From Nitrosopumilus sp. (GTDB lineage: Archaea > Thermoproteota > Nitrososphaeria > Nitrososphaerales > Nitrosopumilaceae), in assembly GCA_965206745.1 (NCBI GenBank), contig OZ242220.1, positions 576,001 through 640,000 of the forward strand: a stretch of 64,000 bases of DNA, read 5' to 3'. The notes beneath the pieces are model-generated. The model was given only the letters and a program-made list of their open reading frames with translations. It was not told the DNA's origin and made no database searches. The position numbers and the translations under genes are program-made. Shown here in pieces: positions 1 through 64,000 of the stretch. The stretch's first letter is position 1. Each line of letters starts with the position of its first letter.

Positions 1-1626
1 GACCCCAATCGGGACAAGAACAGCTTTTGGTACAAGATTCTTGGAAACCAGGTGACTCCGAAGATTCTCTTTGATTTTATCTGTAACTGGTCACCTGACA
101 TTAACGGTGTGGCAAAGTATGCCCCCTATGGATTAAGAAAGTTGGAGGCCGGTCTGTTACGTGACGGATTCTCACGAAAGGATGTGGTCATTGCACACCC
201 CAATCACATTGAAAAGTTCATTGGCCCTGAAACTGAGGTCATTGGAACCTATGAGATGGATCCCCTTGGCATGGGTCCTGTCACCATGACATTTACTTAT
301 GGACGAAAGCAGACCTCTTACGATGAATTTTACAATGCGGAACTGCATCATAGAATCAAAGCTGCAAAGGAGAGAACCGGAAGCAAGGCAAAAGTAATCT
401 CCGGCGCATCTGGAACATGGCAGTACAACTATGATCCTGCAAAGATTGAGGAGTTTGGAATCTATGCGATACTTGAGGGGGAGCTTGGTGGTATAGCACC
501 CGAGATTGACGGCCATGCTGGCAGGTTCTTCAACTATCTGATCAATGGCGACTTTGAAAACATGGACCCCTTTAGAAAGAGAAGCGACTTTAAAGTTAAC
601 ATTAAAGAGTTTGAAAGAGACGGGAAAAAGATCCATGCACGGTTTGTAAACTTTTGGGACAGGCCGGATCTAGAAGAGATTCCCAACATTGTGGAACCTA
701 GCATGCATGGGATGGTTGAGGTAATGCGCGGCTGTGGCAGGGGCTGCAAGTTCTGCGACGTCACCCTAAGATCCTTGAGATACTACTCACCAGAAAAAGT
801 CAAGGAGGAGATTGAGGTCAACATAAAGAAGGGCGGTTCAACCTCTGCATGGATTCACAGCGATGATATTTTCGTATATGGGATGGATCCTAGGACTGCA
901 AAGGGGATGGAGCCAAACAGGGAGGCATTGGAAGAGCTGTTCACTGCAATCATGTCCACTGGAGTCGAGCATACAAACCCGACCCACGGTACGCTTGCAG
1001 GCGCAATAGCCGATGAGAAACTAATTCCCAACCTATCTAAGATTATCAAAGCAGGTCCTGACAACATGATTGGCATTCAAGCCGGTTTTGAGACTGGCAG
1101 TCTGAGATTGATTGGCAAGTATGCTGACAGAAAGCTTGCACCATATGATCCGTCTGAATGGCACTGGGTTGTAAAGGAGGGTGTAAAGACCTTGAATCAG
1201 GACTATTGGATTCCAGCATTCACGCTGATCATGGGCCTGGACAATGACGAGACCCCTGAGGATTCCTGGGATACTATTAGACTGCTCAGTGAATTGGAGC
1301 ATGAGCAGCCAGACTCGATGTTTACTGCCACTGCCTTGACCTTTGTCCCAATCGGCCTGCTTGAAAAGTCCGACTTTTTCCATATTGGAAACGAGATGAC
1401 TCCTGCACAACTGGGGGTTCTTTACAAGACGTGGCAGCACAATTTCAAATACGGCATTCAAAAATTCATGACCAAGACTGGTGCCAAAGGTCCCCAGAGA
1501 TACTTTTTCAATGCCATAGCCAGGTCACTTGGCGGTGTACCACTTGGTGCAATGGAAAAGTATGCACGCAGAAAGAGCAAGGAGCACGAGAAGGTTATTG
1601 AGACTGTCAAGGCCAAATACTGGTAG
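1..1626 (+). CDS. Radical SAM protein (B12-binding/radical SAM type), probably 5'-truncated by the window edge
   Basis: CxxxCxxC motif (RGCGRGCKFC); frame is open from position 1 (DPNRDKNSFWYKILGNQVTPK...), so the true start may lie upstream. Confidence 0.85.
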   Translation, partial: DPNRDKNSFWYKILGNQVTPKILFDFICNWSPDINGVAKYAPYGLRKLEAGLLRDGFSRKDVVIAHPNHIEKFIGPETEVIGTYEMDPLGMGPVTMTFTYGRKQTSYDEFYNAELHHRIKAAKERTGSKAKVISGASGTWQYNYDPAKIEEFGIYAILEGELGGIAPEIDGHAGRFFNYLINGDFENMDPFRKRSDFKVNIKEFERDGKKIHARFVNFWDRPDLEEIPNIVEPSMHGMVEVMRGCGRGCKFCDVTLRSLRYYSPEKVKEEIEVNIKKGGSTSAWIHSDDIFVYGMDPRTAKGMEPNREALEELFTAIMSTGVEHTNPTHGTLAGAIADEKLIPNLSKIIKAGPDNMIGIQAGFETGSLRLIGKYADRKLAPYDPSEWHWVVKEGVKTLNQDYWIPAFTLIMGLDNDETPEDSWDTIRLLSELEHEQPDSMFTATALTFVPIGLLEKSDFFHIGNEMTPAQLGVLYKTWQHNFKYGIQKFMTKTGAKGPQRYFFNAIARSLGGVPLGAMEKYARRKSKEHEKVIETVKAKYW

Positions 1627-1667
1627 TCATCCAAATACATAAATTCACTAATTCCTGACTCTAAACC

Positions 1668-1850
1668 ATGGCAACACACGGTTCACTTACCAAGGCAGGC
1701 AAGGTGCGGGGACAGACTCCCAAAGTTGAGGGCAGAAAGATTGTCGGTACCAGTTCCAGTGTTGGAAACAAGAGTAACTTTAGGAAACGATTTGTTTTGG
1801 GCAGATACCCTGGTCAAAACAAGCCTGGACAAAGAAAGAAGAGACGATAG
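1668..1850 (+). CDS. rps30e: 30S ribosomal protein S30e
   Basis: HGSLTKAGKVRGQTPKV signature; basic, 60 aa. Confidence 0.95.
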   Translation: MATHGSLTKAGKVRGQTPKVEGRKIVGTSSSVGNKSNFRKRFVLGRYPGQNKPGQRKKRR

Positions 1851-1869
1851 TACATTTTAGAATATTCTG

Positions 1870-2260
1870 CATAACCATTATTCCGAGGGATTCCCTCACA
1901 GCTGGCATGTGTAGTCCTCTGATAAATTCCTCATATGATGACTCCCAGTTCACATGATTTTGTCCTGTTCATTCCAATCCTAGAGTATTCTGCTCTGGTT
2001 ACAAATGATGATCTGATCAATGTTTGACTAGAGTCCCTTTGGGTAGTCATCCCCTGTGACGCTAAAAACACCGACTATACAGTTGAATGAAAATACCTGC
2101 CAACCAACCTATGAAAGCAAATTCTGTCAAGATATGACCCTTGGTTTTATTTCTTTGAAGATGTGGCTTGCTTTCAAATTCTTGCATGCTTCTCTTACCT
2201 TGCTGACTTTATCATGCAGGAATTACAGAATGTATGCCACATTTGCATTCATTTTGTGGA
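1870..2260 (-). pseudogene. Possible decayed tyrosine recombinase/integrase fragment
   Basis: Minus-strand translation with stops and frameshifts gives FLHDKVSKVREACKNLKASHIF (box-I-like) and, restoring one base, KH(L)IRSSFVTRA (HxxR box-II-like). Confidence 0.3.
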
Positions 2261-2546
2261 TTGATTCTGAATCCTATCCTTTCTCAAACACCATCATCTT
2301 TACTGATTTGTGAGAATATATTTTTGATCTCAAGTCTAATGGGTTTAGGATGGTTTTATGCAAAGAGGATGCATGGTAAAAGAATTTTAAAAAACGAAAT
2401 GACAAACCTTGCAATTAATAAAAAATTACTGTTGTTAATGCAAAAAATCAAAATCAGGCAATGTTTGCAAGTTTAGACAAAAATATTATTAATATATTAG
2501 AAAATCAATGAAAATTTGTACATGTTAAAAAAATTATCAGATCTAG

Positions 2547-3107
2547 ATGAATCAATATCACAGGAGACGGAAAAAATATTACAGAGTTTTTAATATGATG
2601 CTAGTTCCAGAAATTTTTATGCCAAATTCTAGTGACAATGAACTAATCAATATTCTTGTTGAGAAATATGATGGATTTGAGATATTTTGGTATCATTGGC
2701 CCCATGATGGAGATGTTCTTTTAAGACGATTTTTCGGGGAAGAAGATTATGAACCCATAATTCTACTTTATGACGTTGATGGTTCATTTATTGGACTTGT
2801 TACAAGACCGCATTGGAAATATCGTGATTATTATCTAAATGATGGATTAGATACTCCTCCTAAAATCTTGTTTGAGAATGAATTTCATCCTCCGTATCCT
2901 AGAACTGATGAAAATAATTTGCAGTTCGATGAAAAAATTATAAAAATGATTTCTAGTGATTTAATTCCTATAGTGATTGAATCATCTAGAATTATGGAAA
3001 AATTTCGATCTGGAAAAGGTCATAGGACTAATTATAAATTCAAAAAGATGGATGATCCTGTTTCTGTGGCCCAACAATTAATCGATGACTATGATGCTAA
3101 ATTATGA
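2547..3107 (+). CDS. Hypothetical protein in AT-rich islet (likely start ATG at 2595)
   Basis: 186-aa ORF, markedly AT-rich; motif-like WYHWPHDG, EEDYEP, RPHW, FHPPY. Confidence 0.7.
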   Translation: MNQYHRRRKKYYRVFNMMLVPEIFMPNSSDNELINILVEKYDGFEIFWYHWPHDGDVLLRRFFGEEDYEPIILLYDVDGSFIGLVTRPHWKYRDYYLNDGLDTPPKILFENEFHPPYPRTDENNLQFDEKIIKMISSDLIPIVIESSRIMEKFRSGKGHRTNYKFKKMDDPVSVAQQLIDDYDAKL

Positions 3108-3151
3108 TATAATTAATCATATGATTAATTATATAACTTCAAATACTACAA

Positions 3152-3889
3152 ATGACCAATCACGGTATGGACAAAAATGAAAGAATTTCATTTGCATTAC
3201 AATACGGATTGCGTGAAGAAGAGACTCTAAAAGAAACAGAACAAATGGTTAAGGATAATATTTTACCAAAGAGTAAAAATGAAATTTTCCGTAGAGGGTT
3301 ACATGCTTGTAGATATTTGGCTGAAGTTGATGAGAAATTTTTGCTGACGTTACTATCTGAAACATTACACAAATTATCGAAATATTATTTCCCAATGGAT
3401 CTTAAATTGGCAAAAGACCTGGCATTGACAGTATATGCGATAAAAATATCTAAGCAAGGTGCAGAAAGTGCAGAAATTTTTGAAACTATTGTTCATTCAA
3501 TTGAAATATTTAATCAAATTCGAACCCAACATTTGAATGCGGAACAAGAAGCAGATCTATGCAAAGAAATAGAAAAGATTGCAATTAGTCTGGATACAAT
3601 ATTCTTGAAACCAAAAATGAAAGAACATGATGCTTGGATTGTGTATCTAAATACATTCAGGCAACTATTATCAGATCAAATTATTTCATTAGATGATTCT
3701 GCCAAATTTGAAAAAGCATCAAAAAAACCTAGTGGAAAAATAGATGTTAAATCTAGATCAACAAAATCAAGTGGAGTAAGAACAATGGTTGCAGCTAAAC
3801 TAAAAAAGCGAACAGTAGGAATAAAATTCAAAGCAAGATCAAAATCTGACAGAACAAAACCCAAAAAAGACAATGCATTACAAGTATGA
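3152..3889 (+). CDS. Hypothetical protein; possible N-terminal ribbon-helix-helix domain and Lys-rich C-terminal tail
   Basis: 245-aa ORF, AT-rich; RISFAL...KSKNEIFRRGL resembles a CopG/RHH pattern; last ~55 aa strongly K/S/R-rich. Confidence 0.7.
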   Translation: MTNHGMDKNERISFALQYGLREEETLKETEQMVKDNILPKSKNEIFRRGLHACRYLAEVDEKFLLTLLSETLHKLSKYYFPMDLKLAKDLALTVYAIKISKQGAESAEIFETIVHSIEIFNQIRTQHLNAEQEADLCKEIEKIAISLDTIFLKPKMKEHDAWIVYLNTFRQLLSDQIISLDDSAKFEKASKKPSGKIDVKSRSTKSSGVRTMVAAKLKKRTVGIKFKARSKSDRTKPKKDNALQV

Positions 3890-3959
3890 TTTAGAAATAA
3901 TTTTATTTTGACAATCCAACAACTTCAATACTTTTACCAAGTTATGTCATTAGTTCATC

Positions 3960-4155
3960 ACTTTATTCTCCAAGTTTTGATATTTCTTTACTATGTCTTT
4001 GTTCCTTTCTTAATTGCTTTAAAATCCGAGATTGTAAGATGTGGTTCAGCTTGAAGATGCATCTTTTGTTTTTTAGCTGATATTTGATATTGACAAATAT
4101 TCGTGCAAAATCAATATCCCTGTCTTTACAACTTGGCAGAAATCCTGAAAAAATC
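3960..4155 (-). pseudogene. Decayed C-terminal fragment of a thaumarchaeal-type tyrosine integrase
   Basis: Minus-strand fragments FFRISAK / KDRDIDFARIF / QYQISAKKQKMHLQAEPHLTISDFKAIKK / KDIVKKYQNLENK in shifting frames; resembles, from recall, the ...YL.AEP.LTISD + coiled-coil tail of Nitrosopumilus-type integrases. Confidence 0.45.
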
Positions 4156-4212
4156 CCAATTTTATAGTTGTAATGAAGCCACTAATCTATTGATTCGTGA
4201 CCCACAACGGTA

Positions 4213-4224
4213 CCCTTATAAAGT
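4213..4224 (+). promoter_or_regulatory. TATA-box-like element of radA (probably leaderless transcript)
   Basis: CTTATAAA ~25-30 nt upstream of the ATG at 4246. Confidence 0.5.
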
Positions 4225-4245
4225 ACTAGTACCGTACAATACGGT

Positions 4246-5499
4246 ATGGTTGAAGATTTAAAACTAGATAGTTTAGAGGGCGTAGGTCCTGTAACTACAA
4301 GAAAATTATCCGATGCAGGTGTACACAACGTCATGGACCTCATCGTTAGGGGTCCTGTTGAAATTGCAGCAATTACTGGAATGGAAAAGGACACTGCTGA
4401 AAAAATTGTCAACAAGGCCCGACAACATTTAGTTGAAGGCGGACTGATTGCTAAGGATTTTGTCAGTGCAAGTGAGATTTACAAATACAGACAAAGTATT
4501 GGTAAAATTACGACTGGTACTAATTGCCTTGACACACTCTTTGATGGCGGTATTGAAACCCAAGCATTGACTGAAGTTTATGGTGAGTTTGGTTGTGGCA
4601 AAACACAATTTGCACATACCATGTCAGTAATGGTTCAAAAAAGCAAGGAAGAAGGCGGACTGGACGGTTCTGTTTTGTACATCGATACTGAAAATACTTT
4701 CAGACCTGAAAGAATTGTATCTATTGCTCAAGCACATGATATGGATCCTGAGAAAGTCTTAGATCGTATCATCGTAGCTCGTGCATACAACAGTTCACAT
4801 CAAGTATTGATTTTGGAAGAAGCCGGACCTGTAATTGAAGAAAACAATGTCAAACTAATTGTTGCAGATTCTGCAGTTGGTCTGTTCCGTGCTGAATATC
4901 TTGGCAGGGGAACATTGTCTGTAAGACAACAAAAACTAAACCACTTTGTTCATTTGTTGTCTAGAATTGCAGAAACATACAACTGTGCTGCACTTGCAAC
5001 CAACCAAGTTATGGCATCACCTGATGTCTTCTTTGGAGATCCAACACGTCCAATCGGTGGAAATGTGGTTGCACATACAAGTACCTATAGGATCTACTTT
5101 AAAAAATCCGGCAAGAAAAGAATTGCTAGGATGGTGGATAGTCCTCATCATCCTGAAGAGGAAGTAATCTTTGCTCTAGGTGAAGCAGGCGTAGTTGATC
5201 CTGAAGAAGCTGAGAAAAAGACCAAAAAAGTCACTAAAAAAGCAACTGCCAAAAAGACCAAAAAATCCGAGGTAGAAGTCCCAGCAGAAACACCCGAGGT
5301 AGAAGCCAAAGTGGAAACACCAGAGGTAGAGACCCCTGCAGTAGATGCCACGGTGGAAACACCAGAGGTAGAAGCCAAAGTGGAAACACCAGAGGTAGAG
5401 ACCTCTGCAGAAACACCCGTCGAGACCCCGATGGAAACCCCTGAGGTAGAAGCTCCAGCAGAAGTCGAAACTGATAATTTCGATCCTGTGGAAGAGTAA
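4246..5499 (+). CDS. radA: DNA repair and recombination protein RadA with long acidic C-terminal extension
   Basis: N-terminal HhH domain, Walker A GEFGCGKTQ, YIDTENTFRPER, GGNVVAH, RIARMVDSP. Confidence 0.97.
   Translation: MVEDLKLDSLEGVGPVTTRKLSDAGVHNVMDLIVRGPVEIAAITGMEKDTAEKIVNKARQHLVEGGLIAKDFVSASEIYKYRQSIGKITTGTNCLDTLFDGGIETQALTEVYGEFGCGKTQFAHTMSVMVQKSKEEGGLDGSVLYIDTENTFRPERIVSIAQAHDMDPEKVLDRIIVARAYNSSHQVLILEEAGPVIEENNVKLIVADSAVGLFRAEYLGRGTLSVRQQKLNHFVHLLSRIAETYNCAALATNQVMASPDVFFGDPTRPIGGNVVAHTSTYRIYFKKSGKKRIARMVDSPHHPEEEVIFALGEAGVVDPEEAEKKTKKVTKKATAKKTKKSEVEVPAETPEVEAKVETPEVETPAVDATVETPEVEAKVETPEVETSAETPVETPMETPEVEAPAEVETDNFDPVEE
5268..5470 (+). repeat. Coding low-complexity repeat (ETPEVE / VEAKVETPEVE) in the RadA tail
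   Basis: GAGGTAGAAGCCAAAGTGGAAACACCAGAGGTAGAGACC occurs at ~5296 and ~5365, plus shorter degenerate units. Confidence 0.85.
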
Positions 5500-5500
5500 A

Positions 5501-5537
5501 CCCTCTTTCTCCCCCTTTTTCACTCTTTTTGCTTTTC
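5501..5537 (+). terminator. Pyrimidine/oligo-T tract, archaeal intrinsic terminator after radA
   Basis: CCCTCTTTCTCCCCCTTTTTCACTCTTTTTGCTTTTC immediately after the stop. Confidence 0.5.
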
Positions 5538-5584
5538 AGTTAAATCATTAAATTATGAAATATTTATCATGAATCTGTTAACAC

Positions 5585-6640
5585 ATGACGGATCTTTATC
5601 GATTACTTCCAGAAGAGATGGAACAGCTTGTATTGGATATGGGGTATCCACGATATCGGGCAGATCAGATCTTGCTTCCCCTATACTACAAATTTCCAAA
5701 AGATCTTGATGACATACCCCAACTTCCGAAAAAATTAAGAGAAGAATTGACTGCCGCAGGATACACCATCGGCTCTGCACAAGAAACCCATCGCGTCACA
5801 AGTGATGATGGGGATACGACAAAACTGCTGCTCAACCTTGATAACAGCAAATCTGTGGAATCTGTTCTGATGCAGTATGATCCATCCAAGATTGGAGGCC
5901 ATCCGCGTTCCACCATCTGTGTCTCTACCCAAATTGGATGTGCAATGGGATGCGTATTCTGTGCGACTGGACAGATGGGTTTTGAAACAAATCTGAGGGC
6001 AGAACATATCGTATCGCAGGTGATCCACTTTGCAGAAATACTGCAGCAGAGAGGCGAGCATGTGACAAATTTGGTTTTTATGGGCATGGGGGAACCGATG
6101 GCAAACTATGATGAGATGATTCGGGCAGTAAAGATCCTAACGCATGATAGGGGGTTTGGATTGGGTCAAAGGCACGTCACAATCTCCACTATTGGAATAA
6201 AGTCGGGAATTCAAAGACTTGCCGATGAAAATCTGCAGATAGGTCTGGCAATCTCCCTTCATGCTCCAAACAATGAATTGAGAAAAAAACTGGTTCCTAC
6301 TGCTGCTCCCAACTCAGTAGAGGAGATAATTGAGATGGGACACGATTATTTTAAAAAAACTGGACGCCGTGTGACATTCGAGTATGCACTGATGGCAGGA
6401 GTCAATGATTCTGCTCAGACTGCAACAGAACTGGCCGGACTCTTGCGCGGTAATGGCTCCCATGTGAACCTGATCCCGATTAATCCGACTGCCGGTGACT
6501 TTGAGCGCCCGTCTGAAAAAAGCATACTCGAGTTTGAGCAGATTTTATCCAAAGCCGGAGTAAACTGTACGATTCGAATAGAAAAGGGCACGGAGATCTC
6601 AGCGGCATGTGGCCAGCTCAGAACCGATCTTATCGGCTAA
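5585..6640 (+). CDS. rlmN: 23S rRNA m2A2503 methyltransferase RlmN (radical SAM)
   Basis: CVSTQIGCAMGCVFC, MGMGEP, ISLH, AACGQL. Confidence 0.93.
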   Translation: MTDLYRLLPEEMEQLVLDMGYPRYRADQILLPLYYKFPKDLDDIPQLPKKLREELTAAGYTIGSAQETHRVTSDDGDTTKLLLNLDNSKSVESVLMQYDPSKIGGHPRSTICVSTQIGCAMGCVFCATGQMGFETNLRAEHIVSQVIHFAEILQQRGEHVTNLVFMGMGEPMANYDEMIRAVKILTHDRGFGLGQRHVTISTIGIKSGIQRLADENLQIGLAISLHAPNNELRKKLVPTAAPNSVEEIIEMGHDYFKKTGRRVTFEYALMAGVNDSAQTATELAGLLRGNGSHVNLIPINPTAGDFERPSEKSILEFEQILSKAGVNCTIRIEKGTEISAACGQLRTDLIG

Positions 6641-6695
6641 AACGTATCAAATGTGTACTAAGTCTTAAAATAGGGCTTTCAGGGATCTTACACTC

Positions 6696-6995
6696 ATGGC
6701 AACTAAGAAATCCCATGGTCGTTCACATGGGTTTAAGCATAAATCAAGATCTGTAATGAAGAAGAGGGCTCCCAGAGGAGTCTCGTTTCTGTTGCGTGAG
6801 TACCAGCAGGGTCAGCAGGCACTTGTCATCATTGATCCCAGACAGCACAAAGGACTGCCCCACAGACGGTACCATGGCAAGGTAGGTGTCATAACAAATG
6901 TCGGCAGGCGTGCCATTACCCTCGATGTAAAACTAGGCAACAAGTCAAAGACCTTAATCACTAGATTGGATCACATTAAACCGTTCGGTGTATGA
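6696..6995 (+). CDS. rpl21e: 50S ribosomal protein L21e
   Basis: GLPHRRYHGKVG motif; conserved rpl21e-rpo4-DUF655-rsmA order. Confidence 0.95.
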   Translation: MATKKSHGRSHGFKHKSRSVMKKRAPRGVSFLLREYQQGQQALVIIDPRQHKGLPHRRYHGKVGVITNVGRRAITLDVKLGNKSKTLITRLDHIKPFGV

Positions 6996-6996
6996 T

Positions 6997-7323
6997 ATGG
7001 AAGAAGTAAAAAAGAAACAAGCCATCTCCCTTGCAGAGGTCAAAGAGATCCTAGGCAAGGTCGACGTTGAGGCCATGGATCAGATTCAGCGTTGGACATA
7101 TGACTATGTTTCAAAATTTGTATCAACTGAATCAAAGGACGCAAAGGACATGAAGAAAAAACTCATCAAGGAATGTGAGTTGACTGAAGACGAGGCAGTT
7201 GAAATCGTCAACATCAGGCCCACAAGCTTGGCCGAACTGCGTTCGTTCACATTTGGATGGAAAAAACTGATTCTTGCCGAGACTCTGGAAAAAATGCTCA
7301 GAATAATCAAGGAGCACTCTTAA
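6997..7323 (+). CDS. rpo4: RNA polymerase subunit Rpo4 (F)
   Basis: ISLAEVKEIL...IVNIRPTSLAELRS pattern; position after rpl21e; ATG at 6997. Confidence 0.88.
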   Translation: MEEVKKKQAISLAEVKEILGKVDVEAMDQIQRWTYDYVSKFVSTESKDAKDMKKKLIKECELTEDEAVEIVNIRPTSLAELRSFTFGWKKLILAETLEKMLRIIKEHS

Positions 7324-7341
7324 GTTTTCAGGTGCACTCTA

Positions 7342-7908
7342 TTGTATCGGGCACAATCCTCACCTAGAAAGTATGAGGAACACGCATATGTATTGGATTT
7401 TACTTCGAGTGCCAGATCATCTACTGTGAGGGGCAGGGATGGAATCATTGTCACTGCTATTGGCGAGGACAGGCTGACTCTGCTGGAAGTTCTCGGGGTT
7501 CCAAATTCCACATTTGAGATTGGTGAGAAGATCTACATTGGCAAGGAGGGGCGTACCAAGGTCCTATCTGTTCTGGGAAAGATGGACTATGATAAAATCT
7601 CATCATCTGCCCAAAACGAGCTAGATTCTGTGGTTGAAATCATTGTAACTGACAATGAGCAAAAGTTTGTCACATATCTGAATAATGCCCAGCCACTGAC
7701 CCCTAGGATACATGCCCTGGAACTAATCCCGGGAATTGGCAAGACCTACATGAAGTCCATGCTCGAGGAGATGGAGAGGAAAAAGTTTGAGAGCTATCAG
7801 GATTTGCAAGAACGTGTGGGACTCAAGGATCCAGTCAAGCACATCTCAGAGCGCATCATCGATGAGATTACAGGCAAAAGCAGGATGAATCTCTTTGTAA
7901 AGAGATGA
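7342..7908 (+). CDS. DUF655 putative RNA-binding protein
   Basis: EEHAYVLDF, LTLLE, RIHALELIPGIGK (HhH); typical operon position. Confidence 0.9.
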   Translation: MYRAQSSPRKYEEHAYVLDFTSSARSSTVRGRDGIIVTAIGEDRLTLLEVLGVPNSTFEIGEKIYIGKEGRTKVLSVLGKMDYDKISSSAQNELDSVVEIIVTDNEQKFVTYLNNAQPLTPRIHALELIPGIGKTYMKSMLEEMERKKFESYQDLQERVGLKDPVKHISERIIDEITGKSRMNLFVKR

Positions 7909-8609
7909 TAAAACGAAGACGCCTCGGACAGCACTTTCTGACATCTGCTAGTATAGCAGAATCCATAGTCTCTGAGGCCAAAATTACCAAAAATGACACC
8001 GTCTTTGAGGTTGGGACAGGTCGCGGTATATTGACGCCCCTTTTGTGCCAAAGGGCTGCCAGGGTGATATCAGTTGATCTAGATGAGCAGCTAATCAGAG
8101 ATGCCAGATCCCGATTCTCTGATGTGGATAATCTCACCCTAAAGTCCGGTGACGGCTTGAAGAGTAAGGACACTTTTAGCATCTTTGTCTCCAATCTGCC
8201 GTATTCTAGGAGCAAGGATGCAATTGAATGGCTTGCACAAACCCCCTTCTCCCACGGTATCATAATGGTTCAAAAGGAGTTTGCCGAAAAATTACTGGCA
8301 AGTTCCTCCAAGCAGAGAAAGGCAGTAAGCGTCATTGCCGCATCCGCATTTGAAATGACAATCTCATCTCAGGTGGGCAGGAATAACTTTTCTCCGCGGC
8401 CAAAGATTGACTCTGTGGTACTGAAAATAACTCAAAAAAACAGGCTGTCCCGGGAACTTGTACAGACAATCAACAGGATATTCTCATATCGGAGAAAGAC
8501 TGTCAAAAATATTCTAAAACAGTTCGATAAGGAATCCGATGTGGATAAGCGAATAGATGATCTCACAGTCAGGGAGATAGTTGATCTTGCAGGCAAAATC
8601 CTTCAATGA
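7905..8609 (+). CDS. rsmA: 16S rRNA dimethyladenosine transferase RsmA/KsgA
   Basis: LGQHFL, EVGTGRG, SNLPY, MVQKEFA, FSPRPKIDS. Confidence 0.92.
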   Translation: MIKRRRLGQHFLTSASIAESIVSEAKITKNDTVFEVGTGRGILTPLLCQRAARVISVDLDEQLIRDARSRFSDVDNLTLKSGDGLKSKDTFSIFVSNLPYSRSKDAIEWLAQTPFSHGIIMVQKEFAEKLLASSSKQRKAVSVIAASAFEMTISSQVGRNNFSPRPKIDSVVLKITQKNRLSRELVQTINRIFSYRRKTVKNILKQFDKESDVDKRIDDLTVREIVDLAGKILQ

Positions 8610-9117
8610 TGAGTATCCTCCGTCTGAGGATACTTTTTTTATTGCAAACAACATTGAGGACCAAAGGGGGGACTGTGCGCTAGATGTCGGAAGCGGTTCG
8701 GGCTATCTTACAAAGCTGCTCTGTGAGAATTTCTCACTTGTAGTGGGCACTGATGTCAACTTTGACGTGCTTAAAAACCAGACCTACAAGACAGAAAATC
8801 TGGTCTGCTGCAACGGTTCAGATGCACTGGGAATAAAGTTTGACTTTATCGTGTGCAACCTGCCCTATCTTGCAACTGATCAAATTCTGGATGTTGCAAC
8901 TGATGGGGGCAGAGACGGGTTTGAAGTTCCAAAAAGAATACTTGACTCTGTAGTTGTTAACATGGCTAAAAACGGAAAGTTTGTCTTTGTCACATCCTCA
9001 CTGTCTGACTATTCAAAATTGATTCGCTATGCGCAAAAACTGGGCCTGAAAACCAGGATAATGGCAAGAAAGAAACTCTTCTTTGAGGAGCTCATTCTAG
9101 TTGAGACCATATTCTGA
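8581..9117 (+). CDS. HemK2/PrmC-like protein methyltransferase
   Basis: YPPSEDT, LDVGSGSG, NLPYL, DGGRDG. Confidence 0.88.
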   Translation: MILQAKSFNDEYPPSEDTFFIANNIEDQRGDCALDVGSGSGYLTKLLCENFSLVVGTDVNFDVLKNQTYKTENLVCCNGSDALGIKFDFIVCNLPYLATDQILDVATDGGRDGFEVPKRILDSVVVNMAKNGKFVFVTSSLSDYSKLIRYAQKLGLKTRIMARKKLFFEELILVETIF

Positions 9118-10149
9118 TCATCTTCTCAGATTCTCCTTTGCATATGTGATGATGGAATCAGTCATCTGTGTAGTTGATGCACTGCCGCCGATATCCCATG
9201 TGACTGTCTTGCCTTGATTAATCACTTTGTCAGTTGCATCAAATATTGCGTCTCTGATCTGCCTCTCGCCAAGATAGTCTGCCATCCACGCACCAGAGAG
9301 TACGGTTGCAGTCGGATTTACCTTGTTCTGTCCTGCAAATTGCGGGGCGCTTCCGTGCGCTGCCTCAAACATTGCGTAACTCTCCCCAATGTTTGCAGAA
9401 TAAATCAGTCCTATCGAGCCTACAAGTGCTGATGCCAGCTCTGAAATAATATCCATAAACAAGTTGGTACTGACTAGTACCGAACCGTTAAACTGCTCAG
9501 TTGCAATTACCATCTGCTGTGCCATGTTGTCTATGTAAATCTCAGAGAGCTCAATCCCGGTTCCATTGACTGCCTTTTGTGCCTCCTCCCAGAATATCCC
9601 GTCAGTCTGTTTTAGGATGTTTCTTTTTGTGATTGCGACCATCTTTTTCATGTCAAACTTGTCTGCCCAGTCAACTGCCGAATCAATTAACCGCCTGCTT
9701 CCATGCCTTGTAATTTTACGAATTGCTATTGCCGCATCATCTGTGATTTTGGCCTCCACTCCCGTATAGAGTCCCTCTGTTGCCTCCCTAAAGCAGACGC
9801 AGTCAAGTTTCCTGTCAGGCGTCAGCCTGTCATAGGTTTTAGTCGGTCTGATGTTTGCATAAAGATCAAATTTCTGTCTCAGTGTGACTGCGACACTTTT
9901 GGGTGCGCCTGGGACCGGTATTGTGGTAGTCGGACCCTTAAAGCAGCAGTCTGACTCTTTTAAAATTTCCATGGTTGCATCAGGTATGTATGATGAATCC
10001 CTTCTGCCGTTCTTCTCCCACTGCTCTGATCCTACCTCGCAGAGAACCAGCTCTGATTGCAAGTTACATTCCTTTAGGAGTCGTAACATTGAATCGACAA
10101 CTTCAGGCCCAATGCCATCCCCCCTCATCACGGCAGCTTTTTTACTCAA
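9118..10149 (-). CDS. Isocitrate/isopropylmalate/homoisocitrate dehydrogenase family protein
   Basis: GDGIGPEV, LRQKFDLYANIRP, FEAAHGSAP, NPTATVLS. Confidence 0.92.
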   Translation of the reverse strand: MSKKAAVMRGDGIGPEVVDSMLRLLKECNLQSELVLCEVGSEQWEKNGRRDSSYIPDATMEILKESDCCFKGPTTTIPVPGAPKSVAVTLRQKFDLYANIRPTKTYDRLTPDRKLDCVCFREATEGLYTGVEAKITDDAAIAIRKITRHGSRRLIDSAVDWADKFDMKKMVAITKRNILKQTDGIFWEEAQKAVNGTGIELSEIYIDNMAQQMVIATEQFNGSVLVSTNLFMDIISELASALVGSIGLIYSANIGESYAMFEAAHGSAPQFAGQNKVNPTATVLSGAWMADYLGERQIRDAIFDATDKVINQGKTVTWDIGGSASTTQMTDSIITYAKENLRR

Positions 10150-10263
10150 AACTGCAAGATTTTGAGGCGTTTATTATTTAATCCTACCTTGCATGCCTTC
10201 CAACGTTTATCATGTTCCTTCCATGGAGATGGTTTAATACCCTATATCGCAGAATGTATCCAA

Positions 10264-11010
10264 ATGCAGATCGTCCAAATCTCTGACTTGCATGTGGGCT
10301 CTCAGTTTCTGCAAGAAAAGTTTGATATTCTGGTAGACGAGGTAAACAGCCTGCATCCTGATGTCATCATAATAACAGGTGATCTCACTAATGAGGGACT
10401 GATGCAAGAGTATGAAGAGTGCAAGTCCCTCCTAGAGAAATTTGAGACAAGGAAAATTATCACCATAAGTGGAAACCATGACTATAGGAATACGGGATAT
10501 CTCTTGTTTAAGAGATACTTTCCTTTTGAGACTGTAAACGAACTAAGTGATGATGTTGTCCTAGTTACAGTTGGAACTGCAAGACCAGATAGGAACGAGG
10601 GCGAGGTCGGATACAGGCAAAATTTGTGGTTGGAGAGGACCATGAAAAAATACAAAGACAGGGTAAAGATTGTTGCAATGCATCACCATCTGATTGCAAT
10701 CCCTGATACTGGTTCGGACCAGCTCACAGTAGTTGATGCCGGTGACGTACTGCGGACTGTACTTGATTCCAAAGTCGACATAGTGCTGTGCGGGCACAAG
10801 CATAGGCCGTGGGCATGGAATTTTGGCGCACTAACTGTAGTCAATGCCGGGACTGCCACATCTGAGAGGGTCCGTGGATTCTTTGAAAATACCTACAACA
10901 TCCTCACCATAACTGACAAAACAGTAAAAGTTGATCTCAAGATTGTAGGCGGAAAACGGCGCCCCATCGATGAGATCGTGGATAATTATAGTCAGTTCGG
11001 CGACGAGTGA
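10264..11010 (+). CDS. Metallophosphoesterase (calcineurin-like, Icc/CpdA type)
   Basis: ISDLH, TGDLT, GNHD, MHHH, GHKH; ATG at 10264 gives the MQIVQISDLH start. Confidence 0.92.
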   Translation: MQIVQISDLHVGSQFLQEKFDILVDEVNSLHPDVIIITGDLTNEGLMQEYEECKSLLEKFETRKIITISGNHDYRNTGYLLFKRYFPFETVNELSDDVVLVTVGTARPDRNEGEVGYRQNLWLERTMKKYKDRVKIVAMHHHLIAIPDTGSDQLTVVDAGDVLRTVLDSKVDIVLCGHKHRPWAWNFGALTVVNAGTATSERVRGFFENTYNILTITDKTVKVDLKIVGGKRRPIDEIVDNYSQFGDE

Positions 11011-11043
11011 ATTTATTTACAGATGCCTTTTAGGATTCTTTAT

Positions 11044-11127
11044 GCGGGGATCGCCTAGCCTGGTAGGGCGTAGGATTGCTAATCCTATGTCCGCAAGGAC
11101 ACGGGGGTTCAAATCCCCCTCCCCGCG
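11044..11127 (+). tRNA. tRNA-Ser(GCT)
   Basis: Acceptor GCGGGGA/TCCCCGC+G, anticodon arm TAGGA-TTGCTAA-TCCTA, long variable arm, GGTTCAAATCC T-arm; CCA not encoded. Confidence 0.95.
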
Positions 11128-11228
11128 CCTTATTGTTTTATCAGTGGGTAGGATTTACGGCTTGATGGGGGATGGAATGTTGGGTCATTGCCATTAAAAC
11201 TTAATAAGCTGATTTGAGATGTTTTTGC

Positions 11229-11390
11229 ATGGGACGAAGAAAATCACAAAAGATTATCCGTAGTGGTCCGAAAAATGCAACCACCGGCATGTGTCCTATA
11301 TGTAAAACAATTGGCAAGATCTTCATCCTCGGCTCACCTGGTGAGGAAAGGGCCAAATGCGAGAAATGTCGCCAGGAATTTGAATTATAG
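11229..11390 (+). CDS. Small zinc-ribbon protein, Elf1-like transcription elongation factor candidate (53 aa; not in ORF track)
   Basis: MGRRKSQKIIRSGPKNATTGMCPICKTIGKIFILGSPGEERAKCEKCRQEFEL; CxxC...CxxC; A-rich BRE/TATA-like AAAACTTAATAA ~25 nt upstream. Confidence 0.75.
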   Translation: MGRRKSQKIIRSGPKNATTGMCPICKTIGKIFILGSPGEERAKCEKCRQEFEL

Positions 11391-11463
11391 TTCAAAAAGC
11401 TAACCAGTCCATCAAAATATTTACCCATAACTTTTTAAGACAATTTTTTGCTGATAAATAATT

Positions 11464-11634
11464 ATGAGTTCAGAGGCTGAAACCATCTATGAGAGAGTTG
11501 CCAAACTCGAAGACGAAATCGCACTGCTTAGAAGCGAAGTTGATATTCTCAAGCAGGCGCTGCGAAACAAGATTGCCCGCCATGAAATTTCAATGATCAA
11601 GAAAGGATCTGATGTAGACTCTATCATTGATTAA
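11464..11634 (+). CDS. Small coiled-coil protein (56 aa; not in ORF track)
   Basis: MSSEAETIYERVAKLEDEIALLRSEVDILKQALRNKIARHEISMIKKGSDVDSIID; heptad pattern; TTTTTAAG TATA-like site upstream. Confidence 0.7.
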   Translation: MSSEAETIYERVAKLEDEIALLRSEVDILKQALRNKIARHEISMIKKGSDVDSIID

Positions 11635-12449
11635 TTTTTTGTGTTTATTTTTCTAATCAATTCCAAGACAGAATCCACGTCTTCTGCATTTGGGTTTATC
11701 TCCAGATATTTGTTCAGATACTTTAAAGCGACCTGTGAATTCTGCAGTCTCTCCTCCAAAATCCCCTTGTCCCTGATATCTTCTGGTGATTCCGGGTCTG
11801 TGGCCAGTACCATGTTTACACATCGCAGTGCCTTTTCATACACAAACGATTGCACGTAGGAATTTTTCAAGTTCCTTGCAAGCCTTACAAGTATCTGTCC
11901 CGGTTCTATCTCGTCGAGAAACTCTGGCTTGAACTCCATGTGTCCCCCGTAATTGACATCAAGAATGTCTTGCAAGTCATCGACACCTACTAGTCGCCCG
12001 TCATAAAACGGGTCCAGGATCATCTCCTCATTGTATTTGACCAGTATGTGGCTGGGAAACCCCACAATCTTTAGATCCAACCCCACAAACTTTGCAATCT
12101 CTGCATATAATATTGAGATGGTGATGGGGAGTCCTGTTTTTTTATCTATTACTTCATTTAGAAAGTTATTCTTTGGATCATAATAGTCATCATCATCACC
12201 GCTGAAACCCAGATTCTCAAAGAGATGCTCGTTTAGCATGGAGATCAGGTATGTAGGATTCTTGACATCGCTGATTGACTCTTTGAGGGACTTTCCAATG
12301 TGGCCTATTTTTTGAATGTATTTCTCCACGTCAAGATCCGGATATTCAAGAATCTGTGCAAACTTGAGACATTTTTCAATCAGGTTGAAGCTTGGATTGT
12401 TTACAAATGCAAGCCACTCTGCAACTAGGGGATCGAATTTTTCTTCCAA
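11631..12449 (-). CDS. SirB1 / transglutaminase-like protein with C-terminal TPR
   Basis: GFSGDDDDYYDPKNNFLNEVI, GLPITISILY, FPSHIL, DIRDKG. Confidence 0.88.
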   Translation of the reverse strand: MEEKFDPLVAEWLAFVNNPSFNLIEKCLKFAQILEYPDLDVEKYIQKIGHIGKSLKESISDVKNPTYLISMLNEHLFENLGFSGDDDDYYDPKNNFLNEVIDKKTGLPITISILYAEIAKFVGLDLKIVGFPSHILVKYNEEMILDPFYDGRLVGVDDLQDILDVNYGGHMEFKPEFLDEIEPGQILVRLARNLKNSYVQSFVYEKALRCVNMVLATDPESPEDIRDKGILEERLQNSQVALKYLNKYLEINPNAEDVDSVLELIRKINTKN

Positions 12450-12452
12450 TTG

Positions 12453-13649
12453 TCACAAACTCAGTTTCTTTAGGTACAGTTGGGGATCCTTGAGCTCCTT
12501 GGTGTTTGGCGGGACATCTATCATCTTTCTGAAGGTGTCCCTGCCTAATTTTTCATACACTGTCTTTGTAAAGTCCTTGCCCATGCTCTTTCTAACCTGA
12601 TATGATGAAAAATCAGTTCCCATAAACGTTGTAAGATAGTTCTGGAAATCCTGGTCGTCCTTTAGGATGCCCTCAATTGCAAATGCTGCCATTCCCTCCA
12701 TTGCCGTAAATGCGGCATGATGCTGCTGTATCGGGACTAGCCATCTCTTGTAAATTTCCAGCAGTTCTGGAATCGACTCCCCGATCTTTGGATCAATCTC
12801 CACATGCGTAAAGGTCATCACATCTGGCCCTATCTGCTCAATCAGGAAGTGATCTGGATTCAAAAAGAAGAACAGGTTGGCTTTTTTTGCAAATGGGAAA
12901 TTCTCTGGCACTGCCTGTAACTGGCAATACTCTGACAGCCTGTTAATTGTCGTGGCATCAAGTGACAAGATGATCCTTGCCAATTCCTCGTTGATTCTGT
13001 TTACCTCCATTGCAGCCGTTTTGTTGACCTGCTGGAGGTTCTCCTGTACTGAATGAATCAGTTCTTCGAGGACCGTCATTTTTACGGCGCCACGGTACCC
13101 CGAGTTGACATTTTCAAACCTTGCTTCATACGGCTGTCCCTGCTTGTGTAGGATTATCTGCGGATATCTTGACAAAATGAACTTGTTCAGGTAAATCTCC
13201 GAGTCCAGATAATCCCCGTACGTTGTTGTAATTTTTGAGATATACTGGATTGCATATGTAGAGTATACCAGATATTTTGCGGTATCTTGCTGCATCAGCT
13301 CTGCAATCTTTTTCAGATCCTCCTTTGCAACTGCGGCAAATAGTTTTGAGACAAACTCCTTTGACTCTTTGTCTGCAAATACCTTGTCCCCTTTGATTCT
13401 TTTCAATTCTTGCAGCTCTGGAAATTTTAGTGCAATGTCTTCTTGGACCCTGATTCCCAAGAACTCTTCGACCTTCTTCTTAAAGTCTGGCAGTATCTCT
13501 GTGGCAATCTCGTCTAACTCTTTGAATCGTACCTTCCCTGCGATGTCATCTCTGGCTCTGAGTGCCAGTTCTGTGATCTCCTTCTCCTCGTTGATCTCGA
13601 CTGATAACTGTCCAAACAGAGCTTCTGCAAATTCCTGAAATTCCCCCAA
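12453..13649 (-). CDS. Conserved hypothetical protein, zincin-like fold candidate
   Basis: 398-aa ORF; LEELIHSVQ ... MEGMAAF ... PPNTKELKDPQLYL resembles zinicin-like (DUF2342-type) proteins. Confidence 0.7.
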   Translation of the reverse strand: MGEFQEFAEALFGQLSVEINEEKEITELALRARDDIAGKVRFKELDEIATEILPDFKKKVEEFLGIRVQEDIALKFPELQELKRIKGDKVFADKESKEFVSKLFAAVAKEDLKKIAELMQQDTAKYLVYSTYAIQYISKITTTYGDYLDSEIYLNKFILSRYPQIILHKQGQPYEARFENVNSGYRGAVKMTVLEELIHSVQENLQQVNKTAAMEVNRINEELARIILSLDATTINRLSEYCQLQAVPENFPFAKKANLFFFLNPDHFLIEQIGPDVMTFTHVEIDPKIGESIPELLEIYKRWLVPIQQHHAAFTAMEGMAAFAIEGILKDDQDFQNYLTTFMGTDFSSYQVRKSMGKDFTKTVYEKLGRDTFRKMIDVPPNTKELKDPQLYLKKLSL

Positions 13650-13745
13650 TTCGTATAAAATTCCAAAATACTCAATTTAAGATTATCTTGATCTTTGGCA
13701 TTAGAGAAATTATTAGTTCAAAAATCATCGGTTCATTATCCAAAC

Positions 13746-14260
13746 ATCTTAGAGTCTGGTCTTGAATTTTTAAGGGTGCCAGATGCAGTTCGGAATTGGA
13801 ACTTTACTCATTTTGGTGCGACAGGGAGATAGTTGAGGGGATCCCAGAGTGCAAAAGATGTAATCAACAATACCCCATCATTGAAAAGATTCCCATTCTG
13901 TGGGATGATTTCCCCCTTACCTCTCATCTCGCCGAAAACTGGGCGGCAAATTCTGCCATCTATACGCATACCTTGGAATTTAAAACTTGATTGGCCTGCG
14001 ACCTTGAACTATTCAGTAGACTTTATAATTGCCAGAAAACAGACTTCCTTGACTGTGGAACTTTGAGTCATGAGTTGGTATTGCCAGGTGACTGCATCAT
14101 CTGCATGAACTGCACTCGAATCCCTTTTTGGACTGGTGAGCTTTTTCCATGTGGCGTATTGTCCTTTGCGAGTCTGAAAATTCCATGTCGCATTTTGGGC
14201 AGACTGTGCCTACAATGATCTCCTTCTTACGTGAAAACAGGCCCATTTGCATTTTGGCAT
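13746..14260 (+). pseudogene. Decayed Trm112-like zinc finger / class I methyltransferase gene
   Basis: Apparent start codon reads ATC; restoring one base gives LESGLEFLRCARCSSELEL...EGIPECKRCNQQYPIIEKIPILWDDF; further frameshifts and stops downstream (LDCGT remnant). Confidence 0.65.
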
Positions 14261-14357
14261 TTATTTGGACATAAAACTCTTTATCAGCTTTGCATGATAA
14301 ATGAATCCCCGATACAAAAGAATAAACATGAAATACTAAGAGTGCTTTTAATTAAAC

Positions 14358-14663
14358 ATGGTTGTAATCCTTATCATTCCGCTTCTCATTGTCGCAGTTA
14401 TCGGGTTGTCTGCCTATCTTGCTTATCGATTTATAATTTATGACTTGTATTGCAAAAGATCCATCAACAAGTCCCTTGAAAAGTACAATATTCAAAAGAC
14501 TCCCTCCCAAATCATCCGAGAATACTATGAGCACAAGGGGGAGGAGATTTCACGTGATGAGATTCAAAATCTTGAAAAAACCTACCGACAAAATGAGCCT
14601 GAACAATTCCTTGCAATGTATGATGTAATCAGGGACCACCAAAAAAACAAGGAAAACGACTAG
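14358..14663 (+). CDS. Hypothetical membrane-anchored protein
   Basis: N-terminal TM helix followed by a soluble helical region. Confidence 0.75.
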   Translation: MVVILIIPLLIVAVIGLSAYLAYRFIIYDLYCKRSINKSLEKYNIQKTPSQIIREYYEHKGEEISRDEIQNLEKTYRQNEPEQFLAMYDVIRDHQKNKEND

Positions 14664-14678
14664 ATATCTTTTGTATTA

Positions 14679-15542
14679 CTAGGGCTTTATTGGGATTTGA
14701 ATAAATGGTGTTCCGCCTTCACCGACTACAAGTGGCAGCTTGCCATCCCATGCCTGTGTCTTTAGCCATTCCAAATAGTTTGGATTTTCAGCCAGTGCGT
14801 TGTTGATGATTGCAATTGCCTCTGCCTCACCTTTTGCTTCTGCAATGTTTGCATTTCCGATACCGATTGACTGTGCTTCCTTTTGTCTTGCCTCGACCTC
14901 AATTCGTCTCAGGTCATTTTCAGCCTTTAGTGCCTTTTGCTCTGCTTCCACCTTGGATTCGATTGCTTGAGCAAACAGTGCGGAAAATTCAAAATCTGTA
15001 ATTGAGATTACATCTGTTACGACATCAAACTGGTTTAGCCTCTCTCTAATTGATGCCTCGATGTCTGCCTTTACCAGGGGTCTTTTTGTGATCAACTCCT
15101 CGGCATTATAATTTGCAGTTACTTGTTTTACCGTCTCCTCGATTGCCGGCTGAATCACCCTGCTCTCGTACTCTAGACCGAGATTCTTGTATAACCTGTG
15201 CACTCCTTCCTTGTCTGGATGGTAATTGACTGTAACTGTGGTCTCTACTGTCTGCAAATCCTTTGATGCACTTCTGGCCTCACTTGCATACTTTAGGGTA
15301 CGAACTTCAATGTTGACTACGTCATCCTGAAATGGTACCACAAAGTGTAATCCCTCATCTAGTGGAGGATTGGAAAGATCAACTGCGTCCCAGTGTAGCA
15401 GAACCCCTCTATGGCCTGCATCCACTATCTTTACTGAGGCAGTTGCGATCCCTCCAATTATAATAAGAACGATGATTCCAATTATGATCCCTTTTGCCGC
15501 ATTCATGTTTACATTAGCTTTGGGAGATTGGTATTTTGACAA
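14679..15542 (-). CDS. Prohibitin / SPFH (band 7) family protein
   Basis: N-terminal TM, GHRGV, EGLHFVVPF, SKDLQTV, FAQAIESKVEAEQ, WDGKLP. Confidence 0.93.
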   Translation of the reverse strand: MSKYQSPKANVNMNAAKGIIIGIIVLIIIGGIATASVKIVDAGHRGVLLHWDAVDLSNPPLDEGLHFVVPFQDDVVNIEVRTLKYASEARSASKDLQTVETTVTVNYHPDKEGVHRLYKNLGLEYESRVIQPAIEETVKQVTANYNAEELITKRPLVKADIEASIRERLNQFDVVTDVISITDFEFSALFAQAIESKVEAEQKALKAENDLRRIEVEARQKEAQSIGIGNANIAEAKGEAEAIAIINNALAENPNYLEWLKTQAWDGKLPLVVGEGGTPFIQIPIKP

Positions 15543-15636
15543 TGATTACCGTGTATTTTCTCTATTATTATATCAAACTAATGCCCTTTTTGGTTCATAC
15601 TTAACAAATTTATGCTATCTAAACTCCTAAAAATTA

Positions 15637-16065
15637 ATGGAAGAGCCAAATTTTATCTGGATATACCTCATAATCTTCTTGGCAATCCCGATGGCCAGAA
15701 TAATTCCACGTATTTTGGCAAAAAGAGGAATTGGCAAGAGCTTTTCTGTACAACCGCCTGCCTCATCTAAACCGCAGCAGCCTGCCTCGCCTGAATCATC
15801 CTTTGATGAATACCGACAAAAGCCACAGATGAGGTCCTCAAAACCTCAATCAAAAAATGATCTTGTTTTGGGAGTACTAAACCGAGGTTCGAAATCCTTT
15901 GAAAGTATTCAAAAGAACACTGGATTGGACAATCAAGAACTTGATACTATTTTAGATGATCTGGAAAAAAATGGATTGCTCAAAGTGGTTCAAAAACAAG
16001 GCATGCTTGGTCCAAAGACTGAGCTATACCCTACAGATAAGGGATTCAAAGAATACTATTCTTAG
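15637..16065 (+). CDS. Membrane-anchored winged-helix protein
   Basis: N-terminal TM, P/Q/S linker, C-terminal wHTH (...ELDTILDDLEKNGLL...LYPTDKG). Confidence 0.75.
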   Translation: MEEPNFIWIYLIIFLAIPMARIIPRILAKRGIGKSFSVQPPASSKPQQPASPESSFDEYRQKPQMRSSKPQSKNDLVLGVLNRGSKSFESIQKNTGLDNQELDTILDDLEKNGLLKVVQKQGMLGPKTELYPTDKGFKEYYS

Positions 16066-16189
16066 ACTCTTTTGCAGTTCTGATGACTTGCAGTGCATGA
16101 TGAATGTTTCAAAGACTGGATGATTGAAATTAAAAAATTGAGGATCTTGTAGATGATAACTGCCACAGATGAACTAAACCTGTCCTTCA

Positions 16190-16351
16190 CTAGTCTGAGT
16201 GAACGTGGGTCGTATCTCCGGTTGCTTTATCGTAATCGTGATTGTGAGATCCATCTGAGTGTCCCTTACCTCGAAGAACAAAACAGACAATCGCCAATGC
16301 TATCGCAACCCCTGCTGCTGCACCGAATGCCGCAATACTTGCTTCTGCCAT
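16190..16351 (-). CDS. Small single-TM protein with His/Asp-rich tail (53 aa; not in ORF track)
   Basis: MAEASIAAFGAAAGVAIALAIVCFVLRGKGHSDGSHNHDYDKATGDTTHVHSD; TATA-like ATATATAATTTATAAA just upstream. Confidence 0.65.
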   Translation of the reverse strand: MAEASIAAFGAAAGVAIALAIVCFVLRGKGHSDGSHNHDYDKATGDTTHVHSD

Positions 16352-16567
16352 GTTATTCTGACTTTTATAAATTATATATGCTTATCTGAATCCCTATCTC
16401 CAGCTGACTCAAAACTATGACAGACAAGTTTCAATCCGGCATTTGAGCATCAAGTGTAATTTCTCATAACGCTGATTCATTTTGCAGATTTCATCTGAAT
16501 CAATTTTCAAAAGATTGGGGTCAAAAGTGGAAAACTGGATTAATATCCAAGACCATTTCATCATTTA

Positions 16568-18223
16568 ATGACAAACAAAACAATTTCAGTCCTATTTATT
16601 GTGGCTGTTCTAATGACATCTGCTACGGTAGCATCTGTAGATCTGATTCCGAATGCTGAGGCATTAAAGAGTGATGGAAATCGCCTAACTCAGTACGGAT
16701 CCTCAAACTCTGTCGTATGTGGCGATAGGCTATGCTCGGAAATAGAGTCAGAACCCAGTACTACCAGTCCAAAAAAGCAACCACATCTTACTGACATCAA
16801 TCTGCCACTTGATATTCCTCTGACAAGAGGATATGTGGACGGTCATGAGATCTTTTACATCTCCACTGAAGCATCAGTAGAGGATGTTGCAAATCATTTA
16901 ACTGATCTAACCGGATTTAGAGTAGTTTATACTCCTGCATTAGAAGCTGCACCAGACGAGGCAGTTGCACAAATCTATGCATTTACTAATGGCATATCAG
17001 GCGACGGTGTCTTTGGCTTTCAGCCACAGGTTGCCGACTCACAGCCAGGGGATGACAAATACAGTCCGCTATGGAATGTGAATGCTGTGACATGGAATGA
17101 AGGTTCAGAACCAACAGAGTTAAAGTCTGAGATGGATATTCTCAAAGCTCAAAGCAGTGGCAAACTCACTGTTGAGGATGCTGGAGTAATCGTAAACTGC
17201 CCATTTGTCAAATGGAATGGCGGCCAACTCCCACTTAGAGACAACCCTCACGTTACTGACGCTGATCCATATGGTGGAGGACAAGTACTTGACATTGATC
17301 TTCAAAACATGAAAGTGACATTTGTCGCACACAGAGGCTTTGCACCAAACGGTGATACCATCTATTACATCGCAACTGATGCATCATCAAAGGATACTGC
17401 AAACGCATTGGGTGTGATTTATGTGCCACGAATTCAAGAGACAATCTCGACTCCGTCTTCTTCAGACCTGTATGTATTTACAAATGGTCTGGAAGGTAAT
17501 GGTCCGCTAGGATTCCAAGCAAGCATTGGCTCAACGACTGTTGGCGACATGTTCTATAGTCCACTCTGGAGAATTCAAACTGCAACATGGGATGATCCTC
17601 ACAGTGCAGACTTTGTAAAGACTGCAGGTGAAATATCTGAGGCGGCATCTCAAGGCAAGCTTGAAACTGGTCTGGCCGGATTTGTGGTAAACTGTCCTTT
17701 TGTTGAAGTGGATTCCAGTATGGATAAAATGATGATGAAGGATGGACACATGAAGAAGGATAAACACATGAAGAAAGACGGACACATGAAAGATGAACAC
17801 AAAGACAAAATGAAGAAAGACGGACACATGAAGGATAAACACATGAAGAAAGACAAAATGATGATCAAAGATTCTATCAAAGGTGATTTGACAGCACCTT
17901 CCGGTGATGCCCCATTTGGTGGCAAACCTGTTGGAACTTTTTCAATCTCTGTAGATGAAAGTGATCATGTCTCTGTATCTACTTACATCCAAAGTACTTC
18001 ACCAGGAATGGTTCAAGAAGGATGGCTTGTCGATATGGATTCTGGCTACACGCTAAGTCTGGGCAAGGCTTATGATGATGGAAACCTTTTGTTCTTTCAA
18101 CACTTGGTAAATCCTTGGATTTACGATGCAGTTGTGGTTACTGAAGAACCCATTGGAGATTCAAACCCTGCACCTAACGTGCCAGTTGGTGGAGCATTAC
18201 TAAAAGCTCCATTTGGACTCTAG
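16568..18223 (+). CDS. Secreted protein with two homologous YSPLW domains, a Met/His-rich repeat and a C-terminal beta domain
   Basis: Signal peptide; VCGDRLCSE motif; duplicated ..Y.FTNG..G.G..GFQ....YSPLW....VNCPFV; MKKDGH repeats. Confidence 0.85.
   Translation: MTNKTISVLFIVAVLMTSATVASVDLIPNAEALKSDGNRLTQYGSSNSVVCGDRLCSEIESEPSTTSPKKQPHLTDINLPLDIPLTRGYVDGHEIFYISTEASVEDVANHLTDLTGFRVVYTPALEAAPDEAVAQIYAFTNGISGDGVFGFQPQVADSQPGDDKYSPLWNVNAVTWNEGSEPTELKSEMDILKAQSSGKLTVEDAGVIVNCPFVKWNGGQLPLRDNPHVTDADPYGGGQVLDIDLQNMKVTFVAHRGFAPNGDTIYYIATDASSKDTANALGVIYVPRIQETISTPSSSDLYVFTNGLEGNGPLGFQASIGSTTVGDMFYSPLWRIQTATWDDPHSADFVKTAGEISEAASQGKLETGLAGFVVNCPFVEVDSSMDKMMMKDGHMKKDKHMKKDGHMKDEHKDKMKKDGHMKDKHMKKDKMMIKDSIKGDLTAPSGDAPFGGKPVGTFSISVDESDHVSVSTYIQSTSPGMVQEGWLVDMDSGYTLSLGKAYDDGNLLFFQHLVNPWIYDAVVVTEEPIGDSNPAPNVPVGGALLKAPFGL
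17720..17865 (+). repeat. Coding ~18-bp tandem repeat encoding MKKDGH/MKKDKH (MXKDX-like)
   Basis: Repeated ATGAAGAA(A/G)GA(C/T)...CAC units. Confidence 0.85.
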
Positions 18224-18329
18224 TCCATTTTTTTCTATTTTTTTTAAATTCCTACTCGATGGCTTTTGCCGATTTATTTTATTGGGGCCTGATCTGGCAT
18301 TTTAGTTAATATATAGAAATCCCTTAATT

Positions 18330-20177
18330 TTGATGAGTATTATGAAATCCATGATCGTAGATTTTTCAATCAAAAGAGAGGTTTTTTTCATTATGTTAGG
18401 TTCCGTCTTGGGGGCATTTGTAATGTTTATTCCAAACTTTCTCTCAGACGCATTGACAAACTCTGAATTTTACATGTTTTGGATTATCGCTGCAAGAACC
18501 TTGGGTTCCAGTGATTATCTGGTAGGTATTTTTGTGCATTTTGGCGTGGCTACAATTATTGGTATAGTTGTAGGAGTCGTTCTTTACAAAACAAAGATGC
18601 TAAACATTTCAAAAATATCCAACGGGCTGTTGTTTGGAATTCTAGCTGGTGCTATAGTCACAATTGTTTTTACCATTCCCGTCCAGTATTTCTGGATTCA
18701 ACCGGTGATGGCTGACCTGAGCAACACCCCGACGCTAAATCTTATCTTCTCTGAGGAATTCCTGCTAAAATCATTTTTGACTCACTTTTTGTGGGGTGGA
18801 ACCCTTGGAGTCTTGGCATCTGTGTTAACTACAAAAAAGGGAATGAGGTACAGATGTCATAAATGTGATATCGAGTTCTCAAAACTCTCGACCTATGAGG
18901 AGCATTACTCACACATTCATGTCTCTGGCCATCCTGACACCCGAAAAATTGTAATCCTGGGTGGTGGATATGCAGGAGTCGGGGTGCTGGAACGAATCCA
19001 AAAAAGATTTGAAAAGGATGTTGATGTTGGTATTTCTATAATTTCAGAAAACAATTACTTTCTTCATACCCCGATGCTGCCAGAACTTTCGACTGGAACC
19101 ATCGAGCCTAGGCATATTGCCACCCCGATTCGTAATTTTTGCAAAAGGGCCAGGTTCTACCAAGCCAAGATCACAAATGTTGATCTGGAAAAAAAATTCA
19201 TCTCATTTGACACTACAAACGGGGCAAACCAGATCCCTTATGACTATCTGGTCATTGCAGCTGGAACAAAGACTGGATTCTTTGGCAATGAAAATTTGGA
19301 AAAATACTCAATCACGATAAAATCCCTACAGGATGCAAGCATAATTCGAAACCAGATCATCACACAACTAGAGTTAGCTGATCAGCAGGAAACCGCAAAT
19401 CAGGCACAATTCCTGTCATTTGTTATAGTTGGAGGTGGCTTTTCAGGAGTCGAGACTGCAGGGGAGATCAACGAGTTCATTAGGGAATCTGCAGAGAAAT
19501 ACTATCGAAATATCGAGTCTGATTCAATCCAGGTGTATCTGATTGCCGCCCGAGATCACATTCTGCCTGAAATTGGCTCCCTTGGAAAATATGCTGCAAA
19601 ATCACTGGAAAAGTCCGGTGTAAAGATACTTTACAATACCAAGGTTACTGATGCAAATCCGTCCGATGTTTCCCTGAGCGATGACTCTTCATTGCATTAT
19701 TCTGTGTTGATCTGGGCTGGTGGAAACCAATCCCAAAGTTTTGTCAAGTCCCTTGACACAGAGCATGATAAATCTGGCAGAATCCTAGTTGACCAGTATC
19801 TCAGACTGCCAAAGCATCCTGATGTGTTTGCCTTGGGTGACTGTGCATTTATCTTGGATCCTGCTGGCAAGCCGTATCCTCCGACTGCCCAGCACGCGAT
19901 AAGGGAGGCAAAAACTGTCTCCAAAAATCTGATATCGACTGTTCGTAACCGTCGGCAATTTTCCATCTTTGACTATTCCTCAAAAGGCTCCATGGCAAAG
20001 ATTGGCAAGCGTGATGGCGTTGCAAAAATGCTGGGAATTAACATGACTGGATTTGCAGCCTGGTTTGTATGGAAGCAGTACTATCTGTCGACACTTCCTG
20101 TCATGGAAAAACGTATCAGGGTGGGATTGGACTGGTTTGTGGATCTCTTCTTTACCCGGGATATAACAAAATTATAA
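18330..20177 (+). CDS. Type II NADH dehydrogenase (NDH-2) family oxidoreductase with N-terminal multi-TM domain and C2H2 zinc finger
   Basis: GGGYAG and GGGFSGVETAGE dinucleotide motifs, FALGDCA, PPTAQHA; ~4 TM helices; YRCHKCDIEFSKLSTYEEHYSHIH. Confidence 0.88.
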   Translation: MMSIMKSMIVDFSIKREVFFIMLGSVLGAFVMFIPNFLSDALTNSEFYMFWIIAARTLGSSDYLVGIFVHFGVATIIGIVVGVVLYKTKMLNISKISNGLLFGILAGAIVTIVFTIPVQYFWIQPVMADLSNTPTLNLIFSEEFLLKSFLTHFLWGGTLGVLASVLTTKKGMRYRCHKCDIEFSKLSTYEEHYSHIHVSGHPDTRKIVILGGGYAGVGVLERIQKRFEKDVDVGISIISENNYFLHTPMLPELSTGTIEPRHIATPIRNFCKRARFYQAKITNVDLEKKFISFDTTNGANQIPYDYLVIAAGTKTGFFGNENLEKYSITIKSLQDASIIRNQIITQLELADQQETANQAQFLSFVIVGGGFSGVETAGEINEFIRESAEKYYRNIESDSIQVYLIAARDHILPEIGSLGKYAAKSLEKSGVKILYNTKVTDANPSDVSLSDDSSLHYSVLIWAGGNQSQSFVKSLDTEHDKSGRILVDQYLRLPKHPDVFALGDCAFILDPAGKPYPPTAQHAIREAKTVSKNLISTVRNRRQFSIFDYSSKGSMAKIGKRDGVAKMLGINMTGFAAWFVWKQYYLSTLPVMEKRIRVGLDWFVDLFFTRDITKL

Positions 20178-20359
20178 GATCCATTCCAGTCTCTGGCAGG
20201 GATTGTCTCAAATGGAAGAAGGTTTGAATTGGAACAAGATCCATATTTCAGGTCGCCCTTAGATTACACAGAATCGATAACACTGCCATTTAAGAAGATT
20301 CCAAGTTATGACACTGCATAGTTTGATGATCCCTTGGGGATTTTAGGCTAAATTGTGTG

Positions 20360-20474
20360 TGCCGGGGGCGGGTTTCGAACTCGCGACCTCCAGATTATGA
20401 GTATTGCCTTAGTTGGAGAACCGTTAGAGTTTACCAATTCAACTGGCACTCTAACCAGGCTGAGCTACCCCGGC
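20360..20474 (-). tRNA. Elongator tRNA-Met(CAT) with 40-nt intron at position 30/31 (intron 20403-20442)
   Basis: GCCGGGG/CCCCGGC+A acceptor; removing the intron gives anticodon arm CCAGA-CTCATAA-TCTGG; BHB-like junction GAG-TGCC-AG^T ... GGCA-AT^A-CTC. Confidence 0.9.
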
Positions 20475-20511
20475 ATGATATACTGCCACAAATCTGGGAA
20501 ATTAAATGATT

Positions 20512-22179
20512 CTAATCTTGCTTTATGTCCTTCCAGAGGACCTTTTCATTTTTGACCCAAAGGAATTTTTTTTGCAATGCAGATGTGTATAGTTTCTCCC
20601 ACTCTACGCCGACCTCGTCAGTCCATGCCTTAAACACCCGCGGATCAATGTAATTTCTCAGGGACGTTCCAATGTTGTAGTCCTTGGTGTTTTCAGATAA
20701 TTTAAGCTGCAGTCGCAGCTTCTCCAGCTTCTCTTTGTGTCTTAATTTTTGATTTTCCATTCTTTGATTCAGCGTCCTGATCTTCTTTGTTTTATTCTTC
20801 TTTTGAGCCTCTGTCTTGGGCTCGCTTGCCTTTGCCTTTTTGAGGGCCTCCTGTGTCTTTTTCCAGGGCAGGTCCTTCTCAGCTTTACTCAAGGCGTCCC
20901 TCTTTTTTTGCAGTGACTGCTCAAACGTCTTGGGAATGGTTCTCTTGTGGTTGCACATCATGGCAGCCTCCAGGTTTGCCAATTTTGCATGGTGCAGTTT
21001 TGCAGCAGGCGTCTCTTCTTCCATGTTGTCATGTTCTACAAGATATTTTCTGACCTTCTCTGTTGCAAGGTATGTCCTGAACACCTTGGCTGTCAGTCCC
21101 TTTACTATGCTAGAATAATACACATTGACGTGTCTTGATGTGATGTTATCGAAGATCTCGTCTTTTGGTTTCTTTTTTTCTATCAGTCTTTTGAGATTTT
21201 TATGAAACTGCTCGTCGTGACCTTGAGCAACTACGGTCTCCTGCCATCTGACGCTGTCCTTGCCTAGAAAGTCAAACTCGATAGATTTGGCAGTAATCTT
21301 GATGTGCTCCTTTCTTAGGGTTGTAGCACCTACCGTGTCTGCCTCATCTGGATCCTTTTCGTCCCCTACCCTCATTGCAGTTCTGTAAATCAGATAGCAT
21401 GCAGTTGCAATCCTGCTGATCTTTGGATCATTGTCTTTCATGTCCTTGACAATCCTGTCTTTTATCTTGCCAATCTCCTTTGCAAGATTTACTGCCTTTT
21501 CGTATTTCTCCTTGTCTCTGTCCTGTTTTAGTCCTGCAGTATCAGCCAACCAGACGTATTTTCTTTTCTGCGTCAGAAAATCCACCCAGCTTGCCAGCCA
21601 CATCGAATCGTGTTCATGGGTAATCTTCCCCCAGTCACCTTCTGGTACCTTGGCTTTCTCCCCAAGGTTTAGTGTGACGTCCTTTGTAGTTACCGGTGGC
21701 TTCCACTTGCCTCTGAGTGGATGTTCCCCACGTCCGATGAATATGCCTGGGGGTTCGGCCATGTAGTTTCCAACCTCTACATTTTTTCCGTCAATAATGG
21801 CAACCCCGAATTTTTTTTTTAGCCCTTCTCGTGTCTCCTTTCTTTCCTTGGCAAGTGCCTTTCTCTCCTCCTTGGTCATTATCAGCTTGCGATCCTTTTC
21901 CTGGTCGACTATTTTGTAGGCATTTGAAAAATCAATATCCTCATATGATATCCTTTTAAATTCTGAATCCAGAGTTTTTGCAAAATCCGCTGTAAAATTC
22001 TTCTGAAAGACCTTGTCCTGTGCGTATGGTGTATCCTTCTTTTTGGCCCATTGGTATGCCATCTCTTCTTGTGCCAGATCAAGGGATACGTCCTCTCCTT
22101 TGATCCTTATCTTGATATCCCTGCCCTGATATGGCTTGGGAAACAAGATTCCATTGTGTTGTAGAGTTTTCCATTTCAT
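20512..22179 (-). CDS. DNA topoisomerase IB (eukaryote-like)
   Basis: MKWKTLQHNG, EPPGIFIGRGEHP, AMRVGDEKD, FLGKDS, AKVFRTY, CNHKR, TSLRNYIDPR (catalytic Tyr). Confidence 0.96.
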   Translation of the reverse strand: MKWKTLQHNGILFPKPYQGRDIKIRIKGEDVSLDLAQEEMAYQWAKKKDTPYAQDKVFQKNFTADFAKTLDSEFKRISYEDIDFSNAYKIVDQEKDRKLIMTKEERKALAKERKETREGLKKKFGVAIIDGKNVEVGNYMAEPPGIFIGRGEHPLRGKWKPPVTTKDVTLNLGEKAKVPEGDWGKITHEHDSMWLASWVDFLTQKRKYVWLADTAGLKQDRDKEKYEKAVNLAKEIGKIKDRIVKDMKDNDPKISRIATACYLIYRTAMRVGDEKDPDEADTVGATTLRKEHIKITAKSIEFDFLGKDSVRWQETVVAQGHDEQFHKNLKRLIEKKKPKDEIFDNITSRHVNVYYSSIVKGLTAKVFRTYLATEKVRKYLVEHDNMEEETPAAKLHHAKLANLEAAMMCNHKRTIPKTFEQSLQKKRDALSKAEKDLPWKKTQEALKKAKASEPKTEAQKKNKTKKIRTLNQRMENQKLRHKEKLEKLRLQLKLSENTKDYNIGTSLRNYIDPRVFKAWTDEVGVEWEKLYTSALQKKFLWVKNEKVLWKDIKQD

Positions 22180-22252
22180 TTTATTTCAAAATTGTAGACT
22201 TTGATAAAATATCATTCTGTCTGTATATCAATTTAACGTAATGCCGCCCCAT

Positions 22253-23080
22253 CTAGGGAAACAACTCTTTACTCATGTATCTTTCAAATTCCATGTCCGT
22301 TTTCATCTTTTTTGCCTCCATGAACATGGCAGCATCTGTGCCTACGATATACCTTGGTAGCATCTGATCATCATGAATTGCCTTGATGACAGTATCTGCA
22401 ACCTGGGACGGCGCTGTCCCCATCTCGACCATCATCTTTAGGCCCGCCAAGATATGGTCAGTCATTGTCTTGTATTTTGGGTCCGTCTTTGATTCTGGAA
22501 CTTTCATGGATTCAAAAAAGTTGGTTTTGACAACCCCTGGCTCAATCATTGTGGTTTTAATTCCAAACTGGCCAAGCTCATACCTCAGACACTCGCCTAG
22601 TCCCTCTAGTGCAAACTTTGAACTGATATATGCCGGGGAGCCTGGCAATCCCATTCGCCCTCCAACTGAGCTGATATTGATGATGTTTCCCGAACTCTGC
22701 CCCCTCATTATTGGGGCGACCTCTTGGATGATTCTTACAATGCTGAAAAAATTCGTCTCAAACTGTCTTCTAAAATCATCTACTGTCAGGTCCTCTGTAC
22801 ATCCGAACTGTCCGTATCCTGCATTGTTTACTAGTACGTCCAACCTTTGGCCACTTGCAACGACCTTTTTGACTGCTGATACGATTGATTCCTCCTTGTC
22901 AACGTCCAGCTCGATTACCTCTATTGGAAGGCTCTCTTTCTTTGCGGCATGCTCTAGTTCTTTTGCCTTTTCGAGATTCCTCATGCTGGCAAACGTGCGG
23001 TATCCGTCCCTTGCCAATGACAAGGCAGTCTCCAGCCCTATCCCGGACGAGCTGCCAGTAACTAGGGCTACTTTTTCCAT
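22253..23080 (-). CDS. Short-chain dehydrogenase/reductase
   Basis: TGSSSGIG, NNAG, YISSK. Confidence 0.93.
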   Translation of the reverse strand: MEKVALVTGSSSGIGLETALSLARDGYRTFASMRNLEKAKELEHAAKKESLPIEVIELDVDKEESIVSAVKKVVASGQRLDVLVNNAGYGQFGCTEDLTVDDFRRQFETNFFSIVRIIQEVAPIMRGQSSGNIINISSVGGRMGLPGSPAYISSKFALEGLGECLRYELGQFGIKTTMIEPGVVKTNFFESMKVPESKTDPKYKTMTDHILAGLKMMVEMGTAPSQVADTVIKAIHDDQMLPRYIVGTDAAMFMEAKKMKTDMEFERYMSKELFP

Positions 23081-23123
23081 ACTGAATCCTTGATTCTTGT
23101 TATATTTATCCCATTTTGATTAC

Positions 23124-25634
23124 TCACACCAGTGGCCTGTCCCCCTCGACGGGTTCTGTCAGATCTGTCTTCTCACCTGCGTTAATCCTCTCCAGAATCT
23201 CCAGCGCAGAGTGCTTGTGCAGGTACTCGTTATTGTTGCCACATCTGTATGAGAATGTGCATCTTGGACATCCAGACTCGTTTTTGCACGGGCATTCCTT
23301 TACAATAGACATGCTCCGCTCCAATGCCTTCTCAAATCTGTCGTAGAGTGCCTTGCTTGCACCACTGCCTCCAATTGCCCCGTCATAGATGAAGATCAGG
23401 CCCGAGGTACCCATAGATATGCCTCCCAAATCCTGGGACACCCCGCCTGTTATCATGTTGCTTCCCTCAATTACCACGTGCTCAGTTGCATGATACCCGC
23501 TGGCCTCTGTATACTCTTTATCCTCTGACTCTTCAATCATCTTGAGTGGCCTTGGCGCATGAAATACGATTCCCTTGGTTACAAAATCATATTCTAACGG
23601 CATGTCCAGCTCTATCTTCTCTCCCTGGGTGATCTCCTGGCCCAACTCGATGTTGACATAGCCGTACACCTTTTTCTCAATGTGCAGTTTGCAAAATGCC
23701 ACCTCCACGCCATTTGCATTCCTTCTCTCAAAGACTGTCTTGATGGTCGGCCATTCCTCTGTCAGTGACTTTGTATAGTATGGATAGTCCCTTGGAATCC
23801 TCTCTAGTCTTGCATAGTTTTTCTCCGGATAGTCAAACTCCCCTACCTTGTAGCGCATACCTGCCAGAAAATAGATTGCGTCCTTGTGCAACTCCTCCAG
23901 TGCAATCGGCAATACCCTGTCCCCGACCTTTTTCCCATCAAGGAAGATGTCTACTGACTTTCCAATTCCCCTTATGCTGTATTCGCTTAGCATCGAACTG
24001 ATCTTATCCAAATTTGGAATTATCCTGTTGTTGAACTCCTTTAGGTTTTCTTTGATGATGTGGTGTCTGATTACCTCTTGATGCTCCTTTAGCTCGTGTC
24101 TTGATATTGGCCTGTCGCATGCCATGGCCAGCACTTGAAATTCCTCCACAAAGGGATTCTTGGGATCGATGTATGTCTTTTCAATGTCCTCAAAATAATC
24201 ATCAGGATGATTCTTGTAATACTGTGATATGGGGTCATTTCCTAATGCCAAAAATGCATATCCTCTCTGACCCTTTCTTGCTGCCCTTCCTATCCTTTGA
24301 ATCAGCCTGTTGACTGGAATGGTAGATGATATGACACAGTCGACATTGCCCACATCTATGCCTAATTCGAGTGTCGGGGTGCATGAAATTGCCTGCAGTC
24401 TGTCCTCCTTGAACTGCCTCTCAACTGACGTCCTATAGTTTGCCATCAGGCCTGCCCTGTGAACCTTGATGTTGACTTTTTGTCTTTTTGCCTGCATTGC
24501 CAGCAGCTCTGAGTTCAGATGTGAATTATTGAAGACCATCGTCTTGTGGTTTTTTTGGGTCAGTTTCTTTGTCAATTCGACCATCAAGGCCCTCTGCGTC
24601 CGCAGCGACGGGAACAACATTGCAAAGTCCGTCTGCCCCCTTTTGCCCGAACCCTGAATTTTTTGCATCTCCTCCCCAAACAACTTTTGACAGAACTCCT
24701 TTGCATCATCAAGCGTGGCAGATGCTGCCACAAACTGTATCTTGTTGGTGCAGATTCTCTTGAGTCTTTTTATGATATAGTGCACGTTTGATCCAAAGAT
24801 TCCGGAATACACATGGGCCTCATCTGCAACAAGAATCCTAGTTGATGATAACAATGAGGAGAATCTGGTCTGATGCCACATGTGATAGTGCAGTACGTCA
24901 AAATTGGTAATTAGAATCTGAGGCGGATTATCAATTATCCTCCTCCTCTCATCTGGCTTTGTATCCCCGTCAAAGACACTTGCCCTTGCATCCACCTTTT
25001 CTGCAAATTTTTGAATCTTGGGGTACTGATCACGTGCCAGTGCTTTTGTCGGATATACGAAAATTGCAAAGACATTGCCCTCACTTGCATCCTTCTTTAT
25101 TCTCTGAATTACCGGAATCAAAAATGCCTCTGTCTTTCCAGATGCAGTGGGTGCCTCAATTACGACATTTTGCCCAAATGAAATCTCTTCAATTGACTCT
25201 TCTTGAAATTTGTAAAACTGCTCTATTTCTAGTTCCTTGAGATGCTCAGTTATGGACTCGTGCAACCCCATCTCCTGGACCTTGCAGCCCATCTTGGGCT
25301 CAGGATTGCTCAAAACTCTGTATTGTGAGATATAGTCTTTTTTTGAAAACAGGATCTCCTCTGTAATCTTATCTGGTTTGTTGTTCCCAATCATCTTCTT
25401 GATCTCATCTTCCCCTCTGATAATCCCCTCATCCTTGAGCCCATCAGACAGCCCGTCCTTAGTTACAAGCCCCTTGTCAAATCTTGAGAGAAATTCTAGA
25501 AATACCTCGTCCCTATTCTTTGAGAACTCCAGCAGGTCCTCAATACCGCATCCTACACAAGAGACGTGCATTTTTTTGTTGAATGTCTTTTGAATCTCCA
25601 CCTTTGACTTGCATTTTGGGCATGAGAACTTCAA
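23124..25634 (-). CDS. DEAD/DEAH-box helicase with C-terminal DUF1998 Zn domain (Hrq1/MrfA-like)
   Basis: APTASGKT, DEAH, SAT, QRIGRAAR, DGAIGGSG...CPC...GCPRC. Confidence 0.92.
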   Translation of the reverse strand: MKFSCPKCKSKVEIQKTFNKKMHVSCVGCGIEDLLEFSKNRDEVFLEFLSRFDKGLVTKDGLSDGLKDEGIIRGEDEIKKMIGNNKPDKITEEILFSKKDYISQYRVLSNPEPKMGCKVQEMGLHESITEHLKELEIEQFYKFQEESIEEISFGQNVVIEAPTASGKTEAFLIPVIQRIKKDASEGNVFAIFVYPTKALARDQYPKIQKFAEKVDARASVFDGDTKPDERRRIIDNPPQILITNFDVLHYHMWHQTRFSSLLSSTRILVADEAHVYSGIFGSNVHYIIKRLKRICTNKIQFVAASATLDDAKEFCQKLFGEEMQKIQGSGKRGQTDFAMLFPSLRTQRALMVELTKKLTQKNHKTMVFNNSHLNSELLAMQAKRQKVNIKVHRAGLMANYRTSVERQFKEDRLQAISCTPTLELGIDVGNVDCVISSTIPVNRLIQRIGRAARKGQRGYAFLALGNDPISQYYKNHPDDYFEDIEKTYIDPKNPFVEEFQVLAMACDRPISRHELKEHQEVIRHHIIKENLKEFNNRIIPNLDKISSMLSEYSIRGIGKSVDIFLDGKKVGDRVLPIALEELHKDAIYFLAGMRYKVGEFDYPEKNYARLERIPRDYPYYTKSLTEEWPTIKTVFERRNANGVEVAFCKLHIEKKVYGYVNIELGQEITQGEKIELDMPLEYDFVTKGIVFHAPRPLKMIEESEDKEYTEASGYHATEHVVIEGSNMITGGVSQDLGGISMGTSGLIFIYDGAIGGSGASKALYDRFEKALERSMSIVKECPCKNESGCPRCTFSYRCGNNNEYLHKHSALEILERINAGEKTDLTEPVEGDRPLV

Positions 25635-25787
25635 GATCTACTTGGTAAGGGATGATTCATGATTTATTGTTTGATAGTTGCTGCAAAGCCTGTCTTGTAC
25701 AAAAAACATCACATGCCCAAGACAGATCGCATCTTGGGAATGACTCCCACATGACATTATTAAGCTAGAGAAGTCTTGAGTTTAAAA

Positions 25788-26565
25788 ATGGAAAAAATAG
25801 AAATTAACAAAATTTACAATCAGAACTGTATTGAAGGGATGGCCTCAATCCCCCAAGGACAAGGTTGATCTCGTCATCACTGATCCTCCCTTTGCGATAA
25901 ACTTCAAGGCAAAAAAGGCAAACTATAACAGGATCTCCTCTAGGGTGCTATCAGGCTATAACGAGATAAAGCCCGAGGACTATTATGATTTTACATCTGC
26001 ATGGATGGGTGAGGTTTTTAGAATCTTGAAGGACTCTGGGAGTATGTATGTTTTTTCAGGATGGAACAATCTCAAGGATATCCTGCGTGCCCTAGACGAT
26101 GTCGGATTTACAACCATAAACCACGTGATTTGGAAGTATCAGTTTGGCGTGGTCACCAAAAGAAAATTTGTCACTTCCCACTATCACTGCATCTATGTCT
26201 GCAAGGATGACAAGAAGCGAAAATTCTTCCCCTTCTCCAGGTTTGAAAAGGACGAGAAGACAAAAGATGGGCGCAGTCTTCATTACAGAGACAAGGAGGA
26301 TGTCTGGTATATCAAAAGAGAGTATTGGTCAGGAGACGAAAAGACCCCGACCAAACTTCCATCGGAGATAATTGAAAAAATACTGGCATACTCTAGTGAA
26401 GAAGATGATCTGGTCTTTGATCCGTTCCTTGGTTCTGGCCAGGTTGCAGTAGTTGGCAAATCCCTAAAACGAAAGTTTTTGGGTTTTGAGATAGTTCCAA
26501 ATTATTACAAATTTGCCAAAAAGCGACTAGACACTAACACGTATAGGATCAAAAAATCGAAATGA
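25788..26565 (+). pseudogene. Orphan N4/N6 DNA methyltransferase (beta class), frameshifted at a C5 tract
   Basis: ATG at 25788 gives MEKIEINKIYNQNCIEGMASIP; an extra C at 25850-25854 leads to TGA at 25866; the +1 frame continues KDKVDLVITDPPF...DPFLGSG. Confidence 0.8.
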
Positions 26566-26566
26566 T

Positions 26567-26911
26567 TTATTTCTCATCAGGCCTGTCTGCCCTCTTTTGA
26601 CCCATCTTTGATGCAATGCCCTCCCTTAACTGCTCGTCTGTTCTTCCCTCCACCTTTACTCCGGCTGACTTTGCAATCGTCTCTAGTTTCTCACGTTCTG
26701 TCTGAACCGGCCCTGAGATCTTGGGAACCTCATCATTCATCTCCTTTATCTGCTCCTGAATCTCATCCTTGGCCTTGTTGTACTCGCCGACTATCTTTCC
26801 CATCTTTTTGGCAGCACCTGGAAGCTTGCCTGTGCCCAAAATCAGTACTAGTGCGACAAAAATAATTATCATCCATTCACTTCCGCCGATGTTTAGCGCA
26901 CCCTCAAGCAT
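26567..26911 (-). CDS. tatA: Twin-arginine translocase TatA/TatB family subunit
   Basis: IGGSEWMIIIFVALVLILGTGKLPGAAKKMGK. Confidence 0.85.
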   Translation of the reverse strand: MLEGALNIGGSEWMIIIFVALVLILGTGKLPGAAKKMGKIVGEYNKAKDEIQEQIKEMNDEVPKISGPVQTEREKLETIAKSAGVKVEGRTDEQLREGIASKMGQKRADRPDEK

Positions 26912-26971
26912 GCCTTGATATTCTTTAAATTGAAATTAAACGTAATGTTTGAAATTCATGCCTGAATGACC

Positions 26972-28126
26972 CTATCCCTGAATCCTTTGTGGCTCCAGTC
27001 TCTTTCTGGCATTTATGGCAAACAGTGTCACGCCTATTCCAATCACACAAAGTATCACATATGGTGACTGATCTCCAAATGACTGTGTGATTGGGCCCCC
27101 GATGGTCGGCCCAATTGCCCATCCCATGCCAAAGACTGTCTCATATGCCCCGATAATTTTGCCTGAAATCCTTTTCTGAGTCTTGCTCAAAATTACCTCC
27201 AAGGTCAGCGGGAAGAATATGCTAAATCCGAACCCCATCAGAACAAGCGCTATGCCAAAAGTAATGATCGAGTCTGCCACCACTGAAATTGCCAATCCTG
27301 CTGTCACTGCGATGGTTCCAGCAATCAGAGTCTGGCTTGTCCTTCTTGCAAATTTCCCTGCCAGTGCAAGGAACACGACCCGTGATACCCCAAAGACAAA
27401 GTACAGCAACAAGATATCCGGAGCTGATATCCCGCTGTCATTGAGAAATGCTGGATAAATCGTGAGTATTATCCCAAAAGATGACGTGCAGAAGATTAGC
27501 AGGATTATGATCTCTGGGAACCTCCTCATCTCCCTTATTGACGAGATTGAAAAGTGCTCATGGTGTATTCTTTTGTTTTTTCTTGATGTTAAAATTGCAG
27601 AAATTATGGCAGATGCAAGAACAAAGGCCGCAATTTGGAACAGGATCCTATATGTCACATCCATGTCCTCTAGCAGTACGGTGCCAAGCAACGGTCCTAC
27701 CATGAAGCCGATTACAAAAAACATTGCAAACCACGAGATATGCTTTACCCTGTCTTTTTCAGAACTCTCATTTGAAATAATTGCCTGACATGGGGGCCAG
27801 AAAAATGCATGTGCGACACCTGTTATAATCCTGAATCCCATAATCTCTGGAACCGATTGCGCAATTGACAGGAGATACACTGATGCAGAATTCATTGCAA
27901 CACCCACTGCAAGCAGGTATCCGTTGTTGATTCTATCAAGAAGGATTCCGACAAAAAGCGGGATGAACATGTATGGGATGAAATTTGCCAGTCCAATCAG
28001 TCCCAACTCAGAGTACGTTGCACCGATGAGATTCTTTGCAAAGACTGGCAGAATCGGACCGTGTAATCCATATGAGATGCCGATGATCAAGCCGGTGATG
28101 TTGACTAGTATGATGATTCTATTCAT
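26972..28126 (-). CDS. MFS transporter
   Basis: ~12 TM helices; GILLDRIN motif-A-like loop. Confidence 0.9.
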   Translation of the reverse strand: MNRIIILVNITGLIIGISYGLHGPILPVFAKNLIGATYSELGLIGLANFIPYMFIPLFVGILLDRINNGYLLAVGVAMNSASVYLLSIAQSVPEIMGFRIITGVAHAFFWPPCQAIISNESSEKDRVKHISWFAMFFVIGFMVGPLLGTVLLEDMDVTYRILFQIAAFVLASAIISAILTSRKNKRIHHEHFSISSIREMRRFPEIIILLIFCTSSFGIILTIYPAFLNDSGISAPDILLLYFVFGVSRVVFLALAGKFARRTSQTLIAGTIAVTAGLAISVVADSIITFGIALVLMGFGFSIFFPLTLEVILSKTQKRISGKIIGAYETVFGMGWAIGPTIGGPITQSFGDQSPYVILCVIGIGVTLFAINARKRLEPQRIQG

Positions 28127-28812
28127 TTGTAAGCTGCAACCATTATTGCGCCACCCATAAGATCCTTCTCAAATTCCACCCTTGAGAATTTCTCCAGTAT
28201 CAGCCCTTCAAGCTTTTTGTTTCTTGGCCACCTCTTGTAGGTTCCATATAGGGTGCCAAACTTCAGTCCGAGCCTACCCCCTGCGGCAAATGCGAGAATT
28301 GGCAGAATGCATCTGAGATAAAATGAGACGCCTGCCCTGAAGAACGCCTCATCTGGTTTTCCCAAATCCACTATCACAAACCTTCCGTCCTTTTTTAGTA
28401 CCCTGTGAATTTCAGATATGGCGATTCTCAGATTGATTGCATCCCTTAGAGAATAGCCACACAAGACTGCGTCGAACTCTCCGTCTTTGAATGGGATGTG
28501 CTCAAAGACGCCATTTGCCATATCCGGTGTCTCCTCAAAAAATGTTCCAGTATTTTTCAACATTGGCACCAACGGATCATAGAGTGTAACTGATATTTTT
28601 CCACCTGCTAGTTTCATTGCGGTTTTTGACATGTTTCCAAAACCAGAGCCTGCATCTAGTATCTTGTTTCCTGCAAACACCCTGTTTGCGATTCCACGAT
28701 TGCGGTGTTCCTCGTCCTTGCCTAGTGAAATGATGGTATTGACCTTGTCGTAAATTGGAATGATCTCCTCGAGTACCTTGATTACCTCGCCCCAATAGCT
28801 TCCCAGACCCAT
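28123..28812 (-). CDS. UbiE/MenG-like SAM methyltransferase
   Basis: YDKVNTIISLG, LDAGSGFG, IPFKDGEFD, EIHRVLK. Confidence 0.85.
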   Translation of the reverse strand: MGLGSYWGEVIKVLEEIIPIYDKVNTIISLGKDEEHRNRGIANRVFAGNKILDAGSGFGNMSKTAMKLAGGKISVTLYDPLVPMLKNTGTFFEETPDMANGVFEHIPFKDGEFDAVLCGYSLRDAINLRIAISEIHRVLKKDGRFVIVDLGKPDEAFFRAGVSFYLRCILPILAFAAGGRLGLKFGTLYGTYKRWPRNKKLEGLILEKFSRVEFEKDLMGGAIMVAAYK

Positions 28813-28864
28813 AATCTATTGCCTCATCATACTTGCTTGAATAGGTTTCAAATCGAAGGTTCTA

Positions 28865-29587
28865 TTATGGTGCAAACTTTGCTGCACTGGAAGAATAATC
28901 CTGTAAATCCGACTCTGAAATCTTTGCAAACACCTTGGTCTGAGTCGTAATTTTTGCCATCTTGATATTGGTGATGCCGTCCTTTGCTTCTGCTTTTAGA
29001 TTGATTGCCGCAATGGCAAGTGCTGCAGCATCATTCAAACTCAAATCCTCCTTGTAATGCTTTTCGAGGAATGCATTGACATCGTCTGCACCTGCGCCGA
29101 TTGCGACTGCCGCAAACTGGATGTATGTTCCGCTGGGATCTGTGACATAGATTGATTCCCCCTTTTGATCAATTCCTGCAATGATCATGGAGACCCCGTT
29201 TGGACGCACTCCGCCATACTGTGTAAACTGATGTGCCTGGTCTGCCAGATGCTTGGCAACTGTTGCAACCTCGACTGATTCGTCATATGTCATTTTGTTT
29301 CCCTGTGAGAAGAATCGCGCACCATCCACTTGGACACGTGCATCTGGAATGTATCCTGCCGCTGCGACCCCTATGTGATGATCGACTTGGAAGATCTTTT
29401 GAGTGATACTGCTAGTTTGTAGTGGTCTGGGCTTTTCCTCAACTGCCATGATGACCCCCTCCTTGCTCTTGATGCCGATGGCCAAGGTTCCCCTCTTTAC
29501 TGTCTCAATGGCATATTCGACTTGGTATATTCTGCCGTCCGGCGAATACATTGTAGGCGTCATGTCATAACCACGGGATGCCATCAT
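28865..29587 (-). CDS. psmA: Proteasome subunit alpha
   Basis: GYDMTPTMYSPDGRIYQVEYA, TDPSG. Confidence 0.96.
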   Translation of the reverse strand: MMASRGYDMTPTMYSPDGRIYQVEYAIETVKRGTLAIGIKSKEGVIMAVEEKPRPLQTSSITQKIFQVDHHIGVAAAGYIPDARVQVDGARFFSQGNKMTYDESVEVATVAKHLADQAHQFTQYGGVRPNGVSMIIAGIDQKGESIYVTDPSGTYIQFAAVAIGAGADDVNAFLEKHYKEDLSLNDAAALAIAAINLKAEAKDGITNIKMAKITTQTKVFAKISESDLQDYSSSAAKFAP

Positions 29588-29693
29588 ATCATCACGAGTT
29601 CGTACCGAGTCAATTTAAGGGTAATTGTCTTGTCTGAATCTGGGTTAGATCTGGAAATAGGGTTTTAAGCAGAATTGCTTTATTAAGTTTGAG

Positions 29694-30077
29694 ATGATCA
29701 GTCAGATGTTAAAGTTCAAAGAGATCATTAGATCAAAGCAGGATCCAAAATCTAGAAAGCCTGACAAGCAGACTAGGAACCTCCTACTTTACCTGTTTAC
29801 TAGTACCAGAGGCGGATTCACGCGGCTACGGATAATCATTCATCTTTTAGAGCAGCCATACAATACGCATCAATTGGCAAAGACTCTTGATCTTGACTAC
29901 AAGGCAGTCCAACATCACATGCAAGTTCTAGAAAAGAACAACATGGTCTCAAAAATAGGGGCAAAGTATGGTGCAATGTTTCATCTCTCAAACTTTCTCG
30001 AAGCCAACCTTGGCGCATTAAATGAGGCAATTGACAAATTGGACCGCAAGATGAATCGTACCAAGGTCTACATGTGA
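29694..30077 (+). CDS. ArsR-family winged-helix transcriptional regulator
   Basis: STRGGFTRLRII...YKAVQHHMQVLEKN...KYG. Confidence 0.85.
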   Translation: MISQMLKFKEIIRSKQDPKSRKPDKQTRNLLLYLFTSTRGGFTRLRIIIHLLEQPYNTHQLAKTLDLDYKAVQHHMQVLEKNNMVSKIGAKYGAMFHLSNFLEANLGALNEAIDKLDRKMNRTKVYM

Positions 30078-30149
30078 CCTGGTTTCCGAGTCTGCGATCT
30101 ACATTTTTGAACTAAACTTAATATAATATGTTCAGTTTTCAGAATCATC

Positions 30150-31424
30150 TTGGTCAAAAATGATCCCTTTGCAAATGCAACCAAACAAGTCAATGATGCA
30201 TGTGATATAATTGGAATCAAGGACAAGGAACTGCGCCAATATTTGGCAATGCCAAACAAAGTTTTGAGGGTTAAAATTCCCGTCAAGATGGATAATGGCA
30301 AGATTAGAATTTTTACCGGTTTTAGAAGTCAGCATAACAACGATAGAGGCCCATACAAGGGGGGCATTCGTTACTTTAATCCAGAAGGCGGCGTGGAATA
30401 TATGGAACGCGAAGTCATGGCACTCTCCTCATGGATGACGTGGAAGTGTGCAATTGTCGATATTCCCTTAGGTGGAGGCAAGGGTGCAATCTATGTCAAC
30501 CCAAAGACTGAGAAGATAAGTGCTGGGGAACTAGAGAGGCTTACGCGAGGATTCGCATACAAGATCTCTGAAATCATAGGCCCTCAAAAAGACATTCCAG
30601 CCCCTGATGTCTACACGACGGGCAAAGAGATGACGCAAATCATGGACACATTTTGCAAACTAAACGGCAACAAATATGCTCCTGGTGTGATTACCGGCAA
30701 GCCAATCTCCATGGGCGGCTCGTTGGCAAGAAACGTTGCAACCGGATTGGGTGCAGCATACACTGTCAGGGAGGCAGCAAAGACCCTGAAGATAAATCTC
30801 AAGGGTTCCAAAGTCGTCTTGCAGGGATTTGGCAACGCATCAACATTTGCAGGAGAATATCTTGAAAAGATGGGTGCAAAAATAATCGGCGTCAGTGACT
30901 CCAAGGGTTCGATATCGATTCCAAACGGTGCAAAGGTTAGCGCAATCCTGGAGCACAAGAAAAAAAAGGGATCCGTTCTTGGATTCCCTGGCAGTAAAAA
31001 GATCTCAACGGAGGAGTTACTCACCACAAAGTGTGACGTTCTAGTTCCTGCAGCACTTGAGAATCAGATCAATGCAAAGATTGCAAAGAACCTCAAATGC
31101 AAGATACTTGCAGAGGCTGCAAACGGTCCTACCTTGCCTGAGGCAGATCCAATCATCTTCAAAAAGAAGATTTTGGTAATTCCAGATATCCTGGCAAATT
31201 CCGGCGGCGTATGCATCTCATATCTAGAATGGGTGCAAAACAACATGGGCTACTATTGGAGTTTTGATGAGGTTGCAGGCAAGATGGAGAAGAACATCAC
31301 AAAGGGATTCAAAGACGCGTACCAACTCAGCAAAAAGCACAAGATCGATATGAGAAAGGCAACCATGGTCTTGGCAGTCGGCAGGGTGCTTGAAGCATTT
31401 GAGCAAAAGGGCGTCTGGCCGTAA
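30150..31424 (+). CDS. gdhA: Glutamate dehydrogenase
   Basis: GPYKGGIR, GGGKG, DIPAPDV, QGFGNA, EAANGP, PDILANSGGV. Confidence 0.95.
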   Translation: MVKNDPFANATKQVNDACDIIGIKDKELRQYLAMPNKVLRVKIPVKMDNGKIRIFTGFRSQHNNDRGPYKGGIRYFNPEGGVEYMEREVMALSSWMTWKCAIVDIPLGGGKGAIYVNPKTEKISAGELERLTRGFAYKISEIIGPQKDIPAPDVYTTGKEMTQIMDTFCKLNGNKYAPGVITGKPISMGGSLARNVATGLGAAYTVREAAKTLKINLKGSKVVLQGFGNASTFAGEYLEKMGAKIIGVSDSKGSISIPNGAKVSAILEHKKKKGSVLGFPGSKKISTEELLTTKCDVLVPAALENQINAKIAKNLKCKILAEAANGPTLPEADPIIFKKKILVIPDILANSGGVCISYLEWVQNNMGYYWSFDEVAGKMEKNITKGFKDAYQLSKKHKIDMRKATMVLAVGRVLEAFEQKGVWP

Positions 31425-31426
31425 TC

Positions 31427-31804
31427 TCAGGTCAGATAAGGCTCGTAACTTTTCAACTGCTCGATGAACATTATCTTTCCTTTTGTGATGGTGCGTAACT
31501 TTCTCTTGAAACCAAGATCCACCCTTGTCCTTCTTTGCAACAAGTCAACTGTCCTTCCAGTTAACATTCTGCCCTTTCGGTCCCTGTCAAAAAGGATTAC
31601 CAGTCTCTCAAATTTTGCCACAGAATCTGCAAAATTTACCATTCCTGAAAACCTGTGAAATTCCAAGACCCTTCCAGTAAACCCCAGCCTTCTCAATGCA
31701 TCTGAATCCCTTCTGCCTTCAACTATGACTGCGCTGCCTTTCAGACTGTTTAACTCAAAGATAAAATCCTGCAATTCCAAAACTTCTTGCTCTGAGACTA
31801 GCAC
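31427..31804 (-). CDS. Small stand-alone TOPRIM-domain protein
   Basis: VIVEGRRDSDAL and LFDRDRKG (E...DxD); likely start GTG at 31804 rather than 32125. Confidence 0.8.
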   Translation of the reverse strand: MLVSEQEVLELQDFIFELNSLKGSAVIVEGRRDSDALRRLGFTGRVLEFHRFSGMVNFADSVAKFERLVILFDRDRKGRMLTGRTVDLLQRRTRVDLGFKRKLRTITKGKIMFIEQLKSYEPYLT

Positions 31805-31872
31805 GCTTTGTGATTGATCTTGGCATATTAAAACAGAGCATATTTTTACCACCAAAGAGATTATTGAGCAGG

Positions 31873-32013
31873 ATGAAAACCGAATCAGAAGTTGCACAAT
31901 ACAGAAAGGTAATCGAGGAGAGGCTGGTAAAAGCGGAATCCATGGATGCCATGAAATACTATCAAGGCGTGCTCCGGTGTCTTGAGTGGATGGTAACTGG
32001 CCAAGACGTCTAG
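31873..32013 (+). CDS. Small hypothetical protein (46 aa)
   Basis: MKTESEVAQYRKVIEERL...GVLRCLEWMV; ends 4 nt before the next ATG. Confidence 0.55.
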   Translation: MKTESEVAQYRKVIEERLVKAESMDAMKYYQGVLRCLEWMVTGQDV

Positions 32014-32017
32014 AGAT

Positions 32018-32701
32018 ATGTCCGATGTACTGCTTGTGCAAAATACTCGGACTGAGGGCTCTGGATATCTGGGGACTCTCTTGGAGAGGGACGGATTTGA
32101 GATAACCTCTGTAAATGCAAAGCATGAGAAGCTGCCAGAGAAGGATTTTTCACTGGTAGTTGTCCTGGGCGCACCTGAGAGTGCAAATGACCAGCTAGAC
32201 TATCTGATGGCAGAGCAGGAACTGATTAGAAACTCTGTGGAAAAAGATATTCCCGTACTTGGAATCTGCCTGGGCTCGCAGCTAATTGCCAAGACATTTG
32301 GTGCCAGAGTGTACGGCGGGCAAAGAAAGGAGATTGGATTCTATCATGACTTGAAAATAGATAGTACCTCTCTGCTTTTTTCTGGATTTGAGAACCCCTT
32401 TACGGTATTTCATTGGCATGGTGACACCTTTGATCTTCCGGATGGTTCTGTCAGATTGGCCTCATCTGAGCATTATCCAAATCAGGCATTTCAATACAAG
32501 AGTGCAGTGGGCCTGCAGTTTCATCTCGAAGTCGATGAGGGGATGGTTAACCTGTGGCTTGATAATGCGGAGGAACAATTGCAAGAGATGCCATATATGG
32601 ATCCGAGGAAGATCCGTTTGGAGATTCTCAAAAATATCCCGACTGTAAAATCCAACATGGATGTCTTTTACAATAACTTCAAATCTTTATTCCACCTTTG
32701 A
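32018..32701 (+). CDS. Type 1 glutamine amidotransferase (GMP synthase-like)
   Basis: LGICLGSQL, WHGDTF, QFHLE. Confidence 0.9.
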   Translation: MSDVLLVQNTRTEGSGYLGTLLERDGFEITSVNAKHEKLPEKDFSLVVVLGAPESANDQLDYLMAEQELIRNSVEKDIPVLGICLGSQLIAKTFGARVYGGQRKEIGFYHDLKIDSTSLLFSGFENPFTVFHWHGDTFDLPDGSVRLASSEHYPNQAFQYKSAVGLQFHLEVDEGMVNLWLDNAEEQLQEMPYMDPRKIRLEILKNIPTVKSNMDVFYNNFKSLFHL

Positions 32702-32743
32702 CCAAAGTTTAATATAGTTAATTCTAATCTCACCGATCGAGCG

Positions 32744-34861
32744 ATGGTTGCTGTTAAGAAAATTTTTGAAGAAATTATTCAGACAGATCACAAGGTCATT
32801 ACCGAGGAATCATCAAAATCCATTCTCAAGACCTACGGGGTCAAGGTTCCGCCATATGCCCTTGCCACTTCTGCAGCAGAGGCAGTAAGGGCGGCAAAAA
32901 AGATCGGATTTCCCCTTGTCATGAAGGTCGTATCACCGCAGATCCTGCACAAGACTGACGTCGGCGGGGTCAAAGTCGGAATAGACAATCTCAATGACGT
33001 AAAAAAGACATTTGATGACATGCATGGCCGCCTCTCCAAAAAAAAGGGCGTTACAGTCAAGGGAATTCTTTTGGAGAAGATGGTTCCAAAAGGCGTTGAA
33101 CTCATAGTTGGAATTCAAAATGATCCCCAGTTTGGCCCCATGATCATGGCCGGATTAGGAGGCGTGATGACTGAGATATTCAAGGACGTTGCATTTAGGA
33201 TGCTGCCAATTACCACATCTGATGCAAAATCCATGATAAACGAACTCAAGGGCTCAAAGCTTCTCAAGGGTTTTCGAGGCAGTAAGCCAATTGATCTTAA
33301 CATGGTGGCAAAAATGTTGGTCCAAATAGGAAAACTAGGCGTAGAGAATGCCGATTACATTAACAGCATCGACTTTAACCCAGTCGTCGTTTATCCAAAA
33401 TCCCACTTTGTAGTGGACGCAAAAATCATTCTAAACAAATCCCTAAAAAAGAACTCTATCTCAAAGGCAAAGCCTGTCATTGCCTCAATGGAGTCATTCT
33501 TTACCCCAAAGTCAGTCGCACTAGTTGGCGCATCAGCAACACCGGGCAAGATTGGCAACTCTGTGTTGGATGCACTTGGAAAGCAGGATTACAAGGGCAA
33601 GGTATATCCGATTAATCCCAAACAAAAGTCAATTCTTGGAATCAAGTGCTATCCTTCCCTTGATGCAATACCTGCAAAGGTTGATCTGGTAGTTGTCTGC
33701 ATCGACCTCTCAATGTGCGGACCGATCATGGAGACCTGTGCCAAGAAGGGAATCCACAACGTTGTAATTGTATCGGGTGGTGGAAAGGAGCTTGGTGGCG
33801 ATAGGGCCGCCATGGAAGCTAAAGTAAAGGAACTGTCTCTAAAGCACAAGATTCGCGTAATCGGTCCCAACTGCATCGGAATGTTCAATGCCGCAAACAG
33901 GCTTGACTGCGCATTCCAGGGACAGGAGAGAATGGTACGCTCAAAACTCGGACACGTTGCATTCTTTTCACAAAGTGGGACCATGGGAATCAGCATGTTG
34001 GAGAGTGCTGATCTGTTTGGTCTCTCAAAGATGATCAGCTTTGGCAACCGTTCTGACGTTGATGAGGCAGACATGATATGGTATGCTGCAAATGATCCTC
34101 AAACCAAAGTCATCGGACTGTACGTTGAAGGGTTCGGCGATGGCAGAAAGTTCATCAATACTGCAAAGCGTGTAATGAATGAGAAGAAAAAACCGATCGT
34201 TATTTGGAAGAGTGGAAGAACTGCCGCAGGTGCAAAACAGGCCGCATCACACACAGGTTCGCTTGGCGGCTCAAATGCCATGATTATGGGTGCATTCAAG
34301 CAGGCAGGAATTATCTCAGTTGACAGTTATCAGGAACTAGTGGGCGTTCTCAAGGCACTGGCATGGCAGCCCCCTGCAAGGGGTAACAATGTTGCCATGA
34401 CCAGCAATGGCGCCGGTCCGATGATTGGCGGAATTGATCAGTTGGAACGATTGGGCCTTGCAATAGGAAAACTCTCACCGCAAGTCATCAAAAAGATAAA
34501 GTCACACTTTCCAGACACCGTCCCGATTCATAACGGCAATCCTGCAGATGTGGGCGGTGGCGCAACTGCCGATGACTATCGGTTTGTAATAGAGCAGTTC
34601 CTATCTGAGAAGAACATTGACATTGCCATGCCGTGGTTCGTATTTCAGGATGACCCACTTGAGGAAAAGATTGTAGATTATCTGGCTGTCCTCTCAAAGA
34701 AGAAGAAAAAGCCCATTCTTGTCGGCGGCAACGGTGGCCCATACACTGAAAAGATGATAAAACGAATCGAGGGACACAATGTTCCAGTCTACCAAGATCT
34801 TCGAACATGGGTTGCAGCCGCATCTGCACTGGCCCAATGGGGCAAGGTTCTGGGAAAATAG
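32744..34861 (+). CDS. 3-hydroxypropionyl-CoA synthetase (ADP-forming), HP/HB carbon fixation cycle
   Basis: ATP-grasp (HKTDVGGV) fused to CoA-binding/ligase domain (GPNCIG, SQSG, SHTGSL); adjacent to a crotonase, like the Nmar_1309/1308 pair of N. maritimus. Confidence 0.85.
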
Positions 34862-35659
<798 letters not shown>

Positions 35660-36007
35660 CCATCTCAATCTCTCTCTTATTTTATCCTGATTGCAAATCT
35701 GTGCACATCTAACTGTCGTACCTTGAAAACAGTTCTTGGATCCGGGCGTTCTGTCTTGTGCCAAGCCTGATGGTTTTTAGGAATTCACTCTGATAAATGC
35801 ATGTCATGGCACCTGATGGATGTTGCTTGTTTTCAGGAAACAAATGTACCTGCCTTGAAATCCAAAACCAACGATTCGATGAAAACAAAAATCCGATGAT
35901 ATCTTGCAATTATCCCAGAATATGTCTGATTTCTTTGGTTTTGATGGTTTCTAGGCAACCTAGGAGGGAAAAGATTATTATAATTTGAATTGTTATTTTG
36001 ATTCATA

Positions 36008-36358
36008 ATGGCAACTGAGCAAACACAAAAGATGGTAACAGTTACCGCAAAAGCAGCTGAAAAAATTCATGAATTCATGAAAGAGGAAGCAGAATCACCT
36101 GAATATCTTAGAGTATATGTTCAGGGTGGTGGTTGTTCTGGCCTATCTTATGGAATGGGATTTGAGAAGGCACCAGAAGAAGATGACATTGTCTTGGAAG
36201 AGAATGGCGTCAAGCTTCTAGTTGACAGCTATAGCGTGGACCATCTACAAGGTGCAAATGTAGACTATATTGAAAGCCTAATGGGCTCTGGATTCAAGAT
36301 TAACAATCCAAATGTTACAAAATCCTGTTCATGCGGTCACTCATTTAGTACCGAATAG
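36008..36358 (+). CDS. Fe-S cluster assembly A-type carrier (HesB/IscA/ErpA)
   Basis: GGGCSGLSY, NPN..CSCGHSF. Confidence 0.93.
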   Translation: MATEQTQKMVTVTAKAAEKIHEFMKEEAESPEYLRVYVQGGGCSGLSYGMGFEKAPEEDDIVLEENGVKLLVDSYSVDHLQGANVDYIESLMGSGFKINNPNVTKSCSCGHSFSTE

Positions 36359-36515
36359 ACTGAATACCCTTATTCTCATTTTTAGATCTTCCCCCAGCAT
36401 CTGCTATATTCGGCATTTTTTTCAAAGATCCCATATTTTTAAGACCTTTTTTGCGATACCCTCATATATCGCAGGTAGTGACTCAAATCATGATAATAAA
36501 GGAGATGAATAGTTT

Positions 36516-37658
36516 ATGCCTCAATCAGGAATTGTCAAGTATCATGTTAAACTTTCCTATGAAGTCGATGGACTCGTTGAAAGAGCAGATATAATCGGGG
36601 CCATCTTTGGCCAAACAGAAGGACTGTTGGGCCCTGAGATGAATCTGAATGAACTGCAACGACTTTCCAAGGTAGGTCGCATTGAGGTCAACGCAAAATC
36701 CACTTCCAACACCACCAACGGTGACGCACTAATCCCAATGAGCACTGACATTGATACCTGTGCACTGATTGCTGCTGGAATTGAGAGTATCGACAAGGTA
36801 GGTCCGTTTGATTGCAAATTCAAGTTGGCGACCATTGATGATGTGCGAGCTGCAAAGAAGGATGACATCGTAAAACGCGCAAAGGAGATCAAGCAGAGAT
36901 GGGCGACCAAAACTGTCAGTGAGGGGGAAACAATGCTAAATGATGTACATCAGGGCGACCTTGGAAAGATATCGACATATGGGCCATCAAAGTTAACGTG
37001 CAGTTCAGGCGTGTTTGATTCTAGTTGGATAATTCTAGTCGAAGGCAGAGCTGATGTAATCAATCTTCTAAGGGCAGGATATGACAACGTACTTGCAATT
37101 GAAGGTGCAAAGATTGACGAATCCATTAAAGAACTGTGTGATAAAAAAGATGTTGTTGTAGCGTTCCTTGACGGTGACAGATCAGGAGGGTTCATTCTCA
37201 AGGAACTAAAGTCTATTGTCACTCTGGACTACGAGCTCCAGGCAGACAATGGCGTTGAAGTTGAAGAGCTGACCCCGACAAGGATTGATGAGATTCTAAG
37301 ACCGATTGCCGATGAGATCAGGGACGGAAAGCCCGCACCTGAACTAAAAAGTGAGGATGACAAACCTGTTGCAGAGGTGGCATCCAAGGTGTTTCCAAAT
37401 CTCAACGAGACACTTGAAGCAGTCGCACTAGACGGTGATCAAAACGAGGTCTTCAAGGTTCCAATCAGCGAGGTCGTCAGCAAGCTATCCTCGCAATCCG
37501 GAATAAAGTATCTTCTGCTTGACGGAATCATAACTCAGAGACTCTTAGAAGGCGCCAAGAACGCCGGCGTTGAGTGCGTAATTGGGCACAGGATTGCAAA
37601 ATTATCAAACTCTGAGGGAATGACACTCAAAACATTCGGTGATTTAGGCGTATCTTAG
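36516..37658 (+). CDS. dnaG: Archaeal DnaG
   Basis: GAIFGQTEGLLG, VEGRADV, FLDGDRSG, DGIITQRL. Confidence 0.95.
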   Translation: MPQSGIVKYHVKLSYEVDGLVERADIIGAIFGQTEGLLGPEMNLNELQRLSKVGRIEVNAKSTSNTTNGDALIPMSTDIDTCALIAAGIESIDKVGPFDCKFKLATIDDVRAAKKDDIVKRAKEIKQRWATKTVSEGETMLNDVHQGDLGKISTYGPSKLTCSSGVFDSSWIILVEGRADVINLLRAGYDNVLAIEGAKIDESIKELCDKKDVVVAFLDGDRSGGFILKELKSIVTLDYELQADNGVEVEELTPTRIDEILRPIADEIRDGKPAPELKSEDDKPVAEVASKVFPNLNETLEAVALDGDQNEVFKVPISEVVSKLSSQSGIKYLLLDGIITQRLLEGAKNAGVECVIGHRIAKLSNSEGMTLKTFGDLGVS

Positions 37659-37663
37659 GATAT

Positions 37664-38347
37664 ATGACTGAACTGAAGATTCAGCACATCCTAACCCTCT
37701 CGTATCTGCTCTCCAAGGGTGCAAGGTACAACTATGTTTCCGTTACCACCTCCTCGCTTGGAAGGGGCATCAAAAAATCCCAGCAGGCAGCATCAAAACA
37801 TCTGGTGGATTTGGAACAAAACCAGTTCATTGAAAGAATAATTAGCGGGCGAAACATCTCTGTTCGAATCACTCCAAAGGGGTATTCTGAAATGGTAAAA
37901 CTGTCAGTCATATTGGAGAAGAGCCTTGATTCCCTGCCTTCCCACGTTGAACTGAAAGGCACGATAGTTTCTGGAATGGGCGAGGGCGCATACTATATGG
38001 GGCTGAAGGGATACACAAGGCAGTTCCAATCAAAGATTGGGTATGTTCCGTATCCTGGCACCCTCAATGTCCGGCTTGACCAAAAAATCCATCAGGAGGC
38101 AATCAGGCAGTTTGAGACCCTTGATGGTGTGAAGATAAAGAGCTTTTCAGATGGAAAGAGGACATATGGCTGGGTCAAGTGCTTTACTGCCCGGCTCAAC
38201 AACTCTGCAAGCTGCGAGTTGATCATCCTGGAGCGAACACACCATGACGATTCAATCATCGAGCTAATCGCAAAATCCTGCCTGAGAAGGACTGCAAAAC
38301 TAAAAGACGGTTCCAAAATATCAATTAGGATCCCAATAGACTCCTAA
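37664..38347 (+). CDS. ribK: CTP-dependent riboflavin kinase with N-terminal wHTH (RbkR-type)
   Basis: SQQAASKHL HTH; VSGMGEGAYY, PYPGTLNV, ERTHH. Confidence 0.92.
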   Translation: MTELKIQHILTLSYLLSKGARYNYVSVTTSSLGRGIKKSQQAASKHLVDLEQNQFIERIISGRNISVRITPKGYSEMVKLSVILEKSLDSLPSHVELKGTIVSGMGEGAYYMGLKGYTRQFQSKIGYVPYPGTLNVRLDQKIHQEAIRQFETLDGVKIKSFSDGKRTYGWVKCFTARLNNSASCELIILERTHHDDSIIELIAKSCLRRTAKLKDGSKISIRIPIDS

Positions 38348-38961
38348 ATCCCGTGGATGGATTCCCCGTACTCTTTTTGGATCTTGGAGCTGGAGCTTTC
38401 AGGTATTGGCGACTGCAGTCTTGCAACCCTTGCATCAAGCTTGATCTTTTTACATCCCTCTGTGATGGACTTTTCCTGGTGAATCTGATCATAGCCTAGC
38501 GCAATAATTTGCGGCCTGACACGGTTTACCGTCTTGAATATGTCGCCTTCCTGCCCGATCAGGCAAAGGTCTACAGTTGATAGCGAGTTGACCATCTCTT
38601 GTCTTTGCATCTGTGAGTGAAGCGGTCTTCTCTTCTTCATCTTTACTGCCGTATTGTCAGTTGCAACCACTACGACTAGAACGTCCCCTAATTTTTTTGC
38701 GGCATTTAACGTGTGGATGTGTCCCGGGTGAATAATGTCAAAAACCCCGCCTGCCAAAACCACGCATAATGAGTCTCGCCCCGTCTCTGTAAGGGTACTC
38801 CTATCCTCATTTACAAGCTGGTTTTTTACTAGCTTGTCAATCCTTGAATTGATTGCATCTTCGGGGAGCATCGTCTTTTCCTTGAGTGCGTCAAGTACAT
38901 CTCTTTTCTGAATCTGGCACACATAGATGATGGAGAGCACGGCCCTTTCACTTTGTTCCAA
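38344..38961 (-). CDS. ribL: FAD synthase (cytidylyltransferase family) with N-terminal wHTH-like extension
   Basis: GVFDIIHPGH, IIALGYDQ, SSSKI; adjacent to ribK. Confidence 0.82.
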   Translation of the reverse strand: MEQSERAVLSIIYVCQIQKRDVLDALKEKTMLPEDAINSRIDKLVKNQLVNEDRSTLTETGRDSLCVVLAGGVFDIIHPGHIHTLNAAKKLGDVLVVVVATDNTAVKMKKRRPLHSQMQRQEMVNSLSTVDLCLIGQEGDIFKTVNRVRPQIIALGYDQIHQEKSITEGCKKIKLDARVARLQSPIPESSSSKIQKEYGESIHGI

Positions 38962-39005
38962 CGCTTCCTACACCCCTGACCCTCTCTTTAATTCATCGCT
39001 AAAGA

Positions 39006-40043
39006 TTACATCTTTGGATCAAGGCCTTTTGCCAGCCTTAGTGCATCAATTAGGCCGTCTGCATACCCTATGCTCAGAACTGCCACCTCGTCCTGACCGT
39101 CCTCAAGAAATTTTTCGGCATCTCTGATATACAACTCTGCATTCTCCAAAATCACCTGAAACTCTTTTTGGCCCTTGTACAGCGGCTCTACCTCCTCTAG
39201 CGCCTCTCTGATCATTGGGACATACTTTTTCATCATCTGAACGGAGATGCTCTCAGTCCTTCCTGTATTGTCAAATGGTTCATCAATGCACCTGCCAAAC
39301 AGTCTCAGTGCGTCTGATTCTGTAAAGTGCAATCTGCCAGGAATGATTACCGTGTGCGGGGGCTTGCCAAAGTCAGTCCCTGCCAGGCTGGATATTTTGC
39401 CCGATATGATGCTCTGATCTTTTAATCCTATCCTTGATGCAACAATGGCATATGTTGATGTGCCGATGACGTTTCTTCTCTGCCCCTTCTCTGTCTCCAG
39501 TAGCCCATTTAGCGCATCCTTTGGATCCAGGAAAAAGTCTTTGTCCTGGTTGTATTCTAGGAGAAGCACAGTGTGGTTTCCCTCGATGATATTTTTGTAC
39601 ACCACATAGTATGGCGTTGTCAGGGACTTCATCTCGCTCATTATCGTTGCAACTCTTCCCATCTTGTAGAAATGCAGGCCGCATTCGCCTATCATTGAAG
39701 TAATTGATGAGGATGCATGAATGGACCGGGTCTTTATCCCCTCTTGGATTGCCCTTGCTCTCAACTCGATGTGGGTCGTTGCAATGTAGGGATCCCCGTA
39801 TGCTAGCAGGACCGTCTTTTTTTTCTTTGCATTTTTTAAAATCTCACTGCCGTCCTCCACCAGCCATCTCTTTGCAAGCCTGAACTCCCCGTCTGTCGCT
39901 TTTTTGATCTTGACCAGGTCTGATTCTCCTATCGGACTGGTAAACTGCTCTAGATAAACAATATCTGCCTCTGATAAGAGTTCCAGTGCTTGACTGGGAA
40001 TTGACTTGAATCCCGAAATACCCAACCCGACAAACCACAGCAT
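39006..40043 (-). CDS. dph5: Diphthine synthase fused to DUF357
   Basis: FVGLG, GDPYIATTH, HTVLLLE, PPHTVIIPGRLHFTE; C-terminal YIRDAEKF...YADGLIDA. Confidence 0.92.
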   Translation of the reverse strand: MLWFVGLGISGFKSIPSQALELLSEADIVYLEQFTSPIGESDLVKIKKATDGEFRLAKRWLVEDGSEILKNAKKKKTVLLAYGDPYIATTHIELRARAIQEGIKTRSIHASSSITSMIGECGLHFYKMGRVATIMSEMKSLTTPYYVVYKNIIEGNHTVLLLEYNQDKDFFLDPKDALNGLLETEKGQRRNVIGTSTYAIVASRIGLKDQSIISGKISSLAGTDFGKPPHTVIIPGRLHFTESDALRLFGRCIDEPFDNTGRTESISVQMMKKYVPMIREALEEVEPLYKGQKEFQVILENAELYIRDAEKFLEDGQDEVAVLSIGYADGLIDALRLAKGLDPKM

Positions 40044-41170
40044 TACTGTGTCTTTTTATCATGAAGTCTTTTTAAATGCTGTAGGGTCTTTTTGAGGATC
40101 TCTATGCCTCTGAGATATTCGTCCACTGAGACTTTCTCATCAATTGTATGGGCCTCGTGAGGATCCCCAGGACCGTACGTGACTACCGGTATCTTCCACT
40201 GGTTTCCAAGGACGTTCATGTCCCCGGTACCCGTCTTTCTAATTAGGGTGGGCCTTGAATGCTCAGTCTCGATAACTCCAAGTGTAAATGCCCTGACTAG
40301 CGGTGAACTGTGAGGTGCCTCAAACGGCTCTGTTTCATCAAGAATCGAATAAAATGCCTCCACCTTTCTCTCCTGGGAGATCTCCTTGACAAGTGTGGAG
40401 ATTTTCTGCTCAATGGATTTGCAATTCATGTCTACGGGAATTCTGATATCAAAGGTTGTCTCACATTCCTTTGGGGTGACATTGTGGCTTGTTCCTCCCC
40501 TTATCTCTGTTACAGTTGCAGTAAGTAGCATCCCCTTTGTCTTTCCCTCCTGATCTGCCTCCAGCTTTTCTTTGAGTTCCCTTGCAAAGATCGTTGATTC
40601 TATGATTGCATTCTTTGACAACCACGGGGCGCTTGCATGGGAGCTGTCCTCGACGCTGATCCTCAGATTGATTGCCAGTCTTCCCTTGTATGCGATGGTC
40701 ACCTGCTTGATTCCGCTTGGCTCGCCAAAGATCGCATAGTCTATGTCCATCTTCTTCTTGACTATGTTCTTGATTCCAGTCGCGTTTCCTTCTTCATCCA
40801 CTGCCCCGACAAAAATTATTGTCCCGTTGTTGTTCTGGACTGACGCTGCTGCAAACAGCATTGCCATCAATGGCGCCTTTGCATCTGATGCGCCTCTGCC
40901 GTAAAGCGAGTCCCCCTCCCTTCTGACCTTGACCTTGCCTGGGACCACATCCATGTGTCCGCACAGCATGATTCTTGGGGAGCCTGAGCCCTTTCTTGCT
41001 ATCATGTTTCCTACTTCGTCAATCTGGATGTCCTCAAACCCCAGGTCGTCGCATTTGTCTGCCAGGAATTCTGCCATCGGCTTTTCGCTTAGAGACGGCG
41101 TGTACATTCTCAGTGCCTTCTCTAGCATCTTTACTGCAAATCTTGGTGTCACTGTAAAATTGGTGTCCAA
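40043..41170 (-). CDS. lysK: [LysW]-lysine/[LysW]-ornithine hydrolase (M20)
   Basis: GHMDVV, GRGASDAK, DEEG, TGTGDMN, YGPGD...HT; lysW-lysX-lysK order. Confidence 0.9.
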   Translation of the reverse strand: MDTNFTVTPRFAVKMLEKALRMYTPSLSEKPMAEFLADKCDDLGFEDIQIDEVGNMIARKGSGSPRIMLCGHMDVVPGKVKVRREGDSLYGRGASDAKAPLMAMLFAAASVQNNNGTIIFVGAVDEEGNATGIKNIVKKKMDIDYAIFGEPSGIKQVTIAYKGRLAINLRISVEDSSHASAPWLSKNAIIESTIFARELKEKLEADQEGKTKGMLLTATVTEIRGGTSHNVTPKECETTFDIRIPVDMNCKSIEQKISTLVKEISQERKVEAFYSILDETEPFEAPHSSPLVRAFTLGVIETEHSRPTLIRKTGTGDMNVLGNQWKIPVVTYGPGDPHEAHTIDEKVSVDEYLRGIEILKKTLQHLKRLHDKKTQ

Positions 41171-41173
41171 TTC

Positions 41174-42016
41174 CTACTTTTCTATCTCCAGTGCATAGTC
41201 TAGCATTAGGGAGGGAATGTCCACGTTACACACCCTTACCGTGTTTTTGTATTCAGTAGTATTATTTACCTCGTGGACAACCAGTCCCTTCTCATCGCTT
41301 TCCATCAAATCCACGCCCACGATGTCCCCTTGAACTGCCTGCTTTGCCTTGATGCACATCTCCTCCATCTCCTCGGTGACTTTGCATGGTTCGGCTATCC
41401 CTCCGAGTGCCATGTTTGTCTTCCAGTGCTTGGAGGTTCTGTAGATTGCTGCTACTATCTTGTCTCCGACCATAATTGATCTGATGTCCCTTGGAGGCCT
41501 CTTTACAAACTCTTCCAAATAGTGAACCTGATAAATGGGATACATCTTTTCTCTGCTTTCGATGATTCCCTCTGCTGCATCCCTGTCATTTAGTTTTGAG
41601 ATAAGCCTTCCCCAACTGCCGACAGTTGGCTTGATGACTCTCGGATATCCGTGCAAGTCCAGCGACTCTAATGCCGCATCCTTTGAAAAAGCCACAGTCG
41701 CATCCGGCGTCGGCACTTTGAATTTCTTTAGCAGCATGTGTGTGAACAATTTGTTTCCGGCAAAGACTCCTGTGTTTAGGCAATTGATTACCCTGACGCC
41801 CAGTCCTTCAAGGGCCGCAGTTGAGTGCAGATTTCTATAATAGCTTACGCATCTCTGAATAACTATGCCGTAATCCTGCGGCTTTTTTTCCAAATCTATT
41901 GCCAGTTTCTTACAATCGAGCATCTGAATGTTGATGTTCTTTTTTTTACCTGCCTCTAGCAGAGCCTTTTCTTCCCAACGGATCGAATCGTAAAGAATGG
42001 TAACGTCGGGGTTCAC
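41174..42016 (-). CDS. lysX: Alpha-aminoadipate--LysW ligase LysX (ATP-grasp)
   Basis: KPTVGSWGR, RDIRS, WKTNMALGG, HEVNNTTEYKNT; GTG start overlaps the lysW stop (GTGA). Confidence 0.92.
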   Translation of the reverse strand: MNPDVTILYDSIRWEEKALLEAGKKKNINIQMLDCKKLAIDLEKKPQDYGIVIQRCVSYYRNLHSTAALEGLGVRVINCLNTGVFAGNKLFTHMLLKKFKVPTPDATVAFSKDAALESLDLHGYPRVIKPTVGSWGRLISKLNDRDAAEGIIESREKMYPIYQVHYLEEFVKRPPRDIRSIMVGDKIVAAIYRTSKHWKTNMALGGIAEPCKVTEEMEEMCIKAKQAVQGDIVGVDLMESDEKGLVVHEVNNTTEYKNTVRVCNVDIPSLMLDYALEIEK

Positions 42017-42180
42017 TGTCCCCAATCCTCGCCAACCGTTTGGGCTGGCTTTAGATCGAAGCCGTCTGAACCTTTAGCTAATTCAAAACTTGCGCCACAT
42101 TCAGGACATGTTACGATTTCCCCTTCAAGTGCATCACTTGGTACTGAAATATCTGCATCACATTCTTCACATTTTGACAT
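42013..42180 (-). CDS. lysW: Amino-group carrier protein LysW (55 aa; ends EDWGQ; not in ORF track)
   Basis: MSKCEECDADISVPSDALEGEIVTCPECGASFELAKGSDGFDLKPAQTVGEDWGQ; two CxxC; immediately upstream of lysX. Confidence 0.93.
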   Translation of the reverse strand: MSKCEECDADISVPSDALEGEIVTCPECGASFELAKGSDGFDLKPAQTVGEDWGQ

Positions 42181-42678
42181 GTCTCTTCTTCATTACGCCT
42201 TTATTTATCGTTAATTATCTTGTTGCCCCCTGCCGTGCATGTTTGGGATTGCCGGTAAACTCTTTGACTGGTGCTAGGCTGATTACTCATAATTCCGCTG
42301 ATGGGCAACTGCATGTGAAATCGGTTCCCGTCTTTGGGTTGCCCTGGTATTACTCATGGGCACTTGTGCCGGCAAGTTCGCAGTCTTGTGATTGCAGAAT
42401 CCGTCCCTTGCTCATATTCATAAATGCTGATTTCAAAGTGACTAACTTTGTGCCTTGTTTTGCCCTGAATGTGGTTTTGAGGGCTAAACGAGAATTGATA
42501 CTACTATGTGCATGCATGTCTGTCACTATTTCCACAGATGTAATGGGGGAATCATCTCTTTTTTTACTAGGCATGAATCAATACAATTGAGGATATTTTT
42601 TGTGTCTATTTTTTTTGAATATCTGTCTCTACCTGCAATTGTGTTAAATTGTTATATGTGATACTTGTTCTGTTTTTT

Positions 42679-45600
42679 ATGAACGGGACATGGGGCATTA
42701 TATCTGTAATCTGCCTCGGCCTCTCTTTTGGTGTTATTCCCGCATTTGCACAAACCGATAACCCTATAATATTTCCCACTGCTTTTTCAGAATCTGACAG
42801 AACAGGTCACACACCTGACATATTCGTATTTCAATTTTCTCGAGCTGATCCGAGTAATGGTGCATGGCAAATCAGGAGCGATACTGATGGTTGTAGAATA
42901 CTTCCCCGCGATATTCACCCTCAGTCTGGAGTGTTCACCTGGCAAATACCTCTTCTATCTGAACCCACAACATGTGAGGTAACAGTAAGTCGCACTGGCA
43001 ATGATCCCACATCAAGACAATTTGAGTTGCATATCTATCGAACTATTGTACTGCCACGTGTAGATATAACTGAAGGCCAAGTACCTCCCAGTCTTTCAAC
43101 TATTATACCAAATTCTAATGAAGGTGTGCCAGACTCTGTATCGAAATATGAAATTACTCGACCTTCTGGTATTCACATACAAAGAAATGAGCAAGTAGAT
43201 TTATTTGCAGAAATGCTAGCGTCTCTAGATGAAGAAACCGGTGATTTTTCACGATCACTTGCATGTGATGCGATAAGAGATGGTCACGAATTTGCAGATT
43301 TTGACTTTCTTTTGAGATTTGAAGATAGTACTGATGTGACCTTTGGACTTGGTCTGATGAGAATAAGCAATGCTGAAAACTGTAATCAGAGGCCTACTTT
43401 CAGTCCGGAGTATGACGCAGATATATTCGTAGGTGATACAATTCCTTCCCTTGCTGACACAGTTAACAACCCTGATCATCCCTCCGACCCCATATCGAGA
43501 TATCGCATCACAGATAGAGGTTCTGAACCAAGTTTGCCTGATTACATTGTAGAGTCTCTGGATCCGAATACTGGTGAATTTTCAGCACCGTTTCTGTGTG
43601 CTTCAATTGGTAGCGATGTTCAAAGAGAGTTTAGTTTTGATTGGACATTTGCAGATGGCACCGGCGAATATGCTCAACCTGGCATGATAAGAGTGACTAA
43701 TGGTGATGCATGCACATTTGATCGAGCATATGCAGTAGAGCTGCTCGAAGGCCAAATACCTCCTCCTTTATCTGACTCTATTCCAAACTTTGAAGATCCA
43801 CAAGACCCTGCAACGGAATACAGCATCGATCAAGGGAATCTTTCGAACCCTTTGCCTGATTACATTGTAGAGTCTCTGAACCCAACAACCGGTGAATTTA
43901 CAGCACCGTTTGCATGTGACACACTTCCAAATTCAGACGGCGGATCTACTTCCCGAGTGCCCTTCGACTGGACCTTTGAAAATAGTGATGTAGATTCGGG
44001 GACTCAGCTAGGTTCTATGACCGTATTAGAAGATCTAAATTGTAATGACATACCTACTTTTACTCAGTATAGCTCGACAGTATCAGAAGGTGTCGTACCT
44101 CTTTCTCTTTCCAGTGCAGTTATAAATCCTGATCTGGTTCAGGGAGATCCTGTATCGGTATACAGAATCAAATCTGGAGACCTGCCTCAAAGTTTCATTG
44201 ATTCCCTGAATGCCAATAGTGAATTTGCAGATCATGGTACATTTGACTCATTCTCGTTTGATACTGTATCTACTCAACAAGGTTCCAGGGTCTTTGAGTT
44301 TGTTTGGACCTTTGAGGACGGCACCGGGGAATCAGGAAACCAGAACGGCATACTAACTGTAAATAACATGAACCGAGCACCGACAATAGATGATCCTATT
44401 TCAAATTTCCCTTCGTTTCTTCGTACAAATGAACTAGTATCCTTTCCCCTGATGGGCATTGATCCTGACGATGATACCCTAATCTGGGATATCTCCTCAC
44501 CTGACCTCGGAGCTAGCATTGACCAAGACGGAATATTCTCATGGACTCCACTAGAACAGCATGTCGGTATGAATGAATTCACATTTACCCTGACTGACTC
44601 TGTTTTAACTGCTGTTCCTCGATCTCATACATTTGATGTACGTATACCGCCTACCATTGTTGAATATCGAGAGACAGTATCGGAGAATGGCCCCATTCCT
44701 TCCCTATCAAGCGTAGTTACAAACCCTGATGCGAATCTTGCCGACGCTCCATCGATATATCGCATCAAATCTGGAAACCTGCCTGAATCTATCATGAATT
44801 CTCTTGAAAACAATGGTCGATTTGACACCACGTTCCCATTTAATACCACAAATAATGCACAAAGTTCCAGAGTCTTTGAGTTTGTTTGGACCTTTGAGGG
44901 CAATACTGGGGAATCAGGGAACCAGAACGGCAAAATTACTGTAACCAACTTCAACCGGCCACCTACCATACAACCTCCAAGTAATAACTTTCGAGTACAT
45001 GATGTTGATCAACACATAACATTTAACCTGACAGGCCATGATCCTGATACTGATACTGGCACAGGTGATCCTCCACCAATATGGGACGTATCAGATAATT
45101 CCATCATTGACACTGGTGCAATAATTCATCAGAACGGCACATTCTCGTGGATTTCAGATTCAAGGTTTGATGGTGAGGATCCATTTAGGTTTACATTCAC
45201 TCTGACTGATGTTGGCAACAAACAAGCAGAGACATTTGTTACCGTTCGTATAACTACTGATCCAATCATTGCACCTGACGGTTCCTCAACTGAGACAGAA
45301 GGTAACCTAGTAAGCACTCAATTTGGAGAAGACGGCCCAGGCCCCAGAACCTGTACCACTGATTCCATACTGCCTGAAAGTCTCACACTTACAGTTACTA
45401 ATCGTAGTACTAAATGTATCCTAACTGGGACTCTAAGCCTTGATGCCATAACTAACGGTTTGACATCGCAGGAATTTCCAATAGTATACATAACAAACAC
45501 CACTGGCATCTTTGCTTCAGGTACACATACCCTGACAGTCAAGGAACTGCCTTTATTTGATTCCTACGAAGAGACAGTAGCAGAAGGTGATACTCTTCCA

Positions 45601-48600
45601 TCTTTGTATAGTACAGTTATAGATCCTGATCTGATTCCAGAAACTATCTCCGGATATACAGTCAGAGACGGCAACCTGCCTCCTTACATTACAGATCTTT
45701 TGAATCCTGTCACCGGCGAATTTGATGGCACCATTCCATTTGATGCTGTAACCTCTGCACAAGGTTTTGTAACCTTTGACTTTGATTGGATATTTACAGA
45801 TGGCATTGGATCATCAGGGATGCAGTCTGGTACCATAACTGTAACCAACACCAACCGGCCCCCGACAATCAATACAGGTCAAGATGATGTTGGTACAACA
45901 CGTGATGAGCACGAACTGGTAATGTTTACCCTGGATGGTTCTGATGATGATACTGCCACAGGCGATGATCCACCGATATGGCGCGTATCATCTGCTGACA
46001 CTGCCGCTAATGACAATGCAACGATTATGGACAATAGGGACTTTCGGTGGACTCCAGATGACAGTCACGGCAGCAGCACAATCACATTTACATTCACTCT
46101 GGATGATTCTGTAGCTGAGCCGGTCACTCGAAATATCAAATTTGATGTGCGAGAGGTAAACATACGGCCAACCCTGTCTGAACCATACTTTGTTAATGTC
46201 ACCGAGGGAGGTGAGATATCTCGTTCCCTCTCAGATGTGATTGTTGATCCCGACGAGATTCCGTCAACTATCATGATGTATGGACTAGCATCTGACCAAA
46301 CACTGCCTCTTGGCATAATGCTAAACTCTGATGGATCATTTTCAGGAACTGTATCACGTGATGCGACAACTGCTACAGACTCGCCACAAATTTATGAGTT
46401 CGACTATACATACGATGATGGTACAATCCCACCTTTCTCTAGTACCGGCATGATAAATGTGACCAACGCCAACCAACTACCCATAATAGATCCTATCACG
46501 GGCATCAACACAGAACCCCATGTGGGAGAGACAGTAGAGTATAACCTGAGAGGTACTGATCCTGACGATGATGTCACAATCTGGGGTATCTCCTCACCTG
46601 ACCTCGGGGCTACCATTGACCAAGACGGAATGTTCTCATGGACTCCACGTGAAGAGCATGCAAATATGCAAGTACTAACGTTCACCCTGACAGACTCTAT
46701 AGACCTGCCTGTCACAGCTCCTGTCACCTTTACAGTCAACCCAAATAATCTGCCGACATTTACCAGTTACACCCAAACAGTATCTGAAGGCCAAACACCT
46801 CTTTCTCTTTCCAGTGCAGTTACAAACCCTGAGGAGAGTTCACCAGACCCCGTATCCATATACGAAATCATACCCGGAGTCCTGCCTGACTCCATCATGA
46901 ATTCCCTATACCCAAACAACGGCTCGTTTGACAGTCCCGTCCCATTTGAAACACTGCCTGCCGGGACTGATTCCATGACCTACGAGTTCCAGTGGACATT
47001 TACAGACGGCACCGGACCATCAGGGAACCAGGACGGCACACTAACTGTAACCAACACCAACCGGCCCCCGACAATAGATCCTATCATCGGCATCAACACA
47101 GAGCCGCATGTGGGGGAGACAGTAGAGTATAACCTGAGAGGTACTGATCCTGACGATGATGTCACAATCTGGGGTATCTCCTCACCTGACCTCGGAGCTA
47201 CCATTGACCAAGACGGAATGTTCTCATGGACTCCACGTGAAGAGCATGCAAATATGCAAGTACTAACGTTCACCCTGACAGACTCTATAGACCTGCCTGT
47301 CACAGCTCCTGTCACCTTTACAGTCAACCCAAATAATCTGCCGACATTTACCAGTTACACCCAAACAGTATCTGAAGGCCAAACACCTCTTTCTCTTTCC
47401 AGTGCAGTTACAAACCCTGAGGAGAGTTCACCAGACCCCGTATCCATATACGAAATCATACCCGGAGTCCTGCCTGACTCCATCATGGGTTCCCTATACC
47501 CAAACAACGGCTCGTTTGACAGTCCCGTCCCATTTGAAACACTGCCTGCCGGGACTGATTCCATGACCTACGAGTTCCAGTGGACATTTACAGACGGCAC
47601 CGGACCATCAGGGAACCAGGACGGCACACTAACTGTAACCAACACCAACCGGCCCCCGACAATAGATCCTATCATCGGCATCAACACAGAGCCGCATGTG
47701 GGGGAGACGGTACTATTTGACCTGGAAGGCACTGATCCTGACGATGATGTCACAATCTGGGGTATCTCCTCACCTGACCTCGGAGCTACCATTGACCAAG
47801 ACGGAATGTTCTCATGGACTCCACGTGAAGAGCATGCAAATATGCAAGTACTAACGTTCACCCTGACAGACTCTATAGACCTGCCTGTCACAGCTCCTGT
47901 CACCTTTACAGTCAACCCAAATAATCTGCCGACATTTACCAGTTACACCCAAACAGTATCTGAAGGCCAAACACCTCTTTCTCTTTCCAGTGCAGTTACA
48001 AACCCTGAGGAGAGTTCACCAGACCCCGTATCCATATACGAAATCATACCCGGAGTCCTGCCTGACTCCATCATGGGTTCCCTATACCCAAACAACGGCT
48101 CGTTTGACAGTCCCGTCCCATTTGAAACACTGCCTGCCGGGACTGATTCCATGACCTACGAGTTCCAGTGGACATTTACAGACGGCACCGGACCATCAGG
48201 GAACCAGGACGGCACACTAACTGTAACCAACACCAACCGGCCCCCGACAATAGATCCTATCATCGGCATCAACACAGAGCCGCATGTGGGGGAGACGGTA
48301 CTATTTGACCTGGAAGGCACTGATCCTGACGATGATGTCACAATCTGGGGTATCTCCTCACCTGACCTCGGAGCTACCATTGACCAAGACGGAATGTTCT
48401 CATGGACTCCACGTGAAGAGCATGCAAATATGCAAGTACTAACGTTCACCCTGACAGACTCTATAGACCTGCCTGTCACAGCTCCTGTCACCTTTACAGT
48501 CAACCCAAATAATCTGCCGACATTTACCAGTTACACCCAAACAGTATCTGAAGGCCAAACACCTCTTTCTCTTTCCAGTGCAGTTACAAACCCTGAGGAG

Positions 48601-51600
48601 AGTTCACCAGACCCCGTATCCATATACGAAATCATACCCGGAGTCCTGCCTGACTCCATCATGGGTTCCCTATACCCAAACAACGGCTCGTTTGACAGTC
48701 CCGTCCCATTTGAAACACTGCCTGCCGGGACTGATTCCATGACCTACGAGTTCCAGTGGACATTTACAGACGGCACCGGACCATCAGGGAACCAGGACGG
48801 CACACTAACTGTAACCAACACCAACCGGCCCCCGACAATAGATCCTATCATCGGCATCAACACAGAGCCGCATGTGGGGGAGACGGTACTATTTGACCTG
48901 GAAGGCACTGATCCTGACGATGATGTCACAATCTGGGGTATCTCCTCACCTGACCTCGGAGCTACCATTGACCAAGACGGAATGTTCTCATGGACTCCAC
49001 GTGAAGAGCATGCAAATATGCAAGTACTAACGTTCACCCTGACAGACTCTATAGACCTGCCTGTCACAGCTCCTGTCACCTTTACAGTCAACCCAAATAA
49101 TCTGCCGACATTTACCAGTTACACCCAAACAGTATCTGAAGGCCAAACACCTCTTTCTCTTTCCAGTGCAGTTACAAACCCTGAGGAGAGTTCACCAGAC
49201 CCCGTATCCATATACGAAATCATACCCGGAGTCCTGCCTGACTCCATCATGGGTTCCCTATACCCAAACAACGGCTCGTTTGACAGTCCCGTCCCATTTG
49301 AAACACTGCCTGCCGGGACTGATTCCATGACCTACGAGTTCCAGTGGACATTTACAGACGGCACCGGACCATCAGGGAACCAGGACGGCACACTAACTGT
49401 AACCAACACCAACCGGCCCCCGACAATAGATCCTATCATCGGCATCAACACAGAGCCGCATGTGGGGGAGACGGTACTATTTGACCTGGAAGGCACTGAT
49501 CCTGACGATGATGTCACAATCTGGGGTATCTCCTCACCTGACCTCGGAGCTACCATTGACCAAGACGGAATGTTCTCATGGACTCCACGTGAAGAGCATG
49601 CAAATATGCAAGTACTAACGTTCACCCTGACAGACTCTATAGACCTGCCTGTCACAGCTCCTGTCACCTTTACAGTCAACCCAAATAATCTGCCGACATT
49701 TACCAGTTACACCCAAACAGTATCTGAAGGCCAAACACCTCTTTCTCTTTCCAGTGCAGTTACAAACCCTGAGGAGAGTTCACCAGACCCCGTATCCATA
49801 TACGAAATCATACCCGGAGTCCTGCCTGACTCCATCATGGGTTCCCTATACCCAAACAACGGCTCGTTTGACAGTCCCGTCCCATTTGAAACACTGCCTG
49901 CCGGGACTGATTCCATGACCTACGAGTTCCAGTGGACATTTACAGACGGCACCGGACCATCAGGGAACCAGGACGGCACACTAACTGTAACCAACACCAA
50001 CCGGCCCCCGACAATAGATCCTATCATCGGCATCAACACAGAGCCGCATGTGGGGGAGACGGTACTATTTGACCTGGAAGGCACTGATCCTGACGATGAT
50101 GTCACAATCTGGGGTATCTCCTCACCTGACCTCGGAGCTACCATTGACCAAGACGGAATGTTCTCATGGACTCCACGTGAAGAGCATGCAAATATGCAAG
50201 TACTAACGTTCACCCTGACAGACTCTATAGGCCCGCCTGTCACAGCTCCTGTCACCTTTACAGTCAACCCAAATAATCTGCCGACATTTACCAGTTACAC
50301 CCAAACAGTATCTGAAGGCCAAACACCTCTTTCTCTTTCCAGTGCAGTTACAAACCCTGAGGAGAGTTCACCAGACCCCGTATCCATATACGAAATCATA
50401 CCCGGAGTCCTGCCTGACTCCATCATGAATTCCCTATACCCAAACAACGGCTCGTTTGACAGTCCCGTCCCATTTGAAACACTGCCTGCCGGGACTGATT
50501 CCATGACCTACGAGTTCCAGTGGACATTTACAGACGGCACCGGACCATCAGGGAACCAGGACGGCACACTAACTGTAACCAACACCAACCGGCCCCCGAC
50601 AATAGATCCTATCATCGGCATCAACACAGAGCCGCATGTGGGGGAGACGGTACTATTTGACCTGGAAGGCACTGATCCTGACGATGATGTCACAATCTGG
50701 GGTATCTCCTCACCTGACCTCGGAGCTACCATTGACCAAGACGGAATGTTCTCATGGACTCCACGTGAAGAGCATGCAAATATGCAAGTACTAACGTTCA
50801 CCCTGACAGACTCTATAGACCTGCCTGTCACAGCTCCTGTCACCTTTACAGTCAACCCAAATAATCTGCCGACATTTACCAGTTACACCCAAACAGTATC
50901 TGAAGGCCAAACACCTCTTTCTCTTTCCAGTGCAGTTACAAACCCTGAGGAGAGTTCACCAGACCCCGTATCCATATACGAAATCATACCCGGAGTCCTG
51001 CCTGACTCCATCATGGGTTCCCTATACCCAAACAACGGCTCGTTTGACAGTCCCGTCCCATTTGAAACACTGCCTGCCGGGACTGATTCCATGACCTACG
51101 AGTTCCAGTGGACATTTACAGACGGCACCGGACCATCAGGGAACCAGGACGGCACACTAACTGTAACCAACACCAACCGGCCCCCGACAATAGATCCTAT
51201 CATCGGCATCAACACAGAGCCGCATGTGGGGGAGACGGTACTATTTGACCTGGAAGGCACTGATCCTGACGATGATGTCACAATCTGGGGTATCTCCTCA
51301 CCTGACCTCGGAGCTACCATTGACCAAGACGGAATGTTCTCATGGACTCCACGTGAAGAGCATGCAAATATGCAAGTACTAACGTTCACCCTGACAGACT
51401 CTATAGACCTGCCTGTCACAGCTCCTGTCACCTTTACAGTCAACCCAAATAATCTGCCGACATTTACCAGTTACACCCAAACAGTATCTGAAGGCCAAAC
51501 ACCTCTTTCTCTTTCCAGTGCAGTTACAAACCCTGAGGAGAGTTCACCAGACCCCGTATCCATATACGAAATCATACCCGGAGTCCTGCCTGACTCCATC

Positions 51601-54573
51601 ATGAATTCCCTATACCCAAACAACGGCTCGTTTGACAGTCCCGTCCCATTTGAAACACTGCCTGCCGGGACTGATTCCATGACCTACGAGTTCCAGTGGA
51701 CATTTACAGACGGCACCGGACCATCAGGGAACCAGGACGGCACACTAACTGTAACCAACACCAACCGGCCCCCGACAATAGATCCTATCATCGGCATCAA
51801 CACAGAACCCCATGTGGGAGAGACAGTAGAGTATAACCTGAGAGGTACTGATCCTGACGATGATGTCACAATCTGGGGTATCTCCTCACCTGACCTCGGA
51901 GCTACCATTGACCAAGACGGAATGTTCTCATGGACTCCACGTGAAGAGCATGCAAATATGCAAGTACTAACGTTCACCCTGACAGACTCTATAGACCTGC
52001 CTGTCACAGCTCCTGTCACCTTTACAGTCAACCCAAATAATCTGCCGACATTTACCAGTTACACCCAAACAGTATCTGAAGGCCAAACACCTCTTTCTCT
52101 TTCCAGTGCAGTTACAAACCCTGAGGAGAGTTCACCAGACCCCGTATCCATATACGAAATCATACCCGGAGTCCTGCCTGACTCCATCATGAATTCCCTA
52201 TACCCAAACAACGGCTCGTTTGACAGTCCCGTCCCATTTGAAACACTGCCTGCCGGGACTGATTCCATGACCTACGAGTTCCAGTGGACATTTACAGACG
52301 GCACCGGACCATCAGGGAACCAGGACGGCACACTAACTGTAACCAACCAGAATGTCTCTCCAATGATCAATCCCATTCAATCTTTCCCTTCAATCCTTCT
52401 CATAAATGAGCCAGTATCATTTGCCCTGAGAGGCACTGATCCTGACGGTGATGAAATAATGTGGAGCCTCTCACAACCTAGCCACGGAGCTCATATTACC
52501 CCAGAAGGAGACTTTTCATGGACTCCACGTGAAGAGCATTTAGGTATGCAAGAATTCACATTCACCCTGATTGACAGTCATGACGAACCGGCCATGGCTC
52601 TGACTCAAGCATTCAATGTAGTCGAGTTCAATCTGGTTCTGGCATCTGATTCAGAGTTTGAGTTCCCATCCGGCCAATCCACCGAGCATCTGCTGTTGCT
52701 TGCCGATACTGATTTAAACACAATGAATCTGGACTGGGAGATTCGCAGTGTTTTCCAGTCTGGCAGTATGGTTGATAATCCTGGAATAACACTCGAATCC
52801 GGCGATGTAACTGGTCTAAACGGGGAGGTATTGTACACAACTAACGGCTTTCTGACTTGGAATCCTTTACATGACCTAATCGGCGAATCATACCAGGTGC
52901 AAGTACGGGCAGCAGATGGAACATCTGACACTACACAGGTTGGGATTGTTGATGTTGTCGTTGTTGACAATATAGATCCCGTAATCACATTTGCCAATCT
53001 GCTAACTACTAGTGACTCTGCTGGAACCACAGCTGACTTTGTTGAAGCAAGTGACAACAACCCAAATGATGACTTTGTTGATGAGCCCACCGCCGATGAT
53101 CCAAACCCGGAACCTCGCCTTACATGTGTCAGAGACGATGACACTCCCATAGCAAACGGTGACTTGCTGGCAATTGACTCTCACACCATTACCTGTACTG
53201 CCATTGATCTGTCTGGAAATCAGGCCGAGCTTACCCAAACCGTCATAGTCGACTATGACGCAGACGCACTGTCTGCCATTGGCTCATATGCAGAAACTGT
53301 ACCAGAGGGATCATTCATTCCTCCCCTCTCAAGCGTGGTTACAGTCCCGTCCCGAGATCTGCCGGCCTCTGTATCCATATACCGAATCGAATCCGACGAG
53401 TTACCTGAAGATATCATATCTTCTCTGAATAACCAAACCGGTGCATTTTCAGCACAGTTTTCATGCAGTGCCGTACTTGCCGGGGAGGATCCCGTAACCT
53501 ATCCCTTCACCTTTACATTTGAGGATGACATTACAAAATCAGACCCGCAGGATGGAACAATAACGGTATCCCACAATCCGAGATGCGGCCTTGGCAGTGG
53601 CAGCTCAAATGACTGGAAGAAAAAGCCGACCTTTGGCATGTCATGGGAGGTATCCTCTGATCAGCTAGTCGATGACGGCTTTACCTTCAACGGCTACACC
53701 CTGGACATCACTGACAACTGGCACACTGATTTTACAAGGACATCATCGATAATCGGTGAGATAAACAGTGTGACTATGAAGGCATATGCCGCTGACGGAT
53801 TCAGGTATGTCGTCTTGTCCCTTGGAGTGCCCGAGATTGGCATGGCCCCTGATGCAGAGACTGACATCATACTGATGCTGAATCGAAACTATACCAATCC
53901 GGACGACTATGATATCGTGGAGATAATTCACGAGCAAAAAGAGTCCCTGATCGACGAGAGCAGGACTACTGCCACAGTCAAAAGGGTGCTGTGCAATGCA
54001 GACTCTGAAACCCCGTGCCACTCCTTTGAGATATCCTTCAAGGTTGATGCGCCACTAAAGTCCGACGTGCTGGCAATATCTGCAGTCGATTCGAAGCGAC
54101 GCAGCACCGTAACGTTCATCAACGAGGGCGTAGAGTTTACAGGAGATGCAATACTTGCGCCAAACACGCACTATATGATACAGAAAAAGACAAACCAGGG
54201 ACCTGCAGAGATAATCACACTGACCCAGCAGGACAGGAGATACAACATCTGGGAGGATGACTCTGGATACCTGTGGTTCCAAAATGATCACGGCAGCTGG
54301 TTCTCAATTACCGCACCAGAGACTGAGCGATTCACAGACGGTGCTGTCCATGTGATGACCAGACTGCACTCAAACTTTGGAAACCTGATGCAGCACGAGC
54401 GGGAGAAGGCCGCCCTGGTATTTGATGCAAGCAAGCTGATCTCGGTGCCTGACCAGTCCTTTAGCCATGACTATTCCGATGTCCAGTATGGCGTTACAAA
54501 GTTTGAAAAACTGGCAGATGAACTGCACATAGAGCAGGGCAAGGCGCAGAGAATAATGGAACTGTTAAGATAG
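42679..54573 (+). CDS. Giant secreted/surface protein (~3,960 aa) of Ig/cadherin-like domains, with an HYR-like domain and a distinct C-terminal domain
   Basis: Signal peptide ending PAFA-Q; repeated NRPP...DPDDD...G.FSWTP...FTLTD modules; HYR-like DNIDPVI...TITCTAIDLSGN; ORF uninterrupted for ~11.9 kb. Confidence 0.92.
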   Translation: MNGTWGIISVICLGLSFGVIPAFAQTDNPIIFPTAFSESDRTGHTPDIFVFQFSRADPSNGAWQIRSDTDGCRILPRDIHPQSGVFTWQIPLLSEPTTCEVTVSRTGNDPTSRQFELHIYRTIVLPRVDITEGQVPPSLSTIIPNSNEGVPDSVSKYEITRPSGIHIQRNEQVDLFAEMLASLDEETGDFSRSLACDAIRDGHEFADFDFLLRFEDSTDVTFGLGLMRISNAENCNQRPTFSPEYDADIFVGDTIPSLADTVNNPDHPSDPISRYRITDRGSEPSLPDYIVESLDPNTGEFSAPFLCASIGSDVQREFSFDWTFADGTGEYAQPGMIRVTNGDACTFDRAYAVELLEGQIPPPLSDSIPNFEDPQDPATEYSIDQGNLSNPLPDYIVESLNPTTGEFTAPFACDTLPNSDGGSTSRVPFDWTFENSDVDSGTQLGSMTVLEDLNCNDIPTFTQYSSTVSEGVVPLSLSSAVINPDLVQGDPVSVYRIKSGDLPQSFIDSLNANSEFADHGTFDSFSFDTVSTQQGSRVFEFVWTFEDGTGESGNQNGILTVNNMNRAPTIDDPISNFPSFLRTNELVSFPLMGIDPDDDTLIWDISSPDLGASIDQDGIFSWTPLEQHVGMNEFTFTLTDSVLTAVPRSHTFDVRIPPTIVEYRETVSENGPIPSLSSVVTNPDANLADAPSIYRIKSGNLPESIMNSLENNGRFDTTFPFNTTNNAQSSRVFEFVWTFEGNTGESGNQNGKITVTNFNRPPTIQPPSNNFRVHDVDQHITFNLTGHDPDTDTGTGDPPPIWDVSDNSIIDTGAIIHQNGTFSWISDSRFDGEDPFRFTFTLTDVGNKQAETFVTVRITTDPIIAPDGSSTETEGNLVSTQFGEDGPGPRTCTTDSILPESLTLTVTNRSTKCILTGTLSLDAITNGLTSQEFPIVYITNTTGIFASGTHTLTVKELPLFDSYEETVAEGDTLPSLYSTVIDPDLIPETISGYTVRDGNLPPYITDLLNPVTGEFDGTIPFDAVTSAQGFVTFDFDWIFTDGIGSSGMQSGTITVTNTNRPPTINTGQDDVGTTRDEHELVMFTLDGSDDDTATGDDPPIWRVSSADTAANDNATIMDNRDFRWTPDDSHGSSTITFTFTLDDSVAEPVTRNIKFDVREVNIRPTLSEPYFVNVTEGGEISRSLSDVIVDPDEIPSTIMMYGLASDQTLPLGIMLNSDGSFSGTVSRDATTATDSPQIYEFDYTYDDGTIPPFSSTGMINVTNANQLPIIDPITGINTEPHVGETVEYNLRGTDPDDDVTIWGISSPDLGATIDQDGMFSWTPREEHANMQVLTFTLTDSIDLPVTAPVTFTVNPNNLPTFTSYTQTVSEGQTPLSLSSAVTNPEESSPDPVSIYEIIPGVLPDSIMNSLYPNNGSFDSPVPFETLPAGTDSMTYEFQWTFTDGTGPSGNQDGTLTVTNTNRPPTIDPIIGINTEPHVGETVEYNLRGTDPDDDVTIWGISSPDLGATIDQDGMFSWTPREEHANMQVLTFTLTDSIDLPVTAPVTFTVNPNNLPTFTSYTQTVSEGQTPLSLSSAVTNPEESSPDPVSIYEIIPGVLPDSIMGSLYPNNGSFDSPVPFETLPAGTDSMTYEFQWTFTDGTGPSGNQDGTLTVTNTNRPPTIDPIIGINTEPHVGETVLFDLEGTDPDDDVTIWGISSPDLGATIDQDGMFSWTPREEHANMQVLTFTLTDSIDLPVTAPVTFTVNPNNLPTFTSYTQTVSEGQTPLSLSSAVTNPEESSPDPVSIYEIIPGVLPDSIMGSLYPNNGSFDSPVPFETLPAGTDSMTYEFQWTFTDGTGPSGNQDGTLTVTNTNRPPTIDPIIGINTEPHVGETVLFDLEGTDPDDDVTIWGISSPDLGATIDQDGMFSWTPREEHANMQVLTFTLTDSIDLPVTAPVTFTVNPNNLPTFTSYTQTVSEGQTPLSLSSAVTNPEESSPDPVSIYEIIPGVLPDSIMGSLYPNNGSFDSPVPFETLPAGTDSMTYEFQWTFTDGTGPSGNQDGTLTVTNTNRPPTIDPIIGINTEPHVGETVLFDLEGTDPDDDVTIWGISSPDLGATIDQDGMFSWTPREEHANMQVLTFTLTDSIDLPVTAPVTFTVNPNNLPTFTSYTQTVSEGQTPLSLSSAVTNPEESSPDPVSIYEIIPGVLPDSIMGSLYPNNGSFDSPVPFETLPAGTDSMTYEFQWTFTDGTGPSGNQDGTLTVTNTNRPPTIDPIIGINTEPHVGETVLFDLEGTDPDDDVTIWGISSPDLGATIDQDGMFSWTPREEHANMQVLTFTLTDSIDLPVTAPVTFTVNPNNLPTFTSYTQTVSEGQTPLSLSSAVTNPEESSPDPVSIYEIIPGVLPDSIMGSLYPNNGSFDSPVPFETLPAGTDSMTYEFQWTFTDGTGPSGNQDGTLTVTNTNRPPTIDPIIGINTEPHVGETVLFDLEGTDPDDDVTIWGISSPDLGATIDQDGMFSWTPREEHANMQVLTFTLTDSIGPPVTAPVTFTVNPNNLPTFTSYTQTVSEGQTPLSLSSAVTNPEESSPDPVSIYEIIPGVLPDSIMNSLYPNNGSFDSPVPFETLPAGTDSMTYEFQWTFTDGTGPSGNQDGTLTVTNTNRPPTIDPIIGINTEPHVGETVLFDLEGTDPDDDVTIWGISSPDLGATIDQDGMFSWTPREEHANMQVLTFTLTDSIDLPVTAPVTFTVNPNNLPTFTSYTQTVSEGQTPLSLSSAVTNPEESSPDPVSIYEIIPGVLPDSIMGSLYPNNGSFDSPVPFETLPAGTDSMTYEFQWTFTDGTGPSGNQDGTLTVTNTNRPPTIDPIIGINTEPHVGETVLFDLEGTDPDDDVTIWGISSPDLGATIDQDGMFSWTPREEHANMQVLTFTLTDSIDLPVTAPVTFTVNPNNLPTFTSYTQTVSEGQTPLSLSSAVTNPEESSPDPVSIYEIIPGVLPDSIMNSLYPNNGSFDSPVPFETLPAGTDSMTYEFQWTFTDGTGPSGNQDGTLTVTNTNRPPTIDPIIGINTEPHVGETVEYNLRGTDPDDDVTIWGISSPDLGATIDQDGMFSWTPREEHANMQVLTFTLTDSIDLPVTAPVTFTVNPNNLPTFTSYTQTVSEGQTPLSLSSAVTNPEESSPDPVSIYEIIPGVLPDSIMNSLYPNNGSFDSPVPFETLPAGTDSMTYEFQWTFTDGTGPSGNQDGTLTVTNQNVSPMINPIQSFPSILLINEPVSFALRGTDPDGDEIMWSLSQPSHGAHITPEGDFSWTPREEHLGMQEFTFTLIDSHDEPAMALTQAFNVVEFNLVLASDSEFEFPSGQSTEHLLLLADTDLNTMNLDWEIRSVFQSGSMVDNPGITLESGDVTGLNGEVLYTTNGFLTWNPLHDLIGESYQVQVRAADGTSDTTQVGIVDVVVVDNIDPVITFANLLTTSDSAGTTADFVEASDNNPNDDFVDEPTADDPNPEPRLTCVRDDDTPIANGDLLAIDSHTITCTAIDLSGNQAELTQTVIVDYDADALSAIGSYAETVPEGSFIPPLSSVVTVPSRDLPASVSIYRIESDELPEDIISSLNNQTGAFSAQFSCSAVLAGEDPVTYPFTFTFEDDITKSDPQDGTITVSHNPRCGLGSGSSNDWKKKPTFGMSWEVSSDQLVDDGFTFNGYTLDITDNWHTDFTRTSSIIGEINSVTMKAYAADGFRYVVLSLGVPEIGMAPDAETDIILMLNRNYTNPDDYDIVEIIHEQKESLIDESRTTATVKRVLCNADSETPCHSFEISFKVDAPLKSDVLAISAVDSKRRSTVTFINEGVEFTGDAILAPNTHYMIQKKTNQGPAEIITLTQQDRRYNIWEDDSGYLWFQNDHGSWFSITAPETERFTDGAVHVMTRLHSNFGNLMQHEREKAALVFDASKLISVPDQSFSHDYSDVQYGVTKFEKLADELHIEQGKAQRIMELLR
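46462..52345 (+). repeat. Ten tandem near-identical 588-bp (196-aa) repeats inside the giant gene
   Basis: Antisense shadow ORFs recur exactly every 588 nt (46767, 47355 ... 52059); copies differ at only a few sites. Confidence 0.97.
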
Positions 54574-54835
54574 TTTTAATTCTGCCGGCTCGGGGTTTTG
54601 TAATGTTTGGGACTGGGTAATTTCAGCGCCAAAGGGTAATCTTGATTTTATGCAAAGGCAGCCTTGCCAAAGTCATCTGGCAAAACCATGAAACTGACAC
54701 ATTCTGTGGACTACAGTCTAGTGCACAGTAGTATGTCTCCATGACATGCCTTGATTCAAGAACCAAGCCGTCCCTTGATTGCAGAGGATGCATTCGCTGG
54801 ATAAACCATCTGTCATAAATTTAGAATAAAAAAAA

Positions 54836-55231
54836 TTAACATAAAGACATTAGTTCGTCTTTAAGATTTTGGTCGTAAGAGTTAGCCTCACCAGCATCGT
54901 CTGTGCATGTGTACACGATGTATGATTCCTTGCTCTCTTTGTTGTAATCAATCTTCAGTGTAGCATCGTCTGCCATCAACCAGTACTCATAGTCTAGTCC
55001 CAGATTGTGTAACTCTTCGGTATATTCCGGATGCTTTTGGATGAACATCTGGCTCTCCTCATAGTCTAGGAACATGGTCTTTGTTTGATCCGCATTTGCG
55101 TCTTCCATATTCAACTCTGTGATGTCATCAGCCATGGAGACAAACGGAGTAATTATTAGCGCTCCGACCCCTCCTATTGTGACTGCGATGATAACTACTA
55201 CTGCAATTATGACCTTGTAGATCGTCTTCAT
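54836..55231 (-). CDS. Hypothetical membrane-anchored acidic protein
   Basis: ATG at 55231 (MKTIYKVIIAVVVIIAV...) gives an N-terminal TM plus acidic domain with two Cys. Confidence 0.7.
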   Translation of the reverse strand: MKTIYKVIIAVVVIIAVTIGGVGALIITPFVSMADDITELNMEDANADQTKTMFLDYEESQMFIQKHPEYTEELHNLGLDYEYWLMADDATLKIDYNKESKESYIVYTCTDDAGEANSYDQNLKDELMSLC

Positions 55232-55357
55232 TATCCCTCGTCTAAGTGGCTTCAATATTAGTGTGTAAGATGTGGTATTTTTGATGCATTTGTAAAGCAT
55301 GTCGTTTTTTTGAGATTTGAAAAAATGTTTTTATAATGATTAAAAATCAACACACTC

Positions 55358-55558
55358 ATGGAACGCTCAGCTTGGTGGTTTTTGCTGCCATTGGTTTTAG
55401 GTGTGCTGGGCTCTGTAATTGCATACTCTCAGATACGCAAAGATGATCCGGATATGGTAAAATGGATATGGGTAACAGGCGCTGTCATGACTATCGCGCT
55501 GGCATTAACTAGTATATCCCCCGAACTTGTAGTGCCAGAACCATTTATGGATTTGTAG
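55358..55558 (+). CDS. Small two-TM membrane protein
   Basis: RSAWWFLLPLVLGVLGSVIAY...KDDPDM pattern; TTTTATAA TATA upstream. Confidence 0.7.
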   Translation: MERSAWWFLLPLVLGVLGSVIAYSQIRKDDPDMVKWIWVTGAVMTIALALTSISPELVVPEPFMDL

Positions 55559-55863
55559 GGGAAGACTCACACGGTACAACTCATGTTTGCCCAAAAGATA
55601 TCTTGGAATACCAGAGTTATGTGAGGAATCACAATCTTTTTTTAGAATTTTAATCTGACCTTGAGCAGGACCCAAAAGTCTAGTGTTCCCATTTACCGAA
55701 ACTCACTTTGTGGATTCAAGCATTGCCTGGACATGTCTGATATGGTTGGGAATCTAGACTGTGAAATTATACTGTGTACTTGGAGATTCTTCCATTTGAT
55801 GCATTCTATGAATTTTGGGAAAATGTTTCCATACTAATATACCTGAGATCCTCAAACCATCTA

Positions 55864-56559
55864 ATGGCCATACATTACAAGCATGTGATGCTCTGCTCTG
55901 TTATTTTGCTCTCTGTCATGCCGTTGATTGTGCCTGCCGCATTTGGTCATGGTGGTAATCCCGGTGTCGATAGGGCGCCACCGATTAACTTTGAAGACAA
56001 AAATGTAACTGTCAAGGCAAAAATGAATCCGTCAGATATGACCGTTGGGGATTTTACCAATACGTTTTTGGAGTTGCAGTTTGTTGATGTTATCACCGAA
56101 GTCCATCCGACACGGATCTCAGGAATGAACTGTACGGATATTGAGATGGACGGGATGTTTGAGTGCAGCAGGGATGTGCCGTTTTCCCAAGTGACATACC
56201 TGGTTGGCATTAGCAAACGGGGTGACCTTTTGGCAAGGGAGTCGTTTTATGCCGAAGATGGCATCCTGACTGTTGACATTAGGCCAAAAAATACCTGTGA
56301 TGAGGAACCGGTATACAAATGCAGCAATACCTACGGCGTAAAGCATCCCATTGCTGGAGGCTTGCATGCATTTGGGCAGAACAATCCTGTAATTGACGGC
56401 CCGATATTTACAAAGGGCGGCCTGTATCATATTGAGGTGGAGATTATTGGTGCCGGCAGTGTCAGGTCCAACCTGCTAGACCCCCTGGAGTTTGATTTGT
56501 ACGTCTCCATTGCAGAAGAGTTTACATTTTACGTTGATTACCCTGCAGGCAATACGTGA
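55864..56559 (+). CDS. Secreted protein resembling the N-terminal part of thaumarchaeal exported proteins; no C-terminal anchor
   Basis: Signal peptide ...VPAAFG-HG; DRAPPI, PSDMTVG, LLARESFY..DG.L.V, GPIFTKGGLY. Confidence 0.7.
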   Translation: MAIHYKHVMLCSVILLSVMPLIVPAAFGHGGNPGVDRAPPINFEDKNVTVKAKMNPSDMTVGDFTNTFLELQFVDVITEVHPTRISGMNCTDIEMDGMFECSRDVPFSQVTYLVGISKRGDLLARESFYAEDGILTVDIRPKNTCDEEPVYKCSNTYGVKHPIAGGLHAFGQNNPVIDGPIFTKGGLYHIEVEIIGAGSVRSNLLDPLEFDLYVSIAEEFTFYVDYPAGNT

Positions 56560-56784
56560 GTGCTAGTTTTGTTGTGCAGGCCTCAATCTTTTTTATTAGA
56601 ATATGATCCGTCAACTTTATGACCTGCGTTCTGACATGGACTGTCTACTGGAAGAACATCATAGATGAGGTTATTGGGATAATTTGGTAAGTGGTTTTAT
56701 ACATATTTTTAGTGAAAATTTTTTAATGTTCTGATTTACATCGATCTACATATAAATTATTATTATTTTTCAGAAACACTTAGC

Positions 56785-58050
56785 ATGAACAAAATAACCC
56801 ACATGACAATAAATGGATTTAAAAGCATAGTAGATAATGATATTGATTTACGTTCTCTAAATGTTTTGATTGGCCCAAATGGCTCTGGAAAAACAAATTT
56901 TCTTGAATTTTTTAAATACTTGAAAGAAACATTGGGTACTTCATCAATTCCTTCATATCCTTTTGCATCTTGGGGAGGATATCGGAATATAGCACATAAT
57001 TTTAACACAGAGAAAGCCATGGAAATAAAAATTCAAGGGGTTGTTGATGACACTAATTACACGTACATGTCTAAAGCAATAATTACTAATGAGATTCCCC
57101 ATTATATTTATGAAAAATTAGAAATAAATGATGTTTGTAATATAACACGTCAGCATAGTGAATTTACAATTGTTTATCCTCAAAAATTAATCTCTAAACT
57201 ACGACAAAATTTTAAAAAAATGAGACCTGAAATGGATAAAAAAATAATGAAATTATTACAAAACTCAGGATCTCAAGAAACATCTATTGATACAAATAAT
57301 TCAATTTTAAATTATATGCATACTTCTTCTTATGCGAGTTCTAATAATCTAACACATGGGCTTATCAACAATAAAATTGCATTTGTATCTGAAATTGTTC
57401 ATAATCCTAATTCCATATCTGATCCAAAATTCATAAAATGTCTTGATTCATTGCGATTTAATGGTGTGATTTTATTACGTTCTATTTGCAATGTTCGTGA
57501 AACATCTTATCCTGGTTTAATTGGACTTGATGAGGACGGACGTGGTCTAGTAAATGTATTGTATTCGTATCGTAGAGAACATGGAACTTTACCATCAAGT
57601 ATAATTAGTGCTATGAGAGAACTCTTTCCAAAATGGCAAATAGATTTCCAATTATCAAATAATGGTATAATTACGTTGATTGGAAGATATGATAATTTGG
57701 AATTTCTGCCAAATTCACTACCTGATGGACTTTTCAAACTCTTGTTAATTTTGACTGCATTAGAGATGCGACCACAAATATTACTAATTGATGAAATTGA
57801 AAACTCTTTGCATATTAACATTATAAAATATATCCTAGATGAATGTGAAAGAAATGAAAATACGACTGTATTTTGTACCAGTCATTCTCCACAAATTATG
57901 GATCTTGTACGTTTAGAAAATATAATTCTTGTAAAACATAAAAATCAACATAGTATTTATTCGCATGTTAAATCATTGGATAGTCTAAAAAAACAATTAA
58001 TAGATACAGATATGACTTTTAGTGACATATATTTTGATGGTAATTTATGA
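56785..58050 (+). CDS. ABC-type ATPase (AAA_21/AAA_15-like)
   Basis: INGFKS, Walker A LIGPNGSGKTN, signature-like LPDG, Walker B LLIDEIENSLH, H-loop TSHSP; very AT-rich. Confidence 0.9.
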   Translation: MNKITHMTINGFKSIVDNDIDLRSLNVLIGPNGSGKTNFLEFFKYLKETLGTSSIPSYPFASWGGYRNIAHNFNTEKAMEIKIQGVVDDTNYTYMSKAIITNEIPHYIYEKLEINDVCNITRQHSEFTIVYPQKLISKLRQNFKKMRPEMDKKIMKLLQNSGSQETSIDTNNSILNYMHTSSYASSNNLTHGLINNKIAFVSEIVHNPNSISDPKFIKCLDSLRFNGVILLRSICNVRETSYPGLIGLDEDGRGLVNVLYSYRREHGTLPSSIISAMRELFPKWQIDFQLSNNGIITLIGRYDNLEFLPNSLPDGLFKLLLILTALEMRPQILLIDEIENSLHINIIKYILDECERNENTTVFCTSHSPQIMDLVRLENIILVKHKNQHSIYSHVKSLDSLKKQLIDTDMTFSDIYFDGNL

Positions 58051-58523
58051 TATATTCGTGTATTGTTGAGGATTCCTATGGAAAATCCTTTTGGCAAAAA
58101 TTTATTCGTAAAAAGAGCAAGATAATAAATTTACCCTGTCCTCGTGAGATAAGTTCTTGTAAATATACAGAACCCAAATTCCATAGATACATTCGCAATT
58201 ATATCCAATCTAAAGATTGTTTTGTTCTAATTTTACTGGATGGTGATGGACATTCATTACCTGAGTTTCAGAATTGTATCCTAAATAGCATAAAGAGTGA
58301 ATATCGTAATAAAATAAAATTATTCCTTTTTGACTACGAGATAGAAGAATGGATTTGTCATGATTTGAACATCAAATATAAAAATTCTAAACCCTCACAA
58401 ATTCTAAAACACAAACAAAAATATGAGAAACACAATTTACCTAACTATGCTGAAAAACTAGATTGCAATAAACTAAAAACATGTGTGAGTTTTGATAGAT
58501 TTTTGAGTACGTTAAAAAATTAA
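58047..58523 (+). CDS. TOPRIM-like partner protein (DUF4276/RloB-like), putative nuclease
   Basis: IVED...LILLDGDG...EIEEWI...SFDRF; ATGA overlap with the ATPase. Confidence 0.7.
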   Translation: MIYSCIVEDSYGKSFWQKFIRKKSKIINLPCPREISSCKYTEPKFHRYIRNYIQSKDCFVLILLDGDGHSLPEFQNCILNSIKSEYRNKIKLFLFDYEIEEWICHDLNIKYKNSKPSQILKHKQKYEKHNLPNYAEKLDCNKLKTCVSFDRFLSTLKN

Positions 58524-58933
58524 TTGTTTTGTATGAATAATATCATTTTAGATCGAATATTTCATTCCATTCTCTTTTAGATTGTTTTTCTGAATTATAT
58601 TGGAGATGCATTTATCTCAAACACTTCCTTGGTGTTTGTTGCATCAATGTGTGATGAAAAATGCAATATTTCTTTATTATTGTACTCTATGAATTTATAC
58701 ATACCATGATCTATTAGATAAAAAATCTATTTGAGTTCATGAGATTGTCTTGATGCCGACAATGAATCATCCTATTTCAAATGGAAGATTTTTTTGAATC
58801 CGAATAGGATTCATATTTAGTGTTCAACCTTCACCAATTTTACAGTATCCATCTACTTGGAAAATGTTTGATTAAAATTCCAACAACACATCCAAATCCG
58901 CCCCTCCGATGCCAGAACCTGCTGGAACCTGAT

Positions 58934-60103
58934 TCACACTGCGTCATCTGTGATCTTTTTTTCAAGCCTGTCTTCTAGCGGTATCTCGATGAGATCCCCC
59001 ATTCTTAGATTTTTTAGCCCTGTGGCGACTGCCTTTGCCCCCTCATCGTCTTTTTCCAGCCCTAAAAGCGACATCAGATATGCAGCACCTGTCTTTCCTG
59101 CTAGTTCCCCGAACACTATCCTCCTCCTGTTCCCGACTGCCCTAGGGGGAATCGGTTCATAGGCTGCAGGATTTCGAAGAATGGCTGCAAGGTGCGTGCC
59201 AGCTTTGTGTTTGTATGCTGATGAGCCCACAATTGGTTTTGAGTCATATGGCCTGATTGATGTATACTCTTCAATTAGCCTGGATAGGTCTAGCAGCATG
59301 TCCAGCCTGAAATCGTTTGGCGACTTGTAGAGATAGGTCAGTGCCACTGCCACCTCTGCTAGTGGCGGAATTCCCGTCCTCTCCCCGATGCCATCAATCG
59401 TGGTGTGAATCTGATCAACTCCCGCATCACATGCTGAAAATGCATTTGCCACTGCAAAGCCAATGTCATTGTGAACATGTGCATCAAGTGGAACATCGAC
59501 AACATCCCTTACCCTTTTGACAAAGTTATACATTCCAATTGGCCGTAGAATCCCCACCGTATCTGGAAGGCTGATTCTGTCGACTCCGGCCTCCTCAATT
59601 CCCTTGCAAACCTTTAGCAGGAATCCCGGCTCTGCCCTGCTTCCGTCCTCGACTGTGAACCTGATCTTTAGTCCGTGGGATTTTGCATACTCTACTGTAC
59701 TTATGGCCCTCTCAAGTGCCTCATCCCTTGTGATCCGTAGTTTGTCTTTTAGATGAATATCTGATATTCCCAGATATGCCGCACACCATTTTGCATCACA
59801 GTCTAGGGAGGCATCGACATCCTCCTTGAGTGCGCGTCCATGAGAGACAATGTCTGCTTTTAGTCCCTGCTTGATGATTGTCTTTGTTGCCTCTTTGTGA
59901 TCACTTGATACTATGGGCGAGATCTCGATTTGATCGACGCCGAAATAATCCAGCATCCATGCAATCTGGATTCTCTGCTTGTTTGTAAATGAGACCCCTG
60001 GGTGCTGTTCCCCCTCCCTGAGGGTGCTGTCCAGAACCCTGATCTTCTTTGGATTGTCTTCGTATGCGTTGTATATGTTGGCATAGTGATTCGAATCTTT
60101 CAT
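58934..60103 (-). CDS. Homocitrate synthase (LeuA/HCS family)
   Basis: DSTLREGEQ, LPDTVG, HVHNDIG, GIGERTG, HKAGTH; no long regulatory domain; sits in the lysine cluster. Confidence 0.85.
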   Translation of the reverse strand: MKDSNHYANIYNAYEDNPKKIRVLDSTLREGEQHPGVSFTNKQRIQIAWMLDYFGVDQIEISPIVSSDHKEATKTIIKQGLKADIVSHGRALKEDVDASLDCDAKWCAAYLGISDIHLKDKLRITRDEALERAISTVEYAKSHGLKIRFTVEDGSRAEPGFLLKVCKGIEEAGVDRISLPDTVGILRPIGMYNFVKRVRDVVDVPLDAHVHNDIGFAVANAFSACDAGVDQIHTTIDGIGERTGIPPLAEVAVALTYLYKSPNDFRLDMLLDLSRLIEEYTSIRPYDSKPIVGSSAYKHKAGTHLAAILRNPAAYEPIPPRAVGNRRRIVFGELAGKTGAAYLMSLLGLEKDDEGAKAVATGLKNLRMGDLIEIPLEDRLEKKITDDAV

Positions 60104-60220
60104 TACTGATATCGTTGGTATGGATAGACGATATAAACATATTCGTACTAAGTTCGTTGGAAAAAGGCAAAAATGATCCTAAATTAGTTTTGAAATTAAA
60201 TTATGAAACGAAAGTCGCAT

Positions 60221-60640
60221 TTAGGTTATCTCTCTTAAAATGATGACCGTGTTGGTATCTGCCACGCCGGGGATCTTTCTTAGGGCGTCAATGGTGGCAT
60301 TAATCTCTGTAATGTTTGTAGCACTCATTATTGTTGTAATGTCGTACTGGCCTGTAATTTCATAGACTGCTCTTACTCCCTCTAGCTTTGCCAGTCTCAG
60401 CGACACCTTTGATGTGTCTGTTGCTGAATCCACTGAAACCAAAACGATTGCACTGGTCAAATTTTCTTCCCCGATCTCCAGAGTGAATTTTTTGATCGTG
60501 CCGCTGTCTATTAGATTTTTTACACGTCTTCGGACTGCGGATTCAGACAGCTTTAGCTTCTTGCCAATATCCACAAACGATTCCCTGGAATCCTCTTTGA
60601 GATAGCCTATGATTTTTTCATCCACTTTATCCTTGTACAT
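60221..60640 (-). CDS. lysM: Lrp/AsnC family regulator LysM
   Basis: LSESAVRRRV HTH, YEITGQYD; position in the lys cluster. Confidence 0.88.
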   Translation of the reverse strand: MYKDKVDEKIIGYLKEDSRESFVDIGKKLKLSESAVRRRVKNLIDSGTIKKFTLEIGEENLTSAIVLVSVDSATDTSKVSLRLAKLEGVRAVYEITGQYDITTIMSATNITEINATIDALRKIPGVADTNTVIILREIT

Positions 60641-61808
60641 CTCTTCTCGCTTCCTCCTCAGTTAGTACCAAATCAAGGGCATGTAAAACTTTTGTCACAT
60701 CATCTTCTGATATTACCAGCGGGGGTAAAAGCCTTAGAACGTTTCTTCCAGAATACAGCATCAGGACCCCCTCCTTGATCAATCCCATCAGTATGTTCAC
60801 CACCTCAAACTTCATCTCAATTCCTATCATGAGTCCCTTGCCCCTGATCTCCCTGATCATTGTGTGCTTCTCCTTTAACTCTTTGAGCCCTTCCCTGAAC
60901 AGCTTGCCCATCCTCTCTGAATTCTCAACCAGTCCGTCCTCTGTGATTGCCTTGAGGGCAGCAACTGCTGCAGCACAGGATATCGGGTTTCCTCCAAACG
61001 TTGATGAGTGCTCGCCCTTGCCCATCGAGGCCAGGATGTCCTCTCTTACTAGAGTTGCACCCATTGGCACTCCCCCTGCAATTCCTTTTGCAAGGCATAG
61101 GATGTCCGGTGCCGTACTCCAGTGATCACAGGCCCATAACCGTCCGGTCCTGCCCAGACCTGCCTGAATCTCGTCGAAGATCAGCACTATCCCTCTCTCA
61201 TCACAAAGCTTTCTGACGTCCTGCAAGAACCCCTCAGGGGGCACAATAATCCCGCTTTCACCCTGTATTGGTTCTAGGATCACAAATGCCGTATCCTCAT
61301 CCACTGCCAAACGCAGCGACTCGATGTCCCCATATGACGCAAAGGACACCTTCTCCACTAGTGGCGCAAAGGCCTTTCTGTACTTTGGATTAAACGTTAA
61401 TGACAGCGCCCCAAATGACTTTCCGTGGTAGGATCCCTTCATTGCAACCATTCCCTTCTTGCCTGTAAACTTTCTTGCAAACTTCATTGCGGCCTCGACT
61501 GCCTCAGCGCCGCTGTTGTTTAGGTGAACCTGTGTCAGGCCTTTTGGGGCCAGGCCAATTAGCATTCTCAAAAACTCTTCCCTTGTCCTGTTGTACAGGG
61601 AACTGTGAACTGTGATTATCTTGTCAATCTGCTCTCTGATTGCATCGTTGACTCTCTGGTTTTTGTGGCCCACCAAGGCTACGCCATATCCTCCCATGCA
61701 ATCTATGTACTCCTTTCCGTCGACATCCCACACGTGGGCCCCAAGACCTCTTTCAATGGTAACTGGAAACCTCTGATAGAGGTTTCCCATAAATTGGTCC
61801 TCACTCAT
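60627..61808 (-). CDS. lysJ: [LysW]-aminoadipate semialdehyde / glutamate semialdehyde transaminase
   Basis: NSGAEAVE, EPIQGESG, FDEIQAGLGRTG, AKGIAGG, STFGGNP. Confidence 0.9.
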   Translation of the reverse strand: MSEDQFMGNLYQRFPVTIERGLGAHVWDVDGKEYIDCMGGYGVALVGHKNQRVNDAIREQIDKIITVHSSLYNRTREEFLRMLIGLAPKGLTQVHLNNSGAEAVEAAMKFARKFTGKKGMVAMKGSYHGKSFGALSLTFNPKYRKAFAPLVEKVSFASYGDIESLRLAVDEDTAFVILEPIQGESGIIVPPEGFLQDVRKLCDERGIVLIFDEIQAGLGRTGRLWACDHWSTAPDILCLAKGIAGGVPMGATLVREDILASMGKGEHSSTFGGNPISCAAAVAALKAITEDGLVENSERMGKLFREGLKELKEKHTMIREIRGKGLMIGIEMKFEVVNILMGLIKEGVLMLYSGRNVLRLLPPLVISEDDVTKVLHALDLVLTEEEARRDVQG

Positions 61809-62604
61809 GTTCAATCACCGTACAGTTCTCATGTCCAATGGCTGCAGTGATTGGATTCTCCCTTTGGCCGTTGCCAATCAGTGCTTGTTTGACTCCCATG
61901 TCAAGTGCTTCAGTGGATGCCAGAATCTTCTTCTCCATTCCCGGTCCTATCTTTGGCCTGATCTCTTTTGCTTCAGCTAGTGTCAGTTTTGGTACTAGTT
62001 TGTCATCCATCATCAACCCGTCAACATTTGTGATGAACAACACCTTGTCACAGCCAACCCTGCCTGCAACATAAGCTGCTGCCCTGTCCCCGTCCACATT
62101 CAAAAACTCTGACTCTTCACTCATTGCTATGGGTGAGATTACCGGCGTCAGGCCTTGTTCCAATAGGGATCTGATGAATCCTGAATTTATCTCTCTGATC
62201 TTGCCTGTATACCCGCCATCAATTGCCTGCTTTCTTCCTTTCTCATTTACTATGAGCAGCTTCTTTTTTCTGTCAGCCTGGATTACCTTTGCATCCACCC
62301 CTGATAGGCCGATTGCATTGATGCCGTTTTTTTGCAGCATCTGAACGATCGTCTTGTTGATTCTGCCTGACATTACCATGGTGAATATTTCTGCTGTCTC
62401 TTTATCTGTATACCTGCTCTTGATGCCACTAGGCGATGTTACAAACCTTGGCTCCTTGCCAAGCTGTCTGCACACCTTGGTGACCTCCTTTCCTCCCCCG
62501 TGAACAATGATGATGCCCTCTGTCTCTGCCACCTTCTTGATGTCTGATATCGTGGATGGATGCAGATCATCGACTACACTACCGCCAATCTTGATTGTGA
62601 TCAT
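61801..62604 (-). CDS. lysZ: [LysW]-aminoadipate/glutamate kinase
   Basis: IKIGGS, VHGGG, SRYTD, NVDGDRAA, GMEKK. Confidence 0.92.
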   Translation of the reverse strand: MITIKIGGSVVDDLHPSTISDIKKVAETEGIIIVHGGGKEVTKVCRQLGKEPRFVTSPSGIKSRYTDKETAEIFTMVMSGRINKTIVQMLQKNGINAIGLSGVDAKVIQADRKKKLLIVNEKGRKQAIDGGYTGKIREINSGFIRSLLEQGLTPVISPIAMSEESEFLNVDGDRAAAYVAGRVGCDKVLFITNVDGLMMDDKLVPKLTLAEAKEIRPKIGPGMEKKILASTEALDMGVKQALIGNGQRENPITAAIGHENCTVIEHE

Positions 62605-62606
62605 CT

Positions 62607-63653
62607 CTACACGGGAGTCAGCGGGGTGTATCTCAGCCCGTTCATTTCATCAAAACCGCACATCACATTCATGTTTTGAATGGCAGAACCGGCTGCACCC
62701 TTCATCAGGTTATCTGATGCAGACAGTGCAATCAATCTGTTGTTATCCTCGTCTAAATCAAATCCGATATCGCAAAAGTTTGAACCAACCAGGAACTTTG
62801 GATCTGGGAATTTGTACAATCCCTTCTTGTCTCTGATCAGCCTGACGAATCTCTCCTCCCCGTATGCCTGACGATATATCTTCCACAGCTCCTTCTCCTC
62901 GATGTCCTTCTTTAGGAATGTGTGGTTTGTGCATAGAATTCCACGAACGACATCCACTGCATGCGGACTCATTGAGACGCGGATCTTTCTTCCCGCAATC
63001 TCACCAAGCTCCTGCTCAATTTCACCGGTGTGTCTGTGTTTTGCCGGCTTGTATGGTCTAATCACCCCTGCCCTCATTGCATGGGCAGTTCCTGAACCTG
63101 AACCTGCACCTGAGGAGCCAATCTTTGAATCAACTATGATGTGCTCGATGTCTATGATGTCGTTTCTAATTAACGGGGCAAGTGCCAGTATGGATGTGAC
63201 TGCCATGCATCCTGGACAGGAGACCAGCTGTGCCTTTTTAATCTCCTCTCTGTGCAGCTCCGGCACACCAAAGACTGACTTTTGCAGGTAGTCTGGATGG
63301 GGATGCTCCCAGCCGTACCATTTGTCATATGCCTCCTGATTGTGCAATCTGTAATCTGCGCTTAGGTCAATTACCTTGACCCCCCTGTCGTACAGTGCCT
63401 TTACGATTTCTGTAGCAGTACCATGAGGCACTGCCGTAAAGACCACATCGCACTGGTCTGTTAATCTGTCATAATCTAATTCTGAGAATGTCAAGTCTGT
63501 AAACCCCTTCAGGCTTGGCTGAACTCTATGCAGATATTCTCCTACGTGCTGTCTTGATGTCACCATTGAGATCTCTACATCCGGGTGATTGACCAGTAAT
63601 CGGAGTGTCTCCCCACCCACGTATCCTGATGCCCCAACAACCCCGACTTTCAT
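62607..63653 (-). CDS. lysY: [LysW]-aminoadipyl/glutamyl-phosphate reductase (ArgC family)
   Basis: GASGYVG, DLSADYR, PGC, HRHTGEI, DNLMKGAAG. Confidence 0.92.
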   Translation of the reverse strand: MKVGVVGASGYVGGETLRLLVNHPDVEISMVTSRQHVGEYLHRVQPSLKGFTDLTFSELDYDRLTDQCDVVFTAVPHGTATEIVKALYDRGVKVIDLSADYRLHNQEAYDKWYGWEHPHPDYLQKSVFGVPELHREEIKKAQLVSCPGCMAVTSILALAPLIRNDIIDIEHIIVDSKIGSSGAGSGSGTAHAMRAGVIRPYKPAKHRHTGEIEQELGEIAGRKIRVSMSPHAVDVVRGILCTNHTFLKKDIEEKELWKIYRQAYGEERFVRLIRDKKGLYKFPDPKFLVGSNFCDIGFDLDEDNNRLIALSASDNLMKGAAGSAIQNMNVMCGFDEMNGLRYTPLTPV

Positions 63654-63680
63654 GATAAGACACCCGCTAAAGGAGTATAA

Positions 63681-64000
63681 TTATTTTCTTACGTAGTTTA
63701 GGGCAAATTCTACCATCTCTTTTGGTATATTTCGCTGTGCAACTCTGGCCAATCCTTTGAATTCCACGGTGTTGTTTACCTCGTGTACGACCAGTCCGTT
63801 CTCTTCATCCTCCATCATGTCAACTCCCAAGATTCCTCCACCCATGGCCTTTGATGCTTTTACTGCCATGTCTTCCATCTCTTTTGTGATCTCACAAAGT
63901 TGGGGGTCTGCCCCCAGTGCAATGTTCGTTTTGAATCCTCCGGAGGACTTTCTATACATGGCTGCAATGGGATCATCGCCGACTGTGATTATCCTGATGT
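63681..64000 (-). CDS. argX: Second LysX-family ligase, ArgX-like (3' part only; truncated by window edge)
   Basis: FKTNIALG, GVDMME, HEVNNTVEFKGL; upstream of lysY. Confidence 0.8.
   Translation of the reverse strand, partial: IRIITVGDDPIAAMYRKSSGGFKTNIALGADPQLCEITKEMEDMAVKASKAMGGGILGVDMMEDEENGLVVHEVNNTVEFKGLARVAQRNIPKEMVEFALNYVRK

What the first reader, a model, noticed from the sequence alone, without database searches (positions are those of the whole stretch)
42013..42180. LysW carrier ends in EDWGQ, not EDWGE: a possible Pup-like glutamine-terminated amino-group carrier
Seen: the lysW coupled to lysX ends ...GGC GAG GAT TGG GGA CAG TGA (GEDWGQ*). Established: LysX ligates alpha-aminoadipate to the gamma-carboxyl of the C-terminal Glu of LysW (EDWGE), and Gln has no free gamma-carboxyl. 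The GTG start of lysX overlaps this stop, but GAG TGA would keep that overlap, so the overlap does not force Gln. Inference: the carrier may need deamidation first (as Pup-GGQ does by Dop), LysX may use different chemistry, or this paralogue may be regulatory/inactive while an EDWGE LysW near argX (outside the window) serves both pathways. A deamidation step would be an undescribed control point on lysine versus arginine flux.
Basis: partly seen in the sequence, partly recalled or inferred. Interest (0 to 1): 0.7.

Follow-up and report, generated by a model that had tools for sequence, protein, structure and literature searches.

The report
Glutamine-ended LysW lysine carrier protein
The small carrier protein that this ammonia-oxidising archaeon needs to make lysine is encoded with a terminal glutamine where the known chemistry requires a glutamate, and this is conserved among its relatives, so an undescribed uncapping or attachment step must exist.

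Summary
Observation confirmed. Window 42013-42180 (-) encodes a 55-aa LysW ending GEDWGQ*, followed by lysX and lysK. It is not an error: no variant at the codon in contigs of 4 runs, and 46 of 46 lysX-linked copies in the same family end in Gln.

In 143 LysW loci across the class, the last residue is only Glu (75) or Gln (68). Gln (CAA and CAG) occurs only in the four amoA-bearing families. It flipped at least 8 times, with no matching change in the ligase. Some relatives have only Gln-ended carriers and no dapA. The "inactive paralogue" reading is therefore refuted for them.

This genome has no dapA or lysA, one LysK, and a second LysW (EDWGE) beside an ArgX-type ligase just past the window end.

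Best explanation (about 0.5): a pro-carrier uncapped to Glu by a pathway enzyme, most simply LysK, in a Pup/Dop-like way. Unproven. Rivals are alpha-carboxyl ligation and direct amide use by LysX.

Bacteria also have EEDWGQ carriers, in operons with an N-terminal-Cys amidohydrolase instead of LysK. That enzyme also sits in Glu-type operons, and no homologue turned up in the ammonia-oxidiser genomes searched.

This scan noted the same trait earlier on other DNA. No paper found mentions it.

The parts
42013..42180 (-). lysW(Q): 55-aa zinc-ribbon amino-group carrier protein ending GEDWGQ*
   Evidence: NF041070 at 89 bits (cut-off 75) and PF21344. One search aligns it with the EDWGE chains 3vpb_E, 3wwl_A and 5k2m_E.
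42016..42018 (-). terminal Gln codon CAG, the odd feature. Its last base is the first base of the GTG start of lysX.
   Evidence: No variant in contigs of 4 runs. 46 of 46 CAG in family f1. CAA and CAG both occur in family f3.
41174..42016 (-). lysX: ATP-grasp LysW ligase of the LysX (alpha-aminoadipate) type. GSWGR motif present; specificity motif I-I-M-NT.
   Evidence: TIGR02144 at 324.4 bits, cut-off 275.6. for the motif positions, read against Table 1 of PMC12998189.
40043..41170 (-). lysK: M20 metallohydrolase ([LysW]-lysine/ornithine hydrolase). It is the only copy in the genome and the only amide hydrolase in the cluster.
   Evidence: TIGR01902 at 282.7 bits, cut-off 163.1; NF003367 at 277.5 bits, below its cut-off of 363. 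(single tblastn hit). (5xoy_A at 186.6 bits).
42181..58933 (.). About 16.7 kb of inserted accessory DNA, including a 3974-aa repetitive protein at 42649-54573 (+). It splits the lysine/arginine supercluster. In relatives the two lysW genes lie about 5.8-6 kb apart.
   Evidence: Spacing of the two hits (for example G016, G044, G143).
58934..60103 (-). homocitrate/isopropylmalate synthase family gene, the likely first enzyme of the alpha-aminoadipate route
   Evidence: TIGR02146 at 367.9 bits, below its cut-off of 413.55, so the assignment is tentative.
60221..60640 (-). lysM-type transcriptional regulator
   Evidence: NF040947 at 187.8 bits, cut-off 180.
60627..61814 (-). lysJ/argD-type aminotransferase
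   Evidence: TIGR00707 at 430.3 bits, cut-off 410.05.
61801..62604 (-). lysZ: [LysW]-aminoadipate/[LysW]-glutamate kinase
   Evidence: NF010662 at 298.2 bits, cut-off 194.
62607..63653 (-). lysY/argC-type reductase
   Evidence: TIGR01850 at 418.9 bits, cut-off 233.6.
63681..64000 (-). 3' part of the second ligase (ArgX type, motif I-M-I-GL), cut by the window end. Its own carrier LysW(E), ending EDWGE, and argG follow just outside the window (window-equivalent 64538-64705 and beyond).

Best explanation
lysW(Q) is the working lysine-pathway carrier of this ammonia-oxidising archaeon. It is translated as a capped pro-carrier. The terminal Gln is isosteric with the Glu whose gamma-carboxyl carries alpha-aminoadipate in the characterised systems.

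Before or at first use, the gamma-amide is removed to give LysW-Glu. After that the carrier cycles as in Thermus, Sulfolobus and Thermococcus: LysX loads alpha-aminoadipate, LysZ, LysY and LysJ modify it, and LysK releases lysine and regenerates LysW-Glu.

The uncapping enzyme is most economically one that already handles LysW gamma-glutamyl amides. My first choice is LysK, since LysW-Gln is LysW-gamma-Glu-NH2, the smallest analogue of its substrate. This mirrors Dop, which both depupylates and deamidates Pup-GGQ.

Shown here: the Gln is real, conserved and under selection, and Gln-ended carriers must be functional in relatives. Inferred: that deamidation occurs, and which enzyme does it.
For: 1. 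Only Glu or Gln ever occupies the last position.
- 75 E and 68 Q in 143 loci.
- 114 Q and 1 E among 120 clusters; of the other five, four are gene calls that read on past the stop and one runs on after EDWGP.
- 87 E and 31 Q among 120 bacterial clusters; the other two end in unrelated sequence.
This fits a requirement for a gamma-carbonyl.

2. Q and E interchanged repeatedly. The ligase tree needs at least 6 changes among LysX-linked rows and 2 among ArgX-linked rows. No ligase column tracks the state. No LysK residue is fixed in the amoA-bearing clade and different from a residue conserved in at least 80% of its relatives.

3. Gln-ended carriers must work.
- G120 and G170 have one LysW, ending in Q, and two ligases.
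- G183, G278 and G156 have two LysW, both ending in Q.
- dapA was not found in any of the five.
- The window's own genome lacks dapA and lysA at 99.6% completeness.

4. This genome has one LysK, and the lysZ, lysY and lysJ genes sit only in the ArgX-side cluster. I did not search for paralogues of those three. If they are shared, one enzyme set must process adducts of both the E-carrier and the Q-carrier, which argues for one linkage chemistry.

5. Gln spread to the ArgX-linked carrier in family f3 (8 of 9) and to a sole shared carrier. That is easier to explain if uncapping does not depend on the ligase.

6. Selection acts on the amino acid.
- Both CAA and CAG are used, before TGA, TAA or TAG.
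- In family f1 the first base of the codon shows 0 changes, against 4-8 at neighbouring synonymous sites.

7. Bacterial EEDWGQ carriers sit in operons whose hydrolase is a class-II glutamine-amidotransferase/EgtC-like enzyme with an N-terminal Cys. Glutamine-amide and gamma-glutamyl-amide hydrolysis is that family's chemistry; this last point is from my recall of the family.
Against: - No experiment or mass-spectrometry datum was seen. The chemistry is inferred.
- I recall no example of an M20 enzyme hydrolysing a primary side-chain amide.
- 0 of 39 LysW in the non-amoA families of the class end in Q, although the 18 such genomes searched all have a LysK homologue. A generic LysK side activity is therefore not obviously enough. 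Something else in the ammonia-oxidiser clade may permit or favour Gln.
- If Gln were only a one-time cap, the strict maintenance of Q on the lysine carrier and of E on the arginine carrier in family f1 (46 of 46 and 19 of 19) needs a selective reason, and I cannot give one.
- The bacterial amidohydrolase has no homologue in this genome. It also has none in 135 other genomes of the amoA-bearing families.
Confidence: 0.5

Rival explanations
1. Alpha-carboxyl ligation. LysX, like its relative RimK, activates the free alpha-carboxylate of the terminal Gln and joins alpha-aminoadipate by an ordinary peptide bond. The Gln side chain is kept, and LysK later acts as a carboxypeptidase.
For: - LysX belongs to the RimK family of alpha-L-glutamate ligases (TIGR00768 at 277.3 bits).
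- No extra enzyme is needed, which fits the unchanged gene content around Q and E variants.
- It would explain why Gln is kept by long-term selection rather than acting as a transient cap.
Against: - Only E or Q is tolerated at the last position.
- E and Q variants alternate among close relatives with no ligase change.
- There is one LysK, and lysZ, lysY and lysJ were seen only in the ArgX-side cluster, so the same enzymes would have to accept two tether geometries that differ by two carbons and one charge.
- All characterised systems are gamma-linked (passages of PMC10433800).
Confidence: 0.2
2. Direct amide use by the ligase. LysX or ArgX, with ADP and phosphate, converts the Gln amide to the gamma-glutamyl-phosphate intermediate, releasing ammonia. 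It then transfers the acyl group to the substrate amine. This resembles the gamma-glutamyl-transferase reaction of glutamine synthetase or the phosphorolytic mechanism proposed for Dop.
For: - The ligase is the one enzyme common to archaeal operons (M20 LysK) and bacterial operons (N-terminal-Cys hydrolase) that hold Gln-ended carriers.
- No extra gene is needed.
Against: - I recall no example of this for an ATP-grasp ligase.
- It would have to hold for both LysX-type and ArgX-type ligases in family f3 and in the sole-carrier genomes.
- No ligase residue tracks Q or E.
Confidence: 0.12
3. An unlinked amidase or glutaminase encoded elsewhere in ammonia-oxidiser genomes uncaps LysW-Gln.
For: - Within the class, Gln termini are confined to the amoA-bearing families: amoA in 22 of 22 sampled genomes of f1, f2, f3 and f5, and in 0 of 29 elsewhere; Q only in the former. 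This fits a factor gained at the base of that clade.
Against: - No candidate was found. The cluster holds no such gene.
- The only GATase_4-like hits in the genome lie inside ORFs of 588 and 493 aa, which I take to be housekeeping amidotransferases without having checked.
Confidence: 0.12
4. Inactive, decoy or purely regulatory paralogue, or a sequencing error.
For: This genome does carry a second, canonical EDWGE LysW.
Against: - Relatives have only Gln-ended carriers and no dapA.
- The Gln copy is the one coupled to the only LysX-type ligase and to LysK.
- Q is conserved in 46 of 46 loci of family f1.
- No variant appears in the laid contigs.
Confidence: 0.03

Closest known systems
LysW/ArgW amino-group carrier proteins of Thermus thermophilus, Sulfurisphaera tokodaii/Sulfolobus acidocaldarius and Thermococcus kodakarensis (PDB 3wwl, 3vpb chain E, 5k2m chain E)
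   Same: - Same fold family (NF041070, PF21344) and same length.
- Four-Cys zinc ribbon and an acidic tail ending ...EDWG-x.
- Same neighbours: an ATP-grasp ligase with the GSWGR motif, the M20 hydrolase LysK, and LysZ, LysY and LysJ.
   Different: The last residue is Gln, not the Glu whose gamma-carboxyl carries the substrate in every characterised member (passages of PMC10433800). There are two dedicated carrier-ligase pairs, LysX type and ArgX type, instead of one shared carrier.
Pup (GGQ) with Dop and PafA of actinobacteria (recalled, not from any call)
   Same: It may work alike. In both, a small protein is ligated through the side-chain carboxyl of a C-terminal Glu, is encoded as Gln in some lineages and as Glu in others, and would need deamidation first. 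The enzyme that removes the tag, Dop, is also the deamidase, which is the role I propose for LysK.
   Different: There is no sequence or fold relationship. LysW is a zinc ribbon, the ligase is an ATP-grasp enzyme and the hydrolase is an M20 enzyme. I did not search for a Dop or PafA homologue. The ligation partner is a free amino acid, not a protein lysine.
Bacterial HCS-lysW-lysX-lysY-[N-terminal-Cys class-II GATase/EgtC-like]-lysZ-lysJ operons (Ignavibacteria, Gammaproteobacteria, Acidobacteriota and others; seen here in loci L156-L235 and L275-L284)
   Same: The carriers end in EEDWGE or EEDWGQ, interchangeably among close relatives: 31 Q and 87 E of 120 clusters, and 3 Q and 7 E of 10 genomes.
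   Different: - The release hydrolase there is an N-terminal-Cys amidohydrolase, not LysK. No M20 protein passes the TIGR01902 cut-off in 5 such genomes.
- That hydrolase was not found in this genome or in 135 other genomes of the amoA-bearing families.
RimK (ribosomal protein S6 alpha-L-glutamate ligase)
   Same: LysX is a RimK-family ATP-grasp enzyme. RimK ligates to an alpha-carboxylate at a protein C-terminus, which is the model for the rival chemistry.
   Different: RimK adds Glu processively to S6. Nothing here shows alpha-linkage.

Membership tests
LysW/ArgW amino-group carrier protein (NF041070, PF21344) | Score above the curated cut-off of the family model | tested here: met
   NF041070 at 89 bits against a cut-off of 75. 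PF21344 at 47.7 bits against 27.
LysW/ArgW amino-group carrier protein (NF041070, PF21344) | Zinc-ribbon globular domain with two CxxC pairs | tested here: met
   CEEC at residues 4-7 and CPEC at residues 25-28. One search gives the alignment to the solved chains.
LysW/ArgW amino-group carrier protein (NF041070, PF21344) | C-terminal EDWGE motif whose last Glu carries the substrate | tested here: not met
   EDWGQ. The motif definition comes from passages of PMC10433800.
LysW/ArgW amino-group carrier protein (NF041070, PF21344) | Encoded beside a LysX/ArgX ligase that carries the GSWGR motif | tested here: met
   the lysX start overlaps the lysW stop, and GSWGR is visible in the alignment.
LysW/ArgW amino-group carrier protein (NF041070, PF21344) | Covalent loading of alpha-aminoadipate or glutamate on the terminal residue | not testable with these tools
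   Needs mass spectrometry or an enzyme assay.
LysX, alpha-aminoadipate-LysW ligase (TIGR02144) | Score above the cut-off, and a LysX-type five-residue specificity motif (F-I-T-NS in T. thermophilus) | tested here: inconclusive
   324.4 bits against 275.6, so the score is met. The motif is I-I-M-NT. It shares I192 and the polar N-S/T pair with the LysX type, and differs at positions 182 and 203. The second ligase is I-M-I-GL, close to the ArgX type I-Y-V-GF (Table 1 of PMC12998189).
LysK, [LysW]-lysine hydrolase (NF003367; subfamily TIGR01902) | Score above the cut-off | tested here: inconclusive
   the subfamily TIGR01902 scores 282.7 bits against 163.1 (met). The equivalog NF003367 scores 277.5 against 363 (not met). 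The best solved relative is T. thermophilus LysK, 5xoy, at 186.6 bits.
Pup-like modifier with Dop-type deamidase | Homology to Pup, and presence of Dop or PafA homologues | not tested
   Pfam gives only zinc-ribbon families for the protein. I did not search the genome for Dop or PafA. The resemblance is functional and recalled.

The most novel reading that the evidence does not exclude
The Gln is not a cap that is simply hydrolysed but part of a different loading chemistry. One form is that the ATP-grasp ligase turns the side-chain amide itself into the acyl donor, making the first loading a transamidation that releases ammonia. The other is that it ligates the alpha-carboxylate, so that ammonia oxidisers build lysine on a carrier-substrate linkage nobody has described. 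Either would be a new reaction for the LysX/RimK family, in some of the most abundant microbes on Earth.
Probability: 0.3. Interest if true: 0.88.

Novelty: new variant of a known kind. Interest (0 to 1): 0.7.

Why it matters
LysW-mediated lysine and arginine synthesis is a textbook case of a protein used as an amino-protecting group. Every description rests on the gamma-carboxyl of a terminal Glu.

Here the only lysine route has a carrier that cannot do that chemistry as translated. This holds for this genome and, by the survey, for the whole family of marine ammonia oxidisers sampled. In several soil relatives the arginine carrier or the sole carrier is the same. So a step is missing from the pathway map of a globally abundant group, and from metabolic models of it such as the one in PMC6038301 (passages).

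The question is now directly testable: a 55-residue protein, two or three recombinant enzymes and a mass spectrometer. The parallel with Pup-GGQ and Dop raises a wider possibility. Encoding a ligatable Glu as Gln may be a recurrent way to make a conjugation-competent protein depend on its own recycling enzyme.

Tried and rejected
**Sequencing error.** Rejected.

**Overlap with the lysX start forces Gln.** Rejected. GAG TGA occurs in relatives with the same overlap (G195, G346, G245, G191 and others). Gln also occurs as CAA or CAG before TAA or TAG without overlap.

**Inactive paralogue.** Rejected for relatives that have only Q carriers.

**A ligase adapted to Gln.** I looked for alignment columns that track Q or E and found none. 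The best score was 0.73, with overlapping residue sets.

**An ammonia-oxidiser-specific LysK.** I compared 13 sequences from amoA-bearing genomes with 18 from other genomes. No column was fixed in the first set and different from a residue conserved in at least 80% of the second.

**The bacterial amidohydrolase as the archaeal uncapping enzyme.**
- The best tblastn hit in this genome had E = 0.14.
- A profile of 25 sequences gave E = 0.43 at best over 8670 ORFs.
- None of 135 other genomes of families f1, f2, f3 and f5 matched at E <= 0.001.

Not upheld in the one class tested. 7 of 7 Glu-type operons and 2 of 2 sufficiently covered Gln-type operons have it; the third Gln locus, L282, shows no gene past lysY.

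**Ligase typing by similarity.** Similarity to solved ArgX or LysX did not separate the two ligases, since both are closest to T. thermophilus LysX. The five-residue motif did separate them.

**lysA in family f3.** There is a hit below the cut-off (235-255 bits against 297.9). For those genomes I therefore rely on the absence of dapA only.

**RNA.** No RNA holder was listed for the stretch. This says nothing about expression.

**Literature searches.**
- 'EDWGQ': 0 papers.
- LysW with Nitrosopumilus: 4 papers. I read passages of two, and neither mentions the terminus.
- LysW with 'deamid': 1 paper, unrelated by its title and not read.
-, with min_terms 2, returned papers without LysW and was uninformative.
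- Searches were further searches.

I did not ask for supplements. Proteomic tables of ammonia oxidisers, which I could not see, might hold the C-terminal peptide.

Complex prediction, structure prediction and fold search were not used.

**Unpublished genomes.** G230, G282, G132, G326 and G364 enter only the tallies, and possibly those. No locus or residue count rests on them.
Full report
**The observation**

The minus-strand ORF at 42013-42180 encodes a 55-residue protein with two CxxC pairs and the tail ...PAQTVGEDWGQ, followed by TGA. It passes the curated cut-off of the archaeal LysW/ArgW model (NF041070, 89 bits against 75) and hits the LysW zinc-ribbon Pfam family. HMMER aligns it end to end with the three solved carriers. 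These are 3vpb chain E, 3wwl and 5k2m chain E. All three end EDWGE, so the Gln sits exactly where the substrate-bearing Glu is.

lysX follows, with a GTG start that shares one base with the Gln codon and two with the stop (TIGR02144, 324 bits). Next comes an M20 hydrolase of the LysK/ArgE subfamily (TIGR01902, 283 bits), and then diphthine synthase.

**Is it real?**

Contigs of four public runs from four studies cover the codon and show no other letter at 42016-42018. Co-occurring strains in one run differ at many nearby sites. These are contigs, not raw reads, and one run may be the assembly's own source.

Conservation is the stronger evidence:
- 112 of the best 120 protein clusters end EDWGQ and two more end xDWGQ. 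One, P0019, ends EDWGE. Four are gene calls that read on past the stop, and one runs on after EDWGP.
- In a survey of the class, 380 of 401 genomes had a LysW hit. I fetched 143 LysW loci from representative genomes and read their ends.

**The genome context**

The genome is 99.6% complete and carries archaeal amoA, so it is an ammonia oxidiser. I found no dapA and no lysA. The alpha-aminoadipate/LysW route therefore looks like its only way to lysine.

It has two LysW genes, two ligases and one LysK. The second LysW ends EDWGE and lies about 540 bases past the window end. Its neighbours are argG upstream and a second ligase downstream.

Downstream of that ligase, inside the window, come these genes:
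- lysY
- lysZ
- lysJ
- a LysM-type regulator
- a homocitrate-synthase-like gene

In relatives the two lysW genes are about 6 kb apart. Here about 16.7 kb of accessory DNA, with a 3974-residue repetitive protein, has been inserted between the synthase gene and lysW(Q).

**Which ligase is which?**

Overall similarity does not tell, because both are nearest to T. thermophilus LysX. A published five-residue specificity motif does (PMC12998189, section 6 and Table 1). The types are LysX F-I-T-NS, ArgX I-Y-V-GF and bifunctional Y-I-T-NA.

I counted positions on the printed alignments to T. thermophilus LysX and then on a MAFFT alignment of all ligases.
- The window's ligase reads I-I-M-NT, which is LysX-like, with the polar N-T pair.
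- The other ligase reads I-M-I-GL, which is ArgX-like.

On a tree of 116 ligases the N-type rows form one supported group (SH-aLRT 97). One G-type row (L110) sits inside that group, and one N-type row on a long branch (L111) sits outside it.

**Distribution**

| Group | LysX-linked carriers | ArgX-linked carriers |
|---|---|---|
| f1 (own family) | 46 of 46 Q (46 genomes, 18 genera) | 19 of 19 E |
| f3 | 11 Q, 2 E | 8 Q, 1 E |
| f2 | 1 Q, 2 E | 4 E |
| f5 | 1 Q, 3 E | 4 E |
| All other families of the class | 10 E | 27 E |

Four carriers had no ligase found beside them. Two are in the other families and end in E, which makes 39 of 39 E there. Two are in f1. One of those, in G070, ends in Q, so G070 has two Q copies.

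In f3 several genomes have Gln on both carriers. All 15 genomes of genus g27 show a single LysW match. I read the end in two of them, and both are Q.

amoA was found in 22 of 22 sampled genomes of f1, f2, f3 and f5, and in 0 of 29 of the other families. Within this class, then, Gln termini are confined to the ammonia-oxidiser clade. That clade is one lineage, so the link may be historical rather than functional. Five sampled ammonia oxidisers have only Glu termini.

**Functionality**

I checked five genomes at 98% completeness or better with the family model. G120 and G170 have exactly one LysW above the cut-off, ending in Gln, and two ligases. G183, G278 and G156 have exactly two LysW, both ending in Gln. 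None has dapA. They do have a decarboxylase below the lysA cut-off, so I rely on dapA alone.

A Gln-ended LysW must therefore work as a carrier. This disposes of the 'inactive paralogue' option as a general explanation.

**Selection**

Gln is written CAG or CAA, before TGA, TAA or TAG, with and without overlap of the ligase start. In family f1 the first base of the last codon never changes over 22 tree rows. Third positions of the neighbouring Gly, Asp, Gly and Val codons need 4 to 8 changes on the same tree. The arginine carrier keeps its G in the same way. In f3 the constraint is looser, with 2 changes.

Across the ligase tree the terminal state needs at least 6 changes among LysX-linked rows and 2 among ArgX-linked rows.

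**What goes with the flips?**

I could detect nothing:
- No ligase column tracks Q or E.
- LysK has no position fixed in the 13 ammonia-oxidiser sequences and different from a residue conserved in at least 80% of the 18 others. H72, D74, D96, E126, E127, E150 and H341 are invariant throughout. That these are the M20 metal and catalytic residues is my recall, not a tool result.

**Beyond the class**

This form of the motif excludes the archaeal GEDWGQ. By the CxxC...CxxC test, 70 of the 80 loci are true LysW genes. They come from Gammaproteobacteria, Acidobacteriota, Ignavibacteria, Calditrichia, Gemmatimonadota, a Methanosarcinales archaeon and others.

Their usual operon is (synthase)-lysW-lysX-lysY-[about 211 aa]-lysZ-lysJ. 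The extra gene turned up in 25 loci. It starts M-C-R and gives weak hits to class-II glutamine amidotransferase domains and to EgtC. Five such genomes have no M20 protein above the LysK-subfamily cut-off (best 95.6 bits against 163.1). This hydrolase therefore probably replaces LysK there.

I tested this in the class of one such genome. Ten of 151 genomes have LysW, seven with Glu ends and three with Gln ends. The hydrolase gene sits in all seven Glu operons and in both Gln operons that are covered far enough. Among the 120 nearest protein clusters, 87 end in E and 31 in Q.

So in bacteria too, Gln and Glu alternate in an unchanged operon. The hydrolase is the general release enzyme rather than a Gln-specific addition. 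It is missing from this genome. None of the 135 other genomes searched in families f1, f2, f3 and f5 has it either.

**Weighing the mechanisms**

Several facts point to the canonical gamma-linkage after the amide is removed:
- Only Glu or Gln is ever seen at the end.
- The flips are easy and leave no trace in the ligase.
- Gln has spread to ArgX-linked and shared carriers.
- There is a single LysK, and the lysZ, lysY and lysJ genes sit only on the ArgX side. I did not search for paralogues of those three.

The uncapping enzyme is likely one that both pathways share. LysK is the only amide hydrolase in the cluster, and LysW-Gln is the ammonia analogue of its substrate. This is the Pup/Dop logic.

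Three things count against it:
- There is no precedent I know of for an M20 enzyme acting on a primary amide.
- Gln is absent from non-amoA relatives that have LysK.
- The strict Q-versus-E split between the two carriers in family f1 has no explanation, and a one-time cap does not provide one.

That last point keeps the rival chemistries alive: alpha-carboxyl ligation in the RimK manner, or direct use of the amide by the ligase. My odds are about 0.5 for uncapping to Glu, with LysK the single most likely agent at roughly 0.25-0.3. The alpha-ligation rival gets 0.2, direct amide use 0.12, an unlinked amidase 0.12, and an inactive copy or error 0.03.

**Novelty**

No paper in the held library contains 'EDWGQ'. 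The papers I read describe the terminal Glu as crucial (PMC10433800 passages; PMC12998189 section 6). A metabolic model of N. maritimus simply assumes the Sulfolobus chemistry (PMC6038301 passages). The original LysW papers (Horie 2009, Ouchi 2013, Yoshida 2016) and the Pup/Dop work are recalled, not seen.

This scan has noted the same trait before on other DNA: 14 notes in at least 11 genomes. I used those notes as leads and tested three of them. It is a new variant of a known system. The locus is an ordinary member of a widespread but undescribed class.

Noticed in passing
window 42181-58933: About 16.7 kb of accessory DNA splits the lysine/arginine supercluster. It holds a 3974-aa protein (42649-54573, +) made of near-identical repeats, two unassigned ORFs, and an AAA ATPase (56785-58050) with a weak match to the defence protein MAD3 (63.8 bits, cut-off 420).
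   Followed up: partly
window 39006-40043 (-): The diphthine synthase (TIGR00522) carries a C-terminal DUF357 domain and directly follows lysK on the same strand.
   Followed up: no
loci L156-L235 and L275-L284: Bacterial lysine operons (synthase-lysW-lysX-lysY-X-lysZ-lysJ) carry an N-terminal-Cys, EgtC/class-II-GATase-like protein of about 211 aa where LysK would be expected. It is present with both Glu-ended and Gln-ended carriers, and is probably an unrecognised release enzyme of the pathway.
   Followed up: partly
L140 (G070) and L116 (G157): Two exceptions within the window's own family. G070 has a second carrier that also ends in Gln. G157 has a third LysW copy (EDWGE) with no ligase beside it.
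   Followed up: no
ligase alignment: LysX-type ligases of the amoA-bearing families read I-I-M/T-N-T/V at the five specificity positions. Those of the deeper families read F-I-T-N-T/S, as in T. thermophilus. One non-amoA genome (G382, Glu-ended carrier) also reads I-I-M-N-T.
   Followed up: partly
L153, L154 (G120, G170): In the single-carrier soil genomes the ArgX-type ligase sits about 5 kb upstream of the sole lysW(Q), with no carrier gene of its own.
   Followed up: partly
protein clusters P0006, P0011, P0027, P0034: Some public gene calls read through the lysW TGA stop as Trp, giving false C-terminal extensions. This is an artefact of a gene caller using another genetic code.
   Followed up: no
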